Part shown: positions 1 to 64,000 of the stretch, piece by piece | Numbering within the stretch: the first letter of the stretch is position 1 | How the letters are laid out: each line of letters opens with the position of its first letter | Assembly (NCBI GenBank): GCA_963833985.1 | Contig: CAWIAD010000001.1 | Span: 928,001 to 992,000, forward strand | Source of the DNA: an uncultured Planctomycetaceae bacterium | GTDB taxonomy: Bacteria; Planctomycetota; Planctomycetia; Isosphaerales; Isosphaeraceae | Length of the DNA: 64,000 bases | Reading direction: 5' to 3' | Made by a program: the position numbers and the translations under genes | Notes under the pieces: generated by a model | Databases searched by the model: none | What the model saw: the letters and a program-made list of their open reading frames with translations, nothing else | What the model was told of the DNA's origin: nothing

Positions 1-1
1 G

Positions 2-1117
2 TTCAACACGCTCCAGGTGTACCTTGGCTCGCTCTACGTCAATGACTTCAACCGCTTCGGCCGCACCTGGCAGGTCAACGTGCAGGGCGATGCCGATTTC
101 CGCAGGCAGATCGAGGACCTGGCCGGACTGCGGGTGCGGGGCGAGCGGGGTGGCATGGTACCGCTCGGCACGCTGGCCCAGATCCGCGACGTCAGCGGGC
201 CAGTCATGATCATCCGCTATAACCTCTATCCCTCGGCCACGGTGAACCTGAACACCGCGCCCGGAACCAGCTCCGGCCAGGCACTCAAGATCATGGAGGG
301 GGTCGTCGCCAAGGAACTGCCACAGTCAATGCGTACGGTCTGGACCGAGCTCGCCCTCCTGCAATTGCAGACCGGCAGCACGGCAATGTACGCCTTCACC
401 CTGGCGGTGGTCCTCGTCTTCCTGGTGCTGGCCGCTCAGTTCGAGAGCTGGTCGCTGCCGCTGGCGGTCATCCTCGTCGTGCCCATGTGCTTGCTCTGCT
501 CGACCGTCGGCGTGAACGCCGCCCGCATGGACATCAATATCTTCACACAGGTCGGCTTCATCGTGCTGGTGGGCCTGGCCTGCAAGAACGCGATCCTGAT
601 CGTCGAGTTTGCCAAGAAGCGGCGCGAGTTCGGAGCGCCCCGGCTGGAGGCCACGCTCGACGCCTGCGAGCTGCGGCTACGGCCAATCATCATGACCTCG
701 ATGGCCTTCATCCTCGGCGTCGTGCCGCTGATCACCTCGGTGGGAGCCGGCTCCGAGATGCGCAAGACGCTGGGCATCGCCGTCTTCAGCGGCATGCTCG
801 GCGTGACCCTTTTCGGCATCTTCCTGACGCCCGTCTTCTACTTCGTCATCCAGTGGGTCAGCGACCTCCGCGGCGAGCGCCGGCAGCGGCTTGGTCTGGA
901 CGTCGGCAATGGGCCGGTCCCGGACGGCCACGCGTTCCACGCCGAGCCTGCGGCCGCCAACGGGCATGCCCACGCCACACAGCATGCCCACGCACACGGC
1001 CACGACGGCAACGGACACGCCGGCGAGGGTTCCAGCCCCGATGGCGATGCCGCGGTTCATGCCCCGGCAGACCATGACGGCGAGCCTTACGCCAGGGAAG
1101 CGGAGGTTCGCCACTGA
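2..1117 (+). CDS. RND efflux permease (HAE1, AcrB/MexF-like), C-terminal part, 5' truncated by the window; His-rich C-terminal tail
   Basis: Motifs YLGSLYVNDFNRFGRTWQV, FLVLAAQFESW, GLACKNAILIVEFA, RLRPIIMTSMAFILGVVPL. Confidence 0.93.
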   Translation, partial: FNTLQVYLGSLYVNDFNRFGRTWQVNVQGDADFRRQIEDLAGLRVRGERGGMVPLGTLAQIRDVSGPVMIIRYNLYPSATVNLNTAPGTSSGQALKIMEGVVAKELPQSMRTVWTELALLQLQTGSTAMYAFTLAVVLVFLVLAAQFESWSLPLAVILVVPMCLLCSTVGVNAARMDINIFTQVGFIVLVGLACKNAILIVEFAKKRREFGAPRLEATLDACELRLRPIIMTSMAFILGVVPLITSVGAGSEMRKTLGIAVFSGMLGVTLFGIFLTPVFYFVIQWVSDLRGERRQRLGLDVGNGPVPDGHAFHAEPAAANGHAHATQHAHAHGHDGNGHAGEGSSPDGDAAVHAPADHDGEPYAREAEVRH

Positions 1118-1143
1118 TCCCGCCACCACCGGAGGCGCGGCCC

Positions 1144-2022
1144 ATGAGCCTCATCGACCAGGCGCGCACCAAGGCCGCCTACGACCTCCAGTGGAATCGG
1201 TACCGGATCGTCCGGCCCGAGGAGGATCGCGCGACGTTCCGCAATCGAACCGGGCTGGTTGAGGCGCACCTCGCCGGCAAAGTGGTGCTCGATGCCGGCT
1301 GCGGCATGGGCCGCTACCTGCGGGTTGCCGCCGAGGCCGGCCCTGAGCTCCTGGTGGGCATCGACCTGAGCCGGGCGGTCTCCGCCGCGCGTGACCTGAC
1401 ATCGGGCCTTCCGCGCGTTGTCATCGTCCAGGGCGATCTGCTACGTCCCCCGCTGGCCGAGGGGCGCTTCGACCACATTTACTCGATTGGCGTCATCGAC
1501 CACACACCCGATCCGCGAGCCGCGTTCCTGAGCCTGGCCAGGCTGCTCAAGCCGGGCGGCCGGATCGCGATCTGGATCTATGAGCGGCAGCGTCTCGCCG
1601 TGGAACGGATGATGGACCTTCAGCGCGCCATCTCGACCCGTTTGCCACTCGGGCTGATCACCGTCCTTTCTCGCCTGGCCGCCCCGGTGGGCGGACTGAA
1701 GCGCCGGCTCATGGCCAGCCGCCATCGCCTCGTGGAGCGGTCGGGCGTGGCGCTGCACCTTCTGACCATCGGTGTGTCGATGCACCCCGACCCCGAGGTC
1801 CGGGTCTGCGACACCCTCGACTGGTACGCCCCGCGCTATCTTTCCCGCCACACAAAGGACGACGTCGCCGGCTGGTTCGCCGAGGCCGGCCTGGAGGAGA
1901 TCGAGGACCTGAGCGCGAGCCAGGCCTTCTTCCACCCCGGTCAGGGCCACGGCATCAACCTGGCAGGACGACGGCCGTGCCCCGGCGCCTCCGAACCCGG
2001 CACGCAGCTCGCACGCGACTGA
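1144..2022 (+). CDS. Class I SAM-dependent methyltransferase
   Basis: VLDAGCGMGR motif I; FDHIYSIGVIDHT; LLKPGGRI; GGAGG upstream of the ATG. Confidence 0.85.
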   Translation: MSLIDQARTKAAYDLQWNRYRIVRPEEDRATFRNRTGLVEAHLAGKVVLDAGCGMGRYLRVAAEAGPELLVGIDLSRAVSAARDLTSGLPRVVIVQGDLLRPPLAEGRFDHIYSIGVIDHTPDPRAAFLSLARLLKPGGRIAIWIYERQRLAVERMMDLQRAISTRLPLGLITVLSRLAAPVGGLKRRLMASRHRLVERSGVALHLLTIGVSMHPDPEVRVCDTLDWYAPRYLSRHTKDDVAGWFAEAGLEEIEDLSASQAFFHPGQGHGINLAGRRPCPGASEPGTQLARD

Positions 2023-2074
2023 TGGCTTCCCTCCACGGCAGAACGTACGACCGCGCGTGCACCGTTCGCGCGCC

Positions 2075-2800
2075 TCACACTCGTCGAGCACCCTTCCGTT
2101 GCCAGCCACGACCGGCCGGTGACATGCGGAACAGGACCGCTCCCGCGAGCGCAATGCTGGCCAGCACCAGCCCGGACGGCTCCGGTACAGCCAGCAGGGT
2201 GTACTCGGACGAGACAGTGAGGGTGTCGCCCACAACCACGCCACTCCAGCGGATATCTGGCTTGAGCGTGAGTGTGCGGTTGCCGGCCTTCACCCCGGTC
2301 CAGGTATTCGACTCGTCGGCCCACTTGATCGCCTTGTTCTTCACCGGGCCCTCGAAGCTGGTGCTGTACAGGACGCTGCCATTGGGACCGTTGGCACTTC
2401 CCGAGTCCAACGATCCGCGAATGCTGAAGAAGACGTCGCCGTTGGACGCCGACACGTCTGTGTTGCCGGACGTGGTCAGGACGATGTCCTGGTTCTGGCC
2501 CAGTACACCTATCCGCGCGGCGCTCCATTCAATGTACACCAGTCCGGACTTGCTTCCCTGCGGCAGCGACGAGATCGTGGCCGTCCAGCTGAAGTCCACC
2601 ACCGACAGGCCGTCGGCCAGCTTCTTGAGCTGCGGGTTGTTGCTCGTGAATTTAGCCTCCGTGCCGTCGCCGTAGTAAACCGTCGGCTTGGTGAGGGTGA
2701 TGTTGTTGTTGTCGAAGTTGATGGGGCCGCCCCGCGCGGCGGTGCAGGGCAGGGAGAACAGCAAGGCAATACCGACAAGTCTCAGTTCACGCTGGATCAC
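2075..2800 (-). CDS. PEP-CTERM sorting-domain secreted protein
   Basis: N-terminal signal peptide; C-terminal VPEPSGLVLASIALAGAVLFR plus basic tail; GTG at 2800 preceded by GAGGAG. Confidence 0.8.
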   Translation of the reverse strand: MIQRELRLVGIALLFSLPCTAARGGPINFDNNNITLTKPTVYYGDGTEAKFTSNNPQLKKLADGLSVVDFSWTATISSLPQGSKSGLVYIEWSAARIGVLGQNQDIVLTTSGNTDVSASNGDVFFSIRGSLDSGSANGPNGSVLYSTSFEGPVKNKAIKWADESNTWTGVKAGNRTLTLKPDIRWSGVVVGDTLTVSSEYTLLAVPEPSGLVLASIALAGAVLFRMSPAGRGWQRKGARRV

Positions 2801-3268
2801 GGCGGGCACTCCTCTTGCAAGGGTCGAAAAGTCGGCATTCATCCGAGACCAACGCACTGGCTACGGATCAGGACCTCCTGATGAGGCAAGATGGGAATCG
2901 GAGCCATGGAAACAGGGACACGACCAGTGCGGCGCGATGACGCTTGTTGCACTGCAAGACCGGGTGAGGCCGGTAGACGCCGGTCATCTTAGCGATGGAT
3001 CCTCCGCGAACACAAAAGAAAACCGGTTGCGGGCAGCCGGCATTTTGCACCCACCTCGAGGCACTGGCAGCCCGCGCCGGCTTGACCCTGCCGCATGGGC
3101 GGATCTAAGATGTTACAAGCAAGGACGCCTGGTTGCGCCTGAGGCCGGAGGAGCGACGCGGCGAGACGTCGCAGCCCACACTCACAAAGCCCCTGCACGT
3201 CGGCGCAACGCACCGGGGTCTTCATCACCGTCTTGATTTGTTCTTTCGATAAGCGGAGTCACGCCATC

Positions 3269-4378
3269 ATGTTGCGATGGGTCATCCTGGCTGTGATCGT
3301 GGTCGTGCTGGCCGCGATGGGGACCCTGGTGGTTCAGTACGGGACGGGATCGAGCCCGAGCTGGAGCCTGCCAGCCGGCGGCGACAAGCAAGGCCCGCAG
3401 CCGCGCGCGGAGGTAGAAGGACCACTGACCCACGAGTTCGGCCAGCTCTCCACACAGAAGACTTCCACCAAGCGCTGGAAGGTGAAGAACACTGGCCAGG
3501 GCGACCTCGAGATCTGGCTGCTGGGTTCCACCTGTACCTGCACCATCCCGAAGCTCAAAGGGGAAGGGACGCGAGAGGTGGTCAAGCCCGGCGACTCGAC
3601 CGAGATCGAGCTGGAATGGAAGACCAAGGACATCATCGGCGAGTTCGCCAAGGGGGCGACCATCGGCACCAATGACCCAAGCCGGCCGGAATTCATGCTC
3701 CGGGTCCACGGCATGGTGCACGCGCCGATCGTGGTGCTGCCCGAGCCCCAGGAAGGCGTGGTGGCCGTTGGCGACGTGGAGACCGACCTTGGCCGGGAGA
3801 TGTCCCTGGCGGTTTTCTCACCGGAGCACCCCGAGATGAAGATCATCAAGGCCGTCACCTCCAAACCCGACCTGATCGTGCCGCACCCCACCCCATTCTC
3901 GAAGGAAGAGCTTGAAAAGCTGAAGGTGAAGGGCGGCTACCGACTGAGGCTGGAGTTCAAGCCGGGCCTGCCGGTGGGCAGCTTCCGCGAGGAGCTGGTG
4001 ATCGATAGCAACCACCCCGACCTGCCCCGCAAGACTCTGGTCCTGGCCGGCATGGCGTCCGGCCCGATCAGTGTGATGCCCTCGGTGCTGCGGATGGTGG
4101 CAATCAACGGCAAGCAGGGAGGCTCCGGACAGGTGACCCTCTTGGTGCGCGGAGGCCGGCCCACCAGCTTCACGGTGCTCCGCAAGCCCGAGAAGCTCGA
4201 TGTCGTCTCGGTCACCTCCAACGAATCGGCGAGCGCGAAGGGCCGCTACCGCCTGACTGTCACGGTCGCGCCCGGCACGCCTGCCGGCCTGATCGAGGAT
4301 GAGATCATTCTCAAGACCGATCATCCCCAGGTGAGCGAGCTGAAGGTCCCCGTGAGCATCGTCGTCGGCGCGAGTTGA
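3269..4378 (+). CDS. DUF1573 domain protein (membrane-anchored, Ig-like repeats)
   Basis: N-terminal TM helix; VKNTGQGDLEI...STCTCT...VKPGDSTEIELEW pattern; repeated xTNDP/SNHP/TDHP motifs. Confidence 0.75.
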   Translation: MLRWVILAVIVVVLAAMGTLVVQYGTGSSPSWSLPAGGDKQGPQPRAEVEGPLTHEFGQLSTQKTSTKRWKVKNTGQGDLEIWLLGSTCTCTIPKLKGEGTREVVKPGDSTEIELEWKTKDIIGEFAKGATIGTNDPSRPEFMLRVHGMVHAPIVVLPEPQEGVVAVGDVETDLGREMSLAVFSPEHPEMKIIKAVTSKPDLIVPHPTPFSKEELEKLKVKGGYRLRLEFKPGLPVGSFREELVIDSNHPDLPRKTLVLAGMASGPISVMPSVLRMVAINGKQGGSGQVTLLVRGGRPTSFTVLRKPEKLDVVSVTSNESASAKGRYRLTVTVAPGTPAGLIEDEIILKTDHPQVSELKVPVSIVVGAS

Positions 4379-4469
4379 TTGCTGCCCCCGGTCGACTTCC
4401 AGGCCACGTTCGCGAGCCGGCTGATTCCGGGGTTCGCTCGCTACTCACGCCATGGTCGGCAAAGGTCGC

Positions 4470-5929
4470 TTATTCCCTCACGATCAGGCCCAGTGCGTAC
4501 ACCTCCTTCCCGGCGCGTCCCTGGAGGCCCAGCGGGATCTTGCCGTCGCTGGAGACATTGCGCGGGCTTCCTCCCTTCTCGTCGCCCAGCCACGGCGACT
4601 GGTAAGAATCGGTTGAATCGAGCTTGTCTCCGTCGATCCGCATGAACACCATCTCGAAGCCGTCGACGGTCAGACCGGTGTGCGTGTTGATTGCCCCGAT
4701 GGCGTAGCCTGGCTTCGCCACAGCGGTGGTCTCCGCGCCAGCTTCGTGCCGCGCCGCTCGCCATCGACGAGCCTCTCTCCCTGGCGGTATATCGGCTGGA
4801 TCGAGCTGATCTTGGGGCCGCCGAATCGCGTGATGTAACTGACCCACGCCCCGACGAGAACAGCCCCGGCCGAGCCGATGTCGTGGAACCGATCGCGGTC
4901 ATTCCCGGGGAAGCTGGCGGGCAGTGCAGTCAATCCCTCCGGCAGCGCGCTGGCAGTCGATCCGGCGGCGGCCCCGGCCGTGCTCGAGCCGGTACGGGGT
5001 ACCGTCCGGCTCCTGTTCCTCGTCGCTCCCCTGGCGCCGCGAGCGATTGCCCCGGCGGCGGCTCCCGCCCGCGCGGCTGCCGCCTTTTGCCGGGCCATGC
5101 CGCGGGACGCCGGTGTTGTCGGCGCCGTCGAGTCCTTCATCCCCAGGCGATCCTCGAGCAACTTCTTCACCTCCGGCATTCGATCGTTTCGCACCGACTC
5201 GAACGCCGGGTCGCGAGCGCTCAGCTCCATGACGGCTAGCTTGGAAATGGTCGAGTCTCCCGAGGGTACGCTGAGCCGATAGACGATGAGCGCGGCCTCC
5301 TTCCCGGCCATCACATGCCCAAGCGGCTCGATGCGCTTCGCCGCGGGGTTCAGGAGCATGAGATTCGCGGAGCCGCCCTTCTTCATGGGGCCGGCAAACT
5401 CCTCCGGGATGACCATCTTCCAGGTCTTGCCACTCTTCCGCAACGTGCTCACGTTCAGCCGCACGATATCGGTTTCTCCCAGCTTCATGCGCGATCGGTA
5501 GACCACGTGCGCGGTGTCGTCCCCCTGGGAAATATGGCCGTAGACGTCTATCCGGGTGTTCGCGACCGCGGCCTTCGTGCCGGGGTCGGAAAGCTGCCTG
5601 CGCAGAATGCCGGTGAAGAGCCGCCGTCCATCGAGAGCTTTCAGGTCCTTCACGGTTTTCACGCCCGGAAACGATTGCAGAACCCTGGCCTCGCCAGCTT
5701 TCTGGACAGCCTCGTCGAGCGAGCCGACCACTGCCGCACGGAGCTCTTCGAGCGAGTCTGGATCCATCGCGGCGACGAACTCATCGATGCGGCCATGGTT
5801 CACGGCGTCCAAAGCCTTGCTCACAACAGCCTGGGGCGAGCCCGCCTTGGGCGACGCGGACCAGGCCGAGCTCGAGACAAGCAGCACCAGAAGCGCACCA
5901 CCAGCAACCGAGAAGATCTCTCGCTTCAT
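4470..5929 (-). CDS. Secreted hypothetical protein with a C-terminal beta-rich (possibly jacalin-like) domain; frameshift near 4738
   Basis: Signal peptide; ORF 4670..5929 continues into the 4470..4847 frame (GTKL-G-AETTAVAKPGYAIGAI...GKEVYALGLIV) if one G is restored. Confidence 0.6.
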
Positions 5930-6233
5930 GATCGATGACCCTCGCAGGAGGGACGGTGAACCGACGATTTCCCCCGACGACAGAACAATGAACTGCGGTG
6001 CTCGTCCGGTCGTGGGGCCTCGCGTGGACGTTTCATCTCGTAACGGTCCGTTTCCGCCGTTTCCAGGCCTGCGACCTCATCCGCGCTGCGAGTACGAAAG
6101 GAGCAACATTCATGGCCGCCGGCGTGGTCCGGCCGCATCCGGCCCCTTTCGACGCGGCTGGCGACGGCGTACCATGAGATTGATGCGGAGCCGGCCGGAC
6201 CTTCGGAGTTTCAGCCCCTGGCGAACCCTCGCG

Positions 6234-6734
6234 ATGAGCATCGTCTTGCGTCCCTATCGCACTTCAGACCGGTCGGCCGTCGTCGCTCTCACGGTTGCGG
6301 CCTTTCCCGGTGTGTCGATCGACCACAACATCGACGAACGCCTCGGCGCCATCACGGGCAGGGACTGGCGCTGGCGGAAGGGCCGCGACGTGGAACGCGA
6401 TATCGACGCGCCCGATACAGAGCTGGCGCTCGCGGAGGACGACCGGGACGGGAGTGTGGTCGGCTATGTGACGATGGCGTTCGACCACGAGACGCGCATC
6501 GGCTGGATTCACAACCTGGCCGTCGCGGCCGGTCTGCGCGGGCAGGGGCTGGGGCGGAGGCTTTTGGAGCACGCGCTCGACCGGTTCCCCCACGCCGGCA
6601 TGACGGTGGCCAGGATCGAGACCCTGGAGCAGAATGCGATCGGCCGGCAGCTTTATCCCGCGCTCGGTTTCATCGAGGTTGCCCGGCAGATCCACTTTGC
6701 CATGCCGCTGTTGTCCGGATCCGACGGCGGCTGA
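6234..6734 (+). CDS. GNAT family N-acetyltransferase
   Basis: IHNLAVAAGLRGQGLGRRLL acetyl-CoA motif A; N..GRQLYPALGF motif B. Confidence 0.88.
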   Translation: MSIVLRPYRTSDRSAVVALTVAAFPGVSIDHNIDERLGAITGRDWRWRKGRDVERDIDAPDTELALAEDDRDGSVVGYVTMAFDHETRIGWIHNLAVAAGLRGQGLGRRLLEHALDRFPHAGMTVARIETLEQNAIGRQLYPALGFIEVARQIHFAMPLLSGSDGG

Positions 6735-6778
6735 ATCCCGCTCCGTTTTCCTCTTCATCTCGGTTCCCGGAGAGAGCG

Positions 6779-8029
6779 ATGCGACTTTACCCCACGACGC
6801 TGATTCTCGCGATGGCGGCACTGGCGGCTGGCGTGGCCCCAGCCCCGCCCCTGCACTTTGTCGCGCAGGAGATCGACCCGCATGCCGGCAACGTCTGCTA
6901 CGCGGTGACGGCGGCCGACGTGAACGGAGACGGCAAGCTCGACGTCGTGGCGGTCACCGAGGATGCCGTGCTCTGGTATGAGAACCCTTCCTGGAAGCGG
7001 CACGAGATCATTCGCGGTGGAACCGAGAAGGACAACGTCTGCATCCAGCCGCACGATATCGACGGCGACGGCCGGGTCGATTTTGCGCTGGGCGCGGGCT
7101 GGCGCCCGCCGGATACGGCAAGGCCCAGCACGCTTCAATGGCTCGGCCGCGATCAGGCAGGCCACTGGACAATCCACCCGATCGACTATCACGAACCTGC
7201 ATTGCATCGCCTGCGCTGGGGCGATGTGAAAGGAACCGGCAAGAAACAGCTCGTGGTCGCGCCCTTGCAGGGCAGGGGAACAAAGGGACCGAACTGGGGC
7301 GAAGGGGAGGGGGCGCGCGTGCTGGTCTTTGAGGTTCCCGAGGACCCCACGAGCAAGAACTGGCCGCACGAGACGGCGGAAGACAGCTTGCATACGATCC
7401 ACAATCTGCAACTTCTCGACGTCGATGGCGACCGCCGCGACGAGGTGACGCTGGCCTGCTGGGAGGGCGTGTTCCTGCTCGACCGTGCTCCGGCCGGCAG
7501 GTGGACTCGGACCCTGCTAGGCTCCGGCAACCAGCGATCCGCACCCAGCAAAGGGGCGAGCGAGGTGAAGATCGGCTCGCTGGAAATGGGGTTCCGGTAC
7601 GTCGCGACTATCGAGCCCTGGCACGGCAACCAGGTGGTGGTCTACACCCGCGACGCGACCGCTTACCCCGCCGCCCGCGTGCTCATCGAGCGTGGAGAAG
7701 CCGCGCGGCAGGTCGTCGCCGAGCCGCTGAGCTGGGGGCATGCCGTCTGGTGCGCCAACCTCGACAATGACAAGGACGACGAGCTGATCATCGGCCAGCG
7801 CGACCCGAATCGCGGGGCGGCAACAGGTCCGCGCGGGCCCGGCGTGTTCGTGTTCGATCCCAGGCCCGGAACCTATCCGCCCGTCTTCGACCGCATCACC
7901 GTGGACGACGGCGGCATGGCCTGCGAGGACGCGCTGGCGGCCGACCTCGACGGCGACGGGAAGAGTGAGATCATCGCCGGTGGAAGGGCCACCCATAACG
8001 TGAAGATTTACTGGAATCGTCCGCGCTGA
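6779..8029 (+). CDS. Secreted FG-GAP/VCBS-repeat beta-propeller protein (aldos-2-ulose dehydratase N-terminal-like)
   Basis: Signal peptide; repeated DVNGDGKLD, DIDGDGRVD, DVDGDRRD, DLDGDGKSE; IEPWHGNQVVVY. Confidence 0.75.
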   Translation: MRLYPTTLILAMAALAAGVAPAPPLHFVAQEIDPHAGNVCYAVTAADVNGDGKLDVVAVTEDAVLWYENPSWKRHEIIRGGTEKDNVCIQPHDIDGDGRVDFALGAGWRPPDTARPSTLQWLGRDQAGHWTIHPIDYHEPALHRLRWGDVKGTGKKQLVVAPLQGRGTKGPNWGEGEGARVLVFEVPEDPTSKNWPHETAEDSLHTIHNLQLLDVDGDRRDEVTLACWEGVFLLDRAPAGRWTRTLLGSGNQRSAPSKGASEVKIGSLEMGFRYVATIEPWHGNQVVVYTRDATAYPAARVLIERGEAARQVVAEPLSWGHAVWCANLDNDKDDELIIGQRDPNRGAATGPRGPGVFVFDPRPGTYPPVFDRITVDDGGMACEDALAADLDGDGKSEIIAGGRATHNVKIYWNRPR

Positions 8030-8052
8030 TTCAGGACCGATGGCCATTGCCG

Positions 8053-8895
8053 TCACGCCGCCATCGGCCGTACAAGGCGGGTGCGCACCAGGTTGCCGAA
8101 GCCGTCCACAAGCTGGACGACGAGGAAGATGGCCAGCAGGATGGCGGCCACCTGGCGGTATTGCATGAGTCGAAGCGTGCCAAGCAGCTCAAAGCCGATG
8201 CCTCCTGCACCCACCATCCCCACCACGGTGGATGCCCTGAAGTTCATTTCCCAGCGATAGAGCGTGAAGTCGGCCGCCTGAGCCAGAACCTGGGGAATGA
8301 CGGCAAAGACAATCACATGGAACCGCGAGCCTCCGCACGAGGCCACGGCCTCCATCAACCCCGGCTCGGCCCTCTCGATCGCCTCGCTGTAGAGCTTGCC
8401 CAGCGACCCGACCGAGTGCAGCCCCATCGCCAGGATTCCCGGCAGAATGCCGAAGCCGACCGAGGCCACGAAGATGATCGCCAGCACCAGCTCGGGAATC
8501 GTCCTCAGGAAGTTGAGCATGGATTTGACCAGGACCGCAATCCAGGGATGCGGTGCCGTGGTCCGCGCGGCCAGGAAGCTGAGCGGAAACGCGGCGAGCG
8601 CCGCGAGCAGCGTGGCCATGACGCTCATGGCCACCGTATCCGCCATCGGCTTGCCCAGCGTCGGAATGACCTTCCAGTCCGGCGGCAGCATCTCGCCGAC
8701 CATCGAGCCAAAATTGTGCAGGGCACGCGCGATACCGGAGCCGCCCGCCGTGGCCCGTAGCGTGTAGGCCGCGGAGCCAAGTACCAGGAGCAGAACGACC
8801 AGGGCAATCCACCTCGACTTCAGCCAGCCAACCATGGCAAGCGCAGCGCGGTCGCCGCGACGCGAGGTTGCGGAGAGGGTGCGGTCCGCGCTCAC
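8053..8895 (-). CDS. phnE: Phosphonate/phosphite ABC transporter permease (PhnE/PtxC)
   Basis: RTIPELVLAIIFV..VGFG; GKLYSEAIE; YRWEMNFRASTVVGMVGAGGIG; GTGA overlap with the upstream gene. Confidence 0.92.
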   Translation of the reverse strand: MSADRTLSATSRRGDRAALAMVGWLKSRWIALVVLLLVLGSAAYTLRATAGGSGIARALHNFGSMVGEMLPPDWKVIPTLGKPMADTVAMSVMATLLAALAAFPLSFLAARTTAPHPWIAVLVKSMLNFLRTIPELVLAIIFVASVGFGILPGILAMGLHSVGSLGKLYSEAIERAEPGLMEAVASCGGSRFHVIVFAVIPQVLAQAADFTLYRWEMNFRASTVVGMVGAGGIGFELLGTLRLMQYRQVAAILLAIFLVVQLVDGFGNLVRTRLVRPMAA

Positions 8896-9812
8896 CGCGT
8901 CTTCTCCAGGTCGATGTCCAGGAGTTTGACCATCGTGCGGACCACGTCGTAGTCCTGATCTTTGACCGCGGCGAATCCCTCGGCCTTGAGCGGTTTCAGG
9001 ACGGCGGGGTCCTTGAGCGTGAGGAAGGCGGTCCTGATCTCGGCTTGCAGGCCCGCATCAAGATCGTCGCGGAGGACCCAGGGATAGTTCGGGCAGGGGT
9101 CGGACTCGGCGAGAATCCTGATCTTGTCGCGGTGGATCGTGCCTTGCTCGAGGAGTGACTCCAGGATGGGCCGACTGAGACCGCCGGCCTGAGCGTTGCC
9201 GTTCTGGACGTTGACGGCGACCGCGTCGTGGGCTCCCACGAAGACCTCCTTGTAATCTTGCCCCGCTTTGAGCTTGCCGAGGGTCAGGAGCATCGTCTTG
9301 GGGATGAGGTGGCTGGACGTGGATGCCGGATCTCCAAAAGCCACTGTCTTCCCCTTGAGATCCTCGATGCGTTCGACGCTCTGGCCGGCCCCGGCGATGA
9401 GCACGGCCCGGTAGGTGGGTGACCCTCCCTCAACCTTGGCCGCGAACGGAATGGCTGCGGGCATTCGCTGCTTGAGCAGCACATAAGAAAGGGGGCCGAA
9501 GTAGCCAACGTCGATCTGCCCGTGACGCATGGCTTCGATCATCGACGAGTAGTCCGTGGTGACCACCAGCTCGATCGGCCGTTTCAGGGCCGATTCCAGG
9601 TATCCACGCAACGGCTCATTCTTCCTGATGATGCTCGCGGGCGACTCGTCCGGCAGCAGGGCGAACCTGAGAGGGACCGTGGAATCCGTGCCGGCCCCCG
9701 GTGCCGCACCGCCGCGCCCGGCGGCCGGGTCGGGGCCTCCGCCGCAGCCGGCAAGAACACAGATGGCCCAGCCCAGCAAGAGCCCACGAACTGGCAAAGT
9801 CACTGGAATCAT
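8892..9812 (-). CDS. phnD: Phosphite/phosphonate ABC substrate-binding lipoprotein (PtxB-like member of the PhnD family)
   Basis: Lipobox LAGC; ALLPDE, TTDYSSMIEAMR, YFGPLSYV, ASTSSHLIPK, HDAVAVNV, PNYPW, which closely resemble PtxB as I recall it. Confidence 0.9.
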   Translation of the reverse strand: MIPVTLPVRGLLLGWAICVLAGCGGGPDPAAGRGGAAPGAGTDSTVPLRFALLPDESPASIIRKNEPLRGYLESALKRPIELVVTTDYSSMIEAMRHGQIDVGYFGPLSYVLLKQRMPAAIPFAAKVEGGSPTYRAVLIAGAGQSVERIEDLKGKTVAFGDPASTSSHLIPKTMLLTLGKLKAGQDYKEVFVGAHDAVAVNVQNGNAQAGGLSRPILESLLEQGTIHRDKIRILAESDPCPNYPWVLRDDLDAGLQAEIRTAFLTLKDPAVLKPLKAEGFAAVKDQDYDVVRTMVKLLDIDLEKTR

Positions 9813-10648
9813 GATGAGAGCTCGCTGTGAATGGATTCGCCGATGGGGTTCGTGCTTGCCTGCTGTAGCGCCGAATCGATTGAGTCATCCATCTCGAGGT
9901 TGGCTTGCGGACTTCCGCCCGCCGTACCGTAGAGGCGTTCGATCTCCTCGGGGCCAAGCGCGCCGGGAGAGAGATTGAAGACCAGTATCCCCCGTTTCAA
10001 TCCCAGGACGCGGTCGGCGATGGCCGTGGCCAGTGGAACGTTGTGCAGGTTGCAGAGCAGGGTCGTGCCACGCTCGCGGCAGATCGACTGCAAGAGCGCG
10101 AGGATCTCGCGTCCCGTCACCGGGTCGAGGTTCGAGATCGGTTCGTCCGCCAGCAACACCTCGGGGTCATGGGCCAGGGCCCGGGCGATACCGACGCGCT
10201 GCTTCTGACCGCCGGAGAGCTCGTCGACCCGGGCGTGCCGCTTCTCGCCAAGCCCAACCGAGATGATCGCTTCGGTGGCCAGTTGATGATCCTGCTTCGA
10301 GAAGAGCAAATTCCAGGGCGCCTTCTCCGCCAGCCGCCCGATCAGCACGTTCCGCAGTACCGAGGCGCTTCCCACGAGCTGGTACGATTGAAAGATGAAG
10401 CCGACTCGCCGCCGGACCGCGGCCAGGTGCTTCCGCTCGACGCTCATGCCGTCGATGCGGATTGTTCCGGAGGTGGGCCGGAGCAGGCCGTTGATGCACC
10501 GCAGCAGGGTGGACTTGCCGGCGCCGCTGGGGCCCAGGACGCAGGCGATTTCGCCCCGGGCTAGCTCAAAGCTCACGCCTTGAAGAACCCGATCGCCACC
10601 GAAGTCCTTGGTCAGGTGGGCGATGCTGATCATCGGTGGTTTCGGCAT
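9809..10648 (-). CDS. phnC: Phosphonate/phosphite ABC transporter ATP-binding protein (PhnC/PtxA)
   Basis: GPSGAGKST; LSGGQKQRVGIARAL; LADEPISNLDP; CNLH; ATGA overlap with phnD. Confidence 0.92.
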   Translation of the reverse strand: MPKPPMISIAHLTKDFGGDRVLQGVSFELARGEIACVLGPSGAGKSTLLRCINGLLRPTSGTIRIDGMSVERKHLAAVRRRVGFIFQSYQLVGSASVLRNVLIGRLAEKAPWNLLFSKQDHQLATEAIISVGLGEKRHARVDELSGGQKQRVGIARALAHDPEVLLADEPISNLDPVTGREILALLQSICRERGTTLLCNLHNVPLATAIADRVLGLKRGILVFNLSPGALGPEEIERLYGTAGGSPQANLEMDDSIDSALQQASTNPIGESIHSELSS

Positions 10649-10806
10649 GGTCGTGGCGGAGGGTTGCGGCGGATCCCGGCTTCAAGTCTATCAGATTGCC
10701 GCACACCGACGCGATGCAACGCAGCGAGGATCACTCGCCCGGTAGCTGGTACAATGAGCCAAAAGAGGCTCACCCTGACCATTTTCGACTGGAGAAACTC
10801 TTCGCG

Positions 10807-11786
10807 ATGAAAGCCATCGTGATCACGGGAGTCGGCGGCCCCGAAGTGCTCGCGCTGCACGAGGTTCCCACTCCTGAGCCCGCGGGCGACCAGGTCCGCG
10901 TACGGGTGCGCGCGTGCGGGTTGAACCGGGCCGACCTGTTGCAGGCAAAGGGACACTACCCTGCGCCCGCGGGCGTTCCGCAAGACATCCCGGGGCTCGA
11001 GTACGCCGGCGAGGTTGACGCGCTGGGACCGGGCGTCACCGGGCCGCTTCGCGTGGGAGACCGGGTCTTCGGCATCGTGGCCGGGGCGCCCAGGCCGAGT
11101 ACCTCGTGACGCACGAGCGGATGGCGGTGCCCATTCCAGAAGCGCTCGACTTCGAGTTGGCGGCCGCGGTGCCCGAGGCGTTCATTACCGCGCACGACGC
11201 CTTGCTCACGCTGGGGCGACTTGGGCCGGGTGAGAGGGTGCTGATCCAGGCAGTCGGCAGCGGTGTGGGAACCGCCGCGTCACAGATTGCCCACGCCATG
11301 GGCTGCACGGTCTTCGGCACGTCGCGAACCGACTCGAAGCTGGCACTCGCGAGGTCGCTGGGCGTGGACGTCGGCATCAACAGTGCAAAGCATGATTTCG
11401 CCGAGGTAGTGCGGCAGCAGACCGGTCATGGCGTTCAGGTGGTTCTCGACCTCGTGGGCGCCGAGGCCTTTGAGGGGAACCTCAAGGCGCTTGCCCCCCG
11501 GGGAAGGCTGGTCGTGGTCGGCCTCCTGAGCGGCCGCAAGGTGTCGCTCGACCTGGGGATGCTTTTGAGCCAGCGGGTCACCATGATTGGCACGACCCTG
11601 CGGGCACGACCGCTCGAGGAGAAGATCATGGCCACGACCCTGTTCGCCAGGCAGGTGGTGCCCTGGCTGGAGCGCGGGATGGTCCGCCCGGTCGTCGATG
11701 CGGTGATCCCCTGGGAAAACACGAACGAGGCATTCGGCCGGATGCAGTCGAACCAGACCTTCGGCAAGGTCATTCTCCAGCTCTGA
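10807..11786 (+). CDS. NAD(P)H:quinone oxidoreductase (PIG3/zeta-crystallin, MDR family); frameshift near 11085
   Basis: GGPEVL, GLNRADLLQAKGHYP, PGLEYAGEV; restoring one G in the G run gives VAGGAQAEYLVTHE, continuing to AAAVPEAFITA...GKVIL. Confidence 0.88.
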
Positions 11787-12549
11787 CACCCAGGCCCGGA
11801 CCGGGCGCTTCGCCGCCATGATAGGCCGCCGGTCCGGCGGCACCGGCACCGTTGGGTGACGCCCCGCTGCCCGCGAGTGCTCCGTCTTCAAGAGCCACCT
11901 GTCCGTCCTGGATCTCCAGCACCAGGTCCTCGGGCGTGATGAAGCGACGGTCGTGAGTGACGATCACCAGGGTGGTCTGATAGGTCTGCTGCAAGCCGCG
12001 GAGGATCTTGTAGATCTCGTCACCGGTCTTCGAATCGAGTTCGCCGGTCGGTTCGTCGGCGAGCACGAGGAGCGGTTGCTTGATCAGGGCCCGGGCAATG
12101 GCCACGCGCTGCTGCTCGCCGCCGGAAAGCTGGTAGGGCCGGTGTTCCAGCCGGTCGCCCAGCCCCACGTGGGTGAGCAGCTCGGTGGCGCGCGCACGCT
12201 GTTCGGCCGTGACGCCGCGCGGCAAGAACGGCACCAGCACGTTTTCCAGGGCCGAGAGGTTGCTGATCAGGTTGAAGGACTGGAAGATGAAGCCGACCTG
12301 CTCACGGCGATAGACGTTCTGCATGGTCTCGGACATGGCGACGAGGCTCTGGCCGTTCACCCGGATCTCGCCGCGGGATGGCCGGTCGAGCGCCCCCAGC
12401 AGGTAAAGCAGGGTGCTCTTTCCCGACCCGCTTGGCCCCACGATGAAGGCGAACCGGCCGCGGTCGATGTGACAGTTGATTCCCCGTAGCGCCTCCACCT
12501 GACGGGTGCCGCTCCGGTAGGACTTCCAGACATTCACCACTTCAATCAT
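11770..12549 (-). CDS. ABC transporter ATP-binding protein (LolD/MacB-type)
   Basis: [43 protein letters not shown]. Confidence 0.92.
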
Positions 12550-12558
12550 CGGGTGGCC

Positions 12559-13779
12559 TCAATGTGATCCGAGCCGGATAGCGTCCATGGGAACCAGCCG
12601 CGCGGCCCGCCAGGCGGGGTAGAGCCCGCCCAGCGTGCCCATGACCACGCTCAGGCCGATTCCCAGGCCCAGGAGCGGAGGATCAACCCCCAGGTGCACG
12701 CCTCCGCTGATAAACTGGTTCGCAATCGACGTACCCAGCAGCGCCAGCATGCAGCCGACGACCCCGGCCATGAGCCCGAGGAAGGCGCTCTCCAGGGTGA
12801 CCAGGGTCAGGATGTTGGCCTCCGACCAGCCGTTGGTCCGGAGCACGCCGAACTCGACGAACCGCTCGGTGGTGCTCATGAGCATGGTGTTGATGATGCC
12901 GATGATCCCGACGAGCAGCGCCAGGCTGACGGTCATCATGAGCAGCTTGTCCACCTGCCCCATGAGCGAGCCGAAGTTCGCCTTGACCTCGTTCATGCTG
13001 CGGGCGTCGACCCCCGGATAGGTCTTCTCGATGGCCGCGGAGAGGACGTCGTACTGGCGCGGGTTCCTGGCCTCGACGTAGATGCTGGAGATCGAGTCCC
13101 TGGCGAAGTTCAGGGCCTTCCGCGCCGTTTCGATATCCATGACGATCACCACGTCCAGCAGCAGCGATCCGGTCTCATAGAGACCGATGATCGTGTAGTC
13201 CTGGTCCACGATCCGCAGCGTGTCGCCCAGCACCCGCGGCTCCCCGTTCGCCTTGGGAAAATCGCGGGCGATCTTGCGGCTGATGACGATGTTTGGCTTT
13301 CCGACGTCCTCCATGGTCAGGAAGCGGCCCTCGCCCTTCTCCTTGAGCGCCCGCAGAAAGACGGCGCTGTTGAGGTTCATGTGCGAGGCAACGTCCTGGC
13401 CGCAAACCACGAGCTGGTCGAAGATCGACGCCGCGATTCCCTTTCCGGAGGTCAGGCCACGGGCGAACATCCCCCGGCCCTCGATGCTGGGAGCGACTTG
13501 CCAGACCTCAGGCGCTGCGGCCCGCACCTCCGGCAGCTTGCGGAGGTCATCGGCCAGGCTGGCGGGGAGGGTGCTGAAGACCGGGCTGGGGACATTCTCG
13601 CGGATGACCATCACGCCCTCGATCTGGCTGAGCGTGTCGCCCACCAGGTCGCGCAACCCGTTGGAGACGCTGAAAAGGCCCATCACGCCGAGGATCGGCA
13701 CCGACAGCCCGATCAACGCCAGGGCAGTGCGGAGCGGCCGGGTCAAAAGGTTACGCCAGGCAAAAGAACCCACGGGCAA
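12559..13779 (-). CDS. ABC transporter permease (FtsX/MacB-like)
   Basis: AWRNL..RPLRT; GIINTMLMSTTERFVEFGVLRTNGW; GGLYPAWRAARLVPMDAIR. Confidence 0.9.
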   Translation of the reverse strand: MPVGSFAWRNLLTRPLRTALALIGLSVPILGVMGLFSVSNGLRDLVGDTLSQIEGVMVIRENVPSPVFSTLPASLADDLRKLPEVRAAAPEVWQVAPSIEGRGMFARGLTSGKGIAASIFDQLVVCGQDVASHMNLNSAVFLRALKEKGEGRFLTMEDVGKPNIVISRKIARDFPKANGEPRVLGDTLRIVDQDYTIIGLYETGSLLLDVVIVMDIETARKALNFARDSISSIYVEARNPRQYDVLSAAIEKTYPGVDARSMNEVKANFGSLMGQVDKLLMMTVSLALLVGIIGIINTMLMSTTERFVEFGVLRTNGWSEANILTLVTLESAFLGLMAGVVGCMLALLGTSIANQFISGGVHLGVDPPLLGLGIGLSVVMGTLGGLYPAWRAARLVPMDAIRLGSH

Positions 13780-14179
13780 CGGACTCCATGCAGGTTTGAA
13801 TCGCAGCAGCCGTCCCGTCGGGCACGGCTGGCCGCAATGACCCGGAACCGCTACCTGGGACCGTCACAGGGTCCCGGCCTCGTGTGAGAGCCGGCAAGTT
13901 CGGGGCAATGCGAGGATGGCGCCGGGAAAAGTTGAGCAAGCGAACCAGATGGATCGAGGACCTTCCGAAGCCGGTTCCGACACTTGCATATCCCTCGCAA
14001 GCCCGGGCGGGCGTCCCGAAGTCAGAAGCAGTTCGCGGAGTGGAACTGCCCGGCAAGGTCCGCGATCAGCATTCACATCTATCATAGTCAAGCGGACAAG
14101 CTTGAGGCAAAGTCCGGGTCCGAGCTCAGGCCGCTCTTCCGCATCTTGACCCGGTTCCAGAATTTCGCAGAGACGCAGC

Positions 14180-17100
14180 CTACGATGCCTCGGTCGTACC
14201 CGGGTTGTCTTCGGCGGACGGCGCGGGCTCCTGAGCGAGGGGTTCCTCGGGCGCGGCGAACTGCTGTGGAGCTGAGGTTCCTGCCGGTGGGGCCTCAACC
14301 CCTGGCTCCATGGGCCGGGCGCTGCTCTGCCCCGGCGCGGGCTCCCCGGCCTCATCCTCGGGTGTCTCGACGCGTGCTTCCCAGAGTTGCTTGAGCTGTC
14401 CGAACGTCCGCAGCGGAACGCTCCCCGAGAGTGCCTCCTTGGAGAGGGGGGGAGGAGGCGGGCTGGGGCGCGACGGGCGCGATGGCATGCGCGGGCCGGA
14501 GGGCCGGTCCATACGGCCTGGCCCCGGACGCGCGCCGGGCATCGACGGGCCACTGCGCGGCCCGCCGCGGCCGGAGCCGGGAGGACCGGGGAAACCGCCG
14601 CCCGGCCGGCCGCCCCCGGGGAGTGGACCGTGGCTGGCAGGAGCCTCGCCGGGACCGGGATGTCCGGGCCCGCCGCCTGGGCCTCCGCGCTCGCGTTCGG
14701 CTCGGCGCGACGGATCAGGCAGAGCCGTGATCGGCGGCGCACCGACCGGAGGCGACGTGAGAGCAGAGCCGCTTGGCCGCGGGGGACGGGGGCGGTCGCG
14801 GCGGGCTTGCCCCGGCTGCCCCTGGCCCTCGCGCTGTTCCCCGCCGCCGGGCCCACGGCGCGGGCCCCCATGCGAGCCTCCGCGCTGCCGTTCGGTCCCG
14901 GGCTTGACCATCGTCAGCGAGACGCGCTTCCGCTCCTGGTCCACGCCCATCACCCAGACCGTCACCACGTCCCCCACGCTGACAACGTCGTGAGGCGTTT
15001 TGATGTAACGGTTCGCAAGCTGGCTGATATGAACAAGCCCCGAATCCTTCAGCCCGATGTCCACGAACGCCCCGAAGTCCACCACGTTGAGCACCGTACC
15101 CTTGAGCTCCATTCCGGGTACAAGGTCCTCGAGCTTGAGGATGCCCTTCTTGAAGATCGGCTTGGGCAGATCGTCACGCGGGTCGCGCTCCGGGCGCCTG
15201 AGAGCCTCGAAGATGTCCCTCAGGGTGAACTCGCCCACCTGGAGTTCCCTGGCCAGTTCGACCGGATCGGCCGCCTCCAGCTGGTGGTGCAGCTCGGGTA
15301 GCTCCTGCTTGCTGCGGACGACATCCGGGCTCTTGCCGAACCGCTCCAGCAACTGGGTGGCAAGCGCGTAGCTTTCGGGATGGATCCAGGTACGGTCCAG
15401 GGGCTGGGCGCCCTCGGGTATCTTCAAAAAGCCGGCAGCCTGGGTGAATGTTGCCGGGCCAACTCCGTCAACCTCCATGAGCTGCTCGCGGCCGGCGAAC
15501 GAACCTGTTTCCTTGCGATGGTCGACGATCCGCCGGGCCGTCAGTTGATTGAGCCCGGAGACGTGCCGCAGCAGGGGGACGCTGGCGGTGTTGAGATCGA
15601 CACCGACAAAATTGACGCAGCTGGAGATCACCGCCTCGAGTGTTTCTTTGAGGTGCTTGGGGTTGACGTCATGCTGGTACAGCCCGACGCCGATGTTCTG
15701 CGGCTCGATCTTGACCAGCTCGGCCAGCGGGTCCTGGAGCCTGCGGCCGATCGAGATCGCGCTGCGGAGCGTGGCGTCGAACTCGGGAAGCTCTTCCCTG
15801 CCCACCTGGCTGGTCGAATAAACGCTGGCCCCGGCCTCGTTGACGATCACGTAAGCCATCTGCGCGAGCAGCGTGTCGGCGCCGTGTGGCGCGGGCGGCG
15901 TCTGCGGGGGCGGAGGCGAAGACGAAGGTCTGGAGCGTGACCCTCGAGAGCGGCCATGGTCGTGCTTTCCGGACCCTCCGCGGCGCGGCTCTTGCGCTGG
16001 CCTCGTCTCGGACGCCGGTGAGGCAGCAGGAGTCTCGCTTTCCGACGGTGCGGGCTCCGACGACCGTGGCTCGGACGCCGCGGACCCGGATGGCGCAGCC
16101 TCGGTCTCAGACGGCTCCGCCATGGCATCCAGGGCCGGCTGCTCCAGCCCGGACACCTCGCCCGAGGCCTCCGCGGCAGGAGCCAGCGCGGGGGGCTCCG
16201 GCGCTGGCGAAGTGTCCGGAACGGTTGGCTCATGCGCGGCCGGTGCGGCATCTTCTCCCGGGGCGCTGGCCGACGTCGGATCCGCCGCGTCCTGGTGCTC
16301 GGATGCGGGCACGGGGTGCGACTCGCCGTCGGCCGGACCAGCCTTGTCCGCACTCTCTTCGGGATGGGCGTGCGGGGCTGGCGCCGCGGCCATGTCACCC
16401 TGGGACGAGATGAGATGCGATTCGGAACCCGATTCCGTCTCGGTCTCGGGAGATGCCGATTCCGGAGCGCCGCCGGCGATGGGCGGCAGGGATTCCTCGT
16501 GGACCGACAGCAACGCTTGCGGCTGCGGATCCGCGCTGGCCGGCTCGTGCTCCGCGGATTCCAGTGTCTCGGGCGGAGGCACGTCGTGGTGATCCGGCTC
16601 CGCTTGCAACGCCGGTGCGTCGTCCTGGTTCAGAGTGCTCGACTCCGGGGCGTCGAGGGAAGAGTCCTGGCTGCGTGGACCCGCCGGATCGTGCGGTTGA
16701 GCGTCTGGCGGCGCGGCCGCTCCAGCGTCGGCCGGCGCGCGCAGTTCGGCAGCGGGCGCGCTGGCCGATGTGTCGTTGTGTTCAGGGACCTGCGGCTCAG
16801 CAGGCTCCGCAGCAGTGGTTGGAGTGCCGCCTGGCGCATTTTCCGGGCCTGTGGCAGCCGCGTCCTCCGGGGTGCCGGACTGGGCGGATGTCCCGTTCAC
16901 CGCGCTCGCGCCCTCGACTTCGATGGGTGTCGCGCCCGCCTCGGTGAACTGCACCCCCTCGGCGATGATCTCGGCGATCAGTTCCTCGGTCTCCCGGCAA
17001 GCCGTGCCGTTGCCGATCGCCACCACGCCGACCCTGTGCTTGCCCACGAGGTCCTTGAGAAAGACCTTGGTTTCGGAACGCCGGTTCTGGGGCGCGTGCG

Positions 17101-18157
17101 GATAGACCACGCCATGATCGAGCAGATTGCCGTTCGGATCAAGGACGGCCACCTTGCAGCCCGAGCGCAGACCGGGGTCGATGGCCAGCACCACCTGCTT
17201 GGGGATCGGCGGCTGCAAGAGCAAGCTGCGCAGGTTTCGAGCGAAGACTTCGACGGCATGTTTCTCGGCCGCGTCGGTGAGGTCGCGGCGGACCTCACGC
17301 TCCATGCTCGGCAGGATCAGGCGATCCAGTGCGTCGAGTGCCGCCCCGCGGAACAGCTCCGCCTGGGGATGGCCCTCCAGCGGAAGCTGCTGAAAGTAGG
17401 CGGCCTCCAGGTCCCCGCGGGGAAGGTCAAGCTTGATCTTCAGCGGCCCTTCTTTCTCGCCTCGGTTGATCGCCAGGACACGATGGGGAGGGACCTGGGA
17501 AAGGGGCTCGGTGTACTCGAAGTAATCGCGGTATTCGAGGCCCTGGCCGTCTGGCACGTCTCCCTTGGTAGTGGCGATCTTGGCCGTCTTCCAGACGATC
17601 TTGCGCACGGCGTCGCGCACCGCGGCCATCTCGCTGATGGCCTCGGAAAGGATGTGGCCGACGCCCTCGAGCACCTTCTCCGCGGTCTCGAGGCCCTTCT
17701 CGGCGCTGACGAATTCCTGGGCCGCGGCCATCGGGTCAGTCAGGGTCTCGTCACGGTTCCAGATCCGCACGGCGAGCGGCTCGAGCCCCTTCTCCCTGGC
17801 ATCGGAGGCCTTGGTGCGCTTCTTGGGCTTGAATGGGAGATAGAGGTCTTCCAGCCGCTTGGGATTGTCCGCCGAGCGAATGGCCGCGGCGAGCTCGGGG
17901 CTAAGCTTGCCCTGCGCCTCGATGGCCTTGAGGATCGTCTCCTTGCGCTCGGCCAGTTCCCGAAGCCGGTGCACGCGAAGCTGGATCTCGCGGATCACGA
18001 CCTCATTCAGGTTCCCGGTTCGTTCCTTGCGATACCGGGTGATGAATGGGACCGTGTTACCTTCGTCCAGCAACTGGACGACACTCTCGACCTGAACACG
18101 CCGAATTTGCAGGTCCTGCGCAACTCGGCCCAGGTCAACCGGAATCGGGTTGTCCAT
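14180..18157 (-). CDS. tex: Tex-family RNA-binding transcriptional accessory protein with a ~350-aa disordered insertion and Gly/Pro/Arg-rich tail
   Basis: LLDEGNTVPFITRYRKERTG; LEDLYLPFKPK; AIDPGLRSGCK; IGNGTACRETE; VNEAGASVYS; RRLQDPLAELVKI; S1 domain FGAFVDIGLKDSGLVHISQL. Confidence 0.95.
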   Translation of the reverse strand: MDNPIPVDLGRVAQDLQIRRVQVESVVQLLDEGNTVPFITRYRKERTGNLNEVVIREIQLRVHRLRELAERKETILKAIEAQGKLSPELAAAIRSADNPKRLEDLYLPFKPKKRTKASDAREKGLEPLAVRIWNRDETLTDPMAAAQEFVSAEKGLETAEKVLEGVGHILSEAISEMAAVRDAVRKIVWKTAKIATTKGDVPDGQGLEYRDYFEYTEPLSQVPPHRVLAINRGEKEGPLKIKLDLPRGDLEAAYFQQLPLEGHPQAELFRGAALDALDRLILPSMEREVRRDLTDAAEKHAVEVFARNLRSLLLQPPIPKQVVLAIDPGLRSGCKVAVLDPNGNLLDHGVVYPHAPQNRRSETKVFLKDLVGKHRVGVVAIGNGTACRETEELIAEIIAEGVQFTEAGATPIEVEGASAVNGTSAQSGTPEDAAATGPENAPGGTPTTAAEPAEPQVPEHNDTSASAPAAELRAPADAGAAAPPDAQPHDPAGPRSQDSSLDAPESSTLNQDDAPALQAEPDHHDVPPPETLESAEHEPASADPQPQALLSVHEESLPPIAGGAPESASPETETESGSESHLISSQGDMAAAPAPHAHPEESADKAGPADGESHPVPASEHQDAADPTSASAPGEDAAPAAHEPTVPDTSPAPEPPALAPAAEASGEVSGLEQPALDAMAEPSETEAAPSGSAASEPRSSEPAPSESETPAASPASETRPAQEPRRGGSGKHDHGRSRGSRSRPSSSPPPPQTPPAPHGADTLLAQMAYVIVNEAGASVYSTSQVGREELPEFDATLRSAISIGRRLQDPLAELVKIEPQNIGVGLYQHDVNPKHLKETLEAVISSCVNFVGVDLNTASVPLLRHVSGLNQLTARRIVDHRKETGSFAGREQLMEVDGVGPATFTQAAGFLKIPEGAQPLDRTWIHPESYALATQLLERFGKSPDVVRSKQELPELHHQLEAADPVELARELQVGEFTLRDIFEALRRPERDPRDDLPKPIFKKGILKLEDLVPGMELKGTVLNVVDFGAFVDIGLKDSGLVHISQLANRYIKTPHDVVSVGDVVTVWVMGVDQERKRVSLTMVKPGTERQRGGSHGGPRRGPGGGEQREGQGQPGQARRDRPRPPRPSGSALTSPPVGAPPITALPDPSRRAERERGGPGGGPGHPGPGEAPASHGPLPGGGRPGGGFPGPPGSGRGGPRSGPSMPGARPGPGRMDRPSGPRMPSRPSRPSPPPPPLSKEALSGSVPLRTFGQLKQLWEARVETPEDEAGEPAPGQSSARPMEPGVEAPPAGTSAPQQFAAPEEPLAQEPAPSAEDNPGTTEAS

Positions 18158-18297
18158 CGAGACTTAACTCTAAACCAGGTGTGACAGCGACGAGTGGCGG
18201 ATCCGCTGGCGATCGGCCGATCCCCGCCGCAAAGGCGGCTCGCTCGCGAATTAAACCGAGCGCACGATGACGCCTTGGTCTTTGTACAAGTTGGCTC

Positions 18298-18326
18298 AAT
18301 CTAAAGCATCAACACCCCTGTGTCAA
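18298..18326 (-). promoter_or_regulatory. Sigma70-type promoter for tex
   Basis: Minus strand TTGACA-N17-TAGATT, about 140 nt upstream of the tex ATG. Confidence 0.65.
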
Positions 18327-18675
18327 GCACCAGTCGGCGCCGACTTTCGTTCCCAACTTCCATCTTCATCGTATCTTGTGGCTGGTATGCCAGGAAAATC
18401 CAGGAAAATGCGCCCCCGGCCCACAGCCCCTTCGCGCCTTCGCTTCCCCGGGACCGCTCGATGGAACATCTCGCCCGGTCTTTCGCAAAAGCAGATCTCA
18501 ATTTCGTGGATCGGCCTGGCTGCATTCCGGTGCGTCGCGGCAGGCCTGCCCCGCGGCACGGCTGCGCCGCGGGGTCGCCATGCAAGCCAACCTTGTCCAG
18601 CGGCACCCTCACGTCAGCCGCAAAGCTGCCGGCAACCGCTCGAAACGGGGCGCCACCCGCGGCGCGGAGCTGGCA

Positions 18676-19251
18676 TCAACCACCCTTGCCCCAGTTGAAA
18701 TAGAAGGGAAAGGGGTACGGTCCGGGGCCTGGAGAAACCGGGTCGAAGTCGTAAATCGGCACGTAGCTGCCCATGCAGTAGTACATTCCGACAGGACGAA
18801 AGAAGTTGAACTCGCCTTGCAGGAAGCGCAGCGGACGCGGCCATGGAAGCGCGGAGCGGTCCACCTTGACTGAACCGGGAGCGCCATAGAAGAACGGATA
18901 GACGCTTTCGGTGGCGCGTGACTTCCAGCCCAGGCCGTAAAGGCCCTGGTCCTTGACTCCATCGGGGTGCTTCACCAGTCCGCGGTCGGCATAGCGCATG
19001 TTGTAAAAATTGTCACGAAGCTGATCGTGCGGGAGTGTCTCCGGAGCGCCCACGTAGCGCATGATGAGGCCGCTCCGCTCCTTCAGGTCAGTGATCCGGG
19101 GCTGGGGGTACTGTGCACGCGCAGAGCCGCAGCTCAGCAGCAGTGCCAGTCCTGCGGCAGCCCAGAACGCGGGGGATGACGGGACTGTCCCCGACCCGGG
19201 TGATGGGCCCGGGATCGGTTCCGGGCCACGCTGTCGTCGGTATCCTGGCAT
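18676..19251 (-). CDS. Secreted hypothetical protein rich in Tyr, Pro and Gly
   Basis: ATG at 19251 with AGGAG upstream; signal-like segment AAAGLALLLSCGSARA; co-oriented with two neighbours. Confidence 0.6.
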   Translation of the reverse strand: MPGYRRQRGPEPIPGPSPGSGTVPSSPAFWAAAGLALLLSCGSARAQYPQPRITDLKERSGLIMRYVGAPETLPHDQLRDNFYNMRYADRGLVKHPDGVKDQGLYGLGWKSRATESVYPFFYGAPGSVKVDRSALPWPRPLRFLQGEFNFFRPVGMYYCMGSYVPIYDFDPVSPGPGPYPFPFYFNWGKGG

Positions 19252-19377
19252 CGGTCGATACTCCTGTCCTGCGGGGCCTCGGCCATCCTGGCCGCACTGA
19301 CTTGGAAGCAACAAGCTCAGGCCCGCGCCATGCGCCCGGGCCTGAGACCTGGACAACCCCTGTAACCCCATAGATCG

Positions 19378-20427
19378 TCAAGGATCGTTAGGATTCATTG
19401 GCGGGAAGGCAAAAAATTCCCGGGGCGAGCGTGTCACCACGATGTAGGGGACGTAGCCAGGGGTCAGGGGGACGGGACCACCAGGCCCCACGAAGTAATC
19501 AAAATCCTTGCGGTGCATCAGTCCGAGCAGCGAGCCCATGAGGCGGCCGTGACCCAGACCCTTCATGCAATGCTCGCAACCCTTGCCCCCGCAGAACCCG
19601 CACGACTTGCCGCCATGCCCCAGTCCGTGATGGAACAAGCCGCACCCTCCGCAGGCACCGCACATTCCATTTCCATGGCCATGGCCAAGCCCGCCGCACG
19701 CGTTGCAGGGATCACCCATACCGGCTCCGCCGCAAGCACCGCAGCCCGATCCGTGGCAAAGCCGGCAAAGGAAATGGCCCGGGTGCGAATGCCGCCCCGC
19801 GATATTGCAGCCGGGATCACCGCAGAGACTCTGGCCCGATGCGGCCACGACTGGCGCAGTCGGTTGAACCTGGCTGGTGGCGGCCACGGTTGACGCATGA
19901 CAGGGGGCAAAGTGCTTCTTGTGCCCCGGGTCCGCAACAAGGCTCGAGCCGGCGTTGCACCCGGCCAGCTCGGCGCTGGTGCCGCAGCCGGCTCCCATTC
20001 CGCACGAGCCGAGAGCGCCGTCGCCATGGTGATGAAAGAGGCCGCGGCCAGCGCAAAAGCCGCAATTGCCGCTGCTGCCGCCGTGTCCGCAGCCGTGACC
20101 CAGGCCGCAATCGGTACCGTTATTGTGCCCGCAATGCAGCCCGTTCTTGCACTTCTCACAGCACTGGTGGAAGAGCCCCAGCGCCTGGGAACCCAGTCCG
20201 TTCATGCAGCCAATGGCTTTACCCAGATCGTCCTTGGCATAGTGGCCATAGGGGATCGGGGGAGCATAATACTCGCCCCCGGTTGTGAAGTCATAGGCCG
20301 GCACTTCGCGGGGAATCGTGTTCTGCAAGCGCCATCCGTCTGCCCGCACCGAGCTCACCAGTCCTGATGCCAGCACGACGGTCATCGAGAGTGCGAGCGG
20401 TATCCCTCGCAAGTTTCCGAATCGCAT
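19378..20427 (-). CDS. Secreted Cys/His/Gly-rich protein with six CxxCxGxG motifs
   Basis: Signal peptide ending VRA; 28 Cys counted; CGFCAGRG, CRLCHGSG, CGACGGAG, CNACGGLG, CGACGGCG, CGFCGGKG. Confidence 0.7.
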   Translation of the reverse strand: MRFGNLRGIPLALSMTVVLASGLVSSVRADGWRLQNTIPREVPAYDFTTGGEYYAPPIPYGHYAKDDLGKAIGCMNGLGSQALGLFHQCCEKCKNGLHCGHNNGTDCGLGHGCGHGGSSGNCGFCAGRGLFHHHGDGALGSCGMGAGCGTSAELAGCNAGSSLVADPGHKKHFAPCHASTVAATSQVQPTAPVVAASGQSLCGDPGCNIAGRHSHPGHFLCRLCHGSGCGACGGAGMGDPCNACGGLGHGHGNGMCGACGGCGLFHHGLGHGGKSCGFCGGKGCEHCMKGLGHGRLMGSLLGLMHRKDFDYFVGPGGPVPLTPGYVPYIVVTRSPREFFAFPPMNPNDP

Positions 20428-20667
20428 GGTCAATCCCTTGCCTGTGCTTCGATGTCGCCCTCCTGGAGTGTCCGGAATCAAGCGAGAGAGCGGCGGATGT
20501 GACCGAGCTTTCCTGCGCCCGGACGCGACCGCTCGCCCCGGTCAGAGCCATGCCGAACCTCTTGCCGGCCCGGAGGGTTCAGTGTTCCCTCCGCTCTCTG
20601 ACCCTGCCCTTGACCATCGGCGCGAAGCAATCTCGATCTCGATCGAATTCCTGGCTCGGCCGGCGTG

Positions 20668-20705
20668 AAAAGTCCGATCTCCCGCTACAGGCGCAGAGAT
20701 CGGAC
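20668..20705 (-). terminator. Putative intrinsic terminator or stem-loop
   Basis: Perfect 10-bp inverted repeat GTCCGATCTC (20672-20681) / GAGATCGGAC (20696-20705), followed by TTTT on the minus strand, about 40 nt after the stop at 20745. Confidence 0.55.
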
Positions 20706-20744
20706 CATCTTCACCACTCGTTTCGCAGCCTGTTGCCCGCGCCG

Positions 20745-21529
20745 TCAATGTCCTGGGCCGTAAACCACAGAGGCCGGCAGCTCATTGACTGGCCGGGACG
20801 GGTCGTCATAGGCGATCGCCGCGTGCACACTCTTTTCCCTCTCTTCGCGAGCCTCGATCCGGCGTTGCCTGAGACCACCGAAACCGAAGAGGTGGCTGAT
20901 CACGTGAGGTCTCGAGTGCGACTGCGTATCCAGAGCCGTCTGCGCCGGGAGGATACTGGTGGTCTGAACCGCCGCGTCATATGGAGCCGCGCTGGTACGG
21001 GGAGGCATCGCTGCGCCACGCGAACCGTTCCACTGATTCGGGGCGCCCCGGAAGAGACCCACGGGGGCAGGACCCGCGTCGGCAAGCTGCGCCTCGCCAG
21101 CGCCGACGACGGCGTATCCTGGGGGGAGATTGCCGGCCATGACCGGTTCTCCCACAACGGCACGCCCAGGCGGCAGCGATTGCACCACGCTCACTGGGCC
21201 GGCTGCCATCGCGCCTGCCTGGCAGGCGGGGCAGGTCGTGCCTTGTTCATGAAAATGAACCGCCGAGTTTGCCATGGCCGGCATCGCCGGGGTTCCGGGC
21301 GGGGGGGAATGTCCACGCCGTCATGCTTCTTGGCCCAGGCGCGCTGGCATTCGACGCAATGCCGCCAGGCGAAGAGGCCCTTGTGATGGTGCGGGTTTCC
21401 GGACGTTTGCATGTTCTGGGGCGCCACGTAGTTCGCGGGTGGCGGTGCGGGCTCATCTCCGCGAGCGACGGCCGCGAAGACAAGCGCCAGGCCAGAGCAA
21501 CCCAGGCCCAAGCTTGCAAGGAAACGCAT
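20745..21529 (-). CDS. Secreted hypothetical protein with two CxxC motifs; frameshift in the G7 run at 21301-21307
   Basis: AGGAG RBS; signal peptide ending ARG; WRHCVECQRAW; adding one C joins DIPPPPGTPAMP to the 20745..21284 ORF (CPACQ). Confidence 0.65.
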
Positions 21530-21788
21530 TGAGGGAACTCCTTTCCCAGGTTCGCGCCGTACGCCCCGGCAGCATTCCGACGCGGAGCGCCTGAACCGGT
21601 CATCGATTGCCTTCCAGATCGGGTAGGCCGGCGGGACGGATGCGGGCCGAGGAGTCGGCTTCGATCCGGCCAATCTGGAACGGGCCCGAGTGCAGCTCGC
21701 AAGGAGCCGATGCGCGGACCTCCCGATACGTTCCCTAAGATCGGCACATCCTGACCGGGGCTTGCGAGAAAAACGATCTCCGGCCAGA

Positions 21789-23095
21789 TCAGCCGAACAA
21801 CTCGCCGACCACCTTCCCGCCATCGACAACCTTGATCGGCCGGCCGATCGGGGTCTGCACTTCCTTGCTGGCGTCAACGCCCAGGGCGTGACAGAGCGAT
21901 GCCATCAGGTCGGGGACGGTGACGGGGCGGTCCTTGACCTCCGTCCCCTCGCCGCTGGATGCGCCGATCACCTGGCCACCGCGGGTTCCGCCGCCGGCCA
22001 GGGCGACGTTGAAGACCCTGGGGAAATGGTCGCGTCCGGCGTTGCCATTGATCTTCGGGGTGCGGCCGAATTCGCCCATCCAGACAACCAGCGTGCGGCC
22101 CAGCATGCCCTGCTCCTTGAGGTCGCGAATCAAGGACGCGAACCCCGGGTCCACCTGCTGGGCGAGCTTGTCGACGCGCTCGTTGTTCTGCTGGTGGGTG
22201 TCCCAGCCGTTGCAGCGGACCTCGACGAAGGTGACGCCGGCCTGCACCAGCCTGCGGGCCAGCAGGCAACCCTGGCCAAACGGTGTGCGCCCGTAGGCAT
22301 CGCGGGTTCTCTGGCTTTCCGCGTCGAGGTGGAATGCATTCATGTGCGGCGAGAGAACCATGCGGGCGGACTGGGTGTACAGCGCCTGATGGTCCTTGAC
22401 GCGATCGTAGCCGCCGGCCTGCCCGAAACCCAGGGTTTCCAGCCGGGAAAGCAGGCCCAGCCGCCGCCGGAAACGGTCAACCGGGACGCGGGGCTGCGTG
22501 TTATCCGGCGGACGCTCCACGTTTTGTACGACAAATGGCTTCGATGCCGGCCCCAGAAAGCCGGCACCGATCGTCGCGCCGCCGATGCTCACGATGTGCG
22601 GGAGGTCGAACTTGCTCTCGCCGATCTCGGCGGCCATCGAGCAGCCGATACTCGGGTGCTTGAGCGTGGCCGTGGGGGTGTACCCGGTATGCAACTGGTA
22701 TGTCGCCCGCTGGTGGTTTCCCTCCTTGTTGGTCATCGACCGCACCAGGGCAATTTCCTTCATCACCCGCGCTGTCTGGTTCCATCCCTGGGCGATCGAG
22801 ATCCCCGGGACCGAGCTTTCTATGGCCTTGGTCGCTCCTCCGTGCTCGGTGCCCGGTTTCGGATCAAAGGTCTCGAGCTGGCTGGGGCCGCCGGCCATCC
22901 ACAGGAGGATGCACGCCATCTGCCGCTTCCGCAGCTCGTCGCGCGCAGCACCATCAGCTCGGTGAAGCTGAGCGGCAGGGCTGCGGCGCCGGCCATGCCC
23001 GCGGCACTCAGCCCCAGCGTGCGGAGGAAGCCCCGACGGCTGATGATGCCGTCTCGGTTCATGCCCACCTGGAGGATGTTCGATTCGATGTGCAT
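21789..23095 (-). CDS. DUF1501 domain protein with a Tat signal; frameshift near 22942
   Basis: SRRGFL Tat motif; LWMAGGPSQLETFDPKP; FGQGCLLARRLV; GWDTH; MGEFGRTPKIN...GRDH. Confidence 0.9.
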
Positions 23096-23106
23096 GCGAT
23101 TGCCCC

Positions 23107-24951
23107 CTAGCGCCTGGAGATGAACTCGGTGGAGTTGATGAGCGCCCAGTAGATGTCCTCGAACACCTCGACGCGGTTGCCCACGCGATCCATGTAGGCC
23201 GAGCAAGCCTCCAGCTCCCTGGCGGTCGGCGGGCGTGACAGCACGCGGAGGAACAGCCTGTTCAGCGCCGCGCGATCACCGGGCGCGGTGGCGAGGATCT
23301 CGCCGAGCACCGTCCCGGGACGGGCCTGCGTGCGGTTGTGGATCATCGGCGCGTTCATCAAGAACAGGGCCTGAGGAATGGTGCCCACGATCTCGTCCAC
23401 GGGCGTCGAGGGGTCAATGCCGAAGAGGTTGTTGAAGGCATTCCTGGGGCCGCCCAGGCGCATCGCTTTGCCTTGCCCCTTGCCCGGAGTGGGCGCGGAT
23501 CCGAGCCCGGCCGCTTCGATAGCCTTTTTAACGGCGAGCGGCTTGTTCTTGCCCTTGCCCTGGCCCCTGTCCGCAGCCTGGGCTGCCAGTGGGCCGCGGT
23601 TGCCCGGGCGCCGGTCCATGGCAGCGGTGGGTACGGCCGCGAGGTCAACCGGCAACCCCAGCGCCTCGCTCAGTGCCGCGGCGATCTGGTCGGAGCGGAG
23701 CCGGCCGGGGCAGCTCGCCGCGAACGAGGTCTTGCCCGCCGAGGTGTTGGTGCCGCGGGCCCTGCGCTGGTAGGCGTTGGTGAGGGTGATCGTCCGCAGC
23801 AGCCAGCGGATGTCGTAGCCTCCCTGCTGCCACTGCTGGGCGAGCGTTTCGATCAGTTCCGGCGCCTTGGGCTTCCGTTCCGGGCCAAGGTCGTCCACGG
23901 CCTCGTAGAAGGAATCGCCCATGAGGGCGTACCACATCCGGTTCACGAAGGCACGGGCGAACCACGGGTTGTCCTGTCCGGTGATGTACGACGCCCCCAG
24001 AGCCCGCCGCGCGACGGTGTCCAGTCCCAGCGGCACCCTGGCGTCCGCAATCGCCGCGGCCAGGAAAAACCGGGGCGCCACGGGAACCCGCTTGTTCGGG
24101 TTCTCCAAATCAGGCATCGCGTACCGCGGCCGTCCCTGCACCTGAACTTCAAAGACGGGCAATTGCCCCGGCATTCCCCGGATGACCGGCCGCATGCGGG
24201 TTCCCGAGAAGAACGCCGCGAATTCGTGGAACTGCTGCCGCTTCCACGAGTCGGTCTTGTGGTCGTGGCACTGTGCGCACTGGATCTGAACTCCCATGAA
24301 GATCCGCGACACCTCGCCGGCCAGCTCCACGGGCTTCGCCTCGTGTGCCAGCGCGAAGCTGGCCGCCCCGTTCTCGTCCACGCGCCCGGTGGCCGTGATC
24401 AGGTCGGCGGCGATCTCGTCCCAGGGGCGGTTCTTCCGGAACTGCTCGGTCAGCCAGTCCTCGAGGGCGTCGTAGCGGATCTGCTGGGGGTTCTGGTTGG
24501 TGGCGTGGAAGCGGATCACGTCCTTCCAGTAATGAGCCCAGTTGCGGGCGTATTCCGGGCTCTGGAGCAGGGCGTCGATCCGTCGCGCTCGCTTGTCGCC
24601 GGCGTGATCCTTCACGAAGGAGAGCACCTGGGCCGGCGTTGGCGGCGTACCCGCAAGATCAAACTGGACGCGACGGAGGAATTCGCCATCGCTGGTGAGC
24701 GTCGCCGGCTCGACCCTGGGGTCGGTCTGCTTGAGGTAGCTGGCGACCATCCGGTCCAGATCGGCCGGGGTCAAGCTCGGCGGCGTGACCGAGCGGACCG
24801 GCCGCTGGGGCAGGTGATTCTGCGCCGCAGGCTCCTCGGTTTTCGCCGTCCTCACTTCCTGTCCGGGCAGACTCAGGTTCATCGTCAAGGCCGCAAGCAT
24901 GGCCGCGAACACCGGCCAGCAAGGTTCGCGCCAGCCAACCGCTCTGTTCAT
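23107..24951 (-). CDS. DUF1549/DUF1553 (PSCyt2/PSD1) domain protein
   Basis: FLRRVQFDLAGTPPT; FMGVQIQCAQCHDH; FARAFVNRMW; PQALFLMN; WALINSTEF. Confidence 0.9.
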   Translation of the reverse strand: MNRAVGWREPCWPVFAAMLAALTMNLSLPGQEVRTAKTEEPAAQNHLPQRPVRSVTPPSLTPADLDRMVASYLKQTDPRVEPATLTSDGEFLRRVQFDLAGTPPTPAQVLSFVKDHAGDKRARRIDALLQSPEYARNWAHYWKDVIRFHATNQNPQQIRYDALEDWLTEQFRKNRPWDEIAADLITATGRVDENGAASFALAHEAKPVELAGEVSRIFMGVQIQCAQCHDHKTDSWKRQQFHEFAAFFSGTRMRPVIRGMPGQLPVFEVQVQGRPRYAMPDLENPNKRVPVAPRFFLAAAIADARVPLGLDTVARRALGASYITGQDNPWFARAFVNRMWYALMGDSFYEAVDDLGPERKPKAPELIETLAQQWQQGGYDIRWLLRTITLTNAYQRRARGTNTSAGKTSFAASCPGRLRSDQIAAALSEALGLPVDLAAVPTAAMDRRPGNRGPLAAQAADRGQGKGKNKPLAVKKAIEAAGLGSAPTPGKGQGKAMRLGGPRNAFNNLFGIDPSTPVDEIVGTIPQALFLMNAPMIHNRTQARPGTVLGEILATAPGDRAALNRLFLRVLSRPPTARELEACSAYMDRVGNRVEVFEDIYWALINSTEFISRR

Positions 24952-25547
24952 CCGCCTGTCTCCGGTTGTGGACTCGAGCCGATGGGACCGAATTGATCTT
25001 CTCTCCGTCAGCCCTCATCCGTCAATTCAACCCCGCTTCCGCCGTCGCGGTGTCGCCGCATTCCGGGTCCGCTTGTGATTCTGGTGAACGCAGCGATGCG
25101 GAAGCCGTCCTGCGAGCGCCGAGGGTGCGTTACGCGGGTTCTTCCGGAGATGCCAGGCCGGTGAGTGTTTCCGGCAGCAGCGCCTGGTGAACCGGGTTTC
25201 GACTCAAGTCTTTCGAGTCCGGATTCTTGCCGTGAGTTCCGGCAAGCCGGGGTGCTCGAGCGTGCGGGCGGACGGTCCGACACAATACGCACGGACAGAC
25301 TATCCCTTGCTGCACCATCGGGTTGCTTGCGCGCTTTGGTTGCCCGGCGGGCGGGCGCACATTAGATTTCAACGGCTTGAACAGGGAGTGAGGATCAGGG
25401 CGGCTTGGCGGGCAGGACAGCACGCGATTGCCCCGGGGTGGGCAAGCCGCATGCCGGGAGGCCCGATCGTTCTCGAGATGCACCTGGGGAGTTGAGTGCC
25501 AGTCGCGATTCGTTGATTCGATCGGTCTCGCAACCCGGAGAATTGAA

Positions 25548-26285
25548 ATGCAAGGAACGATCGTGATGCTGGTCGCTCTGAGCGGGCTGGGCTGTCACCA
25601 CAAGGCGTGTGACGTGACCTTCGCCCCCTCGGGCTACTACTGCATGGGCGGCTGTCTGCCCGAGGAAAACGAAACGGATTACCCGGCTCCTGCCTACGCA
25701 CGCGGCCACATGCGCCCCGGCGGTTGCACCGACGGAACAGCCGGCCAGGGCGGGCATGGCTATTCCGCAAGCGATGTTCTGCTCTCCGGCCTGATGTACC
25801 TGGGAGGCGGCTGGGGTGGTAGCTGGAAGCGCCATCACACGCTCAGCCACGGAGTCGACCAGGGCGGATACGGTCCGGGCTATGGATACTGGGCCAACGG
25901 CTACGGCCATGGGGACCCGTCACCCGCGGTCTTCGGATCGGTCATCCCCATCTATGAAACGCCGATGAATTCCGGACCGGCGAGTCCAGGCTTTCCGCTG
26001 GTGAATCCGATGTACCCGACGCCGAACACCGGCGCGGCGGGGAGCGACTCCGCGGCAGGCGGGGCCGGGAACGGACCAGGCTACACCACGATCCCGGGAG
26101 CGGAAGGTACGCCCGCAAGCCCGGCGGCGCCGGGCGGGCCGGGTTCTCCCGCCCCAGCATCTCCGCCCCCGCGGCCGGCACCTGCCGCCGGCGCCCCCGT
26201 TGTTCCGGCCGAACCTGCCGTGCCGCCTCCTCCGACACCGGTCGTTCCCGGTGTTGCCAGGAATGGAACCCGCGCAGGATCCTGA
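25548..26285 (+). CDS. Hypothetical secreted protein or lipoprotein, Gly/Tyr-rich then Pro/Ala-rich
   Basis: GGAG upstream of the ATG; MQGTIVMLVALSGLGCHHK N-terminus; low-complexity Pro-rich C-terminus. Confidence 0.55.
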   Translation: MQGTIVMLVALSGLGCHHKACDVTFAPSGYYCMGGCLPEENETDYPAPAYARGHMRPGGCTDGTAGQGGHGYSASDVLLSGLMYLGGGWGGSWKRHHTLSHGVDQGGYGPGYGYWANGYGHGDPSPAVFGSVIPIYETPMNSGPASPGFPLVNPMYPTPNTGAAGSDSAAGGAGNGPGYTTIPGAEGTPASPAAPGGPGSPAPASPPPRPAPAAGAPVVPAEPAVPPPPTPVVPGVARNGTRAGS

Positions 26286-26512
26286 AGAGGTTGATTCGGT
26301 CCCTGTGCCTTCACCGTCCCCGCCTGGCCGCGAGGTTCCTGGCGAGCGTCGATGCGTCCACGGCTTCGGCCGCAAGCCAGGTGATGGCATGCCGGGCCAC
26401 GGGAAGGCACATGGAACCTCATGAATCTCGATTAAGCGTCACCTTTCCGGGATCGTGTCGCCGATAAGTTGAACTGGAGTAGCTGGAGATCATGGGATAA
26501 GGAGGTCCCGGC

Positions 26513-26839
26513 ATGTGGCGTAAAACTTTCCTGGCAGTTTGTGCGCTCGGTTGCACCGGATGTGCGGTCACGGACCGCCTGGACCTTGTCAACCAGCATC
26601 TCAGCGTGGCGAACTCACAGCTTTCCACGGCCGATCAGCGGCTGGCCGAAATGCAGGCGAATGTCCGCGATCTCCACGCGCAGATGAATGTCGCCCTGCG
26701 CAGTCTCGAGGAGACCAACCGCAAGTTGAACACCGTTGAGCAGGCCGTCTTGCAGTCGCCCGTGCTGCGACCCAAGATCAGCCCGCCTCCGCCGATCCGG
26801 CCTATCCCGCCGCCGGCTGCGTCCGCTCCCTCTCGTTGA
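26513..26839 (+). CDS. Small coiled-coil lipoprotein
   Basis: AAGGAGG RBS; lipobox-like CTGC; heptad-like segment; Pro-rich tail. Confidence 0.6.
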   Translation: MWRKTFLAVCALGCTGCAVTDRLDLVNQHLSVANSQLSTADQRLAEMQANVRDLHAQMNVALRSLEETNRKLNTVEQAVLQSPVLRPKISPPPPIRPIPPPAASAPSR

Positions 26840-27166
26840 TGATCGTGCTCGAAAGAGTGTCGGAAGCCCGGGATGGGGCTCTCGGGCCCTGGTCAGAATC
26901 CCGACAACCTTCCCGTCTTCCACTTCCCCTTCACGGTCTGGTCGCAGTTGTGTATGAAACGTAGGCAATCCGAGGCCCCGGGAGGTCGAGGCTTCGGCCT
27001 TGATCTCCCTGCGGGTCCGGACTGTTTGCGACTCCTGCGTGATTGAATAGAATGAAGGCGTGCAGCCGCGCTTCAGCGAAACAAACCGGGGCCCGGCCTG
27101 GCGCACGGCGTGACGCCCGCATTCCACGAACGTTCATCCAGATCGTGTCCCAAGGTAGCTCACTCG

Positions 27167-28064
27167 ATGCCCGACCCACTGGTGACATCACGGCCCTTGC
27201 CGGTCTCTGATCAGGACGCGCATTCCGCGCCCGTGCCGCCAGTCGTCCCTCCCATGTTGAGCGAGCGGCAACGCCGCGAATGGCTCATCGAAACGCTCGG
27301 GGAAGCCTTCTGCCGCAAGCTTGGCGTCTATCGGATTCCCCAGGACCTCGTCCTCTCGGTGGTGATTCCGGCGTACAACGAAAATCGAACGATCCGCGAG
27401 ATCCTCGACCGCGTCCGCGCGGTGCCAATCAACAAGCAGATCATCGTGGTCGACGACTGCTCGACCGACGGCACGCGTGAGATCCTGCGGCAGGAAGCCG
27501 AGCGCGACCCCGGCATGATGCTGGTCCTGCACGAGGTGAACCAGGGGAAAGGCGCGTGCGCTGCGGACCGGCTTCCGGCACGCCACCGGCGACCTGGTGA
27601 TCGTCCAGGACGCTGACCTGGAATACGAGCCCGAACAGTATCCCGAACTTCTTCAGCCGATCGTCGAGGGGAAGGCCGACGTGGTCTTCGGCTCGCGGTT
27701 CATCGGCGAGACCCATCGCGTGCTCTATTTCTGGCATTCGGTGGCGAACAAGGGCTTGACATTGCTCTCGAACATGTTTACTAACTTGAACCTCACCGAC
27801 ATGGAGGTCTGCTACAAGGTCTTCCGCCGCGAGATCATCCAGGGCATCACGCTCAGGAGCGATCGCTTTGGCTTCGAGCCGGAGGTCACCGCGAAGGTCG
27901 CCCGCTACACGCTGACCGACGAGCACGGCCGGCGCCGGCTTTGCCGGATTTACGAGATCCCGGTCTCGTACCACGGGCGTACCTATCTCGAAGGCAAGAA
28001 GATCGGGATCAAGGACGGCTTCCAGGCGCTCTACTGCATCATCCGCTACGCCTTCACGGACTGA
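27167..28064 (+). CDS. GT2 glycosyltransferase (DPM synthase-like); frameshift near 27557
   Basis: [20 protein letters not shown]; removing one T gives [35 protein letters not shown]. Confidence 0.9.
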
Positions 28065-28082
28065 TCGGAGACAGCCCCCGGC

Positions 28083-29513
28083 ATGCCATCTCCTGGAGGA
28101 CGAGGATTTCTGGGGCGATCCGCCTTCGTGCGCGGCCTTGCGGGATTCCTCAGCCTTCTCTTGCAGGTCAGCCCCGCTCCATGCGCCGGCGCTCAGCAGG
28201 CCGGCGAAAAGACCGTCCCCGGATCAATGGGCGGACCCTGGCGGGCGCTTGGCCGGGTGCTGGACCAGGACGGAAAGCCGTTCGCGGGCGTCGAGGTCAG
28301 AGCGTTCTGTGGCTCGGGAACATTACGCCGCACCGGCAGCGCCACCAGCGGTGAGGACGGGCGGTACGAGGTCAACTTCGGTCCCGGTATCCTGTCCCCG
28401 GGTGGCCCCACCCTCCAGGCCGCCACCATCTCGGCGATCAAGCCTGGTTATTTCGAGGAGAACCTGAACAGGCAGGGCGGATGCCTTGCCGCTGGCGCGA
28501 TGCCCGACGACCAGCAGCTCGAGCAATGGGGTGGGAGCAAGGACCGCCTGTTCCTGCCGGGCCATGCTCTGGAACTGAACTTCAAGATGCGGCCGGCAGC
28601 GCGTGTCTCGGGAACGCTGCTGGACGAGCAAGGGAAGCCGCTGACCGGCTACTGGGTGGGTCTCGGAGGGTCCGAGAACCCGCCATCGATGGGCGCGGTC
28701 ATTCCGTGCGCTGCCGATGCTCAGGGCCGGTTCTTGCTGGAAGACATCCCGACCACTTTTCGATATCAATTCGGGGTCCGCAAAGCCGACCCCAGACCGC
28801 CCTGGGACGACTCCTGGGCCAGCGCGGCTGTGCGCTTCGAGCGACCCGAACAGGGGGACATGCTGGCCTGGTTCGGCGATCGGCAGATCCGCATCCAGCG
28901 TCTAGAACTCCGCATCGCCGGACCGGGCGTGCATGGCCGGACCGCGATGCCGGTGGCCGGCAACTCCGGCCGGCTTCACCTTACCGCCCTTGCAGCGACG
29001 GACGTGTTGCAGGACACCAGGGCGTTGCTGGCCGTGAAGATGGGCGTGCTCACGCTGCGTAACAGAACGGACCCGGAAATGAGCCGGTCGCTGATCCCGG
29101 AGTCGGTACCGGTGGCACCCGAGGAGACTTCAACCCGCCTCGCCCGCACGCGGCCAAACGAAGCGGGGGAGTTCATCATCTCGTTTCAAAACCCGCGCGG
29201 CATCAAGCTCGTGCCGGGCGAGCATCAGGTGATCTTCCAGGTATTCGTCGGGGTGTCGCGGCAGCCGATCCGCCAAAAAATCTTCCGGCAGCTTGAGATC
29301 CAGGACCGACGCTACCATGTGCCTGTGAAAGTCGCTCCCGAGTGGATCGATGACAGTCGCGTCTCCATCGTGTTCCTGACGATCCAGCCCGATCACAACG
29401 CCTGGGTCAAGTCCTTCTTCCAGGACGGGAAGGGGACACGCTACAAGGGAACCTGGAGTGAAGACAGCGCGATTTTGCCCGCGATCCCACTCACAGCGCA
29501 GGACGGCAAGTGA
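28083..29513 (+). CDS. Secreted protein with carboxypeptidase-regulatory-like (beta-sandwich) domains
   Basis: Signal peptide; GRVLDQDGKPFAGVEV...TSGEDGRY; SGTLLDEQGKPL...ADAQGRF. Confidence 0.65.
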   Translation: MPSPGGRGFLGRSAFVRGLAGFLSLLLQVSPAPCAGAQQAGEKTVPGSMGGPWRALGRVLDQDGKPFAGVEVRAFCGSGTLRRTGSATSGEDGRYEVNFGPGILSPGGPTLQAATISAIKPGYFEENLNRQGGCLAAGAMPDDQQLEQWGGSKDRLFLPGHALELNFKMRPAARVSGTLLDEQGKPLTGYWVGLGGSENPPSMGAVIPCAADAQGRFLLEDIPTTFRYQFGVRKADPRPPWDDSWASAAVRFERPEQGDMLAWFGDRQIRIQRLELRIAGPGVHGRTAMPVAGNSGRLHLTALAATDVLQDTRALLAVKMGVLTLRNRTDPEMSRSLIPESVPVAPEETSTRLARTRPNEAGEFIISFQNPRGIKLVPGEHQVIFQVFVGVSRQPIRQKIFRQLEIQDRRYHVPVKVAPEWIDDSRVSIVFLTIQPDHNAWVKSFFQDGKGTRYKGTWSEDSAILPAIPLTAQDGK

Positions 29514-29748
29514 CCGCATCCGGCCCGCAGCAACCGTTCAGCTTTCCCCGCCCCGGTGATCGCGCTTCGCTTCCCTCTTGCACACCTCGTCGAAAGGGCA
29601 GGGAAGTCCTGGCCGAGCTCGCGCTCGACGCATGCACGGAAAACGCCTACGATAAGAACACCTCAGACGCTGAAAGCAGGGCAGCGAGTTGACCAGGCGA
29701 AACCTGTTTAAGGGATGGCACCGAGCGTTCTCGAACCAGGAGCCCAAC

Positions 29749-30612
29749 ATGCTGAGAAATCGCGCGGCATCCGCAAGCGGCCATGTCCTGCTCGTTCTGG
29801 CGACGTGGTTGCTGGGCTCCGCGCAGCTTCCCGCACAGGAGACCTCGTCTCCAGCCCCGAGACTGCAGTCGCCCGCCAAGGACCGCGCGGGGACGACGAA
29901 GGCCCGCCCGGCGAAGCGTGCCCGGACTCGCCGCGACCGGCCGGGGTTCTACATGGGCCGGCGCATCGCCGACGTGATGTCGTGGCAGGGGGCCGACTGG
30001 CTCTTTCGCGAGACGCGGATCGAGGAAGAGCAGCCTGAGGCCATGCTCGACGCTCTGAAGATTCCCGCGGGGGCCACGGTCGCCGATGTGGGCGCAGGGG
30101 CGGGCTATCATAGCATTCGCCTGGCGCGCCGGGTCGGTCCCAGGGGAACCGTCCTGGCCACTGACCTCCAGACCGAGATGCTTCAGATGCTCCGGCAAAA
30201 CGCACAGGCCGCCGGCGTGACAAACATCAAACCCTTGCTCGCCACACAGCAGGACTCCAGGCTGCCGGAGGAGAAGGTCGACCTGATCCTCATGGTCGAC
30301 GTCTACCACGAATGCACCGATCCGGAGACGACCCTTCAGAACCTACACAAGGCGCTGCGGCCCGGCGGCCGGCTCGTGCTGGTTGAGTTCCGCGCCGAGG
30401 ATGCGGACGTGCCCATCAAACCCGAGCACAAGATGACCCTGAAACAGGTGCGCCGGGAGGTTGAGCCGCAGGGCTTCCAGTTCGTGAACTCGCTCGAGTT
30501 CCTGCCCTGGCAGCATGTCATCATCTTTGACAGGCCGGCGGAGAAGACCGAGGCCGGTAAGCCGAGCGCGCCCGACGCCAGGCCCGCGCTCAGCAAGCCG
30601 GCCTCGCGCTAG
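29749..30612 (+). CDS. Exported class I SAM-dependent methyltransferase
   Basis: AGGAG RBS; signal-like N-terminus; YMGRRIADVM; VADVGAGAGY; MVDVYHE; LRPGGRLVLVEFRAED. Confidence 0.85.
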   Translation: MLRNRAASASGHVLLVLATWLLGSAQLPAQETSSPAPRLQSPAKDRAGTTKARPAKRARTRRDRPGFYMGRRIADVMSWQGADWLFRETRIEEEQPEAMLDALKIPAGATVADVGAGAGYHSIRLARRVGPRGTVLATDLQTEMLQMLRQNAQAAGVTNIKPLLATQQDSRLPEEKVDLILMVDVYHECTDPETTLQNLHKALRPGGRLVLVEFRAEDADVPIKPEHKMTLKQVRREVEPQGFQFVNSLEFLPWQHVIIFDRPAEKTEAGKPSAPDARPALSKPASR

Positions 30613-30621
30613 TCCCGTCCG

Positions 30622-31331
30622 TCACGAGTCGCGATCATCCTGCTGGCGGCGGAACCCGCGTGCCCGGATGATGAAGAACAGGAGTTGAAGGATACTGGTG
30701 AGCGTGCCGGCGACGTAGGTCATGGCCGCCGCACCCAGCACCTTCTTGACCACCTGGTCTTCCTCGGGTGTGATCAGCCCGTTTTGCTGAAGCTGCTCGC
30801 GCGCCCTGCGGCTGGCGTCAAACTCCACCGGCAGGTTGACAAGCTGGAAGACGACGGTGGTGGAGAAGAGCAGGATCCCGATCCAGACGAGGGTCATCGA
30901 TTGCAGGAAGACGCCCGCCAGGAGCGCCGTGAAGGAGATGTTCGAGCCGATGCCGGCCAGCGGCACGATGAGGTTCCGGACCACCAGGAGCGGGTAATGG
31001 CTGGCGTCCTGGATGGCATGGCCGGCCTCATGGGCAGCGACCCCCACGGCGGCCAGCGAGCGGTCCTGAAAGTTGGAGGCCGAGAGGCGGAGGATCTTCT
31101 TCGAAGGGTCGTAGTGGTCGGTCAACTGGCCGGCCACCGGCTCGATGGGCACGTTGCCGACACCACTCGACCGCATGATCACCGCGGCCGCCTCGGCGCC
31201 GGAAACGCCCGAGGAGGCACGATAGCGCGAGCCCTCCCGGTAGGCCGAAGCGATCCGGGCTTGCGCCAGCCGGCCACGGCCATCCCCGGCAGCATCAACA
31301 GCAGGTAGAGCGGATCGAAGCCCAGCGGCAT
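30622..31331 (-). CDS. Membrane neutral zinc metallopeptidase (YugP-like); frameshift near 31267
   Basis: GQLTDHYDP; VAAHEAGHAIQ; LPVEFDASRRA; VLGAAAMTYVA; true N-terminus MPLGFDPLYLLLMLPG lies in another frame. Confidence 0.88.
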
Positions 31332-31387
31332 ATCGGCGGTCCAGATCAGGTTCAGGACAGTCGGGACTCCGGCGAAACCGGTACACG

Positions 31388-32252
31388 CTAGGCCACGCCA
31401 TGGTCCTTGAACCAGGCGAGCATCCGCTTCCAGCCGTCGGCCGCGGCTTCCTTGCGGTAGCTGGGACGATAGTCGGCGAAGAAGGCGTGCGGCGTGTCCG
31501 GGTAAACGATGATCTCGGCCGTCTTGCCAGCCTCCTTGAGCGCAGCACGCATCTTCTCGACCGACTCGACTGGAATCCCCTGGTCCGCCGCTCCATAAAG
31601 CCCCAGGATCGGTGCATGGAGCGAGCCGACCAGGTCAATGGGGTTCTTCGGGTGCAGCTCATCTGGCTCCGAGACCAGCCGGCCGTACCACGCCACGCCC
31701 GCTTTCACTCCGGGATTATGAGCCGAGTAGAGCCAGACGATCCGCCCGCCCCAGCAGAAGCCGGTGATGCCTAGCTTTTCCGTGTTCCCCTTGCTCTGGT
31801 TCTTGGCCCAGGCCACCGTCGCGTCCAGGTCGGACATGACCTGGCGGTCCGGAACCTTGGAGACCACCTTGGAGATGATCTCGCGGATATTCTCGATCCT
31901 GGAGACGTCTCCCTGCCGCGCATACGAGCTCGGTGGCAATCGCCAGGTAACCCAGCTTCGCGAAACGGCGACAGATGTCCTTGATGTGCTCGTGCACTCC
32001 GAAGATCTCCTGCACGACGAGCACGGTGGGGAACGGCCCCCCCGTAGCGGGCATGGCGCGGTAGGCGGGAACCTGTCCGTCCGCGACGGGGATCTTCACC
32101 TCGCCAGCCTCCAGTCCGGCCGTATCCGTGGCGATGGTCTGGGCCGAGACGGGGACTGTGGCCGCGGCAAACCCGGTCGCCAGCGATGTGACCACGAAGC
32201 CCCGTCGCGAGAGCTCGCCAGCAGCAAGCACGCTCTGTCGATCGTCATTCAT
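31388..32252 (-). CDS. Dienelactone hydrolase family protein with a Tat signal; frameshift near 31926
   Basis: [29 protein letters not shown] nucleophile; [11 protein letters not shown]. Confidence 0.9.
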
Positions 32253-32395
32253 CGAGTGTCACCCGTGTTTGTTGAAACAATGAGAGATCCCTGGCTCGAG
32301 TTGCCCCTGCGGGCAACGCCATGATACTGCCGGCCGCCAGTCGAGGCGACTGGCCCGCCGGCTCTCTGAAGAAATCTCAATGTCGCTCTCGGGGC

Positions 32396-33781
32396 TCAGC
32401 GCCGCCCGCGTGCCGCCTGTTCGCGCACCACGTTGCGGTAATGCTGTTTCGCCAGGATCTCGAACAGGTCGTCCTTCGCACCGGGCTGCGTCAGGTCCTG
32501 GCCTTTCTTCACGACGCCTATGTAGCCCACGCACATCTCGTCGGTCACTTCAGGTCCGGCCGTGACGAGCTTCGGGGGGTTGTGCGGGTTGCGTGCGTGC
32601 GCGGAGTTGTCGTAGTGTGCAACGATCTTGACGATCGACCCCTTGGGGAGCTGGACCCGCTTCTCGAAATAGTAAGTGTTCTGCCAGTTCGGGTCCCAGT
32701 CGTCGATGTGCAAAAGGTCCTGGCTGCCTCCGCCGGGGTAGCGTACCGTCATCCGAAAGTCGCGGCCAAGCTGATGCATGTGCGGCGTCACGGCCAGGGC
32801 CTCAAGGTCCGCCGGCACGTTCCATGTGGCCTTCACCTCGATGTTCGACTCGCCCGGAGGCAGCCGGAACCTGTCATTGGTGGCGTTCGCCCAGTGCAGC
32901 GTCTGCTGCACCGGCTGCTTGCAGAAGTAGATGCCCAGCCGCGTGCGGTCGACCTCCGGCTTGCCGCTGGGATGGTAGTGAACCTGCAAGAGGACGTCGG
33001 AACGAGCGGGAACCTGGCGCCCGACGCCTTGAGGCAACAGATGCGGGACATTGCCCGCCGCCCAGCCGCCCAGGTCACCCTCGACCTCGACCCCCGCGCC
33101 GGCATATGAGGTGTACCCGGGCCCCGGCTCGGCGTCATCGCGCTCCCGGCCCGCGCCACTGGTGTCCAGGAAAGCCATGATGTGGTGCACCACGCGGCGA
33201 TTGCCCGGCAGGTACTCGACGGCCGAGATGGACGCGTCGCGGCGGAGCTTCGTGGGAATCACGAAGCAGCGGTACAGATCCGGCCCACTCGCCGGAACCT
33301 GAAAGTCCTCGGTCATCTCGAGCACCAGGTCCGGCGTGCCCAGGGTCCATCCCTCGCGAAAGACAACCGGTGCGGGGCTGTCCTTCTCTTCGCCCCGCGG
33401 CGCGCCCGCCTCGGCCCACGCATGGAACTGGGCCAGCGCTTCCTTGGTCAGGGTCGGATCATGCTTCAGCTTCGGGCCGCCGCCGGCCACCGGCTTCCAG
33501 GGAGGCATCGAGCGGTCGCCCGCCACCGCTGCAATGTCGAAGGCCCGTTTCCGTGCCTGCTCGTACGAATCCAGCGCGAACGGCCCGACGTGATCGCGCC
33601 GGTGGCAATTCTGGCAGCTTCTCTGGAGGATCGGCAGAATATCCCTGGTGTACGTGGGCCGCGTGCTCTTTTGCGGGGGCTCCGCGCCCCGAACGACCGC
33701 CCCGAGAATCATCGAGAGGACCAGCGCATCACGAACAGTCCAGGCGGGCCACCGGGCCCCCTGGGTGGGTCGAAGCCTCAT
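32396..33781 (-). CDS. Copper type II ascorbate-dependent monooxygenase-like protein with an N-terminal c-type heme motif
   Basis: CQNCH; MPPW; YRCFV; VVHH; LQVHYH; PHMH; WDPNWQ; DEMC. Confidence 0.8.
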   Translation of the reverse strand: MRLRPTQGARWPAWTVRDALVLSMILGAVVRGAEPPQKSTRPTYTRDILPILQRSCQNCHRRDHVGPFALDSYEQARKRAFDIAAVAGDRSMPPWKPVAGGGPKLKHDPTLTKEALAQFHAWAEAGAPRGEEKDSPAPVVFREGWTLGTPDLVLEMTEDFQVPASGPDLYRCFVIPTKLRRDASISAVEYLPGNRRVVHHIMAFLDTSGAGRERDDAEPGPGYTSYAGAGVEVEGDLGGWAAGNVPHLLPQGVGRQVPARSDVLLQVHYHPSGKPEVDRTRLGIYFCKQPVQQTLHWANATNDRFRLPPGESNIEVKATWNVPADLEALAVTPHMHQLGRDFRMTVRYPGGGSQDLLHIDDWDPNWQNTYYFEKRVQLPKGSIVKIVAHYDNSAHARNPHNPPKLVTAGPEVTDEMCVGYIGVVKKGQDLTQPGAKDDLFEILAKQHYRNVVREQAARGRR

Positions 33782-34214
33782 GCGTGTTGTGTCCTTTTTG
33801 GGAAGAATGCGCTGCAAATCAAGGCGGGTGAATCAAGGCACTTCCGGAATGGCGGAGCACTCCGGAGCTTCCAGAATTCCTGACAACATGACCCCCACGA
33901 CAGGCCTGGCACGCGAGAACGGTGCGATCAAAGCACGCCCGCATGGGGACACTACCCAGAAGGTCGCGGCCCGCGGCGCAGAATGCGGCCCGAGTACAGA
34001 TCGAACGAATGTCGTGAGATCGTTGAGAGAAACCTATGGAATGAACAGAATGTATCAACAGGTCAATGCGGAAACAAGCCCTGACCCGAGTTTTTTCGTT
34101 TTTTTCATTGTACCGACGGCCGCTCACTCGGGATCATGAATGCAGGGCGAGCCCTGCGATCATGGGCGCACTCGCCTCGACCGCTGAACCTTCCATACGC
34201 CAAGGACCTTGCTG

Positions 34215-35231
34215 ATGCCCCTCAGCCTGGAAACGGCCGAGTATGAGTTCCTCGTGAGCCCGCTATCGTCCCGCCAGGAGATCCCCGCCGAACCGCCCTC
34301 GAGTGCGGTCAAGGTGCACTTCGGAGCCGTCTCCGACCCCGGCCGGGTCCGGTCGCGAAACGAGGATCACTACATGGTGGCCCGGGTGCGCCGGACCCTG
34401 AACGTGCTGGCCCATAACTTGCCCAAGGAAGAAATGCCCGATTTCCTGGGAGAGGACGGCTACGCCATGGTGGTCGCCGACGGCATGGGAGGCATGAACG
34501 CTGGCGACGTCGCCAGCATGCTGGCCATCAGCACCGGGGTCAAGCTCGCCGACAAGTCGGTGAAGTGGGGCTTCAAGATCAACGAGAAGGAAGCCCGTGA
34601 GCTGCTCGCGCGCATGGGTGCGTACTTCAAGGAGATCGATCGGCGGATCACCCGCAAGAGCGAGAGCGACCGCAGGCTCTTCGGCATGGGGACGACCTTG
34701 ACGCTTGCCTACAGCGTCGGCATCCACCTGTTCCTCATCCACGTCGGGGACTCGCGCGCCTACCTCTTTCGCCAGGGCCAGCTCGAGCAGTTGACTCGCG
34801 ACCATACCGTTGCCCAGGCTCTGGCCGACGCGGGCGACATCAAGCAGCAGGACGTGCGCAAACACCAGCGGCGGAATACCCTGACCAATTACCTGGGCGG
34901 CCACTCCGGCAAGGTCAAGGCCGACGTGCGCTGGCTCCAGCTCGAGGACGGCGACCGGGTCATTCTGTGCAGCGACGGCCTCAGCGACATGGTCGAGGAT
35001 CCGGACATCACCGCATGCCTCCGCGTCCATCCCGAGGCCGATGCCGCCTCCCTGGCCTTGACCCGGCGTGCCCTGGAAAACGGCGGCAAGGACAACGTCA
35101 CGGTGGTGGTGGCCAATTACTCGATCCCGGAACCGTCCCTGTCGCCTCCCCCGGCCTCGGAAACCGCCGAGTACTCAGATCAAAGGCGGATCGACTCCAC
35201 CACCGACTTCCCACGACCCGAGGGGCTGTAG
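34215..35231 (+). CDS. PP2C/PPM-family Ser/Thr protein phosphatase
   Basis: GRVRSRNED; VADGMGG; MGTT; HVGDSRAY; LTRDH; LCSDGL; GGKDNVT. Confidence 0.93.
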   Translation: MPLSLETAEYEFLVSPLSSRQEIPAEPPSSAVKVHFGAVSDPGRVRSRNEDHYMVARVRRTLNVLAHNLPKEEMPDFLGEDGYAMVVADGMGGMNAGDVASMLAISTGVKLADKSVKWGFKINEKEARELLARMGAYFKEIDRRITRKSESDRRLFGMGTTLTLAYSVGIHLFLIHVGDSRAYLFRQGQLEQLTRDHTVAQALADAGDIKQQDVRKHQRRNTLTNYLGGHSGKVKADVRWLQLEDGDRVILCSDGLSDMVEDPDITACLRVHPEADAASLALTRRALENGGKDNVTVVVANYSIPEPSLSPPPASETAEYSDQRRIDSTTDFPRPEGL

Positions 35232-35721
35232 GAGCCCCTACGCGTCCTCGAGGACGAAGCAGACCGGATATCTCGGTTCCAGTTGGTGCTGTGCATGCGG
35301 ATTCGTCTGGGAAGACAGGGGCCACGAGCAGGGCCAGGTGACCCGGCCAGGGCTTCTCGCAGGAGTCGCGAGTAATCCCTTGCAATGGCAGCGATGTCTG
35401 CTTAGTCTCGGATAGCATCCAGTACTGGTGTCGCTGTTCGGCTCGGTCCCTGGGTGTGATCGGGGACGGTAGAGGCCAGTTGGCTGTTGCGGTCTGGCTC
35501 CCGAGGGCAATTCGCTGATGACGACAGAACGAGTTCTGCGCAGCACGGCAATGAAATGCTCTGCATCCCCATTTCACGGTTTTTCTGGTCATGGTTCGAG
35601 TGCGCAGCGGATTGAGTGCCGGACGCCGGAGCAGTGGGGTGCCGGTTGGACTTCAGAGTTCGCACCGGTCCACGAACGAATTCATTACGGCCCGCAAGTG
35701 ACCACTTCCGGAGGCACGACA

Positions 35722-35970
35722 GTGGCCATCGACAAGGAAAAACTGAACCAGATTCGGCGCGAGGCAGAGAAGATCAAGGAGGCAGGATCGGCCGTGGCCC
35801 AGAACATGTTGACGCTCTGGGCCGCGCAGCTCGATATAGCCCTTGCCATTGAGGACGAAGAAACGATCAAGCGAATCATCTCGCAGCCGACACTGAGTCC
35901 TGCTTTCTATGACAACCACGGCTGCGACTGCCGTCCACTCCCAAACGGAGCGGGTTCGCAGTGTTGGTGA
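35722..35970 (+). CDS. Putative RiPP precursor peptide (82 aa)
   Basis: GGAGG at 35710-35714 then GTG; charged helical leader; core PAFYDNHGCDCRPLPNGAGSQCW; directly upstream of a radical SAM/SPASM gene. Confidence 0.7.
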   Translation: MAIDKEKLNQIRREAEKIKEAGSAVAQNMLTLWAAQLDIALAIEDEETIKRIISQPTLSPAFYDNHGCDCRPLPNGAGSQCW

Positions 35971-36221
35971 GAAGGCTTGCCCGCTGAATGCCCTTTTTCG
36001 ATGTTTGACATCCCTCACCCGTTGTGTCAACTCTTCGGGGCGCAGCGGGATGCGGAACGAACCAAGGATTCCTCCAGCGGCCAGCATCTCCACTCACATC
36101 AAGTCGACCATTCACCTGGCCCGAGGATGCGCGCTCCCACATTCTCCACGGTGGGCCTTCTCGCTTTCGGTACTGGGACCCGATTCGATCTCTCAGGAAT
36201 GAGTCGTCGGAGGATCGCGTC

Positions 36222-37580
36222 ATGGGCTCGCAAGAAGGTTGGGTGCTTTCGCGCTTTAACTTGTGGACGAGCGCGACGGATGGAGGGCTGTTGATCTACA
36301 ACAGTCTTACCGGTGCTCTGCTGCAATTACGGAATGCCGAGGCTGAGATTGTCGCCGATTTGAAGGAACACAATGGCCTTGTCGTCGAGCCAAGCGGTGT
36401 TCTCGCTGTCTTGATAACGCAGGGAATTCTTGTCCCAAGCACGTGCGACGAACTTCGCCGCGCCAGGTTGCTGCACGAATCGCGCTTCCACCAGCGCGAT
36501 CAGCTCCACCTGATCCTCATGCCAACGGAGCAGTGCAATTTCCGTTGCGTGTACTGTTATGAAGACTTCAAGCTAGGCCGTATGTCACCGGGAGTCATTG
36601 ATTCGATTGTCAATCTCGTGCGAAGGAGAGCCGTCGATCTTCGTTGCTTTTCGGTGAGTTGGTTTGGCGGCGAACCGCTCATTGCCGCCGACATTGTCGA
36701 GAGCTTGTCAAACCGCCTGATCGCGATTTGCTCCGAGGCAGGCGTCGAATACTCGGCGAGCATGACCACGAACGGGTACCTGTTGAATCCTGAGCGGGCA
36801 GAGATGTGTCGCTCCGCGCGGATCTCCAAGTTCCAGATCACGCTCGACGGCGTTCCGGAATCGCACAACCGGCAGAGGCTGCTTGCAGGCGGCGGAGACA
36901 CTTTTGACACCATCCTTTCCAACCTTCGCCTGCTCCGTGATCGCACTGATGAATTTCGCGTCAGAGTCCGAGTCAACTTCGCTCCGAATGGGATACGGCA
37001 TATGCCCACGTTCTTGAGCTCGCTTGCCGACGACTTCGGTGGGGACCCCCGTTTCCACGTCTTTTTTCGGCCGGTTGGTCGATGGGGGGGTGAACATGAC
37101 CACAATCTTTCGATCTGCGACCGATCATCGGGCGAGAACCACGAGATCGAGTTTACCGAGCTTGCAGCGAACGCCGGCTTCCCTCTGGAAGCCCTGCGCG
37201 AGGCGATGAAGCCGTTCGGCAGCACCTGCTATGCCGCCAACCCGAATTCTTTCGTCATCGGATCAGATGGGAGCGTCTACAAGTGCACGGTCGCTTTCCG
37301 GGACCCTCGCAACCGCATCGGTCAGATTGCGCTCGATGGATCGCTCAATATTGACGAGAGCCTTCATTCTCTCTGGATCTCGTCGGGTGAAGAGGTCGAT
37401 CAGGGCTGCCAGCAATGCGCTTTCAGGCCTGCCTGTCAAGGCAACCACTGTCCCCTGAACAGGCTCATCAGCAACGGTGAGAAGACCTGCCCCAGCATCA
37501 AGACACACATTGACGCTTACCTTCCTGTCGTGGCCTCCGCCACCCTCCGGTCCCTTCCTATCGTCAGCGTGGGTGGCTAG
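36222..37580 (+). CDS. Radical SAM/SPASM peptide maturase with a putative N-terminal RRE
   Basis: GGAGGA RBS; CNFRCVYC; WFGGEP; TTNGYLL; QITLDG; SPASM C-x17-C...CxxCx5Cx4Cx12C; N-terminal SRFN...LLIYNSLTGALLQL resembles a PqqD/RRE. Confidence 0.92.
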   Translation: MGSQEGWVLSRFNLWTSATDGGLLIYNSLTGALLQLRNAEAEIVADLKEHNGLVVEPSGVLAVLITQGILVPSTCDELRRARLLHESRFHQRDQLHLILMPTEQCNFRCVYCYEDFKLGRMSPGVIDSIVNLVRRRAVDLRCFSVSWFGGEPLIAADIVESLSNRLIAICSEAGVEYSASMTTNGYLLNPERAEMCRSARISKFQITLDGVPESHNRQRLLAGGGDTFDTILSNLRLLRDRTDEFRVRVRVNFAPNGIRHMPTFLSSLADDFGGDPRFHVFFRPVGRWGGEHDHNLSICDRSSGENHEIEFTELAANAGFPLEALREAMKPFGSTCYAANPNSFVIGSDGSVYKCTVAFRDPRNRIGQIALDGSLNIDESLHSLWISSGEEVDQGCQQCAFRPACQGNHCPLNRLISNGEKTCPSIKTHIDAYLPVVASATLRSLPIVSVGG

Positions 37581-37863
37581 ATTCCACAGATGCATCCCGA
37601 AGGTCGGCAACGCGGCTCATGGCGTTTCTGTCTGGAGGACCTCGCCTGACAAGCTGCTTCACTCAGGCCTTCCCCTCGCCCGCGGAACTACACATTCGGC
37701 CCAAATCAGCAGCTCCATCGAAGACAGGCCTTCGGAAGAAACGACCACGCTCTTGCCCGGCCAACGCGCGGTGCCGAAACGCCTCGCTTCAATGCATGTT
37801 ACAAGTCTGCCGCAACCTACCTGACCCCTGCTTCCAAGCCAGTCCACCATCGAGGCTCGACCT

Positions 37864-39929
37864 ATGCTCGCAAGACGGCTCGCAGAGGCCCTGGGAGACG
37901 TGGCGGAAGCGGCCGGGATCCGGGACGACGGAACGGAGGTGGCATACGAGTCGGAGCAACTGTTGAGCGAACCGCTCGCCTGGTTTCTCTGCCATCCGAA
38001 CTGGCCATCGGGCTTGGCATCCGAAAATGTCCCCATCGAACTATCGATATCCATGGGAGGCGACGGTACGCCCTGGCTCAGGTATTCGGTCGACTGTGCT
38101 GATCATCGCATGGGCCTCGGCGGCAACTGGCCGCGGTACCTGCGTGAAGCCACTCGTCTTGCGTCTGGGGTTGGTGTCCCACCTTCCGTTGTATGGCAGC
38201 TTCTGGCAAGTGTCCTGGACGGTTCGCCGCCGCTCGATCGATCGCGGCTCTACCATGGAGTCGGGTACGCCGGAGGTGGCGCGAAGAGAGTCTCACTTTA
38301 CTTCAGTACGGCGTGGCTCACATATCCCAACTTCAGAGAGCGATTTCCAGACCTCGTCGAACCTGTAGGTCAGGCAATTGACCGCTGGGGTAGTCCCAGG
38401 CCCCTTTGTTTCGATGGCCTCGCCTATGACCTCACGGGTCAAGAGCCGGCTCATCGAACCAAGTTGTACCAGTGGCTTGGTTGTGATGTGCCTTCGCCTC
38501 TGAATGAACTTGCCGGACGACATCCCGACCTGGTGGCTGCTGGTGTTCTATTCAACCATTATTTCTCATCGAACCCGCCTCATACCCTCAGCAGATCCCT
38601 CCTGCTGCAATGGAGTCTCCTGCCGCCCCGTATGTCCTGCAACCAAAAACTCTTCTTTGAATGCACTCGATGGGGCTGGGGCAATCCGCGGGCATACCGC
38701 GAACTACTTTCGTTACTGAACAACCGCTTCGGAATGAATCTCGGACCTCTCTACGCGATGATCGCGGTCTTCGCGAATTATAAGATCTTGATCAGACCAA
38801 CTTTCCTCGCCATCGGCCCTGGACCAGCCCATCCCTCAATCACTTTCTACTTCCGTCCCGTTCTTGCAGAACCGCTTCGGTCGGCTTCGACGTCGATGGT
38901 CATGGGTCCCATGCCAGACTCTTTCGCCAGGAATCCCGTCGGGTTGCTCGAACACATGACAAGGACCGCCACTGATTTCTTGCTCAGGGAGAAAAGAAGC
39001 GATGACTACTGGATGGATTTCGCACTACCTATTGGCCCATCGGATGCGTGGGTGACTGCATACATAACTGCCATCCTGTCCAGGATGAGCGGCCTGCACG
39101 TCGAACTCGATCGACCCGCCCGGATTCTGAGAACCTGGTTTCGACCCAATCTCGGTTGGGGTGAAAACGGCAACGCTCCCACTGACGCGGACTCGACGGC
39201 ACTCGCCCTGCTGACATTGAAACGGCTGGACCGGCCAATTCCCGATGGGGCTAGTGACATTCTCATGCGATACCGTCTGCACAAAGGAGGTTATTGTCAT
39301 GATTTAAATTCGGATGTGGACGATGAGCACGGGACTGGCGCGCCCGAAATCACCGGCATCGCTCTGCTCGCCATGCTTGAAATCGGCCTGGCAGACTCGG
39401 CTGTCATCAATGGCTGTGTCGAAAATGTGCTCGCTTTACAGCACCGGAGGGCGGGTGGAACGCATTCTGGTGGAAGGATGACCTCTTCGCAACTTGCCGG
39501 ATCTTGCATGCGCTGAATGCCTATTTGCGGTCCCACCAAGCACGAAGTGCGTGGCTTGAAACGCCGGAATACTCTCTTCTGCAATCCGCGAGCCGCGCAG
39601 TGGAAACGGCTCGCCTCGCTTGTATCTCCGCACAGGCCGTGTCTGATGAACCGCTGAGTCTCGGTCTCTGGCTCAGCAGTTGGGTGGCCGCCGGCGGGAG
39701 CCCTCATTACCACAGCATCGGTCGAATGCTCAGTCGTTTGAACTCAGAACAGCAAACCGACGGACGTTGGCTTGCGTCACCAAGTCGGCGAATCGCGGGA
39801 ACTATGCTCAACCGTCCCTGGGCAAGGTCGGACTCAGGCCGATTGTATCTCGATACGCGCTGTCTTGTGACGACAGCGACAGTGCTGGACGGCCTGTGGT
39901 CGCTTCTTCTGGCCCTGAAAGAGGCATGA
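37864..39929 (+). CDS. Fusion of a DMATS/ABBA-like aromatic prenyltransferase and a class II terpene cyclase-like (QW-repeat) domain, ~688 aa; frameshift near 39444
   Basis: N-half: PIELSIS...LRYSVD, YHGV...VSLYF, LAYDL...RTKLY. C-half: FLLREKRSDDYW, SDAWVTAY, GWGENGNAPTDADSTALAL, LQH(P)EGGWNAFWW after restoring one C, EQQTDGRW. Confidence 0.7.
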
Positions 39930-40568
39930 GCCAATCAATCAAGTATAGGATTCGGCCAAGCTCGCATACCCAATCCCCGGCGATTCTCTTAAGTTCGCGC
40001 GGCAGCCTGGTCGAGCCCACTGCCCGATTTGTTCGTCGCTGAATGCGGGCGGCCGATCCGGCCATTTCGCGAAGTGCGAAAGTGACAGCCGTTGTCATCC
40101 GTCACGGGGGCGTTCCTGGCTGCCGGCTTTGCAAGCGGGTCGTCGCCGATTACCTCGCTGCCGCAGAAGTCATGTCCCGGCTGCATCGCTTCGCGTGAAC
40201 CGAGTCCGATTCCTTCAGCCAACCTTGCCCCGTGCGCTCCGCGCTGGTCAAGCCTCTTGGTGCTGCGGCTCGGCAAGCTCCTTACACGCCATCGATGGCG
40301 TTTTGGCAGCGAATCTCATGAAGAGATGAGCCAGAGGCGTGCGCAGCAGCACCAGGAGCTGGGCCGTCGGCGGGAACGGTGGCGTGAGCCTGGAAGGATT
40401 GCCGCGGTGCCTGTCTCCGCCAGCCGGAAAATGAAACGGCCCTGCTGCTCCTGGTATTATTCTTGCGGCGCTGATCCGCCTTGTGCGAGGTTCTGGGGGC
40501 ACAGGGCCGGCGTCCTGGAGCCGGTTCCCGCCTCGCTCGAAACCACATCCCTTCTGGAGAGGCCGATC

Positions 40569-41045
40569 ATGCAACCCGATATCGCCGAAACTCTCGTTGA
40601 GGACTTCGAACGCGGCCGTCTGACGCGCCGTCAGCTTGCGTCAAGGCTCATGGGCCTGGGAGCAGCCCTGGCTGCACTGCCTGACGAGGTCCGGGCCGAG
40701 CCGATTGAAGGCACCATGTTCGAGGCGACCGGACTGAACCACGTCGCCCTGAACGTCCGCAGCGTGTCCCGCTCTCGCGAGTTCTACATCAAGCACCTCG
40801 GGTTGAAGGTCATCCGCGACGGTGGCGAGGACAACTGTTTTCTGGGCGCTGGGAGTGACTTCTGCTTGACGCTCTTCAAGGGCGACCAGCCAGGTTTGAA
40901 CCATTACTGCTACACCATCAAGAGCTACAGCGTCGATCAGGCCGAGGAGAAGCTGAAGGCGGCCGGACTGAAGCCGCGACGCGAAGGAAATCGAATCTAC
41001 TTCCCGGACCCTGACGGCATCGAGGTCCAGGTCGCCGGAGCGTGA
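40569..41045 (+). CDS. VOC/glyoxalase family protein with a Tat-like N-terminus
   Basis: GGAGAGG RBS; LTRRQL; LNHVAL; SREFY...LGL; LNHYCY; IYFPDPDGIEVQ. Confidence 0.85.
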   Translation: MQPDIAETLVEDFERGRLTRRQLASRLMGLGAALAALPDEVRAEPIEGTMFEATGLNHVALNVRSVSRSREFYIKHLGLKVIRDGGEDNCFLGAGSDFCLTLFKGDQPGLNHYCYTIKSYSVDQAEEKLKAAGLKPRREGNRIYFPDPDGIEVQVAGA

Positions 41046-41378
41046 ACGCAATCGCGCAAGCGGTGGCCCTGTGCGTCCGGATCCGGCCCCAGGCGCTTTC
41101 TCTGAACAAAACGCGGCGTTTGCCCGGGACGAGTTGTATCGGCGCGGTTCTGAAGCCGAGGAGCGGAAGCTTCTGGGCAAGACCCGCGCCAGCTTGTTTC
41201 TTTAGCCACCCTGGACCGGTTCCGTTCGCAACCGCACTGTAACCGCGCGTATCGCTTTTCTTCTCTCATGCCTGGCGGGTGCGAGCGGGCCGTACAGGTT
41301 AGCAACGCGGGCCCGTTCGACCGGCAAGGTTGCGATCGAAACGCCCATTCACGTCCACGAATTCAAAGGATCATACCC

Positions 41379-41867
41379 ATGCTGGGCGAACCCAGTTCGC
41401 TTGCGATCTCCGCGCCTCGCCATGTGCCCAGCGGTGCACGCAAAGCCTCGAAGGCAGCGCCTCGCCTGGAGCCTCTGGAGCACAGGGAGCTGCTTGCCGG
41501 CGGCGGTCTGAATGACGTTTCCATGGCGCTGAGCACCGACAGGCCTGAGTACCATCGGGGACAGTCCATCGTGATGACGCTGACCGAGACGAACACCAGC
41601 CAGCACGACATGACGGTGTACCTCGGCCCCAGCAATGACGGCTTCATCGCGACGGTGGGCGGGCGCGAGGTCTGGACCTCCAACCCTGGTCCTCAGCCGA
41701 TGTGGCTCGTCCCGAAGACGATCCGGCCGGGCAAATCCATCACGATCACGGTCCGCTGGAACGGCCAGGCGAACTTCAATGGCTCGGGCCCGGTGACCGG
41801 TCATATCGTGATCCGCTCGGAACTGGCGGGCTCCCCCCGCACCAGCATCCAGCTCCTCAGCTCCTGA
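41379..41867 (+). CDS. Small exported protein with a planctomycete LEPLExRxLL motif and one Ig-like (BsuPI-like) domain
   Basis: AAAGGA RBS; RLEPLEHRELLA; LSTDRPEYHRGQSIVMTLTETN...IRPGKSITITVRWNG. Confidence 0.6.
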   Translation: MLGEPSSLAISAPRHVPSGARKASKAAPRLEPLEHRELLAGGGLNDVSMALSTDRPEYHRGQSIVMTLTETNTSQHDMTVYLGPSNDGFIATVGGREVWTSNPGPQPMWLVPKTIRPGKSITITVRWNGQANFNGSGPVTGHIVIRSELAGSPRTSIQLLSS

Positions 41868-42021
41868 CCGTCAGCCCTCCCGGCTTGTCCTCTCTGAGCA
41901 AGTCGTCTCTCCTCACCACAGTCCGGCGGCGGTTCGCCAGTGCGGGCGGACCGCCGCCGGCCCGCGCAGGGTGCCGAGCCTCGGCCGTCCGTCGCGTCGG
42001 ACCCAATCGCCGACTATTTTC

Positions 42022-42050
42022 TTGACTCGCCCCTGCCGTGCCGTTAGGGT
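42022..42050 (+). promoter_or_regulatory. Putative sigma70-type promoter for ppdK
   Basis: TTGACT-N17-TAGGGT, about 235 nt upstream of the ppdK ATG. Confidence 0.45.
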
Positions 42051-42284
42051 GAGTTCTAATAAGGAATCACCAATTGAAGCGTTGCCGGCGGACAGTCTGC
42101 GCACTTGTGCTGCCAGTGTCTGGCCGCCGTTTTTCTTCAACGACCGAAGAGAACGTCATGACCGGGGGACTGCGGAAGGAACCGCTCCCACCGAGATCGC
42201 CGGTGCGAGCTGGCGAGCTTCCGGCCCTGCCATACCTGAGCTGTCGTTGAATTTCTTGACTCGTTTCGGGAGTCTTCCAGTCCG

Positions 42285-44960
<2,676 letters not shown>

Positions 44961-45151
44961 GCTGACTGACACCCGCTGGAACCATCCATCATGCGGAATG
45001 GGGACGACCGTCCTCATTCCGCATTTTCATTTCGCCACCCTTCATGAGCCAGCCGCGGCTCACAACCGGCCGCCGGCCCACTTGAGCCACTGGGGATTGT
45101 CCGTCGCGTAGAATGCGCGTGTCGGGATTCCGGAATTCGCGAGCCGAGGTG

Positions 45152-46465
45152 ATGATGACGAGCAATGATGGAAACGCGGCTGCACGGCCGCAGCGTGTTG
45201 ATCCGCTTGGCAGGCGGGAGCTGATCCTGTTACTGGTTCTGGCCTCCGTCCAGTTCTTCAGCATCGTCGATTTCATGGTGGTCATGCCGCTGGGGCCGCA
45301 GCTCAATCGAACGCTGGGCATCAATACCCGCCAGTTCGGTCTGGTGGTCGCCTCGTACACCGTCGCCGCGGGCATCGCCGGACTGCTGGGCTCGGCGGTG
45401 CTCGACCGATTCGGCCGCAGGCGTGCGTACCTGGGGCTGTTCACCGGCTTTCTGCTCGGCACGCTGCTCTGCGGATTATCCGTCAACTACGCAACCTTGT
45501 TGCTGGCCCGGGTCGTCACCGGGGTGTTCGGAGGGATCCTTGGCGGCATGGCCTTGGCGATCGTCGGCGACGTGTTTCCCGAAGAGCGGCGCGGCCGGGC
45601 CACGGGCGTCCTGATGTCTGCCTTCGCGCTGGCGTCGGTGCTCGGCGTGCCCATCTGCATTGCCCTGGGCGACCGGTTCGGCTGGCATGTGCCGTTCGTC
45701 TTGCTGGCGGCCGTCGGCCTGCCGTTTCTGTTCCTCGGGTCCTGGGTGCTTCCTCCCTTGCGCGATCACCTCACCGGCGCGGTGCACGCCCACCCGCTGG
45801 CCCAGCTGCGCGACACGTTCCGCCACCCCAATAACCTCCGTGCCTTCGCGCTCACGTTCATGATCATGTTCGGCGGTTTCTCGATCATCCCCTACATCAG
45901 CCTGTACCTGGTGGGCAATGTGGGCGTCAGCGAGACCGACCTGACCTGGGTCTACATGACCGGCGGGCTGCTCACGCTCGTGGGCGCGCCGCTGATCGGC
46001 CGGCTGGCCGACCGCTTCGGCAAGGTGTTCATCTACCGGATCGTCGCGTTGGTCGCGGCCGGATTCATGCTGGTGATGACGAACCTGCCGCCCGTTCCTC
46101 TGGCCGTGGCGATGGTGGTCTTCGGGGCGCTCATGCTCTGCAATGCCGGGCGGATGGTGGCCGGCATGGCGATCGTGACCGGATCGGTCGTCGCTCGCCA
46201 GCGGGGCAGCGCGATGAGCGCGAATTCCGCCGTGCAGCACCTCGCCTCCGGCCTGGGAGCCCTGGTGGCTGGCCAGATCATCGTCCCCAGCACCGTCCTT
46301 GTGCATTTTGAATGGGTTGGACTGATGGGTGCGGCAGCGACCTTGCTGTCGATCTGGCTGGCCGGCTGGGTCCGGACGGACGTGCGTTCCGTGACGCCAC
46401 AGTGGGAATCCCCTGGTCTGGCGCAGCCCGAGTACCAGGCGTTTCCCGCCAGCGAATCCCTTTGA
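45152..46465 (+). CDS. MFS transporter (DHA1-like)
   Basis: About 12 hydrophobic segments; LDRFGRRR; GRLADRFGK; FPEERRGRATG. Confidence 0.9.
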   Translation: MMTSNDGNAAARPQRVDPLGRRELILLLVLASVQFFSIVDFMVVMPLGPQLNRTLGINTRQFGLVVASYTVAAGIAGLLGSAVLDRFGRRRAYLGLFTGFLLGTLLCGLSVNYATLLLARVVTGVFGGILGGMALAIVGDVFPEERRGRATGVLMSAFALASVLGVPICIALGDRFGWHVPFVLLAAVGLPFLFLGSWVLPPLRDHLTGAVHAHPLAQLRDTFRHPNNLRAFALTFMIMFGGFSIIPYISLYLVGNVGVSETDLTWVYMTGGLLTLVGAPLIGRLADRFGKVFIYRIVALVAAGFMLVMTNLPPVPLAVAMVVFGALMLCNAGRMVAGMAIVTGSVVARQRGSAMSANSAVQHLASGLGALVAGQIIVPSTVLVHFEWVGLMGAAATLLSIWLAGWVRTDVRSVTPQWESPGLAQPEYQAFPASESL

Positions 46466-46483
46466 AGCTCGCCGCAAGAATGC

Positions 46484-47997
46484 TCACGCGTGCGGGCGTT
46501 CCTTGTGGTAATGGCCAATGACTGTCTCGACAGCCCGGCGCCATCGTTCCATGGCGCGCGACCGCCACGCGTAATCACGGGCGGGCGCGAATGTTTGCTC
46601 GCCCGATTCCAGCAGTTCGAGCACCCTGGCCCGACCGCTCCAGAGCCCCACACCAAGCCCGGCCAGCACCGCAGCCCCCAGAGCGGTCGACTCGCTTTGC
46701 GGGCTGCGCCGGATCGGCCGGCCGAGGACGTCGGCCTGGAATTGCAGGAAGGCGTCCGACCGGGCCATCCCGCCGTCCACCCGCAGTTCGGCGAGCACGC
46801 CGCCGAGGTCGTCCTGCACGGCCTCGATCAGGTCGGCGATCTGGAAGGCGACTCCTTCCAGTGTGGCCCGCGCGATATCGGCCACGGTGCTGCCCCGGGT
46901 GAGCCCGAAGAGGGTTCCGCGCGCCTCGGGCTTCCAGTGCGGGGCCCCCAGGCCAGTCAGGGCCGGCACGAAGGTGACCTCGCAATCGGGGTGGCCTTCC
47001 AGGGCCAGCGCGCCGATCTCGGGCGCCGCGCCGATCGCCTTGAGCCCGTCACGAAACCACTGCACCGCCGCGCCGGCAATGAACACACTTCCTTCCAGGG
47101 CGAACTGCGCCGGCTCGCCCACCAGCGAGGCGGCACGCGTGGAGATGAGCCCGCTGCTGGAACGGGCGACGTGAGCGCCTGTATGGGCCAGCAGGAACGC
47201 ACCGGTGCCATACGTGCACTTGGCCTGCCCCGGGTCCAGGCAGCCCTGGCCCACAAGGGAAGCCTGCTGGTCGCCGGCCACCCCGGTGATGGGAATGCCA
47301 TCGGGAAGATAATCCAGGCCGGAGGTCACGCCAAAATCCCCCGCGCTGGGGCGGATCGCCGCCAATATTCCGCGTGGCACCTCGAATAGGTCACAGAGTG
47401 ATTCAGCGTACTGGCCGGTTTCCAGCTCCATCAGAAGGGTGCGTGACGCGTTCGTGACATCGGTCAGGTGCTGCCGGCCGCCGGTGAGATGCCAGATGAT
47501 CAGGGTATCAACGGTCCCCGCGGCCAGTTCGCCCGCGTCCGCGCACGGCGCGCCCCGGGTACGTGATCGAGAATCCAGGCCATCTTGGTCGCCGAGAAAT
47601 AAGGGTCGAGGACCAGGCCGGTGGTCTGGGAGATCCATGCCGCCTGGCCGTGCAGGCGACCGCAGGCGGCTGCCGTTCTGCGATCTTGCCAGACCAGCGC
47701 GGGTGCGATTGGACGGCCGGTCGCACGCTCCCAGAGGATGGTCGTTTCACGCTGATTGGTCAGTCCGATGGCTGCAATCCGGTCCGCTCTCACACCCGCG
47801 TCAAGCAAGGCGAGCGTCACCTGAGACCCGACCGATGCAATCAGGGCGTCGGCGTCATGTTCGACCCAGCCGGATCGCGGGTAAGAGGGCAAGACCTCCG
47901 CCTGCCCTTGACCGGCCACCTGGAGTCTTGCATCGTACACAACCGCCCGCGTGCTGGTGGTTCCCTGGTCGATCACCAGGAGATGGTCGCGTGCCAT
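46484..47997 (-). CDS. glpK: Glycerol kinase; frameshift near 47545
   Basis: IDQGTTSTRA; GWVEHD; TNQRET; WQDRRT; DPYFSATK; TDVTNASRT; AGDQQA; KCTYGTGAF; VPALTGLGAPHW; LRVDGG. Confidence 0.95.
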
Positions 47998-48066
47998 GTG
48001 CTTGCTGATCCCTCTGCTTGAGACTGGCAGATCCGTCGAGGATACTCCTTCCCACTGAGGCAAACC

Positions 48067-48519
48067 ATGGACAAGACGACGATCTACGAATGCCTGGGCT
48101 TCGTGCTCGGGTTCCTGGGCATCGGCATCGCCTATTACGCCATCCACCTGGGCATCAGGCTGGAGCGCACGAAGCGCGAGCTCGAGCACAAGGAGCGAAT
48201 GCGGGCGCTGGAGCTCGGCCGCAAGATGCCCGGCGAGGGACCCTGGCTCTCGCCCTTGAAGGCGGGGGTGCTGGTTGCGGCCGTCGTACCGATTGGCGTT
48301 TCGGCCATGGCCTACCTGTCCAGCCTTGCGGTCGGCTTCCAGGATGGCATCTGGCAGGTCGCGGGGATCGTGAGTTGTTTCGCGGTCGTCTGCGGCACCG
48401 TGCTCACGGGCCACGCCTTCTCGCGGCAATCGGAGAGTTTATTCACAAACCAGGTTCCCGTGCACAAGGAGCCGGTCGAGGAAGATCTCTACGACGTCGT
48501 CTCGGCGCGGCAGAACTGA
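48067..48519 (+). CDS. Small membrane protein (DUF6249-like), paralog 1
   Basis: GAGG RBS; TM helix then ELEHKERMRALELG; two more TM helices; ends YDVVSARQN. Confidence 0.65.
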   Translation: MDKTTIYECLGFVLGFLGIGIAYYAIHLGIRLERTKRELEHKERMRALELGRKMPGEGPWLSPLKAGVLVAAVVPIGVSAMAYLSSLAVGFQDGIWQVAGIVSCFAVVCGTVLTGHAFSRQSESLFTNQVPVHKEPVEEDLYDVVSARQN

Positions 48520-48561
48520 GCACTCGCTGGAGTAGGTATAGCAAGCAGAGAGGGTGAACCC

Positions 48562-49023
48562 ATGATCGAACCCGTGATTATTCCCATTTTTGGCATCATG
48601 CTGCCGCTTGTGCTGGTGCCCAGCATCATCACGCTCGTTCACCGGCACAAACGCCGCGAGTGGCAGCACCAGGAGCGGCTCCGCGCCATCGAAATGGGCT
48701 TGCCCGTGGCGCCGGGCCGGCCGTGGCTGGGAGGTGCCGCCGTGACGGCCATCGCTGCCGGCGTGCCCGCGGCCTCGGTGCTCGGTGCGATCGTCGCGAC
48801 GCTGAACATTCCGCTCTCGCAGCCCGATTACCTTGCGATCATTGCCGTCATCTGGGTCTGCGCATCCCTCATCAGCGCCGTCGCCCTGCTGACCGGTCTG
48901 ATCCTCGGGGTCCTGCTGCTGCGGTCAAAGCCGCACAGTCTCACCGTGGACCAGTTCCCGGCGAACACCAAGCCGGCCTTTGAGCCCGACGCCTACGACG
49001 TGGTCTCCAGCCGCGGAGCCTGA
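48562..49023 (+). CDS. Small membrane protein (DUF6249-like), paralog 2
   Basis: TM helix then EWQHQERLRAIEMG; two more TM helices; ends YDVVSSRGA. Confidence 0.65.
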   Translation: MIEPVIIPIFGIMLPLVLVPSIITLVHRHKRREWQHQERLRAIEMGLPVAPGRPWLGGAAVTAIAAGVPAASVLGAIVATLNIPLSQPDYLAIIAVIWVCASLISAVALLTGLILGVLLLRSKPHSLTVDQFPANTKPAFEPDAYDVVSSRGA

Positions 49024-50352
49024 GCCGGTGTCTTGACCGCTCCATCGCGACAGGCCTGCTCCAGCCCAGACCGCCATGAGCGGCTCGATGGGGATGTGGA
49101 ACCGCGCCGAGACGATCGTCAGCGCGTGAAACGCGGAGATCACCAGTGCCGTCGCCACCAGGGGCCAGAGCCTCCGCCGGACCCCCGAAGCGGCAAGTGC
49201 GAGCCCTGCGATCGCTCCCGATAATAGCGCGAGGTGGCTGGCCCGGTACACCCACACCCGGGTCTTGGGATTCGTCTCGTCGAAGATCCAGAAGTAGCGC
49301 AGCCGGCGCAGGCAAAGGCCAGGATAGCGTCCCGGGCGCTCGCTCAACTCGGCGATCGCACGCCGCCAGAGGATCCGCGACCGCTCCGGCTCGGAGACCG
49401 CCGCCAGCTCTTCGATGTCGGCACGCGAAAGTGCGATGTCGTCGATGTAGCCGGCCTCGTGACGCGCCGCCCAGAGACGGCGATTCAGGCCGGCCAGCCC
49501 GGGGTCCCCGGCACCGCCGTCGAGCACGCGCTGCACGCTCTGGCGGACCACCTTGTCCGTCCCCTCGCTGAGCGCACAGTTTCCCTGCCAGAACGCATAG
49601 CCAAACGTACTCTTGATGGCCACGAACTCGCCGTGCACCCGCGCATTGCGCACCATCCAGGGTGCAATGCCCACGCCGGCGGTGAGCAGGACCAGGCTCG
49701 CCAGGCGGGCCGCCTGCCCGAGCGTGCAGCCGCGTTGCACGGTCGCTCGCCCCAGCATCCAGAGCGCGCCGGGTGCTACTAGAGCAAGGATCGGGTCGCA
49801 GAGCACCAGCAAGGCGAGCAGCAACCCGGTGAGAAGGGCCGTCGCCGCCCGCTGATCGGCACCCGCCTTATGAGCCCATGCCAGCACCCAGACCACGAGC
49901 GTCGCCGCCAGTCCCGAGACCTGCACGTGCGTGGCTGCGTAAACCAGAGTAGGGTGCACGGCGGCAATGAATCCGGCTCCCAGGCTTACCGCCGGACAGT
50001 TCGGCGCCACCGCACGCGCCAGACGGATTGTCCCCAGCACCAGCAGACCGCCCAGCGCCGCCTGGCACAGCTCCAGGATCAGCAGGGCCCGCGGGGTTTC
50101 CACGCCTCCCGCGGCATACGCCAGCGCCACCAGGGCCGGATAGACGGGTGCCTGCTGCGATGTTGGGCCCGTCGCTCCCAGGAAGCGAACCGTGAACCCC
50201 CGTCCGGCTAAGAGGTTGGCGGCGATCTCGCCATGCTCATACGTGCTGCGCGGCACGTGGTGGCTTTGAAGCACCAGCACGGCCCCCGCACGAAGCAGTA
50301 CGGCCAGCGCCACCAGGACAGCGTGGAATCGAGTCCCGCGTCGTACGCACAT
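48925..50352 (-). CDS. Multi-pass GT-C (ArnT/PMT-like) glycosyltransferase
   Basis: YEHGEIAANLLAGRGF; APVYP; PWMVRN; GYAFWQGN; ARFHIPIEP; many TM segments; 3' end overlaps the convergent gene. Confidence 0.7.
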   Translation of the reverse strand: MCVRRGTRFHAVLVALAVLLRAGAVLVLQSHHVPRSTYEHGEIAANLLAGRGFTVRFLGATGPTSQQAPVYPALVALAYAAGGVETPRALLILELCQAALGGLLVLGTIRLARAVAPNCPAVSLGAGFIAAVHPTLVYAATHVQVSGLAATLVVWVLAWAHKAGADQRAATALLTGLLLALLVLCDPILALVAPGALWMLGRATVQRGCTLGQAARLASLVLLTAGVGIAPWMVRNARVHGEFVAIKSTFGYAFWQGNCALSEGTDKVVRQSVQRVLDGGAGDPGLAGLNRRLWAARHEAGYIDDIALSRADIEELAAVSEPERSRILWRRAIAELSERPGRYPGLCLRRLRYFWIFDETNPKTRVWVYRASHLALLSGAIAGLALAASGVRRRLWPLVATALVISAFHALTIVSARFHIPIEPLMAVWAGAGLSRWSGQDTGSGSAAGDHVVGVGLKGRLGVRRELVHGETVRL

Positions 50353-51566
50353 TCATCAATTCTCCGGTCGCTGCGAACCCCGAGTTGCCGGCGCGGACGC
50401 TTTCTCCGGGGCCGCCTCCTGGATGACGCCGGGATTCTGCGATAAGGCGTCGTGAGGGTCAACCCGGATCAACGAACCTCCTGCGCAGTCTCTGCGTTGC
50501 CGGGGAGCAGCGACGCACCGGCGCGGGGGCGGGATCGTACGGCACGGTCCTGATGTGTCTTGAACAAGCGACTTTCATGTTTATCAAATGTGAACCAAGA
50601 AAACGCCCAGTGTCCGGGGCAGGTTCTCACTCAAAGCCGCGTACAATGTGGTCTGCCGGCTGGTCGCTGGCGCGTCGGGGCCATCAGGTCCGTTTGCGAT
50701 GCGCCGGCCTGGGGCATGGTTCGGGCCATGGCCGGTCCCGGACTTCTCGTTCTTTCCCGTCGTGCAAGAAACGAAGTCGTGCGGGACAACGGCACGCTTT
50801 TTTTCCTTTTTCTGACGTTAGTCGCTGGATTCGACAAGATCGCATCGTTATGATCGTCGCCGGCACCATGGAATTCGCACTGGATCGGCGAGATCAACTC
50901 TCGGGATGCATTATTCATCATCCCGGACCCGGCTCGGAGGCTCCCCCAGCGCAGGCACGATTCGATTCCGCCTGATGGATCGGTTCCCCAAACTTGCTCA
51001 GTCCGCCTGTTCTGACCGCCCCATGGTCCGAGGCCTCCTGCCGCCATACGGAACCGTGCATTTGTGTTATTTCCACGCACTTGCCAACATCTTCCGCCGA
51101 AAAAAAAACGGATGATTCGAGAATTTGTTTGACTGTTCCGGGATGCCTATGGTTAGCTTCTTCCATGAATGAACGGCAAGGTGTTAGGGATGGGTGCTCC
51201 GATCCGTGAATCCATACCGCTGACAACGCTCGATGTTGTTTCTGTGTGCAAAGGTGCTCCATTCGTGGTGTGCGGCCCGCCCTGATCCAGGGCCGGAGGA
51301 AGCTGGTCCTTCCTGCTCCTGGTCATGGGCTGCACGAAAAAACGCGGGGTGTTAACCGAGCCAGGGTTGGCTCGAGGCGGAGTCCTCATCGTCTGGTCGC
51401 TGCTCTGGCAGCGACGTCTGCACCAGCAGCCCGGTTGGTTTTTTGAAGTTGCGACGGACGCTCTCGCGACGGATCTGTTCGCCGGATCGTTGTGCGCTAA
51501 CTCATTGCAATATATCTCCCCGTCATTTTCCATTCGCGGAAGTTTTCTTCACTGAGGGGCAACTCG

Positions 51567-54500
51567 ATGAAGCGATCGAAGACGTACAGCCAGGTGGTTC
51601 GCAAGGCCGATCGTCGTTTCTCCGCTCGGACTTCGACCCATGCGCGGCGCCGCGCTGCGGATATGAAGCTCGAGTCGCTCGAGGAGCGAACGCTGCTTTC
51701 GACCACCAAGCCCCTGCTTCCGTCCGGACCGGTGGGCCTTGGCCCCACCTACACCGCGCTTTCTGAGCAGGCCCACGGCGTGACCCTGTCGTCGTCGCCC
51801 ACAAACACGTTCGCCCCCGGCAGCACGGGCGGTCCCGGCGGCTCGACCACCGTGTCGATGACCGAGCTGGAGGCGTACCTGAAGCAGCTCACGGCCAGCT
51901 TGAACAAGGTCAACGGCCAGGGCCCGGGTGCAACCAAGGCCCAGGCGCCAGCGCCCGGACCAGGGAATTATTACGCGAACAATCAAGATAACCCGCAGCA
52001 GGAAAGCCAGCCCGTCTACAGCGTGAATGATCCGGCCGCACAGTTGACCAGGCTGCGGATCGACCCCAGCTTGACGGGCATCTCCACACCCGCGGTCGAT
52101 CCGTCGGTCATCGCCGGCTTCAACGGCATGAACTTCCTGGACTCGGTCAACGGTTACATCCCCCCTGACACCAGCATCGCCGTGGGCAGCCAGTACGTCG
52201 TCGAGACGGTGAACGCCCAGATCCAGTTCTACAACAAGGCGACCGGCCAGGCGATGCTGCCGAACACGCCCTTGTACAACTTCTTCGGCCAGCCCTTCGA
52301 GTCGCCTTATGAAGCCGTCGTCACCTATGACGACATTGCCAAACGCTTCGTCGTCGCCTCCAATACCGGCTCAGGCGACATGCTGCTGGCTGTCTCCAAG
52401 GACAGCAACCCGATGGACGGGTTCAGCACGTACGACCTGCCGGTGAGCCAGTCTGGCTGGTTCAACGCAACCACCCGCATGGGCTGGAACGCGGACGAGC
52501 TGGTCGTCACGTTCGACCAGTATTCCTATTACGGGTACGCTCCGCAGGTCGAGGTGATCTCGCTCGCCGCCAGCTCGCTCTTCGCGAGCTCGCCGCCTAC
52601 CTCCCTGAGCCAGGGAACCGATTACTTCGTCAACAATCGCACCAGCAACGATTTCGGCCTGGCCCCCGCGACGATGCACGGCGCAGCGCCCGGAACGCCG
52701 ATGTACTTCGTCGAAGAGAACTCGATCGGCAACGGCGGCGCGCTGCGCGTGGTGGCAGGCAGCAACCTTCTGAGCAGCAGCCCTTCGTACACTGACACCG
52801 TCGTGTCCGTCGATTCTTACACCGAGCCTCCCGCCGCCACCCAGCCCTCCGGCAGCATCAGCACCAACAATTCCGAGATCCTCACCGCGGACTACCGCGA
52901 CGGCCTGCTGGTTGCGGGTCAGAATGTGGGCCTGACCACCGACAGCGACGTCCATGCCCGCTGGTACGAGGTGAGCACCAGCGGCACGCCGTCGCTCGTC
53001 CAGGACGGGACCATTTCCCCCGCTCCCGGAACAGACACGTATTTCCCGGCGCTCGCCATCGCGCCTGGCGACGTCATCGGCATGACCTACAACGAGTCAT
53101 CCCTCACCGAGTATCCCTCGGTCTACGTCACCGGCCGGACCACGAGCACGCCCACTGGCACCATGCAGACGCCGATGCTGGCCGTGTCCGGCACGGCTAC
53201 TTATTCCGACTTCGCCGGCAACGTGTGGGGCAGCTTCAGCGGGCTGGCCGTCGACCCGACCGACGGCAGCTTGTGGAGCGGCGCCGAGTACTCGACCTCG
53301 ACTCTTTCCGGCTACCCGGCCAACTGGGCCACCTGGATCTCGCATTTCTCGGTGGCACTCTCCGTGGTCTCCAGCAGCCCGGCGGGCGGCTCGATCGTCT
53401 CTGGCACGGCCCCGACCAGCTTCTCGCTCAAGTTCTCCGAGCCGGTCGACCCCAGCTCCATCACGGCCGCGAACTTCACGGTCGACGGCACGGCCGCGAG
53501 CGCCGATTCGGTGAGCGCTGATGGTCTCACCGTCACCTACACGTTCGCCAAGACGCCCCTGGTCACCCAGGGCACCGAGACGATGAGCCTGCCGGCCGGC
53601 GCGCTGAAGGCGGCCAGCGACGAGAGCGGCAATGTCGCCTTCGATGCCACGTTCCAGTACGTCAAGGCACAGCTCTCCGTCACCGCCACCAGCCCGGCCG
53701 TAGGGTCGATCCTGAACGCCCCGGTCACGGACCTGATCGTCCAGTTCAACACGGCGTTCAACCCCTACACCGTCAGCGCCAGCGATTTCCAGGTCAGCCA
53801 GGGAAGCGTCCTGAAAGCCGTTCCGGTCACCAACCAGGCGGTGGACCTGACGCTCTCGGGCGTCACCCAGGACGGCAGCCTGACCCTCACCATCCCCGCA
53901 GGCGCCATCCTCGACCCCTTCGGCGTGGGCAACGTCGCCTTCAGCGGCAGCTACATCATCCAGGTCAATTCCCAACCGTTTCCGACCACCTTCTCCCAGG
54001 TGCCTCCAGCCGGCAGCCTGATCTATGATCCCTCGGTCACCGGGGCCATCAACTTCACCGGCGACACGGATACCTACACGCTTTCCCTGGCCGCGAACCA
54101 GAACATCACACTGGTCCTGGCCACCGATCCCAGCCTCATTGGCGCTGTCCAGCTTGTGAATTCCAGCGGGCACATCGTCGCCTCGGCCGTGGCCTCGTCA
54201 GCCGGTGCCACGGTGGTCCTCCAGACCGGTCAAGTGGCCACGGCCGGTACCTACTCGCTGGTCGTCGCCGGTGCCCAGGCCAGCCAGGGCAATTACACGC
54301 TCTCGGCCATCCTCAACGCCGCCTACAAGCAGTCGAGCGACAACATCAGCTCGATCGGCCAGGCGTATGACCTGACGGGCGCCTTCGCCAGTCTGGGAAC
54401 GACTCCCACGTCCGATCGCGCCGGGGTGGTCGGCACCTTCGGTACCGAGGGCGACTACTACAGCTTCTTCTTGAACGCGGGACAAAGCGCCACCATCGCC

Positions 54501-57500
54501 TTCAGTGGAACGGGCGACTCGAACGCGGACATCATCCTGGAAGATTCCTCCGGGAATGAGCTCGCCCTGCCGACGACCGGCACGGGCCTCAGCGCCGTGA
54601 TCCACAATTTCGTGGCTCCCAGCAGCGGCACGTACTACGTTGCCGTCTTCGGCGCGCCGTCTTCTACGTACAGCCTGGTCATCACCCGCGGAGCCGACTT
54701 CAGCGTTCATGGCAGTAGCTTCGCCAACGCTCAGCCGCTTGACGGCGTGAACAGCGTGCTCGGCGCCATCACCAAGGGGGGCGGCGCCCTCCAGGCGCTC
54801 GACCTCCAGGCGTTCGCGTACTCGAACATCTACCAGACCAATCCGGTCACGGGTGCGTTCGGCAGCCACATCACCAGCCCGAACAATGACGGCTTTTACC
54901 TGTTCGGCCAGAACATGGCCTCCGATGGCACCTATACCTATTATAACGATGGCTACGGCGGCGCCGGCACGATCTACAAGCTCGACTCCACCGGAGCGAT
55001 CGTCGCCCAGACCACCGGGCCCAACAGCAACCTGTACGGCGGCCTGGCATACCTGAACGGCAAGCTCTACGCCGACGCTCCGTTCGACTCGAACATCTAC
55101 ATCTACGATGCCAGCACGCTGGCCTTCGAGGGAACCATCAACACCGGTGACGCCCTGGCCTGGGTCGGCCTCGCCGGCGACCCTGATCGTGGCGTGCTCT
55201 GGGCCGTGGCGCAAGGGTTCCCGGGCACCCTGGCCGAGATCGACCCCACCAGCGGGACCATACTCAAGCAAGGCCCGGACAATAACCAGTATTCGTACGA
55301 GCAAGATATCGCCTATTCCAACGGCGAGCTGATCGTTTCCGAGGTTGCTGGCACGATTGCCGGTGCTGGCGCACTGGACGAGTACAACCCGGATACCCTG
55401 GGCTTCCTCCAGCGCGTCTTCCCGCCCTACCAGTACAGCGCCTCCGGCCTGGCCGGCGACGGCCTGGGCGGCCAGAGCACCGACTGGTACCAGTTCAATG
55501 TCAATGCCGGCGACAACCTGGTGATCAGCACCACCACGCCCGGCGGCACCAGCGCAAGCGGTTATCAGTTCACGAATGACCTGATGCCGACCATCAACCT
55601 GTACGACGCCAACAACAACCTGGTGGCCACCGCGACGGGCAATGCCTCGGACGGCCGCAATGACGTGATCGACTGGACGGCGCTCAGCTCCGGCAGCTAT
55701 CGCGTGCAGATCGTGGGCGCCAGCAAGGATAACCTGGGAGAGTACACGATCAGCGTCCAGGGCGCGACGGGCGGGGTGGGGCCGTTCACGGTCACCTCGA
55801 CGAGCCCGGCGGCTGGCTCGGACCTGGGCTTCCAGGTCTCGACGATGACCGTCGCGGTGAGCGGCAGCATCTACCTGCCTTCAGTGAGCCCCAGCGACTT
55901 CACGATCGACGGTCAGAGCGCCACCAGCGTGGCGGTGCTCGACGACCACGACCTGAGCTTCAGCTTCCCCACCACCGCCAACGGCGTGCACAACGTCACG
56001 ATCAGCGGGCTGACAAACCTCCAGGGCGTGGCCCTCACGCCGGACAGCTTCAGCTTCGCCACCGACGACGTACCGCCGGTCGTCGTCTCCAGCTCGATCC
56101 CCGACGGCGCAGTGCTCACGCCGGGGAATCTGACAGAAGTCATCACCTTCAGCAAGCCGATCCAGCCGAGCTCGGTGAGCACCTCCGACATCCAGCTCTA
56201 CGGCGAGCTTCGTAATGTCTTCTATAACCCGTCGAGCATCAGCTTCGACCCCACCGACACCATTCTCACCATCAGCTACAGCAGCCTGCCGTCGGACGCC
56301 TACCAGTTCACTCTCATCGCCGGGCCGGGGAACTTCCTGAGCAACGCGGGCGTCCCCTTGCAGAACAACTTCGTGGTCAACTTCACGATGCCCGTGGGCA
56401 CCGCCAGCATCACCGGATTGATGTCCGTGAGCCCGGCGGGGAGCCTCGTCTACCAGAAGACGATCGACAACGTGCTGTTGACCCCCAGCGACGTCGACAA
56501 CTACACCCTGGCGATCGACCCGCAACAGACGCTCGCGGTGGTGGCCACGCCGGTGACCTCCGGAATGACCCTCACCGTGACCCTGATCTCCCCCACCGGC
56601 CACGTCCTGGGCACGGCCACCTCGCCCACACCGGGCGCCCCGGCGGTCCTGAAGGGCGTGCAGAGCTCCAAGGGCGGCGCATACACCATCCAGATCACCG
56701 CCAATATCGCCGGCGAATACCACCTCACCCCCACCCTGAATGCACTCATCGATCCGGCCGCTTACGGTGGTACGCCCGATAACTCGATCGCCAACGCCCA
56801 GCCGCTGGACCCCTACGCCAACTCGTTCATCGCCGGCGCCGACCGGACCGCCGTACTGGGCGCGATCACTGGCACGCCTGTCACCTTCGGCGACGCAATC
56901 GTTGTCGAGGCGAGCGACGTGATCCTGGTCGACAAGTCGACCGGCAAGATCGTCGAGCGGATCAACAGTCCGGACTTCGCCGGCCTCTATCTCTTCGACG
57001 TCGCGCTGGCGCCGGACAACACCTTCTACGTGCTGGGCGATCAGAACTTCTACACCGGCGTGGTCATCCACCTGAACCTCCAGGGACAGACGCTGGGCGA
57101 GTTCACCGTCCCGATCAGCGACAATCCCGGGTATCTCTCGCCCGAGGGATTCGGGCTCAATCCGACCGACGGCAGCTTCTGGTTTGGCCTCATCAACAGC
57201 GGCCAGGTGGTGCACACCGACGCCAGCGGCAACCTGCTGGGCGACTACTACGTTGGGGGCAGCCCGAACGACGTTGCGGTCGGGCCCAATGGGCAGGTTT
57301 ATATTACCCAGATCTTCTCGGGCTACGTCCAGACGCTCGACCCGTCCACCGGCAACACGTCGTACTTTGCCTCCGCAAGCTTCCCCATCGACCTGACCTG
57401 GAGTGCCGCGGGCGACCTCTGGGTGGGCGACATCAATGGCGGCGCTGTCGAATACGACAGCTCGGGTAACGAGATCTTCTCGATCCCCGACTCCGGGGCG

Positions 57501-60500
57501 ACGGCGGCCGAGCCGGCCCTTTCCGGCAACATCTGGGACACGAACGTCTTCACGGGAAAGGTGAACCAGTTCAGCCCCAGCGGCGGCCTGCTCACGACAA
57601 CCAGCGCCTCGCTGTTCCAGCCCGGCCTGGCGGTCCTGGGCGACGTGCCGGGCGAGGCACCTCTGCCGCCCCCGCAGAACCCGGTCTACTCGATCAACCT
57701 CACTCAGGGCGAGAGCGCCTCGTTCATCATCCAGAGCCTGAACAGCTCGAACGTGTCGCTCACGCTCTATGATGACAGCGGCGACACGCTGGCCCTGAGC
57801 AAAGCCGGCGCCACCAACTACGCCCAGGGCATCAACAACTTCGTGGCATCGGCCACCGGCACGTACTACGTGCAAGTCACCGGCGATCCGGCGCGCAGTT
57901 CAACCTGGTGGTCACCCGCAATTCCGATTTCATGACCCAGAAGAACAACAGCCTCGCGCTGGCCCAGCAGCTTCTCGGCACCGGAGCCGTTCTGGGGGCG
58001 ATCACACCGACGAGCGCCGCGATCTACACGCTGGATAACAACCTCTACAGCCCGCCGTTCCCGATCTGGCAAACCAACCCGGACACTGGTGCGTTCATCC
58101 CCCCGTCGATCCCGGCGCCCTCGACCACGCCGAACAACCCGTTCGGCCTGAACATGGCCTATGACGGTACATATATCTATTACAACAACGGTTCCGGAGT
58201 TGGCACCAACACGATCTACAAGATCGACGCCGCGACCGGGCAGGTTGTCGCCCAGGCGACACCGCCCAGCACGGTGCCACTTCTCGGCGGCATCGCCTAC
58301 CTGAATGGTGAGCTCTACGGCATCGCGGCGTTCAACTCGGACCTTTACCTCTTCGATCCGAGCACGCTCGCATTCCAGAGCACGATCACGACGGGCATCG
58401 GCTCGGGTTATGCGGTCGAGGGCCTGGCCGGCAATTCCGACAACGGCATGCTTTATGCCATCGCCCAGGGCGCGCCAGGCACGTTCTTCGAGCTCAACCC
58501 CTCCACAGGCGCGGTGGTCGCCACGGCGCCGGACAACAACCAGGGGCTGAACGAGCAGGACATGGCCTACCAGAATGGCCAGCTCTTCGTGTCCGACACC
58601 AACGGCCTGGGATCCTCCGGCGGCACGAACGTGATCGACGTCTACGACGCCACCACGTTCGCGTTCCTGCGGCGAATGCCCGTGGCAACGCAGGGCTTCG
58701 TTTCGGGCCTGGCGGGCGACGGCCTGGGCGTGGCACCTTCACCGGTATCTTACTACAGCGTGAACGCCAACGCCGGCGACAACCTGCACTTCGCGACCTC
58801 GACGCCGGCGGGTGGCCCGAACGAGTTCGTGAATAACCTCTACCCCGAGCTGCTGCTCTATGACCCCAACGGTAACCTGGTCGCCGTCGCTGCGGGCAAT
58901 GGGTCCGACGGCCGGAACTCGGTGATCGACTTCACCGTGCCTCAGGGCGACGCCGGCCAGTGGATCATCGAGGTTGCCCAGTCCCCGAACACATCCGCAC
59001 CGACCTTTGGCGAGTACGGCCTGACGGCCACGGGCGCCACCGGCACCCTGGCTCCGTTCACCGTCACAGCCGCGACTCCGGCCCCGGGCGCCCTCATCCA
59101 GCCGCCGTCGACGGTCACCATCAGCTTCAATCAGTCGGTCTTCATCCCCTCACTCACCGCCGGCGAGCTGGAAGTCAACGGCGTGGCGGCGACCGGCTTC
59201 ACCGTGGACAACGCCACGACAGTGACCTGGGCCATTCCCTCCAGCGCCTACGGCACGGGCGTGGACCTGGCCAACGTCGTGACGCTGGGTGCCGATGCCT
59301 CGGGCAATCAGGTCACGGACATCAGCGGCCAGACGCTCATCCCGTTCAGCTATACCTTCTTCACGACGAACGTCGCGCCCACGGTCGTGAGCTCGTCGGT
59401 TGACGGCCAGGTCTTCTCGCCGGCCCCGGCCAATATCACCGACGTCGTCACCTTCAGCCAGCCGATGAACACGACGTTCACGACCGACGCCAGCTTCCAG
59501 CTCTATGGCCAGTACCGCAACCAGGTGATCGCGGCCGCCTCCTTCAGCTGGGACCCGACTGGCACCATCCTGACGATCAATTTCGCCAAGGTTCCCGACG
59601 ATGTCTACACGCTGACCCTCTTCGCCAGCGGCTTCGAGAACGTGGTTGGAATTCCCCTGGCCAGCAACTACGTGTCCAACTTCACCGTCACGCTGGGCAC
59701 CGCGGCGTTCCCGACGCCGCTCACGTCCATCCCGCCGCTTGGCGACCTGATCTACACCGGCAGTGACAGCCACGTCCTGGCCACGTCCACCGACGTGAAC
59801 AGCCTGACGCTGGCCCTGAACGCGGGCGAGTCGCTCACCCTGATCGGTACGCCCTCGGCGGCGAACCAGCAACTGGTGATCACGGTCCTCAATCCAGGCG
59901 GCACGACAGTCGCCACCGCGACGGCCCTGGCCCCGGGTCAGAACGTCGTCATCGAGAACGCGCCGGCCGCAACCACTGGCACCTACACGATCCAGATCAG
60001 CGATTCTAGCGGTAACCTGGGCCTCTACTCGATCCAGGCCTACCTCAATAGCTACGTCAAGCAGGGCACGTCGAACGACACGATCGGCACGGCCCAGAAC
60101 ATCAACCCCAGCTCCTATACGCTGAGCTCCGGCTCGAACCGGCTCGGCCTGGTCGGCAGCCTCCCGGCAGGAACCCTGCAACCGGGCGATGCCTTCGTGG
60201 TCTCGCAGGGGACCTATTTCACCGGCACGTCGAATATCCTCGTGATCAACGAAGCCGGACAGGTGATCAACACCATCCCGATCAACCTGAACTACTCGTA
60301 CACGGTCGGCGAGGTGAAGCTCAGCCCGTACAACAACGAGCTCTACGTGGGACTGACCACCAGCAATCCGTTCGTCGTGCCGACGCAGGAGATCACCGGC
60401 GAGCTGCTCGAGCTCGACCCGGTCACCGGCAAGCTGCTGAACACCATCAACCTCCCCGCTGACCCGTGGATCAACGGGAATCCCAACTTCTACTACTTCT

Positions 60501-63500
60501 ATCCCTTCGCGTTCGACGCCGCTACCGACGGCACGTTCTGGATCTCCCAGCCCGACAGCAACAACATCATCCATGTGGACGGCTCGGGCAACGTGCTCGC
60601 GAGCTACTCGACGGGGAGCATCCTGCCGTACAGTCCCACGGTCCGGCCTGACGGCGAAGTCTACTTCACGAGCAACACCCCCAACGCGATCTTCCTCCTT
60701 GATCCGAACACGGGCAACATTTCCCAGTTCGCCAGCCAGCCGAACCCGCAGTTCAGTAACCTGGCCGGCACCGGCGGGCTCTGGTCGGCCGACTTCTACA
60801 ACGGTGCTCAGCGGTTCGACAGCTCGGGCAACCTGCTCCAGTCCGTCGGCTATTACGGCTCGACGCAGGCCCAGAACGATCCATCAGGAAACGTCTGGGT
60901 CTCCAACGACTACTACCAGGCCGCGTTCCTGTTTGACAGCAATGGCAACCAGCTCCAGTCCGTGACGGTCCCGAACGCGGAGGGCCTCGCGGTCTGGGGT
61001 GTCGATAACCCCAACCCGCCGGCGCAGGACACCCAGGACTACTACAGCTTCTCGCTGACCGCCGGCCAGAGCGCGACCCTGGTGGCCAAGAGCCTGAACA
61101 GCCTGGGTGTCCAGATCAGCCTGGTCGACGGCAACGGCAACGTGCTGGCCACTGGCGTCAGTGGGGCGAGCAACGTCGACTCGTCGATCTCCAACTTCGT
61201 GGCACCGACGACGGGGACTTACTACGTCAAGGTCACCGGGGCTCCGGGCGTTCAGTACAGCGTGGCGGTTACCCGCGGCGCCACGTTCGAGCTCAAGCCC
61301 AATGGCACGCAGCAGACGGCCCAGCCGATCACCGGCAACGGAGTACTGGGCGCGGCCACGCCAGGCGGCACTCTGGTGATCGGCAACACCTTCCAGGGCA
61401 TCGACTTCGCGTCGCCGAACAATCCCTGCGGCTGCTTGCCGCCGGACACCAACGCGGCCGTCGGGCCCACGCAGGTGATCGAAACGGTCAACGAGGAGAT
61501 CCGTGTCTGGGACAAGACAACCGGTGCCACCGTGCTGGACGAGTCGCTGGCCTCGTTCTTTGGCCAGGGAAGCTTCGGCGACGTGTACGTCTTGTACGAC
61601 AACACGGCCGACCGCTTCTACGTCACGGCCTTCGACGGATCGGCCACGGGATTGCTGCTGGCCATCTCGAAGGACTCCAACGCCCTGGACGGCTGGCTGC
61701 CCACCTACAACCTGAATGTCAATGGCGGAGCCGGCACTCCCGACTATCCCAAGCCGGGCTTCAACAAGGACGCCATCTTCGTTGACTACAACGACTTCAG
61801 CGGCTCTGGCGATGCCAAGATCGCGACCATCAACAAGGCCGCGGCTTTCGCCGGCACGCTCCAGATGTACATCTCGACGCCGGCACCCGAGTTCCGGGCG
61901 ATGACCCCGGCGCAGATGAATGGCGACACGACCGGCGGCACGGAGTGGTTCTTCTCGACCGACGGGAACGACGTCAGCGGCAACACGATGCGTGTCACCG
62001 CCATGACCAACTACTTCAGCACCACCCCGACCTACACTTACTACTCGATCCCGGTCACTCCGTACCAGGCCCCGGCGGTTGCTGACCAGCCCGGCGGCTC
62101 CTGGACCACGTTCCCCAACACCACGACCTACAGCGTTCAGTACCTCAACGGCATGCTGGTGACGGCCATGGCGTCGGGCACGGCCGCCGATGGATACACC
62201 TATCCCAAGGGCCTCTACTACGAGGTGAACGTCGCCAGCGGCACGCCGGTGCTGGTGAACCAGGGTGTGATCGATCCCGGGCCCGGCGTGTCGGTCCAGA
62301 TGCCATCGGTTGCAATGGACCGCAACGGCAACCTGGGCTTTACCTGGATGGAAGCCTCGAGCACCGAATACCTCTCGATGTGGATCGGCAGCCTCGACAA
62401 CCAGGGCCACTTCAGCTCCTACGACGTCTCGCCGGGCGGAGGGTTCTTCTACCAGAACTCCCGCATCGGCGATTACAGCACAGTCGCTCTCGACCCCACC
62501 AGCAACACCTTCTGGGCGGCCAACGAGTACATCGGATCCGATGGCGCCAGCGATATCTGGCGGACCTACATCGCCTCGTTCTCACTCCCGCCGGCGGTGG
62601 ACAACAACTGGTACTCGGTCGACGTTCAGTCCGGCCAGGCGCTGTCGCTCCAGACCTCGACCCCATCCGATCAGGGCGGTCAGTTCATCAACACCGCCTC
62701 GCTCGAGATCGAGCTCTACGACACCTTCGGCAACCTGGTCGCCGTCGGTACCAAGCTGGCCGACGGCCGCAACGAGGCGCTCTTCTACAACGCCCCGGTC
62801 ACCGGCCAGTACTTTGTGCACCTGTACAACGACCCGGGCACCTCGGGCGAGTACTTCCTGTCGGCGACCACCAAGGCGTACGCCTCGGGTGGCATCTCCG
62901 GCCAGGTCTACAACGACCTGAGCGGCAGCGGATCCCAGACGCCTGCCGACCCCGGTCTGGATCACTGGGAGATCAACGTCTACACCGCGAGTAACCAGTA
63001 CGTCGCCTCGCAGCTCACGTACGGCGGAGGCTACTTCGACATCGCGGGCCTGGCGCCTGGAAGGTACAAGGTCAGCGAGGTGCTCATGAACGGCTGGACC
63101 GAAACCCAGCCGAGCACGCTGAACAAGACCTACACCGTCACGGTGGCGGCGAATCAGACCACCAGTGGTCTGCTCTTCGGCAACTTCCAGAACGTGACGA
63201 TCGCCGGCACGGTCTTCAACGACCTGACGGGCATCGGCAGCTTCCTGCCCGGCGACCCCGGCCTCTCCGGCTGGACCGTCAAGCTGATCAGCAGCGCCGG
63301 CAAGACCGTGGCCACCACGACCTCCGACGCGAACGGCAACTACACGTTCGCCAACGTCGGTCCGGCGCGTTCACGGTCGCGGAAACGCTCAAGAATGGCT
63401 GGATTCAGACCGTGCCGGCAGCGCCGGGCACGTACAGCGTCACCACCTCGAGCGGCACGAACACCAGCGGCCTGCTGTTCGGCAACTTCCAGCTCGTGAC

Positions 63501-64000
63501 CTTCGCCGGCACGGTGTACAACGACCTCAACGGCAACGGAGTACTCGATTCAGGTGAGAAGGGACTGGGTGGCTGGAAGATCAACCTCATCAACGATGTG
63601 ACGGGTGCCACGGTCGCGACCAAGACCAGCAACGCCAGCGGGGCCTTCTCGTTCACCGGTATCCTCCCTGGTCTGTACTCGGTGCAGGAGATCAACCAGA
63701 GCGGCTGGTACCAGACCCAGCCAGTCAATCCTCCGGGTACCTACACACTCCAGGCCATCAGCAGCGCAACCCAGAGCTCGCTCAACTTCGGTAACTTCAA
63801 GCTGGTGACCGTGAGCGGCGAGGTGTACAACGACCTGAACGGCAACGGCAACCTCAATCCGGGCGAGCCTGGCCTGTCGGGCTGGACGGTGATGCTGCTT
63901 GATGCCTCCGGCAACACGGTGGCCACCACCACCAGCGACGCCAAGGGTGACTACACCTTCGCCAGCCTTTTCCCGGGCGCGTTCACCATCGAGGAAGTAC
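51567..64000 (+). CDS. Giant modular extracellular protein (>4,100 aa, 3' truncated) with Ig-like, PPC-like, beta-propeller and SdrD-B-like repeats; frameshifts near 57890 and 63364
   Basis: LESLEERTLLS motif; Thr/Ser/Gly/Asn-rich; restoring one G at each CCGGC gives GDPGAQFNLVVTR and VGPGAFTVAE, matching intact repeat copies GAPGVQYSVAVTR and FPGAFTIEE. Confidence 0.88.
62900..64000 (+). repeat. Tandem ~100-aa SdrD-B/CnaB-like repeats (at least 4)
   Basis: G(Q/T/E)V(Y/F)NDLxGxG...GL..W units start at 62900, 63206, 63508 and 63817. Spacings are 306, 302 and 309 nt; the 302 spacing fits the missing base. Confidence 0.8.

Follow-up and report, generated by a model that had tools for sequence, protein, structure and literature searches.

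A three-gene cassette of atypical composition

The window (i.e. the whole 64,000-nucleotide stretch of planctomycete DNA analysed here) carries at positions 35722–39929 an 82-aa peptide gene, followed by a radical SAM/SPASM gene and a two-domain gene, all on the + strand. A sequence-only reading had described three co-oriented genes with plausible ribosome binding sites in a block of atypical composition, and both descriptions stand: each gene lies where it was placed, with GGAGG, GGAGGA and GAGG upstream of the respective starts, and the G+C content of the block is 57.9% compared to 65.1% in the remaining window. A related cassette from another Planctomycetota MAG (L001) has a G+C content of 59.5%, between flanks of 63.8% and 66.3%. 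The intergenic spacers measure 251 and 283 nt in the window cassette and 48 and 68 nt in L001. No protease or exporter gene was seen in the window cassette when the ORFs and Pfam matches of the block were read. Promoter and terminator predictions in a local scan were as numerous as in shuffled sequence, repeats around the cassette were limited to short pairs at chance level, and Rfam gave no match to the window. The cassette is probably a horizontally acquired three-gene RiPP unit.

A conserved YDNCxC precursor family

A Shine-Dalgarno-like GGAGG, read directly (35710–35714, + strand), is separated by 7 nt from the GTG start of the precursor peptide gene (35722–35970, + strand). The 82-aa product contains the leader motif LWAAQLDIALA, with the core at its C-terminal end (AFYDNHGCDCRPLPNGAGSQCW). 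Its family numbers 33 clusters, and L32, W33, A35, L37, D38, A40, D64 and C68 are invariant throughout. Tyr and CxC are present in 33/33 clusters and YDNCxC in 29/33, with Y63, D64 and N65 conserved to the same degree as the Cys residues. A C-terminal Trp occurs in 21/33, and the core is free of Trp in 11/33 members and in both precursors of a metagenome contig (L023). The precursor dN/dS is 0.28 between the window and L001 copies, and no Pfam or NCBIfam family matched the window precursor. At the sequence level, the YDNCxC precursors are a tightly conserved family without a catalogued database model. The suggestion that the short ORF encodes a genuine conserved precursor with a Cys/aromatic C-terminal core is borne out by this 33-cluster family and its presence in four loci.

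The radical SAM/SPASM enzyme

The radical SAM/SPASM peptide maturase (452 aa; 36222–37580, + strand) lies in an ORF that is open from 36024. Its start was set at the ATG at 36222 (MGSQEGWVLSRFN...), where homologues start, by alignment with three of them; GGAGGA is found 7 nt upstream. Both Cys sets claimed for this enzyme, i.e. CxxxCxxC (C105/C109/C112) and seven SPASM Cys residues (C336, C355, C396, C399, C405, C410 and C423), were found and are invariant in 4/4 aligned sequences. Pfam Radical_SAM matches at 9.6e-19, and against the L001 copy the enzyme shows 77% identity and a dN/dS of 0.16.

The best NCBIfam models are the Cys-rich-peptide maturases TIGR04463, Clo7bot, CefB and PapB (1e-65 to 1e-32), led by TIGR04463 (rSAM_vs_C_rich) at 1.5e-65; the cyclophane-forming families YhhB and AmcB are among the matches at 1e-14. 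The closest solved sequence is 5wgg (2.5e-20), which we take to be CteB. With these Cys-peptide maturases the window enzyme shares the CxxxCxxC motif, the seven-Cys SPASM region, full-length alignment to their models and a Cys-containing core as predicted substrate. It differs in scoring below all curated cut-offs, with 221.7 bits against 525 for TIGR04463, 177.6 against 600 for Clo7bot, 157.9 against 600 for CefB and 111.3 against 340 for PapB. As the scores are far under every cut-off, the enzyme can be considered to belong to none of the curated maturase families. The RRE-like (PqqD-like, leader-binding) N-terminus suggested by the sequence-only reading stays a putative feature: approximately 90 aa lie upstream of the radical SAM core, and the NCBIfam RiPP-maturase models align to the enzyme from model position 1, but residues 1–93 matched no Pfam family. 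The predicted complex with the precursor reached a best score of 0.28 against a mark of 0.32, with controls not folded, and weighs neither for nor against an interaction.

Distant relatives of the enzyme in Acidobacteriota adjoin Cys-rich short ORFs with cores that do not contain the YDN triplet. One Acidobacteriota short ORF shares an LWNARLD leader motif, and there is no prenyl enzyme nearby.

A prenyltransferase-cyclase fusion

The two-domain gene runs from 37864 to 39516, with a shifted tail to 39929, and has GAGG 8 nt upstream of its ATG. The P domain (fusion residues 1–340; 37864–38883, + strand) was assigned as an ABBA (DMATS-type) prenyltransferase by model, Foldseek and profile. The model (pLDDT 94.4) contains ten strands in an aabb pattern; its top Foldseek match is 6zs0 (5-DMATS; E 8e-13, TM 0.75), and 6zrz is found at 1.4e-7 by the profile against PDB sequences, in an alignment that includes the PfELS/R/K-x-Y/Y ladder. 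Pfam PF11991 (Trp_DMAT) gives the window protein 13.8 bits (E 0.038), under the gathering cut-off of 25 bits, and matches 8/8 close relatives weakly (best 1.7e-5). The cut-off is passed by a few more distant relatives (P0128, P0064 and P0065 with 29.3, 31.0 and 31.2 bits, respectively).

The linker and the first part of the C domain (38884–39445, + strand) contain a DxD motif, located in ...NAPTDADSTALALL... The C domain (337 aa; model pLDDT 95.4) matches the single-domain class II terpene cyclases 8paj, 8pak, 6ij1 and MstE (6sbb), at profile E values between 1e-53 and 1e-67 and TM of 0.74–0.77. The D-A-D of PTDADSTA aligns with DADTTG of MstE at the level of the motif, the register to MstE D109 not being fixed. 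Use of the DxD motif by MstE is described in the available portion of PMC12324236. Some relatives have DAE in place of DAD. An assignment as protein-prenyltransferase beta-subunit or LanC-like toroid was rejected, given that the top 40 Foldseek matches are all terpene cyclases and the MstE-type profile reaches ≤1e-53. Models and profiles resolve the two-domain prenyl-chemistry enzyme proposed earlier into an N-terminal DMATS-type ABBA fold and a C-terminal single-domain MstE-type class II cyclase.

The frame of the C domain is broken at a CC run (39444–39445, + strand), where the homologues' frame needs one more base. In homologues with an intact gene the site is spanned by ...LQ(R/H)PEGGWNAFWW, and in the window the remainder of the domain follows in the next frame (39447–39929, + strand; ...EGGWNAFWWKDDLFATCRIL... 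to the stop). This shifted tail shares 79.5% identity with L001 at a dN/dS of 0.13, and its frame remains open for 182 codons to the homologous stop, suggesting either an assembly error or a very recent break. L001 (686 aa) and 6 full-length homologues have an unbroken fusion; as it is frameshifted in the window's genome, the cluster may be decaying there.

Related loci and distribution

L001 holds the peptide, radical SAM and fusion genes in the same order at 66–77% identity, between unrelated flanks. L023 carries two precursor copies, both without Trp after the leader, together with a radical SAM enzyme that is 52% identical and a fusion that is 38% identical to those of the window; its flanks are again unrelated. 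The window's own genome contains a paralogous set on another contig (L111), consisting of a precursor (...VDFYDNCDCGGTVGTQCW), a radical SAM enzyme and a stand-alone 348-aa ABBA prenyltransferase, without cyclase. The prenyl enzyme directly follows the peptide–radical SAM pair in 4/4 loci with an orthologue of the radical SAM enzyme (window, L111, L001 and L023), and the flanks differ in each. Homologues of the three genes hence co-occur, as the sequence-only reading required, with a conserved unit in L001 and L023 and a prenyltransferase instead of the fusion in L111. The gene-context evidence covers these four loci; it does not extend to the other 28 of the 33 precursor clusters or to the majority of the 59 fusion relatives counted as close. 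Every part of the cassette is under purifying selection (dN/dS 0.13–0.38).

Across 401 sampled Planctomycetota genomes, the P domain and an orthologous radical SAM enzyme were found in the window's genome only, its two own radical SAM copies matching at 1e-240 or better and other matches at E 1e-42 to 1e-79. Three polyprenyl synthases are present in the window's genome.

Fusion relatives also occur in Asgard archaea, namely L002 and P0008, the latter bearing the label Hodarchaeota in its source. A radical SAM enzyme of the window kind is absent from L002 genome-wide at E ≤ 1e-30, indicating that the fusion does not need it. The short ORF directly upstream of the L002 fusion has neither the leader motif nor Cys. 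A general radical SAM partnership of MstE-like cyclases finds no support: a radical SAM enzyme related to that of the window lies within 6 kb in 3/106 loci with an MstE-like domain, and in 1/32 when only loci that extend 3 kb or more to either side are counted. At two Paracoccus loci (L003 and L013) a distant ABBA-like domain adjoins a separate MstE-like cyclase, with radical SAM enzyme and obvious precursor both absent. Look-alike clusters of ~680 aa in the Atlas come mainly from Actinomycetota and Pseudomonadota. One further locus (L065) resembles a split ChrPC/ComQ/PalQ-type version and has its own radical SAM enzyme.

Comparison to known systems

Statements on the work of Hubrich et al. 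2024 and Moosmann et al. 2020 follow portions of PMC13290415, PMC13647313, PMC12715784 and PMC12324236. The available part of a 2026 review (PMC13290415, citing Hubrich et al. 2024) describes NctPC as a fusion of an ABBA-fold prenyltransferase with an MstE-like cyclase, which attaches a geranylgeranyl chain to Trp in a peptide and cyclises it. Going by that description, NctPC and the window fusion both combine an N-terminal ABBA domain and a C-terminal MstE-like cyclase in one polypeptide beside a ribosomal precursor. The sequence-only reading had not recognised the enzyme combination as a described class; this has to be revised, as NctPC is reported in the same part of PMC13290415 to apply this two-domain architecture to a ribosomal peptide. 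Since the fusion type was, by these accounts, first described in 2024, the window fusion is an uncharacterised variant rather than a new class.

The window system differs from NctPC in its radical SAM/SPASM partner, in its uncatalogued precursor family (LWxAxLDxA leader, YDNCxC core) and in its hosts, with window-type enzymes found in Planctomycetota and Asgard archaea. Furthermore, the acceptor Trp reported for NctPC in the review excerpt is absent from both L023 cores and from 11/33 family cores. A radical SAM-coupled prenyltransferase-cyclase RiPP, the YDNCxC precursor family and Trp-free cores were not found described in the literature searched, a set outside which the supplement of the 2024 paper lies.

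As summarised in the excerpted sources, the trans-IDS-like peptide Trp prenyltransferases ChrPC, ComQ and PalQ likewise attach C10–C20 chains to ribosomal peptides, and ChrPC is also cyclase-fused; their P domain has an all-alpha isoprenoid-synthase fold, whereas that of the window is ABBA. The C domain resembles MstE (merosterolic acid synthase, 6sbb), 8paj, 8pak and 6ij1 in consisting of one beta-type alpha/alpha toroid of ~330 aa with a DxD motif (DADST in the window, DADTT in MstE). In contrast to MstE, which those sources present as free-standing and acting on prenylated dihydroxybenzoate, the window domain is part of a prenyltransferase fusion, and its substrate is presumably a chain bound to a peptide. 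The P domain shares with bacterial DMATS-type indole prenyltransferases (6zs0/6zrz, PriB, CymD, IptA, TleC and MpnD) the ten-stranded alpha-beta-beta-alpha barrel, and the conserved Glu of P-x-E-x-S and the Arg/Lys/Tyr ladder align. However, identity to these enzymes is 16–20%, the window protein is under the Trp_DMAT cut-off, and the characterised enzymes prenylate small indoles or free Trp, using C5 donors.

Proposed pathway and alternative readings

We consider it likely that the cassette makes a small ribosomal peptide that is cross-linked by the radical SAM enzyme and prenylated by the fusion, with a lipid that is possibly cyclised. The product proposed from the DNA, a radical SAM-modified peptide with a possibly cyclised isoprenoid, is judged the best reading. 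From the gene content, folds and motifs observed, and from the conservation of cassette and precursor, we infer the chemical steps, their order, the donor and the acceptor as follows. The helical leader of the 82-aa precursor (invariant LWxAxLDxA) would be recognised by the radical SAM/SPASM enzyme, which would introduce at least one cross-link into the invariant Y-D-N-(x0-2)-C-x-C core, most likely a thioether that joins the sulfur of a Cys to a carbon of a neighbouring Asn or Asp. The fusion would then act in two steps. The ABBA domain may first place a polyprenyl group on a core aromatic side chain, i.e. the family-wide Tyr or, in the window copy, the C-terminal Trp; the donor would likely be C15–C20, supplied in trans by one of the three polyprenyl synthases of the genome. 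The MstE-like domain would subsequently protonate the terminal double bond via a DxD aspartate, leading to cyclisation of the chain. The L023 precursors, Trp-free after the leader, count against this pathway, as the characterised relatives named in the available part of PMC13290415 act on Trp. Further points against it are the frameshift in the fusion, the lack of protease and exporter genes in the cassette, the L002 fusion without such a radical SAM enzyme, the count of 3/106 MstE-like loci with a related radical SAM enzyme, and the Trp_DMAT score under the cut-off.

It is highly improbable that the locus is a juxtaposition of two unrelated systems, with peptide and radical SAM enzyme yielding an ordinary cross-linked RiPP and the fusion a small-molecule meroterpenoid (e.g. 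a prenylated, cyclised derivative of free Trp or Tyr). The nearest solved relatives of both domains (5-DMATS, PriB, CymD and MstE) do act on small molecules, the Paracoccus loci pair an ABBA-like domain with a separate cyclase but no radical SAM enzyme or obvious precursor, and L002 has the fusion without the radical SAM enzyme. Yet L002 too has a short ORF directly upstream of its fusion, the characterised fusion of the same architecture, NctPC, acts on a peptide according to the excerpt of PMC13290415, and in 4/4 loci the prenyl enzyme directly follows the peptide–radical SAM pair while the flanks change each time. A RiPP lacking a thioether is unlikely; here the radical SAM enzyme would make a three-residue cyclophane on Tyr-Asp-Asn or form a different C-C or C-O bond, with the Cys pair serving as disulfide or metal ligand, and the prenyl group would reside on the terminal Trp. 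Triceptide cyclophanes form on an aromatic-x-x motif. The conservation of Y63, D64 and N65 alongside the Cys residues, the YhhB and AmcB matches at 1e-14 and the Trp that terminates 21/33 precursors are consistent with such chemistry, but the models of Cys-peptide maturases give much stronger matches (1e-65 to 1e-32), the distant relatives of the enzyme pair with Cys-rich cores that have no YDN triplet, and L023 retains the fusion with Trp-free cores.

The frameshift raises the possibility, which we regard as the lesser one, that the cassette is a dying remnant with a dead cyclase and no mature product, the contig 2 paralogue being the working pathway. Besides the break at 39444–39445 itself, the longer spacers (251 and 283 nt, compared to 48 and 68 nt in L001) and the intact paralogous cluster in the same genome point this way. 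Against decay stand the tail, still 79.5% identical to L001 with a dN/dS of 0.13 and 182 open codons to the homologous stop, the intact precursor, radical SAM enzyme and P domain, and the assembly, which comprises 2 contigs and 10.2 Mb. Assemblies of 2 contigs at such size usually derive from long reads. Should the frameshift be real, the fusion would still prenylate without cyclisation, matching the cyclase-free paralogous cluster on the other contig.

Within the preferred pathway of cross-linking followed by prenylation, we tentatively suggest, as an option we hold to be more doubtful than probable, that the fusion uses the invariant Tyr of the cross-linked YDNCxC core, and not Trp, as the site where a long polyprenyl chain is attached and cyclised, that one genome holds cyclase-bearing and cyclase-free versions, and that terpene-decorated ribosomal peptides reach into archaea.

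Implications

According to the excerpted sources, the first report of ribosomal peptides with cyclised terpenes dates from as late as 2024, and the characterised examples are few. The locus represents a compact version with three genes, the radical SAM cross-linker coming ahead of the prenyltransferase-cyclase, and defines a tightly conserved YDNCxC precursor family outside all database models. It also offers natural experiments in the form of cyclase-bearing and cyclase-free paralogues within one genome, Trp-containing and Trp-free cores served by the same enzyme, and archaeal fusion copies without the radical SAM enzyme. Together, these contrasts make the acceptor rule and the step order directly testable by co-expression. 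If the Tyr acceptor is true, a Tyr-linked cyclic-terpene peptide would represent a pathway type so far unreported and widen the chemistry of peptide lipidation. If the remainder of the proposal is likewise true, sister peptides of one genome would bear cyclised and linear lipid tails, and with the Asgard relatives (L002 and P0008) the range of terpene-decorated ribosomal peptides would include archaea.

A conserved RiPP cassette

The three co-oriented genes proposed in the sequence-only reading are borne out, with starts, Shine-Dalgarno-like sites and radical SAM motifs all readable in the sequence. They occupy 35722–39929 on the + strand. The precursor peptide gene starts at 35722 (GTG), with GGAGG seven bases upstream, and encodes 82 residues ending in AFYDNHGCDCRPLPNGAGSQCW. 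The radical SAM/SPASM gene (rSAM) lies in a frame open from 36024; its homologues begin at ATG 36222, which is preceded at seven bases by GGAGGA and yields a 452-aa protein. This protein scores 9.6e-19 against Pfam Radical_SAM, carries the CxxxCxxC motif as C105/C109/C112, and has another seven Cys, spread over residues 336–423, that are invariant in 4/4 aligned sequences. Its N-terminus is a putative RRE at most: residues 1–93 match no Pfam family, and the NCBIfam maturase models align with the protein from their first position. The two-domain gene for the prenyltransferase-cyclase fusion occupies 37864–39516 and, after an internal change of frame, extends to 39929. The atypical composition attributed to the block was likewise confirmed, at 57.9% G+C versus 65.1% in the rest of the window.

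It was found that the prenyl enzyme directly follows the rSAM in all four loci with an rSAM orthologue. Co-occurrence of the trio, as the RiPP proposal had assumed, is seen in two loci besides the window. A second Planctomycetota MAG (L001) encodes an 80-aa peptide, an rSAM with 77% identity and an unbroken fusion of 686 aa, whose P domain (the prenyltransferase) is 70% identical, while a low-G+C metagenome contig (L023) has two 46-aa precursor genes, a 52% identical rSAM and a 700-aa fusion at 38%. The fourth locus, L111, is a paralogous cluster on the other of the two contigs of the window's own 10.16 Mb genome (G000, contig 2, 1243000–1260000, local 4881–15086). It is richer in genes than the window's cassette, and combines a precursor ending in VDFYDNCDCGGTVGTQCW with an rSAM and an ABBA prenyltransferase of 348 aa that lacks a cyclase. 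A PhyH-type dioxygenase is encoded upstream of this precursor, and downstream of the prenyltransferase come another rSAM/SPASM of 515 aa, a 592-aa ORF for a B12-binding radical SAM, and a protein of 871 aa whose N-half resembles UDP-glucose dehydrogenase. Among 401 sampled Planctomycetota genomes, the window's genome was the sole one in which the P domain was found, and likewise the sole one with the orthologous rSAM.

A comparison of the window with L001 indicates purifying selection on all parts of the cassette (dN/dS 0.13–0.38). The flanking genes of L001 are wholly unlike those of the window, where a protein resembling copper type II monooxygenases and weakly matching cytochrome c (32396–33817, − strand), a PP2C phosphatase (34209–35231, + strand) and a glyoxalase-fold protein (40092–41045, + strand) are the neighbours; none of these is kept beside the L001 cassette. 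The spacers within the window's cassette measure 251 nt (35971–36221) and 283 nt (37581–37863), compared with 48 and 68 nt in L001, and neither a conserved short ORF nor an RNA family was seen in them.

A profile built from five precursors retrieved 33 clusters encoding peptides of 43–153 aa, which upholds the short ORF as a member of a conserved family, one that no Pfam or NCBIfam model covers. Leader positions L32, W33, A35, L37, D38 and A40 are invariant, as are D64 and C68 of the core; Y63, N65 and C66, together with P56, are nearly so. After the leader motif, Tyr plus CxC is found in 33/33 and exact YDNCxC in 29/33, while Trp is present in 22 and is the last residue in 21. The window's precursor is slightly atypical, reading YDNHGCDC with two extra residues. 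We conclude that this is a real, conserved RiPP cassette.

Fold and integrity of the fusion enzyme

The fusion family was gathered by word-index and exhaustive searches, giving 810 representatives at E <= 1e-3 and 59 at E <= 1e-30. Many members measure 620–720 aa and span the frameshift point; many others, of 300–340 aa, correspond to the N-domain alone. The assignment of two prenyl-enzyme domains is corroborated by modelled folds, Foldseek and sequence profiles for both domains. An AlphaFold model of residues 1–340 (pLDDT 94.4, 73-row alignment) displays a ten-strand alpha-beta-beta-alpha pattern, and Foldseek ranks bacterial DMATS-type indole prenyltransferases at the top (6zs0, E 8e-13, TM 0.75, then PriB, CymD, IptA, TleC and MpnD). 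The P-domain sequence profile reaches 5-DMATS at 1.4e-7; the window's fusion scores 13.8 bits against Pfam Trp_DMAT, under the 25-bit cut-off. Family-invariant Glu59 (P-x-E-L-S), Arg73, Lys200-x-Tyr202 and Tyr329 align with the matching residues of solved 5-DMATS, positions that we take from the DMATS literature to be catalytic and diphosphate-binding.

The C domain, modelled on the intact L001 copy (pLDDT 95.4), best matches the single-domain class II cyclases 8pak, 8paj, 6ij1 ('Prenylcyclase') and MstE (TM 0.74–0.77), with family profile scores of 1.5e-67 to 1.5e-53. The acid motif DADSTA aligns with DADTTG of MstE; both are of the DxD type, and MstE is described in a passage of PMC12324236 as having DxD in place of DxDD.

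The frame change sits at a CC run (39444–39445), and in full-length homologues the motif LQ(R/H)PEGGWNAFWW spans this point. Beyond it, the tail in the new frame shares 79.5% identity with L001 at a dN/dS of 0.13, and no stop interrupts its 182 codons before the homologous one; the break is therefore either very recent or an assembly artefact. With one more C in the run, the fusion would be intact at 690 aa. If the frameshift is real, the product would be prenylated without cyclisation, like that of the cyclase-free paralogue.

The prenyl enzyme as a possible added module

Several observations count against a strict trio. A Heimdallarchaeota locus (L002) encodes a fusion with 37% identity and, upstream, a 79-aa ORF ending PMWGSP, and its genome has no rSAM of the cassette kind at E <= 1e-30. 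In this locus (8864–11550) the fusion has DAETTA rather than DADSTA as its acid motif, and the 79-aa ORF is without Cys. Just 3/106 loci with an MstE-like domain have a related rSAM within 6 kb. Cys-rich short ORFs adjoin the Acidobacteriota rSAM relatives (E about 1e-122), around which a prenyl enzyme is absent to a distance of about 8 kb. In one of these (L124, 7687–9441, − strand, E 1e-123 to the family profile) the rSAM is followed by a 117-codon ORF with the same leader motif (LWNARLDALIA) and a different, Cys-rich core (...CGCGGGSPICGCDC...), and here too about 8 kb of surrounding sequence holds no prenyl enzyme. On the simplest reading, leader motif and rSAM would travel together, the prenyl enzyme being a module added in one branch.

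Relation to known systems and predicted product

A passage of a 2026 review (PMC13290415) describes NctPC as a fusion of an ABBA-fold prenyltransferase with an MstE-like cyclase, which attaches geranylgeranyl to a peptide Trp and cyclises the chain, and ChrPC as its trans-IDS-like counterpart, crediting both to Hubrich et al., Chem 2024. The product is named steromaze in PMC13647313, and a passage of PMC12715784 cites a Chekan and Piel report, which we infer to be the same paper, for lanthipeptide macrocyclisation before prenylation. NctPC, as the review describes it, shares its architecture with the window's fusion. Such a fusion, and the concept of a RiPP bearing a cyclised terpene, have thus been known since 2024, and the claim of an undescribed enzyme combination falls for the fusion; it stands for the rSAM pairing, as our literature search found in print neither an rSAM partner of this kind nor the YDNCxC precursor family nor Trp-free cores.

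Other arrangements were also observed. On a metagenome contig (L065, 563–3980), a short ORF (...DPCIVLVVWRF) is accompanied by genes for an rSAM/SPASM and for a free-standing MstE-like cyclase with the motif DCDST; a further ORF, open at its 3' end, holds a DALFDEE stretch. This arrangement resembles a prenyl/cyclase RiPP cluster of the trans-IDS type in split form, with an rSAM of its own. In two Paracoccus genomes (L003, 8124–10909, and L013), a long ORF ends in a distant ABBA-like domain and overlaps the beginning of a separate gene for an MstE-like cyclase; since neither an rSAM nor an obvious precursor lies nearby, the two may form a pair for a small-molecule meroterpenoid.

Two products can be considered for the rSAM. 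Its top NCBIfam matches, every one far under cut-off, are Cys-rich-peptide maturases (TIGR04463 at 1.5e-65, Clo7bot, CefB, geopeptide and PapB), and the closest solved sequence is 5wgg (2.5e-20), which we take to be CteB, a thioether-forming maturase. These matches favour a predicted thioether from a core Cys to a nearby Asn or Asp, for which N-x-x-C and C-x3-D thioethers are precedents, over the rival reading in which the rSAM instead forms a Tyr-x-Asn cyclophane.

If NctPC is a guide, the P domain would transfer a long prenyl group to the peptide and the C domain would cyclise the chain through its DxD acid; genes for three polyprenyl synthases are present at other sites in the genome. Trp, the precedent as acceptor, is the last residue of the window's core. 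In L023 the fusion is retained although the cores are Trp-free, an indication that the invariant Tyr may be the prenyl acceptor. The cassette is of moderate-to-high interest, because it is compact, lends itself to direct tests and may broaden the rule on acceptors.

Follow-up and report, generated by a model that had tools for sequence, protein, structure and literature searches.

A candidate RiPP cassette pairing a TIGR04463-like radical SAM enzyme with a prenyltransferase-terpene cyclase in a planctomycete genome

Known systems closest to the locus

CrpC of Methanococcus voltae installs ranthionine thioethers on CrpA; a ranthisynthase whose SPASM domain has seven Cys, it was reported in 2026 as the first TIGR04463-group enzyme to be tested (PMC13692751). 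The first reports of peptides with cyclised terpenes date from 2024 (cited in PMC13290415). One RiPP maturase, NctPC, combines an ABBA prenyltransferase with a class II terpene cyclase: it attaches a geranylgeranyl chain to Trp and cyclises that chain afterwards (PMC13290415). NxxcB forms an Asn-beta thioether on the N-x-x-C motif of NxxcA and also accepts Asp (PMC9389541), and PalQ prenylates a C-terminal Trp, with ComQ and PalQ both being trans-IDS-like enzymes (PMC13290415).

We analysed a 64,000-nucleotide stretch of an uncultured Planctomycetaceae genome (hereafter the window), in which a short precursor gene is the first of three genes on the same strand:

35710..35714, plus strand: ribosome-binding site GGAGG, 7 bases 5' of the GTG start
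35722..35970, plus strand: precursor peptide gene, 82 amino acids (family, coding pattern, start of the orthologue)
35815..35841, plus strand: leader motif L32-W-x-A-Q-L-D-x-A40 (A40 invariant, W33 and L37 at least 90% conserved in 25 aligned precursors)
35905..35931, plus strand: core F62-Y-D-N-H-G-C-D-C70 (aromatic, invariant Asp64, N-x-x-C, two Cys)
35962..35967, plus strand: C-terminal Cys81-Trp82 (Trp82 is the sole Trp of this core; not a family constant)
36222..37580, plus strand: radical SAM/SPASM enzyme, 452 amino acids (PF04055 at E 1e-18; TIGR04463 at 222 bits; CteB the best PDB match; Cys pattern)
37864..38883, plus strand: DMATS/ABBA-type aromatic prenyltransferase domain, residues 1-340 of the third gene (profile matches, conserved residues)
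38884..39929, plus strand: class II terpene cyclase domain, MstE-like, with D-A-D-S-T (matches of the L001 orthologue; DNA alignment)

The locus resembles the CrpA/CrpC pair in its best-scoring family model, in the architecture of its enzyme (N-terminal extra domain, radical SAM core, seven-Cys SPASM) and in having a Cys-containing substrate encoded next door. Unlike CrpA, which is a 29-kDa repeat protein, the substrate here is an 82-residue peptide with three Cys, two of them conserved; a conserved Asn/Asp precedes the Cys, the partner is a prenyltransferase-cyclase, and the enzyme scores 222 bits against a cut-off of 525. The third gene shares with NctPC the domain order of an ABBA prenyltransferase and an MstE-like cyclase, alongside a core Trp, a likeness drawn from the description of NctPC in PMC13290415 and not from its sequence. 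In contrast to the NctPC system as described there, the precursor lacks a Pfam or NCBIfam leader family, the partner is a thioether-type radical SAM enzyme, and both fused and cyclase-free versions occur in the family.

Resemblance to the remaining systems is more piecemeal. N65-H-G-C68 follows the NxxcA pattern, and N-x-x-C or D-x-x-C occurs in all 29 precursors of the family, but the long helical leader, second Cys, prenyl enzyme and non-streptococcal hosts set the system apart from NxxcB/NxxcA, and no NxxcB-type model appears among the best 25 of the 73 NCBIfam matches of the radical SAM enzyme. The aromatic-X-X triads F-Y-D and Y-D-N recall the triceptides made by XncB, YhhB and HtkB (PMC11499958), although cyclophane-synthase models match the enzyme poorly and the Cys pair is invariant. 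The C-terminal Trp likewise recalls PalX, but the enzyme here is DMATS/ABBA-like with a cyclase, unlike ComQ and PalQ. By analogy, the system may work like a CrpC-type ranthisynthase system combined with an NctPC-type maturase. The precursor family is apparently undescribed: the literature searched, whose scope excluded the 2024 report on cyclic-terpene peptides and most articles behind subscription, listed no account of it, although the supplement of that report may do so.

The precursor gene and its family

Translation of positions 35722-35970 (+) yields 82 amino acids with the C-terminus PTLSPAFYDNHGCDCRPLPNGAGSQCW (core FYDNHGCDC-RPLPNGAGS-QCW), on which the residue numbers of the first-pass annotation (F62, Y63, D64, N65, C68, C70, C81 and W82) are correct. 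That annotation had also placed the start at a GTG behind GGAGG, making the gene shorter than the 150-amino-acid ORF that begins at 35518, and the comparison with the closest orthologue, at locus L001, bears this out. We rejected the 150-amino-acid start because the 5' extension is not shared with L001 (identity at 3 of 60 residues across the 60 upstream codons) and lacks the coding pattern of GC by codon position (0.56/0.63/0.54, versus 0.59/0.43/0.70 in the short ORF). The L001 precursor likewise has a GTG start behind GGAG, and GGAG(G) lies 5' of the precursor start in the nine loci inspected besides the window. Differences from L001 in the first 55 codons number 16, 9 and 24 at codon positions 1, 2 and 3, as expected of a protein-coding gene. 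The 82-amino-acid ORF is confirmed as a real gene; promoter and terminator scans of the locus gave results at chance level.

The leader, which the first pass had drawn at residues ~1-54 as rich in Glu, Lys, Ala and Ile, has that composition (Ala 9, Ile 8, Glu 7, Lys 5 and Leu 5 being the commonest residues of 1-54), and composition together with hydrophobic moment suggests that it is helical. Two negative claims made at the same time also stand: no Gly-Gly occurs anywhere in the 82 residues, so a double-glycine site is absent, and the leader fits no Pfam or NCBIfam family, the scan of the precursor matching 0 families and no family, including the Nif11, NHLP and double-glycine leaders, being matched by more than 1 of 25 members.

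A phmmer search of 1.84 billion representatives with the precursor gave 16 matches at E<=0.001, of which 15 are true family members; one match, P0007, was a spurious repeat protein and was dropped. Further members came from a profile search (four), from a second copy in the same genome and, in the case of L003, from a radical SAM scan, while a leader DNA pattern run on metagenomes hit 63 loci, 8 belonging to the family and 55 not. After removal of P0007 and of the near-copies L115 (of L075) and L128 (of L108), the set comprised 29 precursors, our own and 28 relatives. The leader DNA pattern matched three viral contig positions, none of them family members; a word-index search with the single precursor peptide returned itself as the sole match, and an ESM Atlas search with the peptide returned no usable match.

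Across the family the best-kept leader motif is W33-x-A/S-x-L37-D-x-A40, and the L32-A40 segment is a probable enzyme-recognition sequence. In the core, all 29 precursors have an Asp at most five residues before the first Cys, two close Cys (as C-x-C in 25) and an Asn or Asp immediately before a Cys, and 28 of 29 have Tyr or Trp at most two residues before the Asp. The [ND]xxC motif is found in 29/29 precursors (NxxC in 25/29) against a shuffle mean of 15.5 and maximum of 24, and aromatic-x-[D/N] in 27/29 against a shuffle mean of 10.7, where the shuffles exclude only effects of composition and the 29 precursors, being related, are not independent observations.

Other features vary widely. FYD is present in 9 of the 29 and (F/W/Y)DN in 11; a terminal Trp ends 11 and a Cys-Trp pair only 4; nine cores have no Trp at all; four precursors stop within four residues of the second Cys; and C-x-C...G-x-G occurs in seven. 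The terminal Trp is missing even in L001, the closest orthologue, which has the same fused prenyltransferase-cyclase. On these counts we rejected FYDN and Cys-Trp as family constants, so that of the conservation anticipated at first pass, for (F/W/Y)DN or the Cys residues, the Cys pair holds in 29/29 whereas FYD, (F/W/Y)DN and the third Cys do not.

The modifying enzymes and their linkage to the precursor

The start of the radical SAM enzyme was set at the ATG at 36222 by alignment with L001; the listed ORF begins at 36024. CxxxCxxC at residues 105-112 (C105, C109 and C112) and SPASM Cys 336, 355, 396, 399, 405, 410 and 423 are present in 9 of 9 family enzymes, and there is an extra conserved Cys299. 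The N-terminal domain of about 90 amino acids (93) has no Pfam match and aligns with the N-terminus of 8VPO; it is a candidate fused RRE. The best NCBIfam model is TIGR04463, which the enzyme matches at 221.7 bits (its paralogue at 220.9 and the L075 enzyme at 208.2), below the cut-off of 525, followed by Clo7bot (178), CefB (158) and geopeptide (135 bits), again below their cut-offs; among the best 25 of 73 matches it lies under every NCBIfam cut-off. Comparison of active-site-proximal residues by alignment, following the method of PMC10288494, gave Y-F-T-T-T-V, similar to the F-F-T-S-H-Q of CteB at positions 1-4 and differing at 5-6, and disagreeing with StsB (Y-T-I-S-K-L) and anSME (F-Q-Q-S-D-F). 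A tree, made in a quick version that left out 10 short or duplicate rows, placed seven of eight precursor-linked radical SAM enzymes on one branch (SH-aLRT 94), with the L075 enzyme outside.

Within the family, a long-leader subgroup (L062, L003, L080, L108 and L116) has Ser or Ala in place of Tyr right after CxxxCxxC of the radical SAM enzyme, and its cores read aromatic-D-[N/D]-C-x-C; the pocket of the enzyme may have changed in concert with the spacing of the core. Sister radical SAM enzymes adjoin another apparent precursor family (L025:7045-7477, L026:5607-5798, L037:6992-7237, L042:1341-1601 and L053:6971-7551), whose cores all carry repeated N-x-x-C units behind leaders that mostly resemble D-x-x-G-R-x-x-I-x-D-P. 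Among 25 peptides picked by eye beside sister enzymes, which makes the count weak evidence, 18 have [ND]xxC and 4 have aromatic-x-[D/N].

The third gene matches DMATS enzymes and class II cyclases only, with no match of the trans-IDS-like type. A profile of five prenyltransferase members found the solved structures 4YL7 and 6ZRX-6ZS0 at E about 1e-3, PF11991 and TIGR03429 matched the domain weakly and below cut-off, and its Atlas neighbours lie in clusters where Trp_DMAT and PTase_Orf2 proteins make up 14% and 41% of the members. E59, R73, R126, Y146, Y202 and Y329 are invariant in 5/5 prenyltransferases, and the domain keeps the P-x-E-x-S Glu together with Arg, Lys and Tyr residues that bind indole and diphosphate in DMATS enzymes. 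The substrates of its closest solved relatives are presumably small molecules. The first pass had proposed prenylation by analogy to ComX; we rejected a ComQ-type step because the neighbouring enzyme is of the wrong type for it, a DMATS/ABBA prenyltransferase fused to a class II cyclase.

In the assembly this gene is broken, which the first pass had not noted, nor had it noted the cyclase. The ORFs at 37864-39516 and 39504-39929 are two halves of one gene, which DNA alignment with L001 shows to be separated by a one-base deletion near 39442, outside any homopolymer run, that puts the cyclase half out of frame. The intact L001 orthologue (L001:7422-9482) is a single protein of 686 amino acids whose C-terminal half matches the class II cyclases 6IJ1 (E 3e-12), 8PAJ and MstE (E 2e-6). 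Read with X at the break, the gene product is 69% identical to L001 over 688 columns, and its cyclase domain keeps D-A-D-S-T, presumably the protonating motif of a class II cyclase. Because the window holds at least two more genes with the same kind of split, the frameshift is probably an assembly error. An AlphaFold single-sequence model of the fused enzyme had a pLDDT of 38, too low for use, and a plasmid search for the enzyme gave no match.

Elsewhere in the window, a family-2 glycosyltransferase (27110-28064, +) and a dienelactone hydrolase (31388-32252, -) each appear as two overlapping ORFs matching consecutive parts of a Pfam model; these splits are likely assembly indels, which calls for caution with other split genes in this genome. 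Four further prenyltransferase-cyclase fusions (P0026-P0028, and P0029 from Nonomuraea sp. NPDC052265) show 37-45% identity in the N-terminal domain, and P0027 and P0028 have D-A-E-S-T instead of D-A-D-S-T.

The expected tie between precursor and radical SAM enzyme was found, as adjacent genes, in 10 of the 12 loci with DNA. At L076 the contig stops 126 bases past the precursor, and at L082 neither the 1.6 kb downstream nor the roughly 0.5 kb upstream contains a radical SAM gene. An ABBA prenyltransferase follows the radical SAM gene in 6/12 loci, or 6 of the 8 having DNA beyond that gene: it is fused to a cyclase in this window and in L001, cyclase-free in the second copy of our genome (L062), L003 and L080, and cut by the contig end in L116. 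Each of these six loci has at least one precursor with a core Trp, which is terminal here, in the second copy, in L080 and in one L116 copy, and internal in L001 and L003. No ABBA prenyltransferase was seen near the L075 and L115 precursors, in 6.2 and 4.9 kb; these two are the only loci without an aromatic before the Asp, and they keep the Asp, the Cys and the radical SAM enzyme. Fifty-one other loci of the same radical SAM group had neither precursor nor prenyltransferase (0/51). The two separate modification sites proposed at first pass are likely.

Several loci differ in arrangement. L075:2060-3753 and L115:2355-4049 have the reversed order (radical SAM, precursor), three Cys and the active-site profile Y-F-S-C-S-L, and L115 also carries an unrelated prenyltransferase/cyclase-barrel ORF 1 kb from the precursor. 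L116:1798-2586 (-) holds tandem precursors, one ending in Tyr-Trp and one without Trp, that share one radical SAM enzyme and one prenyltransferase; with their different tails they form a natural test of the prenyl acceptor. The second cassette of our genome (L062, C2:1243451-1260707) consists of a long-leader precursor ending FYDNCDCGGTVGTQCW, a radical SAM enzyme and a stand-alone ABBA prenyltransferase, followed further downstream by a second SPASM enzyme, whose best matches at about 224 bits are nif11/PapB/SCIFF-like, by a B12-dependent radical SAM enzyme and by a UDP-sugar-dehydrogenase-like protein. By eye, deacetylase-like and acyltransferase-like genes are also present, with a PhyH dioxygenase and a class III aminotransferase upstream, and the product of that cassette could be far more decorated.

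The precursor family is rare. Among 61 relatives, the precursor had a match at a meaningful E-value in its own genome alone, with 19 others weak at E 0.013 or above, and the prenyltransferase profile was likewise found in 1/61, the same genome. That genome was also the only one of 401 in the phylum with the precursor; the class of L003 yielded its seed genome only among 401, and the class of L004 yielded 0/401. In the 10.2-Mb genome, the sole two precursor matches and the sole two prenyltransferase matches make up the two cassettes. The GC content of the cassette is 57.9%, that of the remaining window 65.1%; none of the 60 relatives searched has the cassette, and in L001 it is flanked by different genes. 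It therefore looks horizontally acquired. The L001 flanks are a Tc-toxin-like gene (PF18276) and a large Gly/Thr-rich repeat protein (3250-5412 and 9716-13303).

Proposed pathway and alternative readings

From its family and linkage, the gene product is almost certainly the precursor of a peptide that is made by the ribosome and modified after translation, and linkage and leader-core anatomy together mark the peptide as the likely substrate of the radical SAM enzyme. We propose a pathway of thioether formation followed by geranylgeranyl-type prenylation and cyclisation, to which, from sequence comparison, we give a probability of roughly 0.6 as a whole. The helical leader would dock via W-x-A-x-L-D-x-A on the N-terminal domain of the radical SAM enzyme, which would then abstract a side-chain hydrogen and join a Cys thiol in its place, probably giving one or two non-alpha thioether (ranthionine) rings at Cys68 and Cys70. 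The ABBA domain would next prenylate a core aromatic ring, and the class II cyclase would protonate and cyclise the chain in the manner of NctPC, steps that are probable provided the gene is intact in the cell; because a cyclase domain follows, the prenyl chain is probably long. The ORF lists of the window, L001, L003 and the second copy, inspected by eye and partly Pfam-scanned, show no dedicated protease or exporter around the cassette, so the leader would be removed by a housekeeping protease or else retained. The product, a thioether-ringed peptide with a polycyclic terpene, would most plausibly serve as a signal or defence compound that seeks membranes. A ring-first order is suggested by MppC, a peptide ABBA-like enzyme that can need both the leader and a prior ring (PMC12715784).

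Where the first pass had left cyclophane and thioether side by side, the evidence favours the thioether, given the invariant Cys pair, the kinship with TIGR04463 and CrpC including the seven-Cys SPASM, and the CteB-like active-site positions 1-4. Two points speak against it: at positions 5-6 (T-V) the enzyme differs from both CteB and CrpC, and the open iron site on which thioether formation is believed to depend could be occupied by Cys299. The conservation pattern points to upstream Asn65 or Asp64 as the acceptor, in an N-x-x-C ring, a placement to which we give a little less than an even chance. The four precursors ending within four residues of the second Cys leave little downstream room, which argues for it; the motif pattern alone does not fix the ring, because aromatic-x-[D/N] is also well conserved (27/29), as would be required in a triceptide, and [ND]-Cys (29/29) is as constant as [ND]xxC.

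The direction of the ring is where the nearest tested enzyme disagrees. In CrpA the Cys consistently precedes its acceptor, opposite to N-x-x-C, and CrpC, the only tested TIGR04463 member found, links Cys to a later residue and tolerates different acceptors (PMC13692751). Thioethers formed the CrpC/PapB way would join Cys68 to Arg71, Cys70 to Leu73 or a Cys to a tail Gly, leaving Asp64 and Asn65 for recognition or for the prenyltransferase, and a StsA-like C-x-C...G-x-G hairpin can be drawn in this precursor. We consider this rather unlikely: the downstream positions are unconserved, with that motif in 7/29 and 4/29 precursors ending too soon after the second Cys, whereas the upstream Asn/Asp are the conserved positions. 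The StsA-type hairpin was rejected as a family rule on the same count and on an active-site profile unlike that of StsB.

For the proposed prenylation, Trp82 is the first candidate because it is the sole Trp in this core, and we put its chance at about even; Tyr63, at clearly lower odds, is named second because Tyr or Trp before the Asp is far better conserved. The earlier choice of Trp82 therefore remains the likeliest here but does not extend to the family, where a terminal Trp is found in 11/29 and is missing in L001. That the lineage lacking the aromatic (L075 and L115) also lacks an ABBA prenyltransferase argues for a prenyl role of the aromatic; the prenyltransferase assignment itself comes from weak matches (E about 1e-3) together with motif conservation.

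The terpene step could also be dead, through a real frameshift that truncates the cyclase, or the fused enzyme could act on a small aromatic molecule, so that the peptide receives radical SAM rings only. A deletion that is not in a homopolymer run and intergenic gaps longer than those of L001 (251 and 283 versus 48 and 68 bases) would fit decay, and the closest solved relatives of the N-terminal domain act on small molecules. This is unlikely, since the like splits in at least two other window genes suggest assembly indels, both halves are well conserved with catalytic motifs kept, and the prenyltransferase is found only beside this precursor family in the loci and genomes examined.

Less likely still, the radical SAM enzyme makes a three-residue cyclophane on F62-Y-D64 or Y63-D-N65, with the Cys pair serving as a disulfide or metal ligand. 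The frequency of aromatic-x-[D/N] fits the triceptide aromatic-X-X motif (PMC11499958), and the Ser or Ala that replaces Tyr after CxxxCxxC in the long-leader subgroup could make room for a ring. Yet the models of cyclophane synthases reach 52-54 bits where their cut-offs lie at 425-445 (YhhB 54.2 versus 445, AmcB 51.6 versus 425; DynA reaches 64.5 versus 450), far under the TIGR04463 score; L075 and L115 keep the enzyme though the aromatic is lost; the triad appears in just 4/25 of the hand-picked sister precursors; and the aromatic is explained equally well as a prenyl acceptor. It is very improbable that the gene encodes a small, unprocessed helical protein that binds metal through Cys-x-Cys and only accompanies the enzymes: a conserved helical region does make up two thirds of the chain and no protease or exporter is seen beside it, but the leader-core anatomy with its very variable tail, the tandem L116 copies with different tails and the peptide-modifying enzyme class next door speak against it.

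Returning to the thioether-terpene pathway, a bolder version, which we hold to be doubtful, is that of a hybrid class in which a TIGR04463-like enzyme closes thioether rings backwards onto Asn/Asp and a DMATS-derived enzyme adds a linear or polycyclic terpene to a mobile Trp or Tyr. Several members would then carry two interlocked [N/D]-x-x-C rings, the terpene would be polycyclic where the cyclase is fused, and, as neither a protease nor an exporter is seen, the product may even persist as a whole, lipid-anchored, cross-linked mini-protein.

If the proposed pathway is true, this three-gene cassette would join TIGR04463-type radical SAM chemistry and cyclised-terpene chemistry on an 82-residue substrate with two conserved Cys, giving a chemically unusual product that is testable by co-expression. 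It would offer an easy system for asking at which residue radical SAM enzymes of this kind form their link, how an enzyme of DMATS type acquired a peptide substrate and whether that enzyme follows a Trp to any position, with natural pairs that have or lack the cyclase, and have or lack the terminal Trp, as built-in controls.
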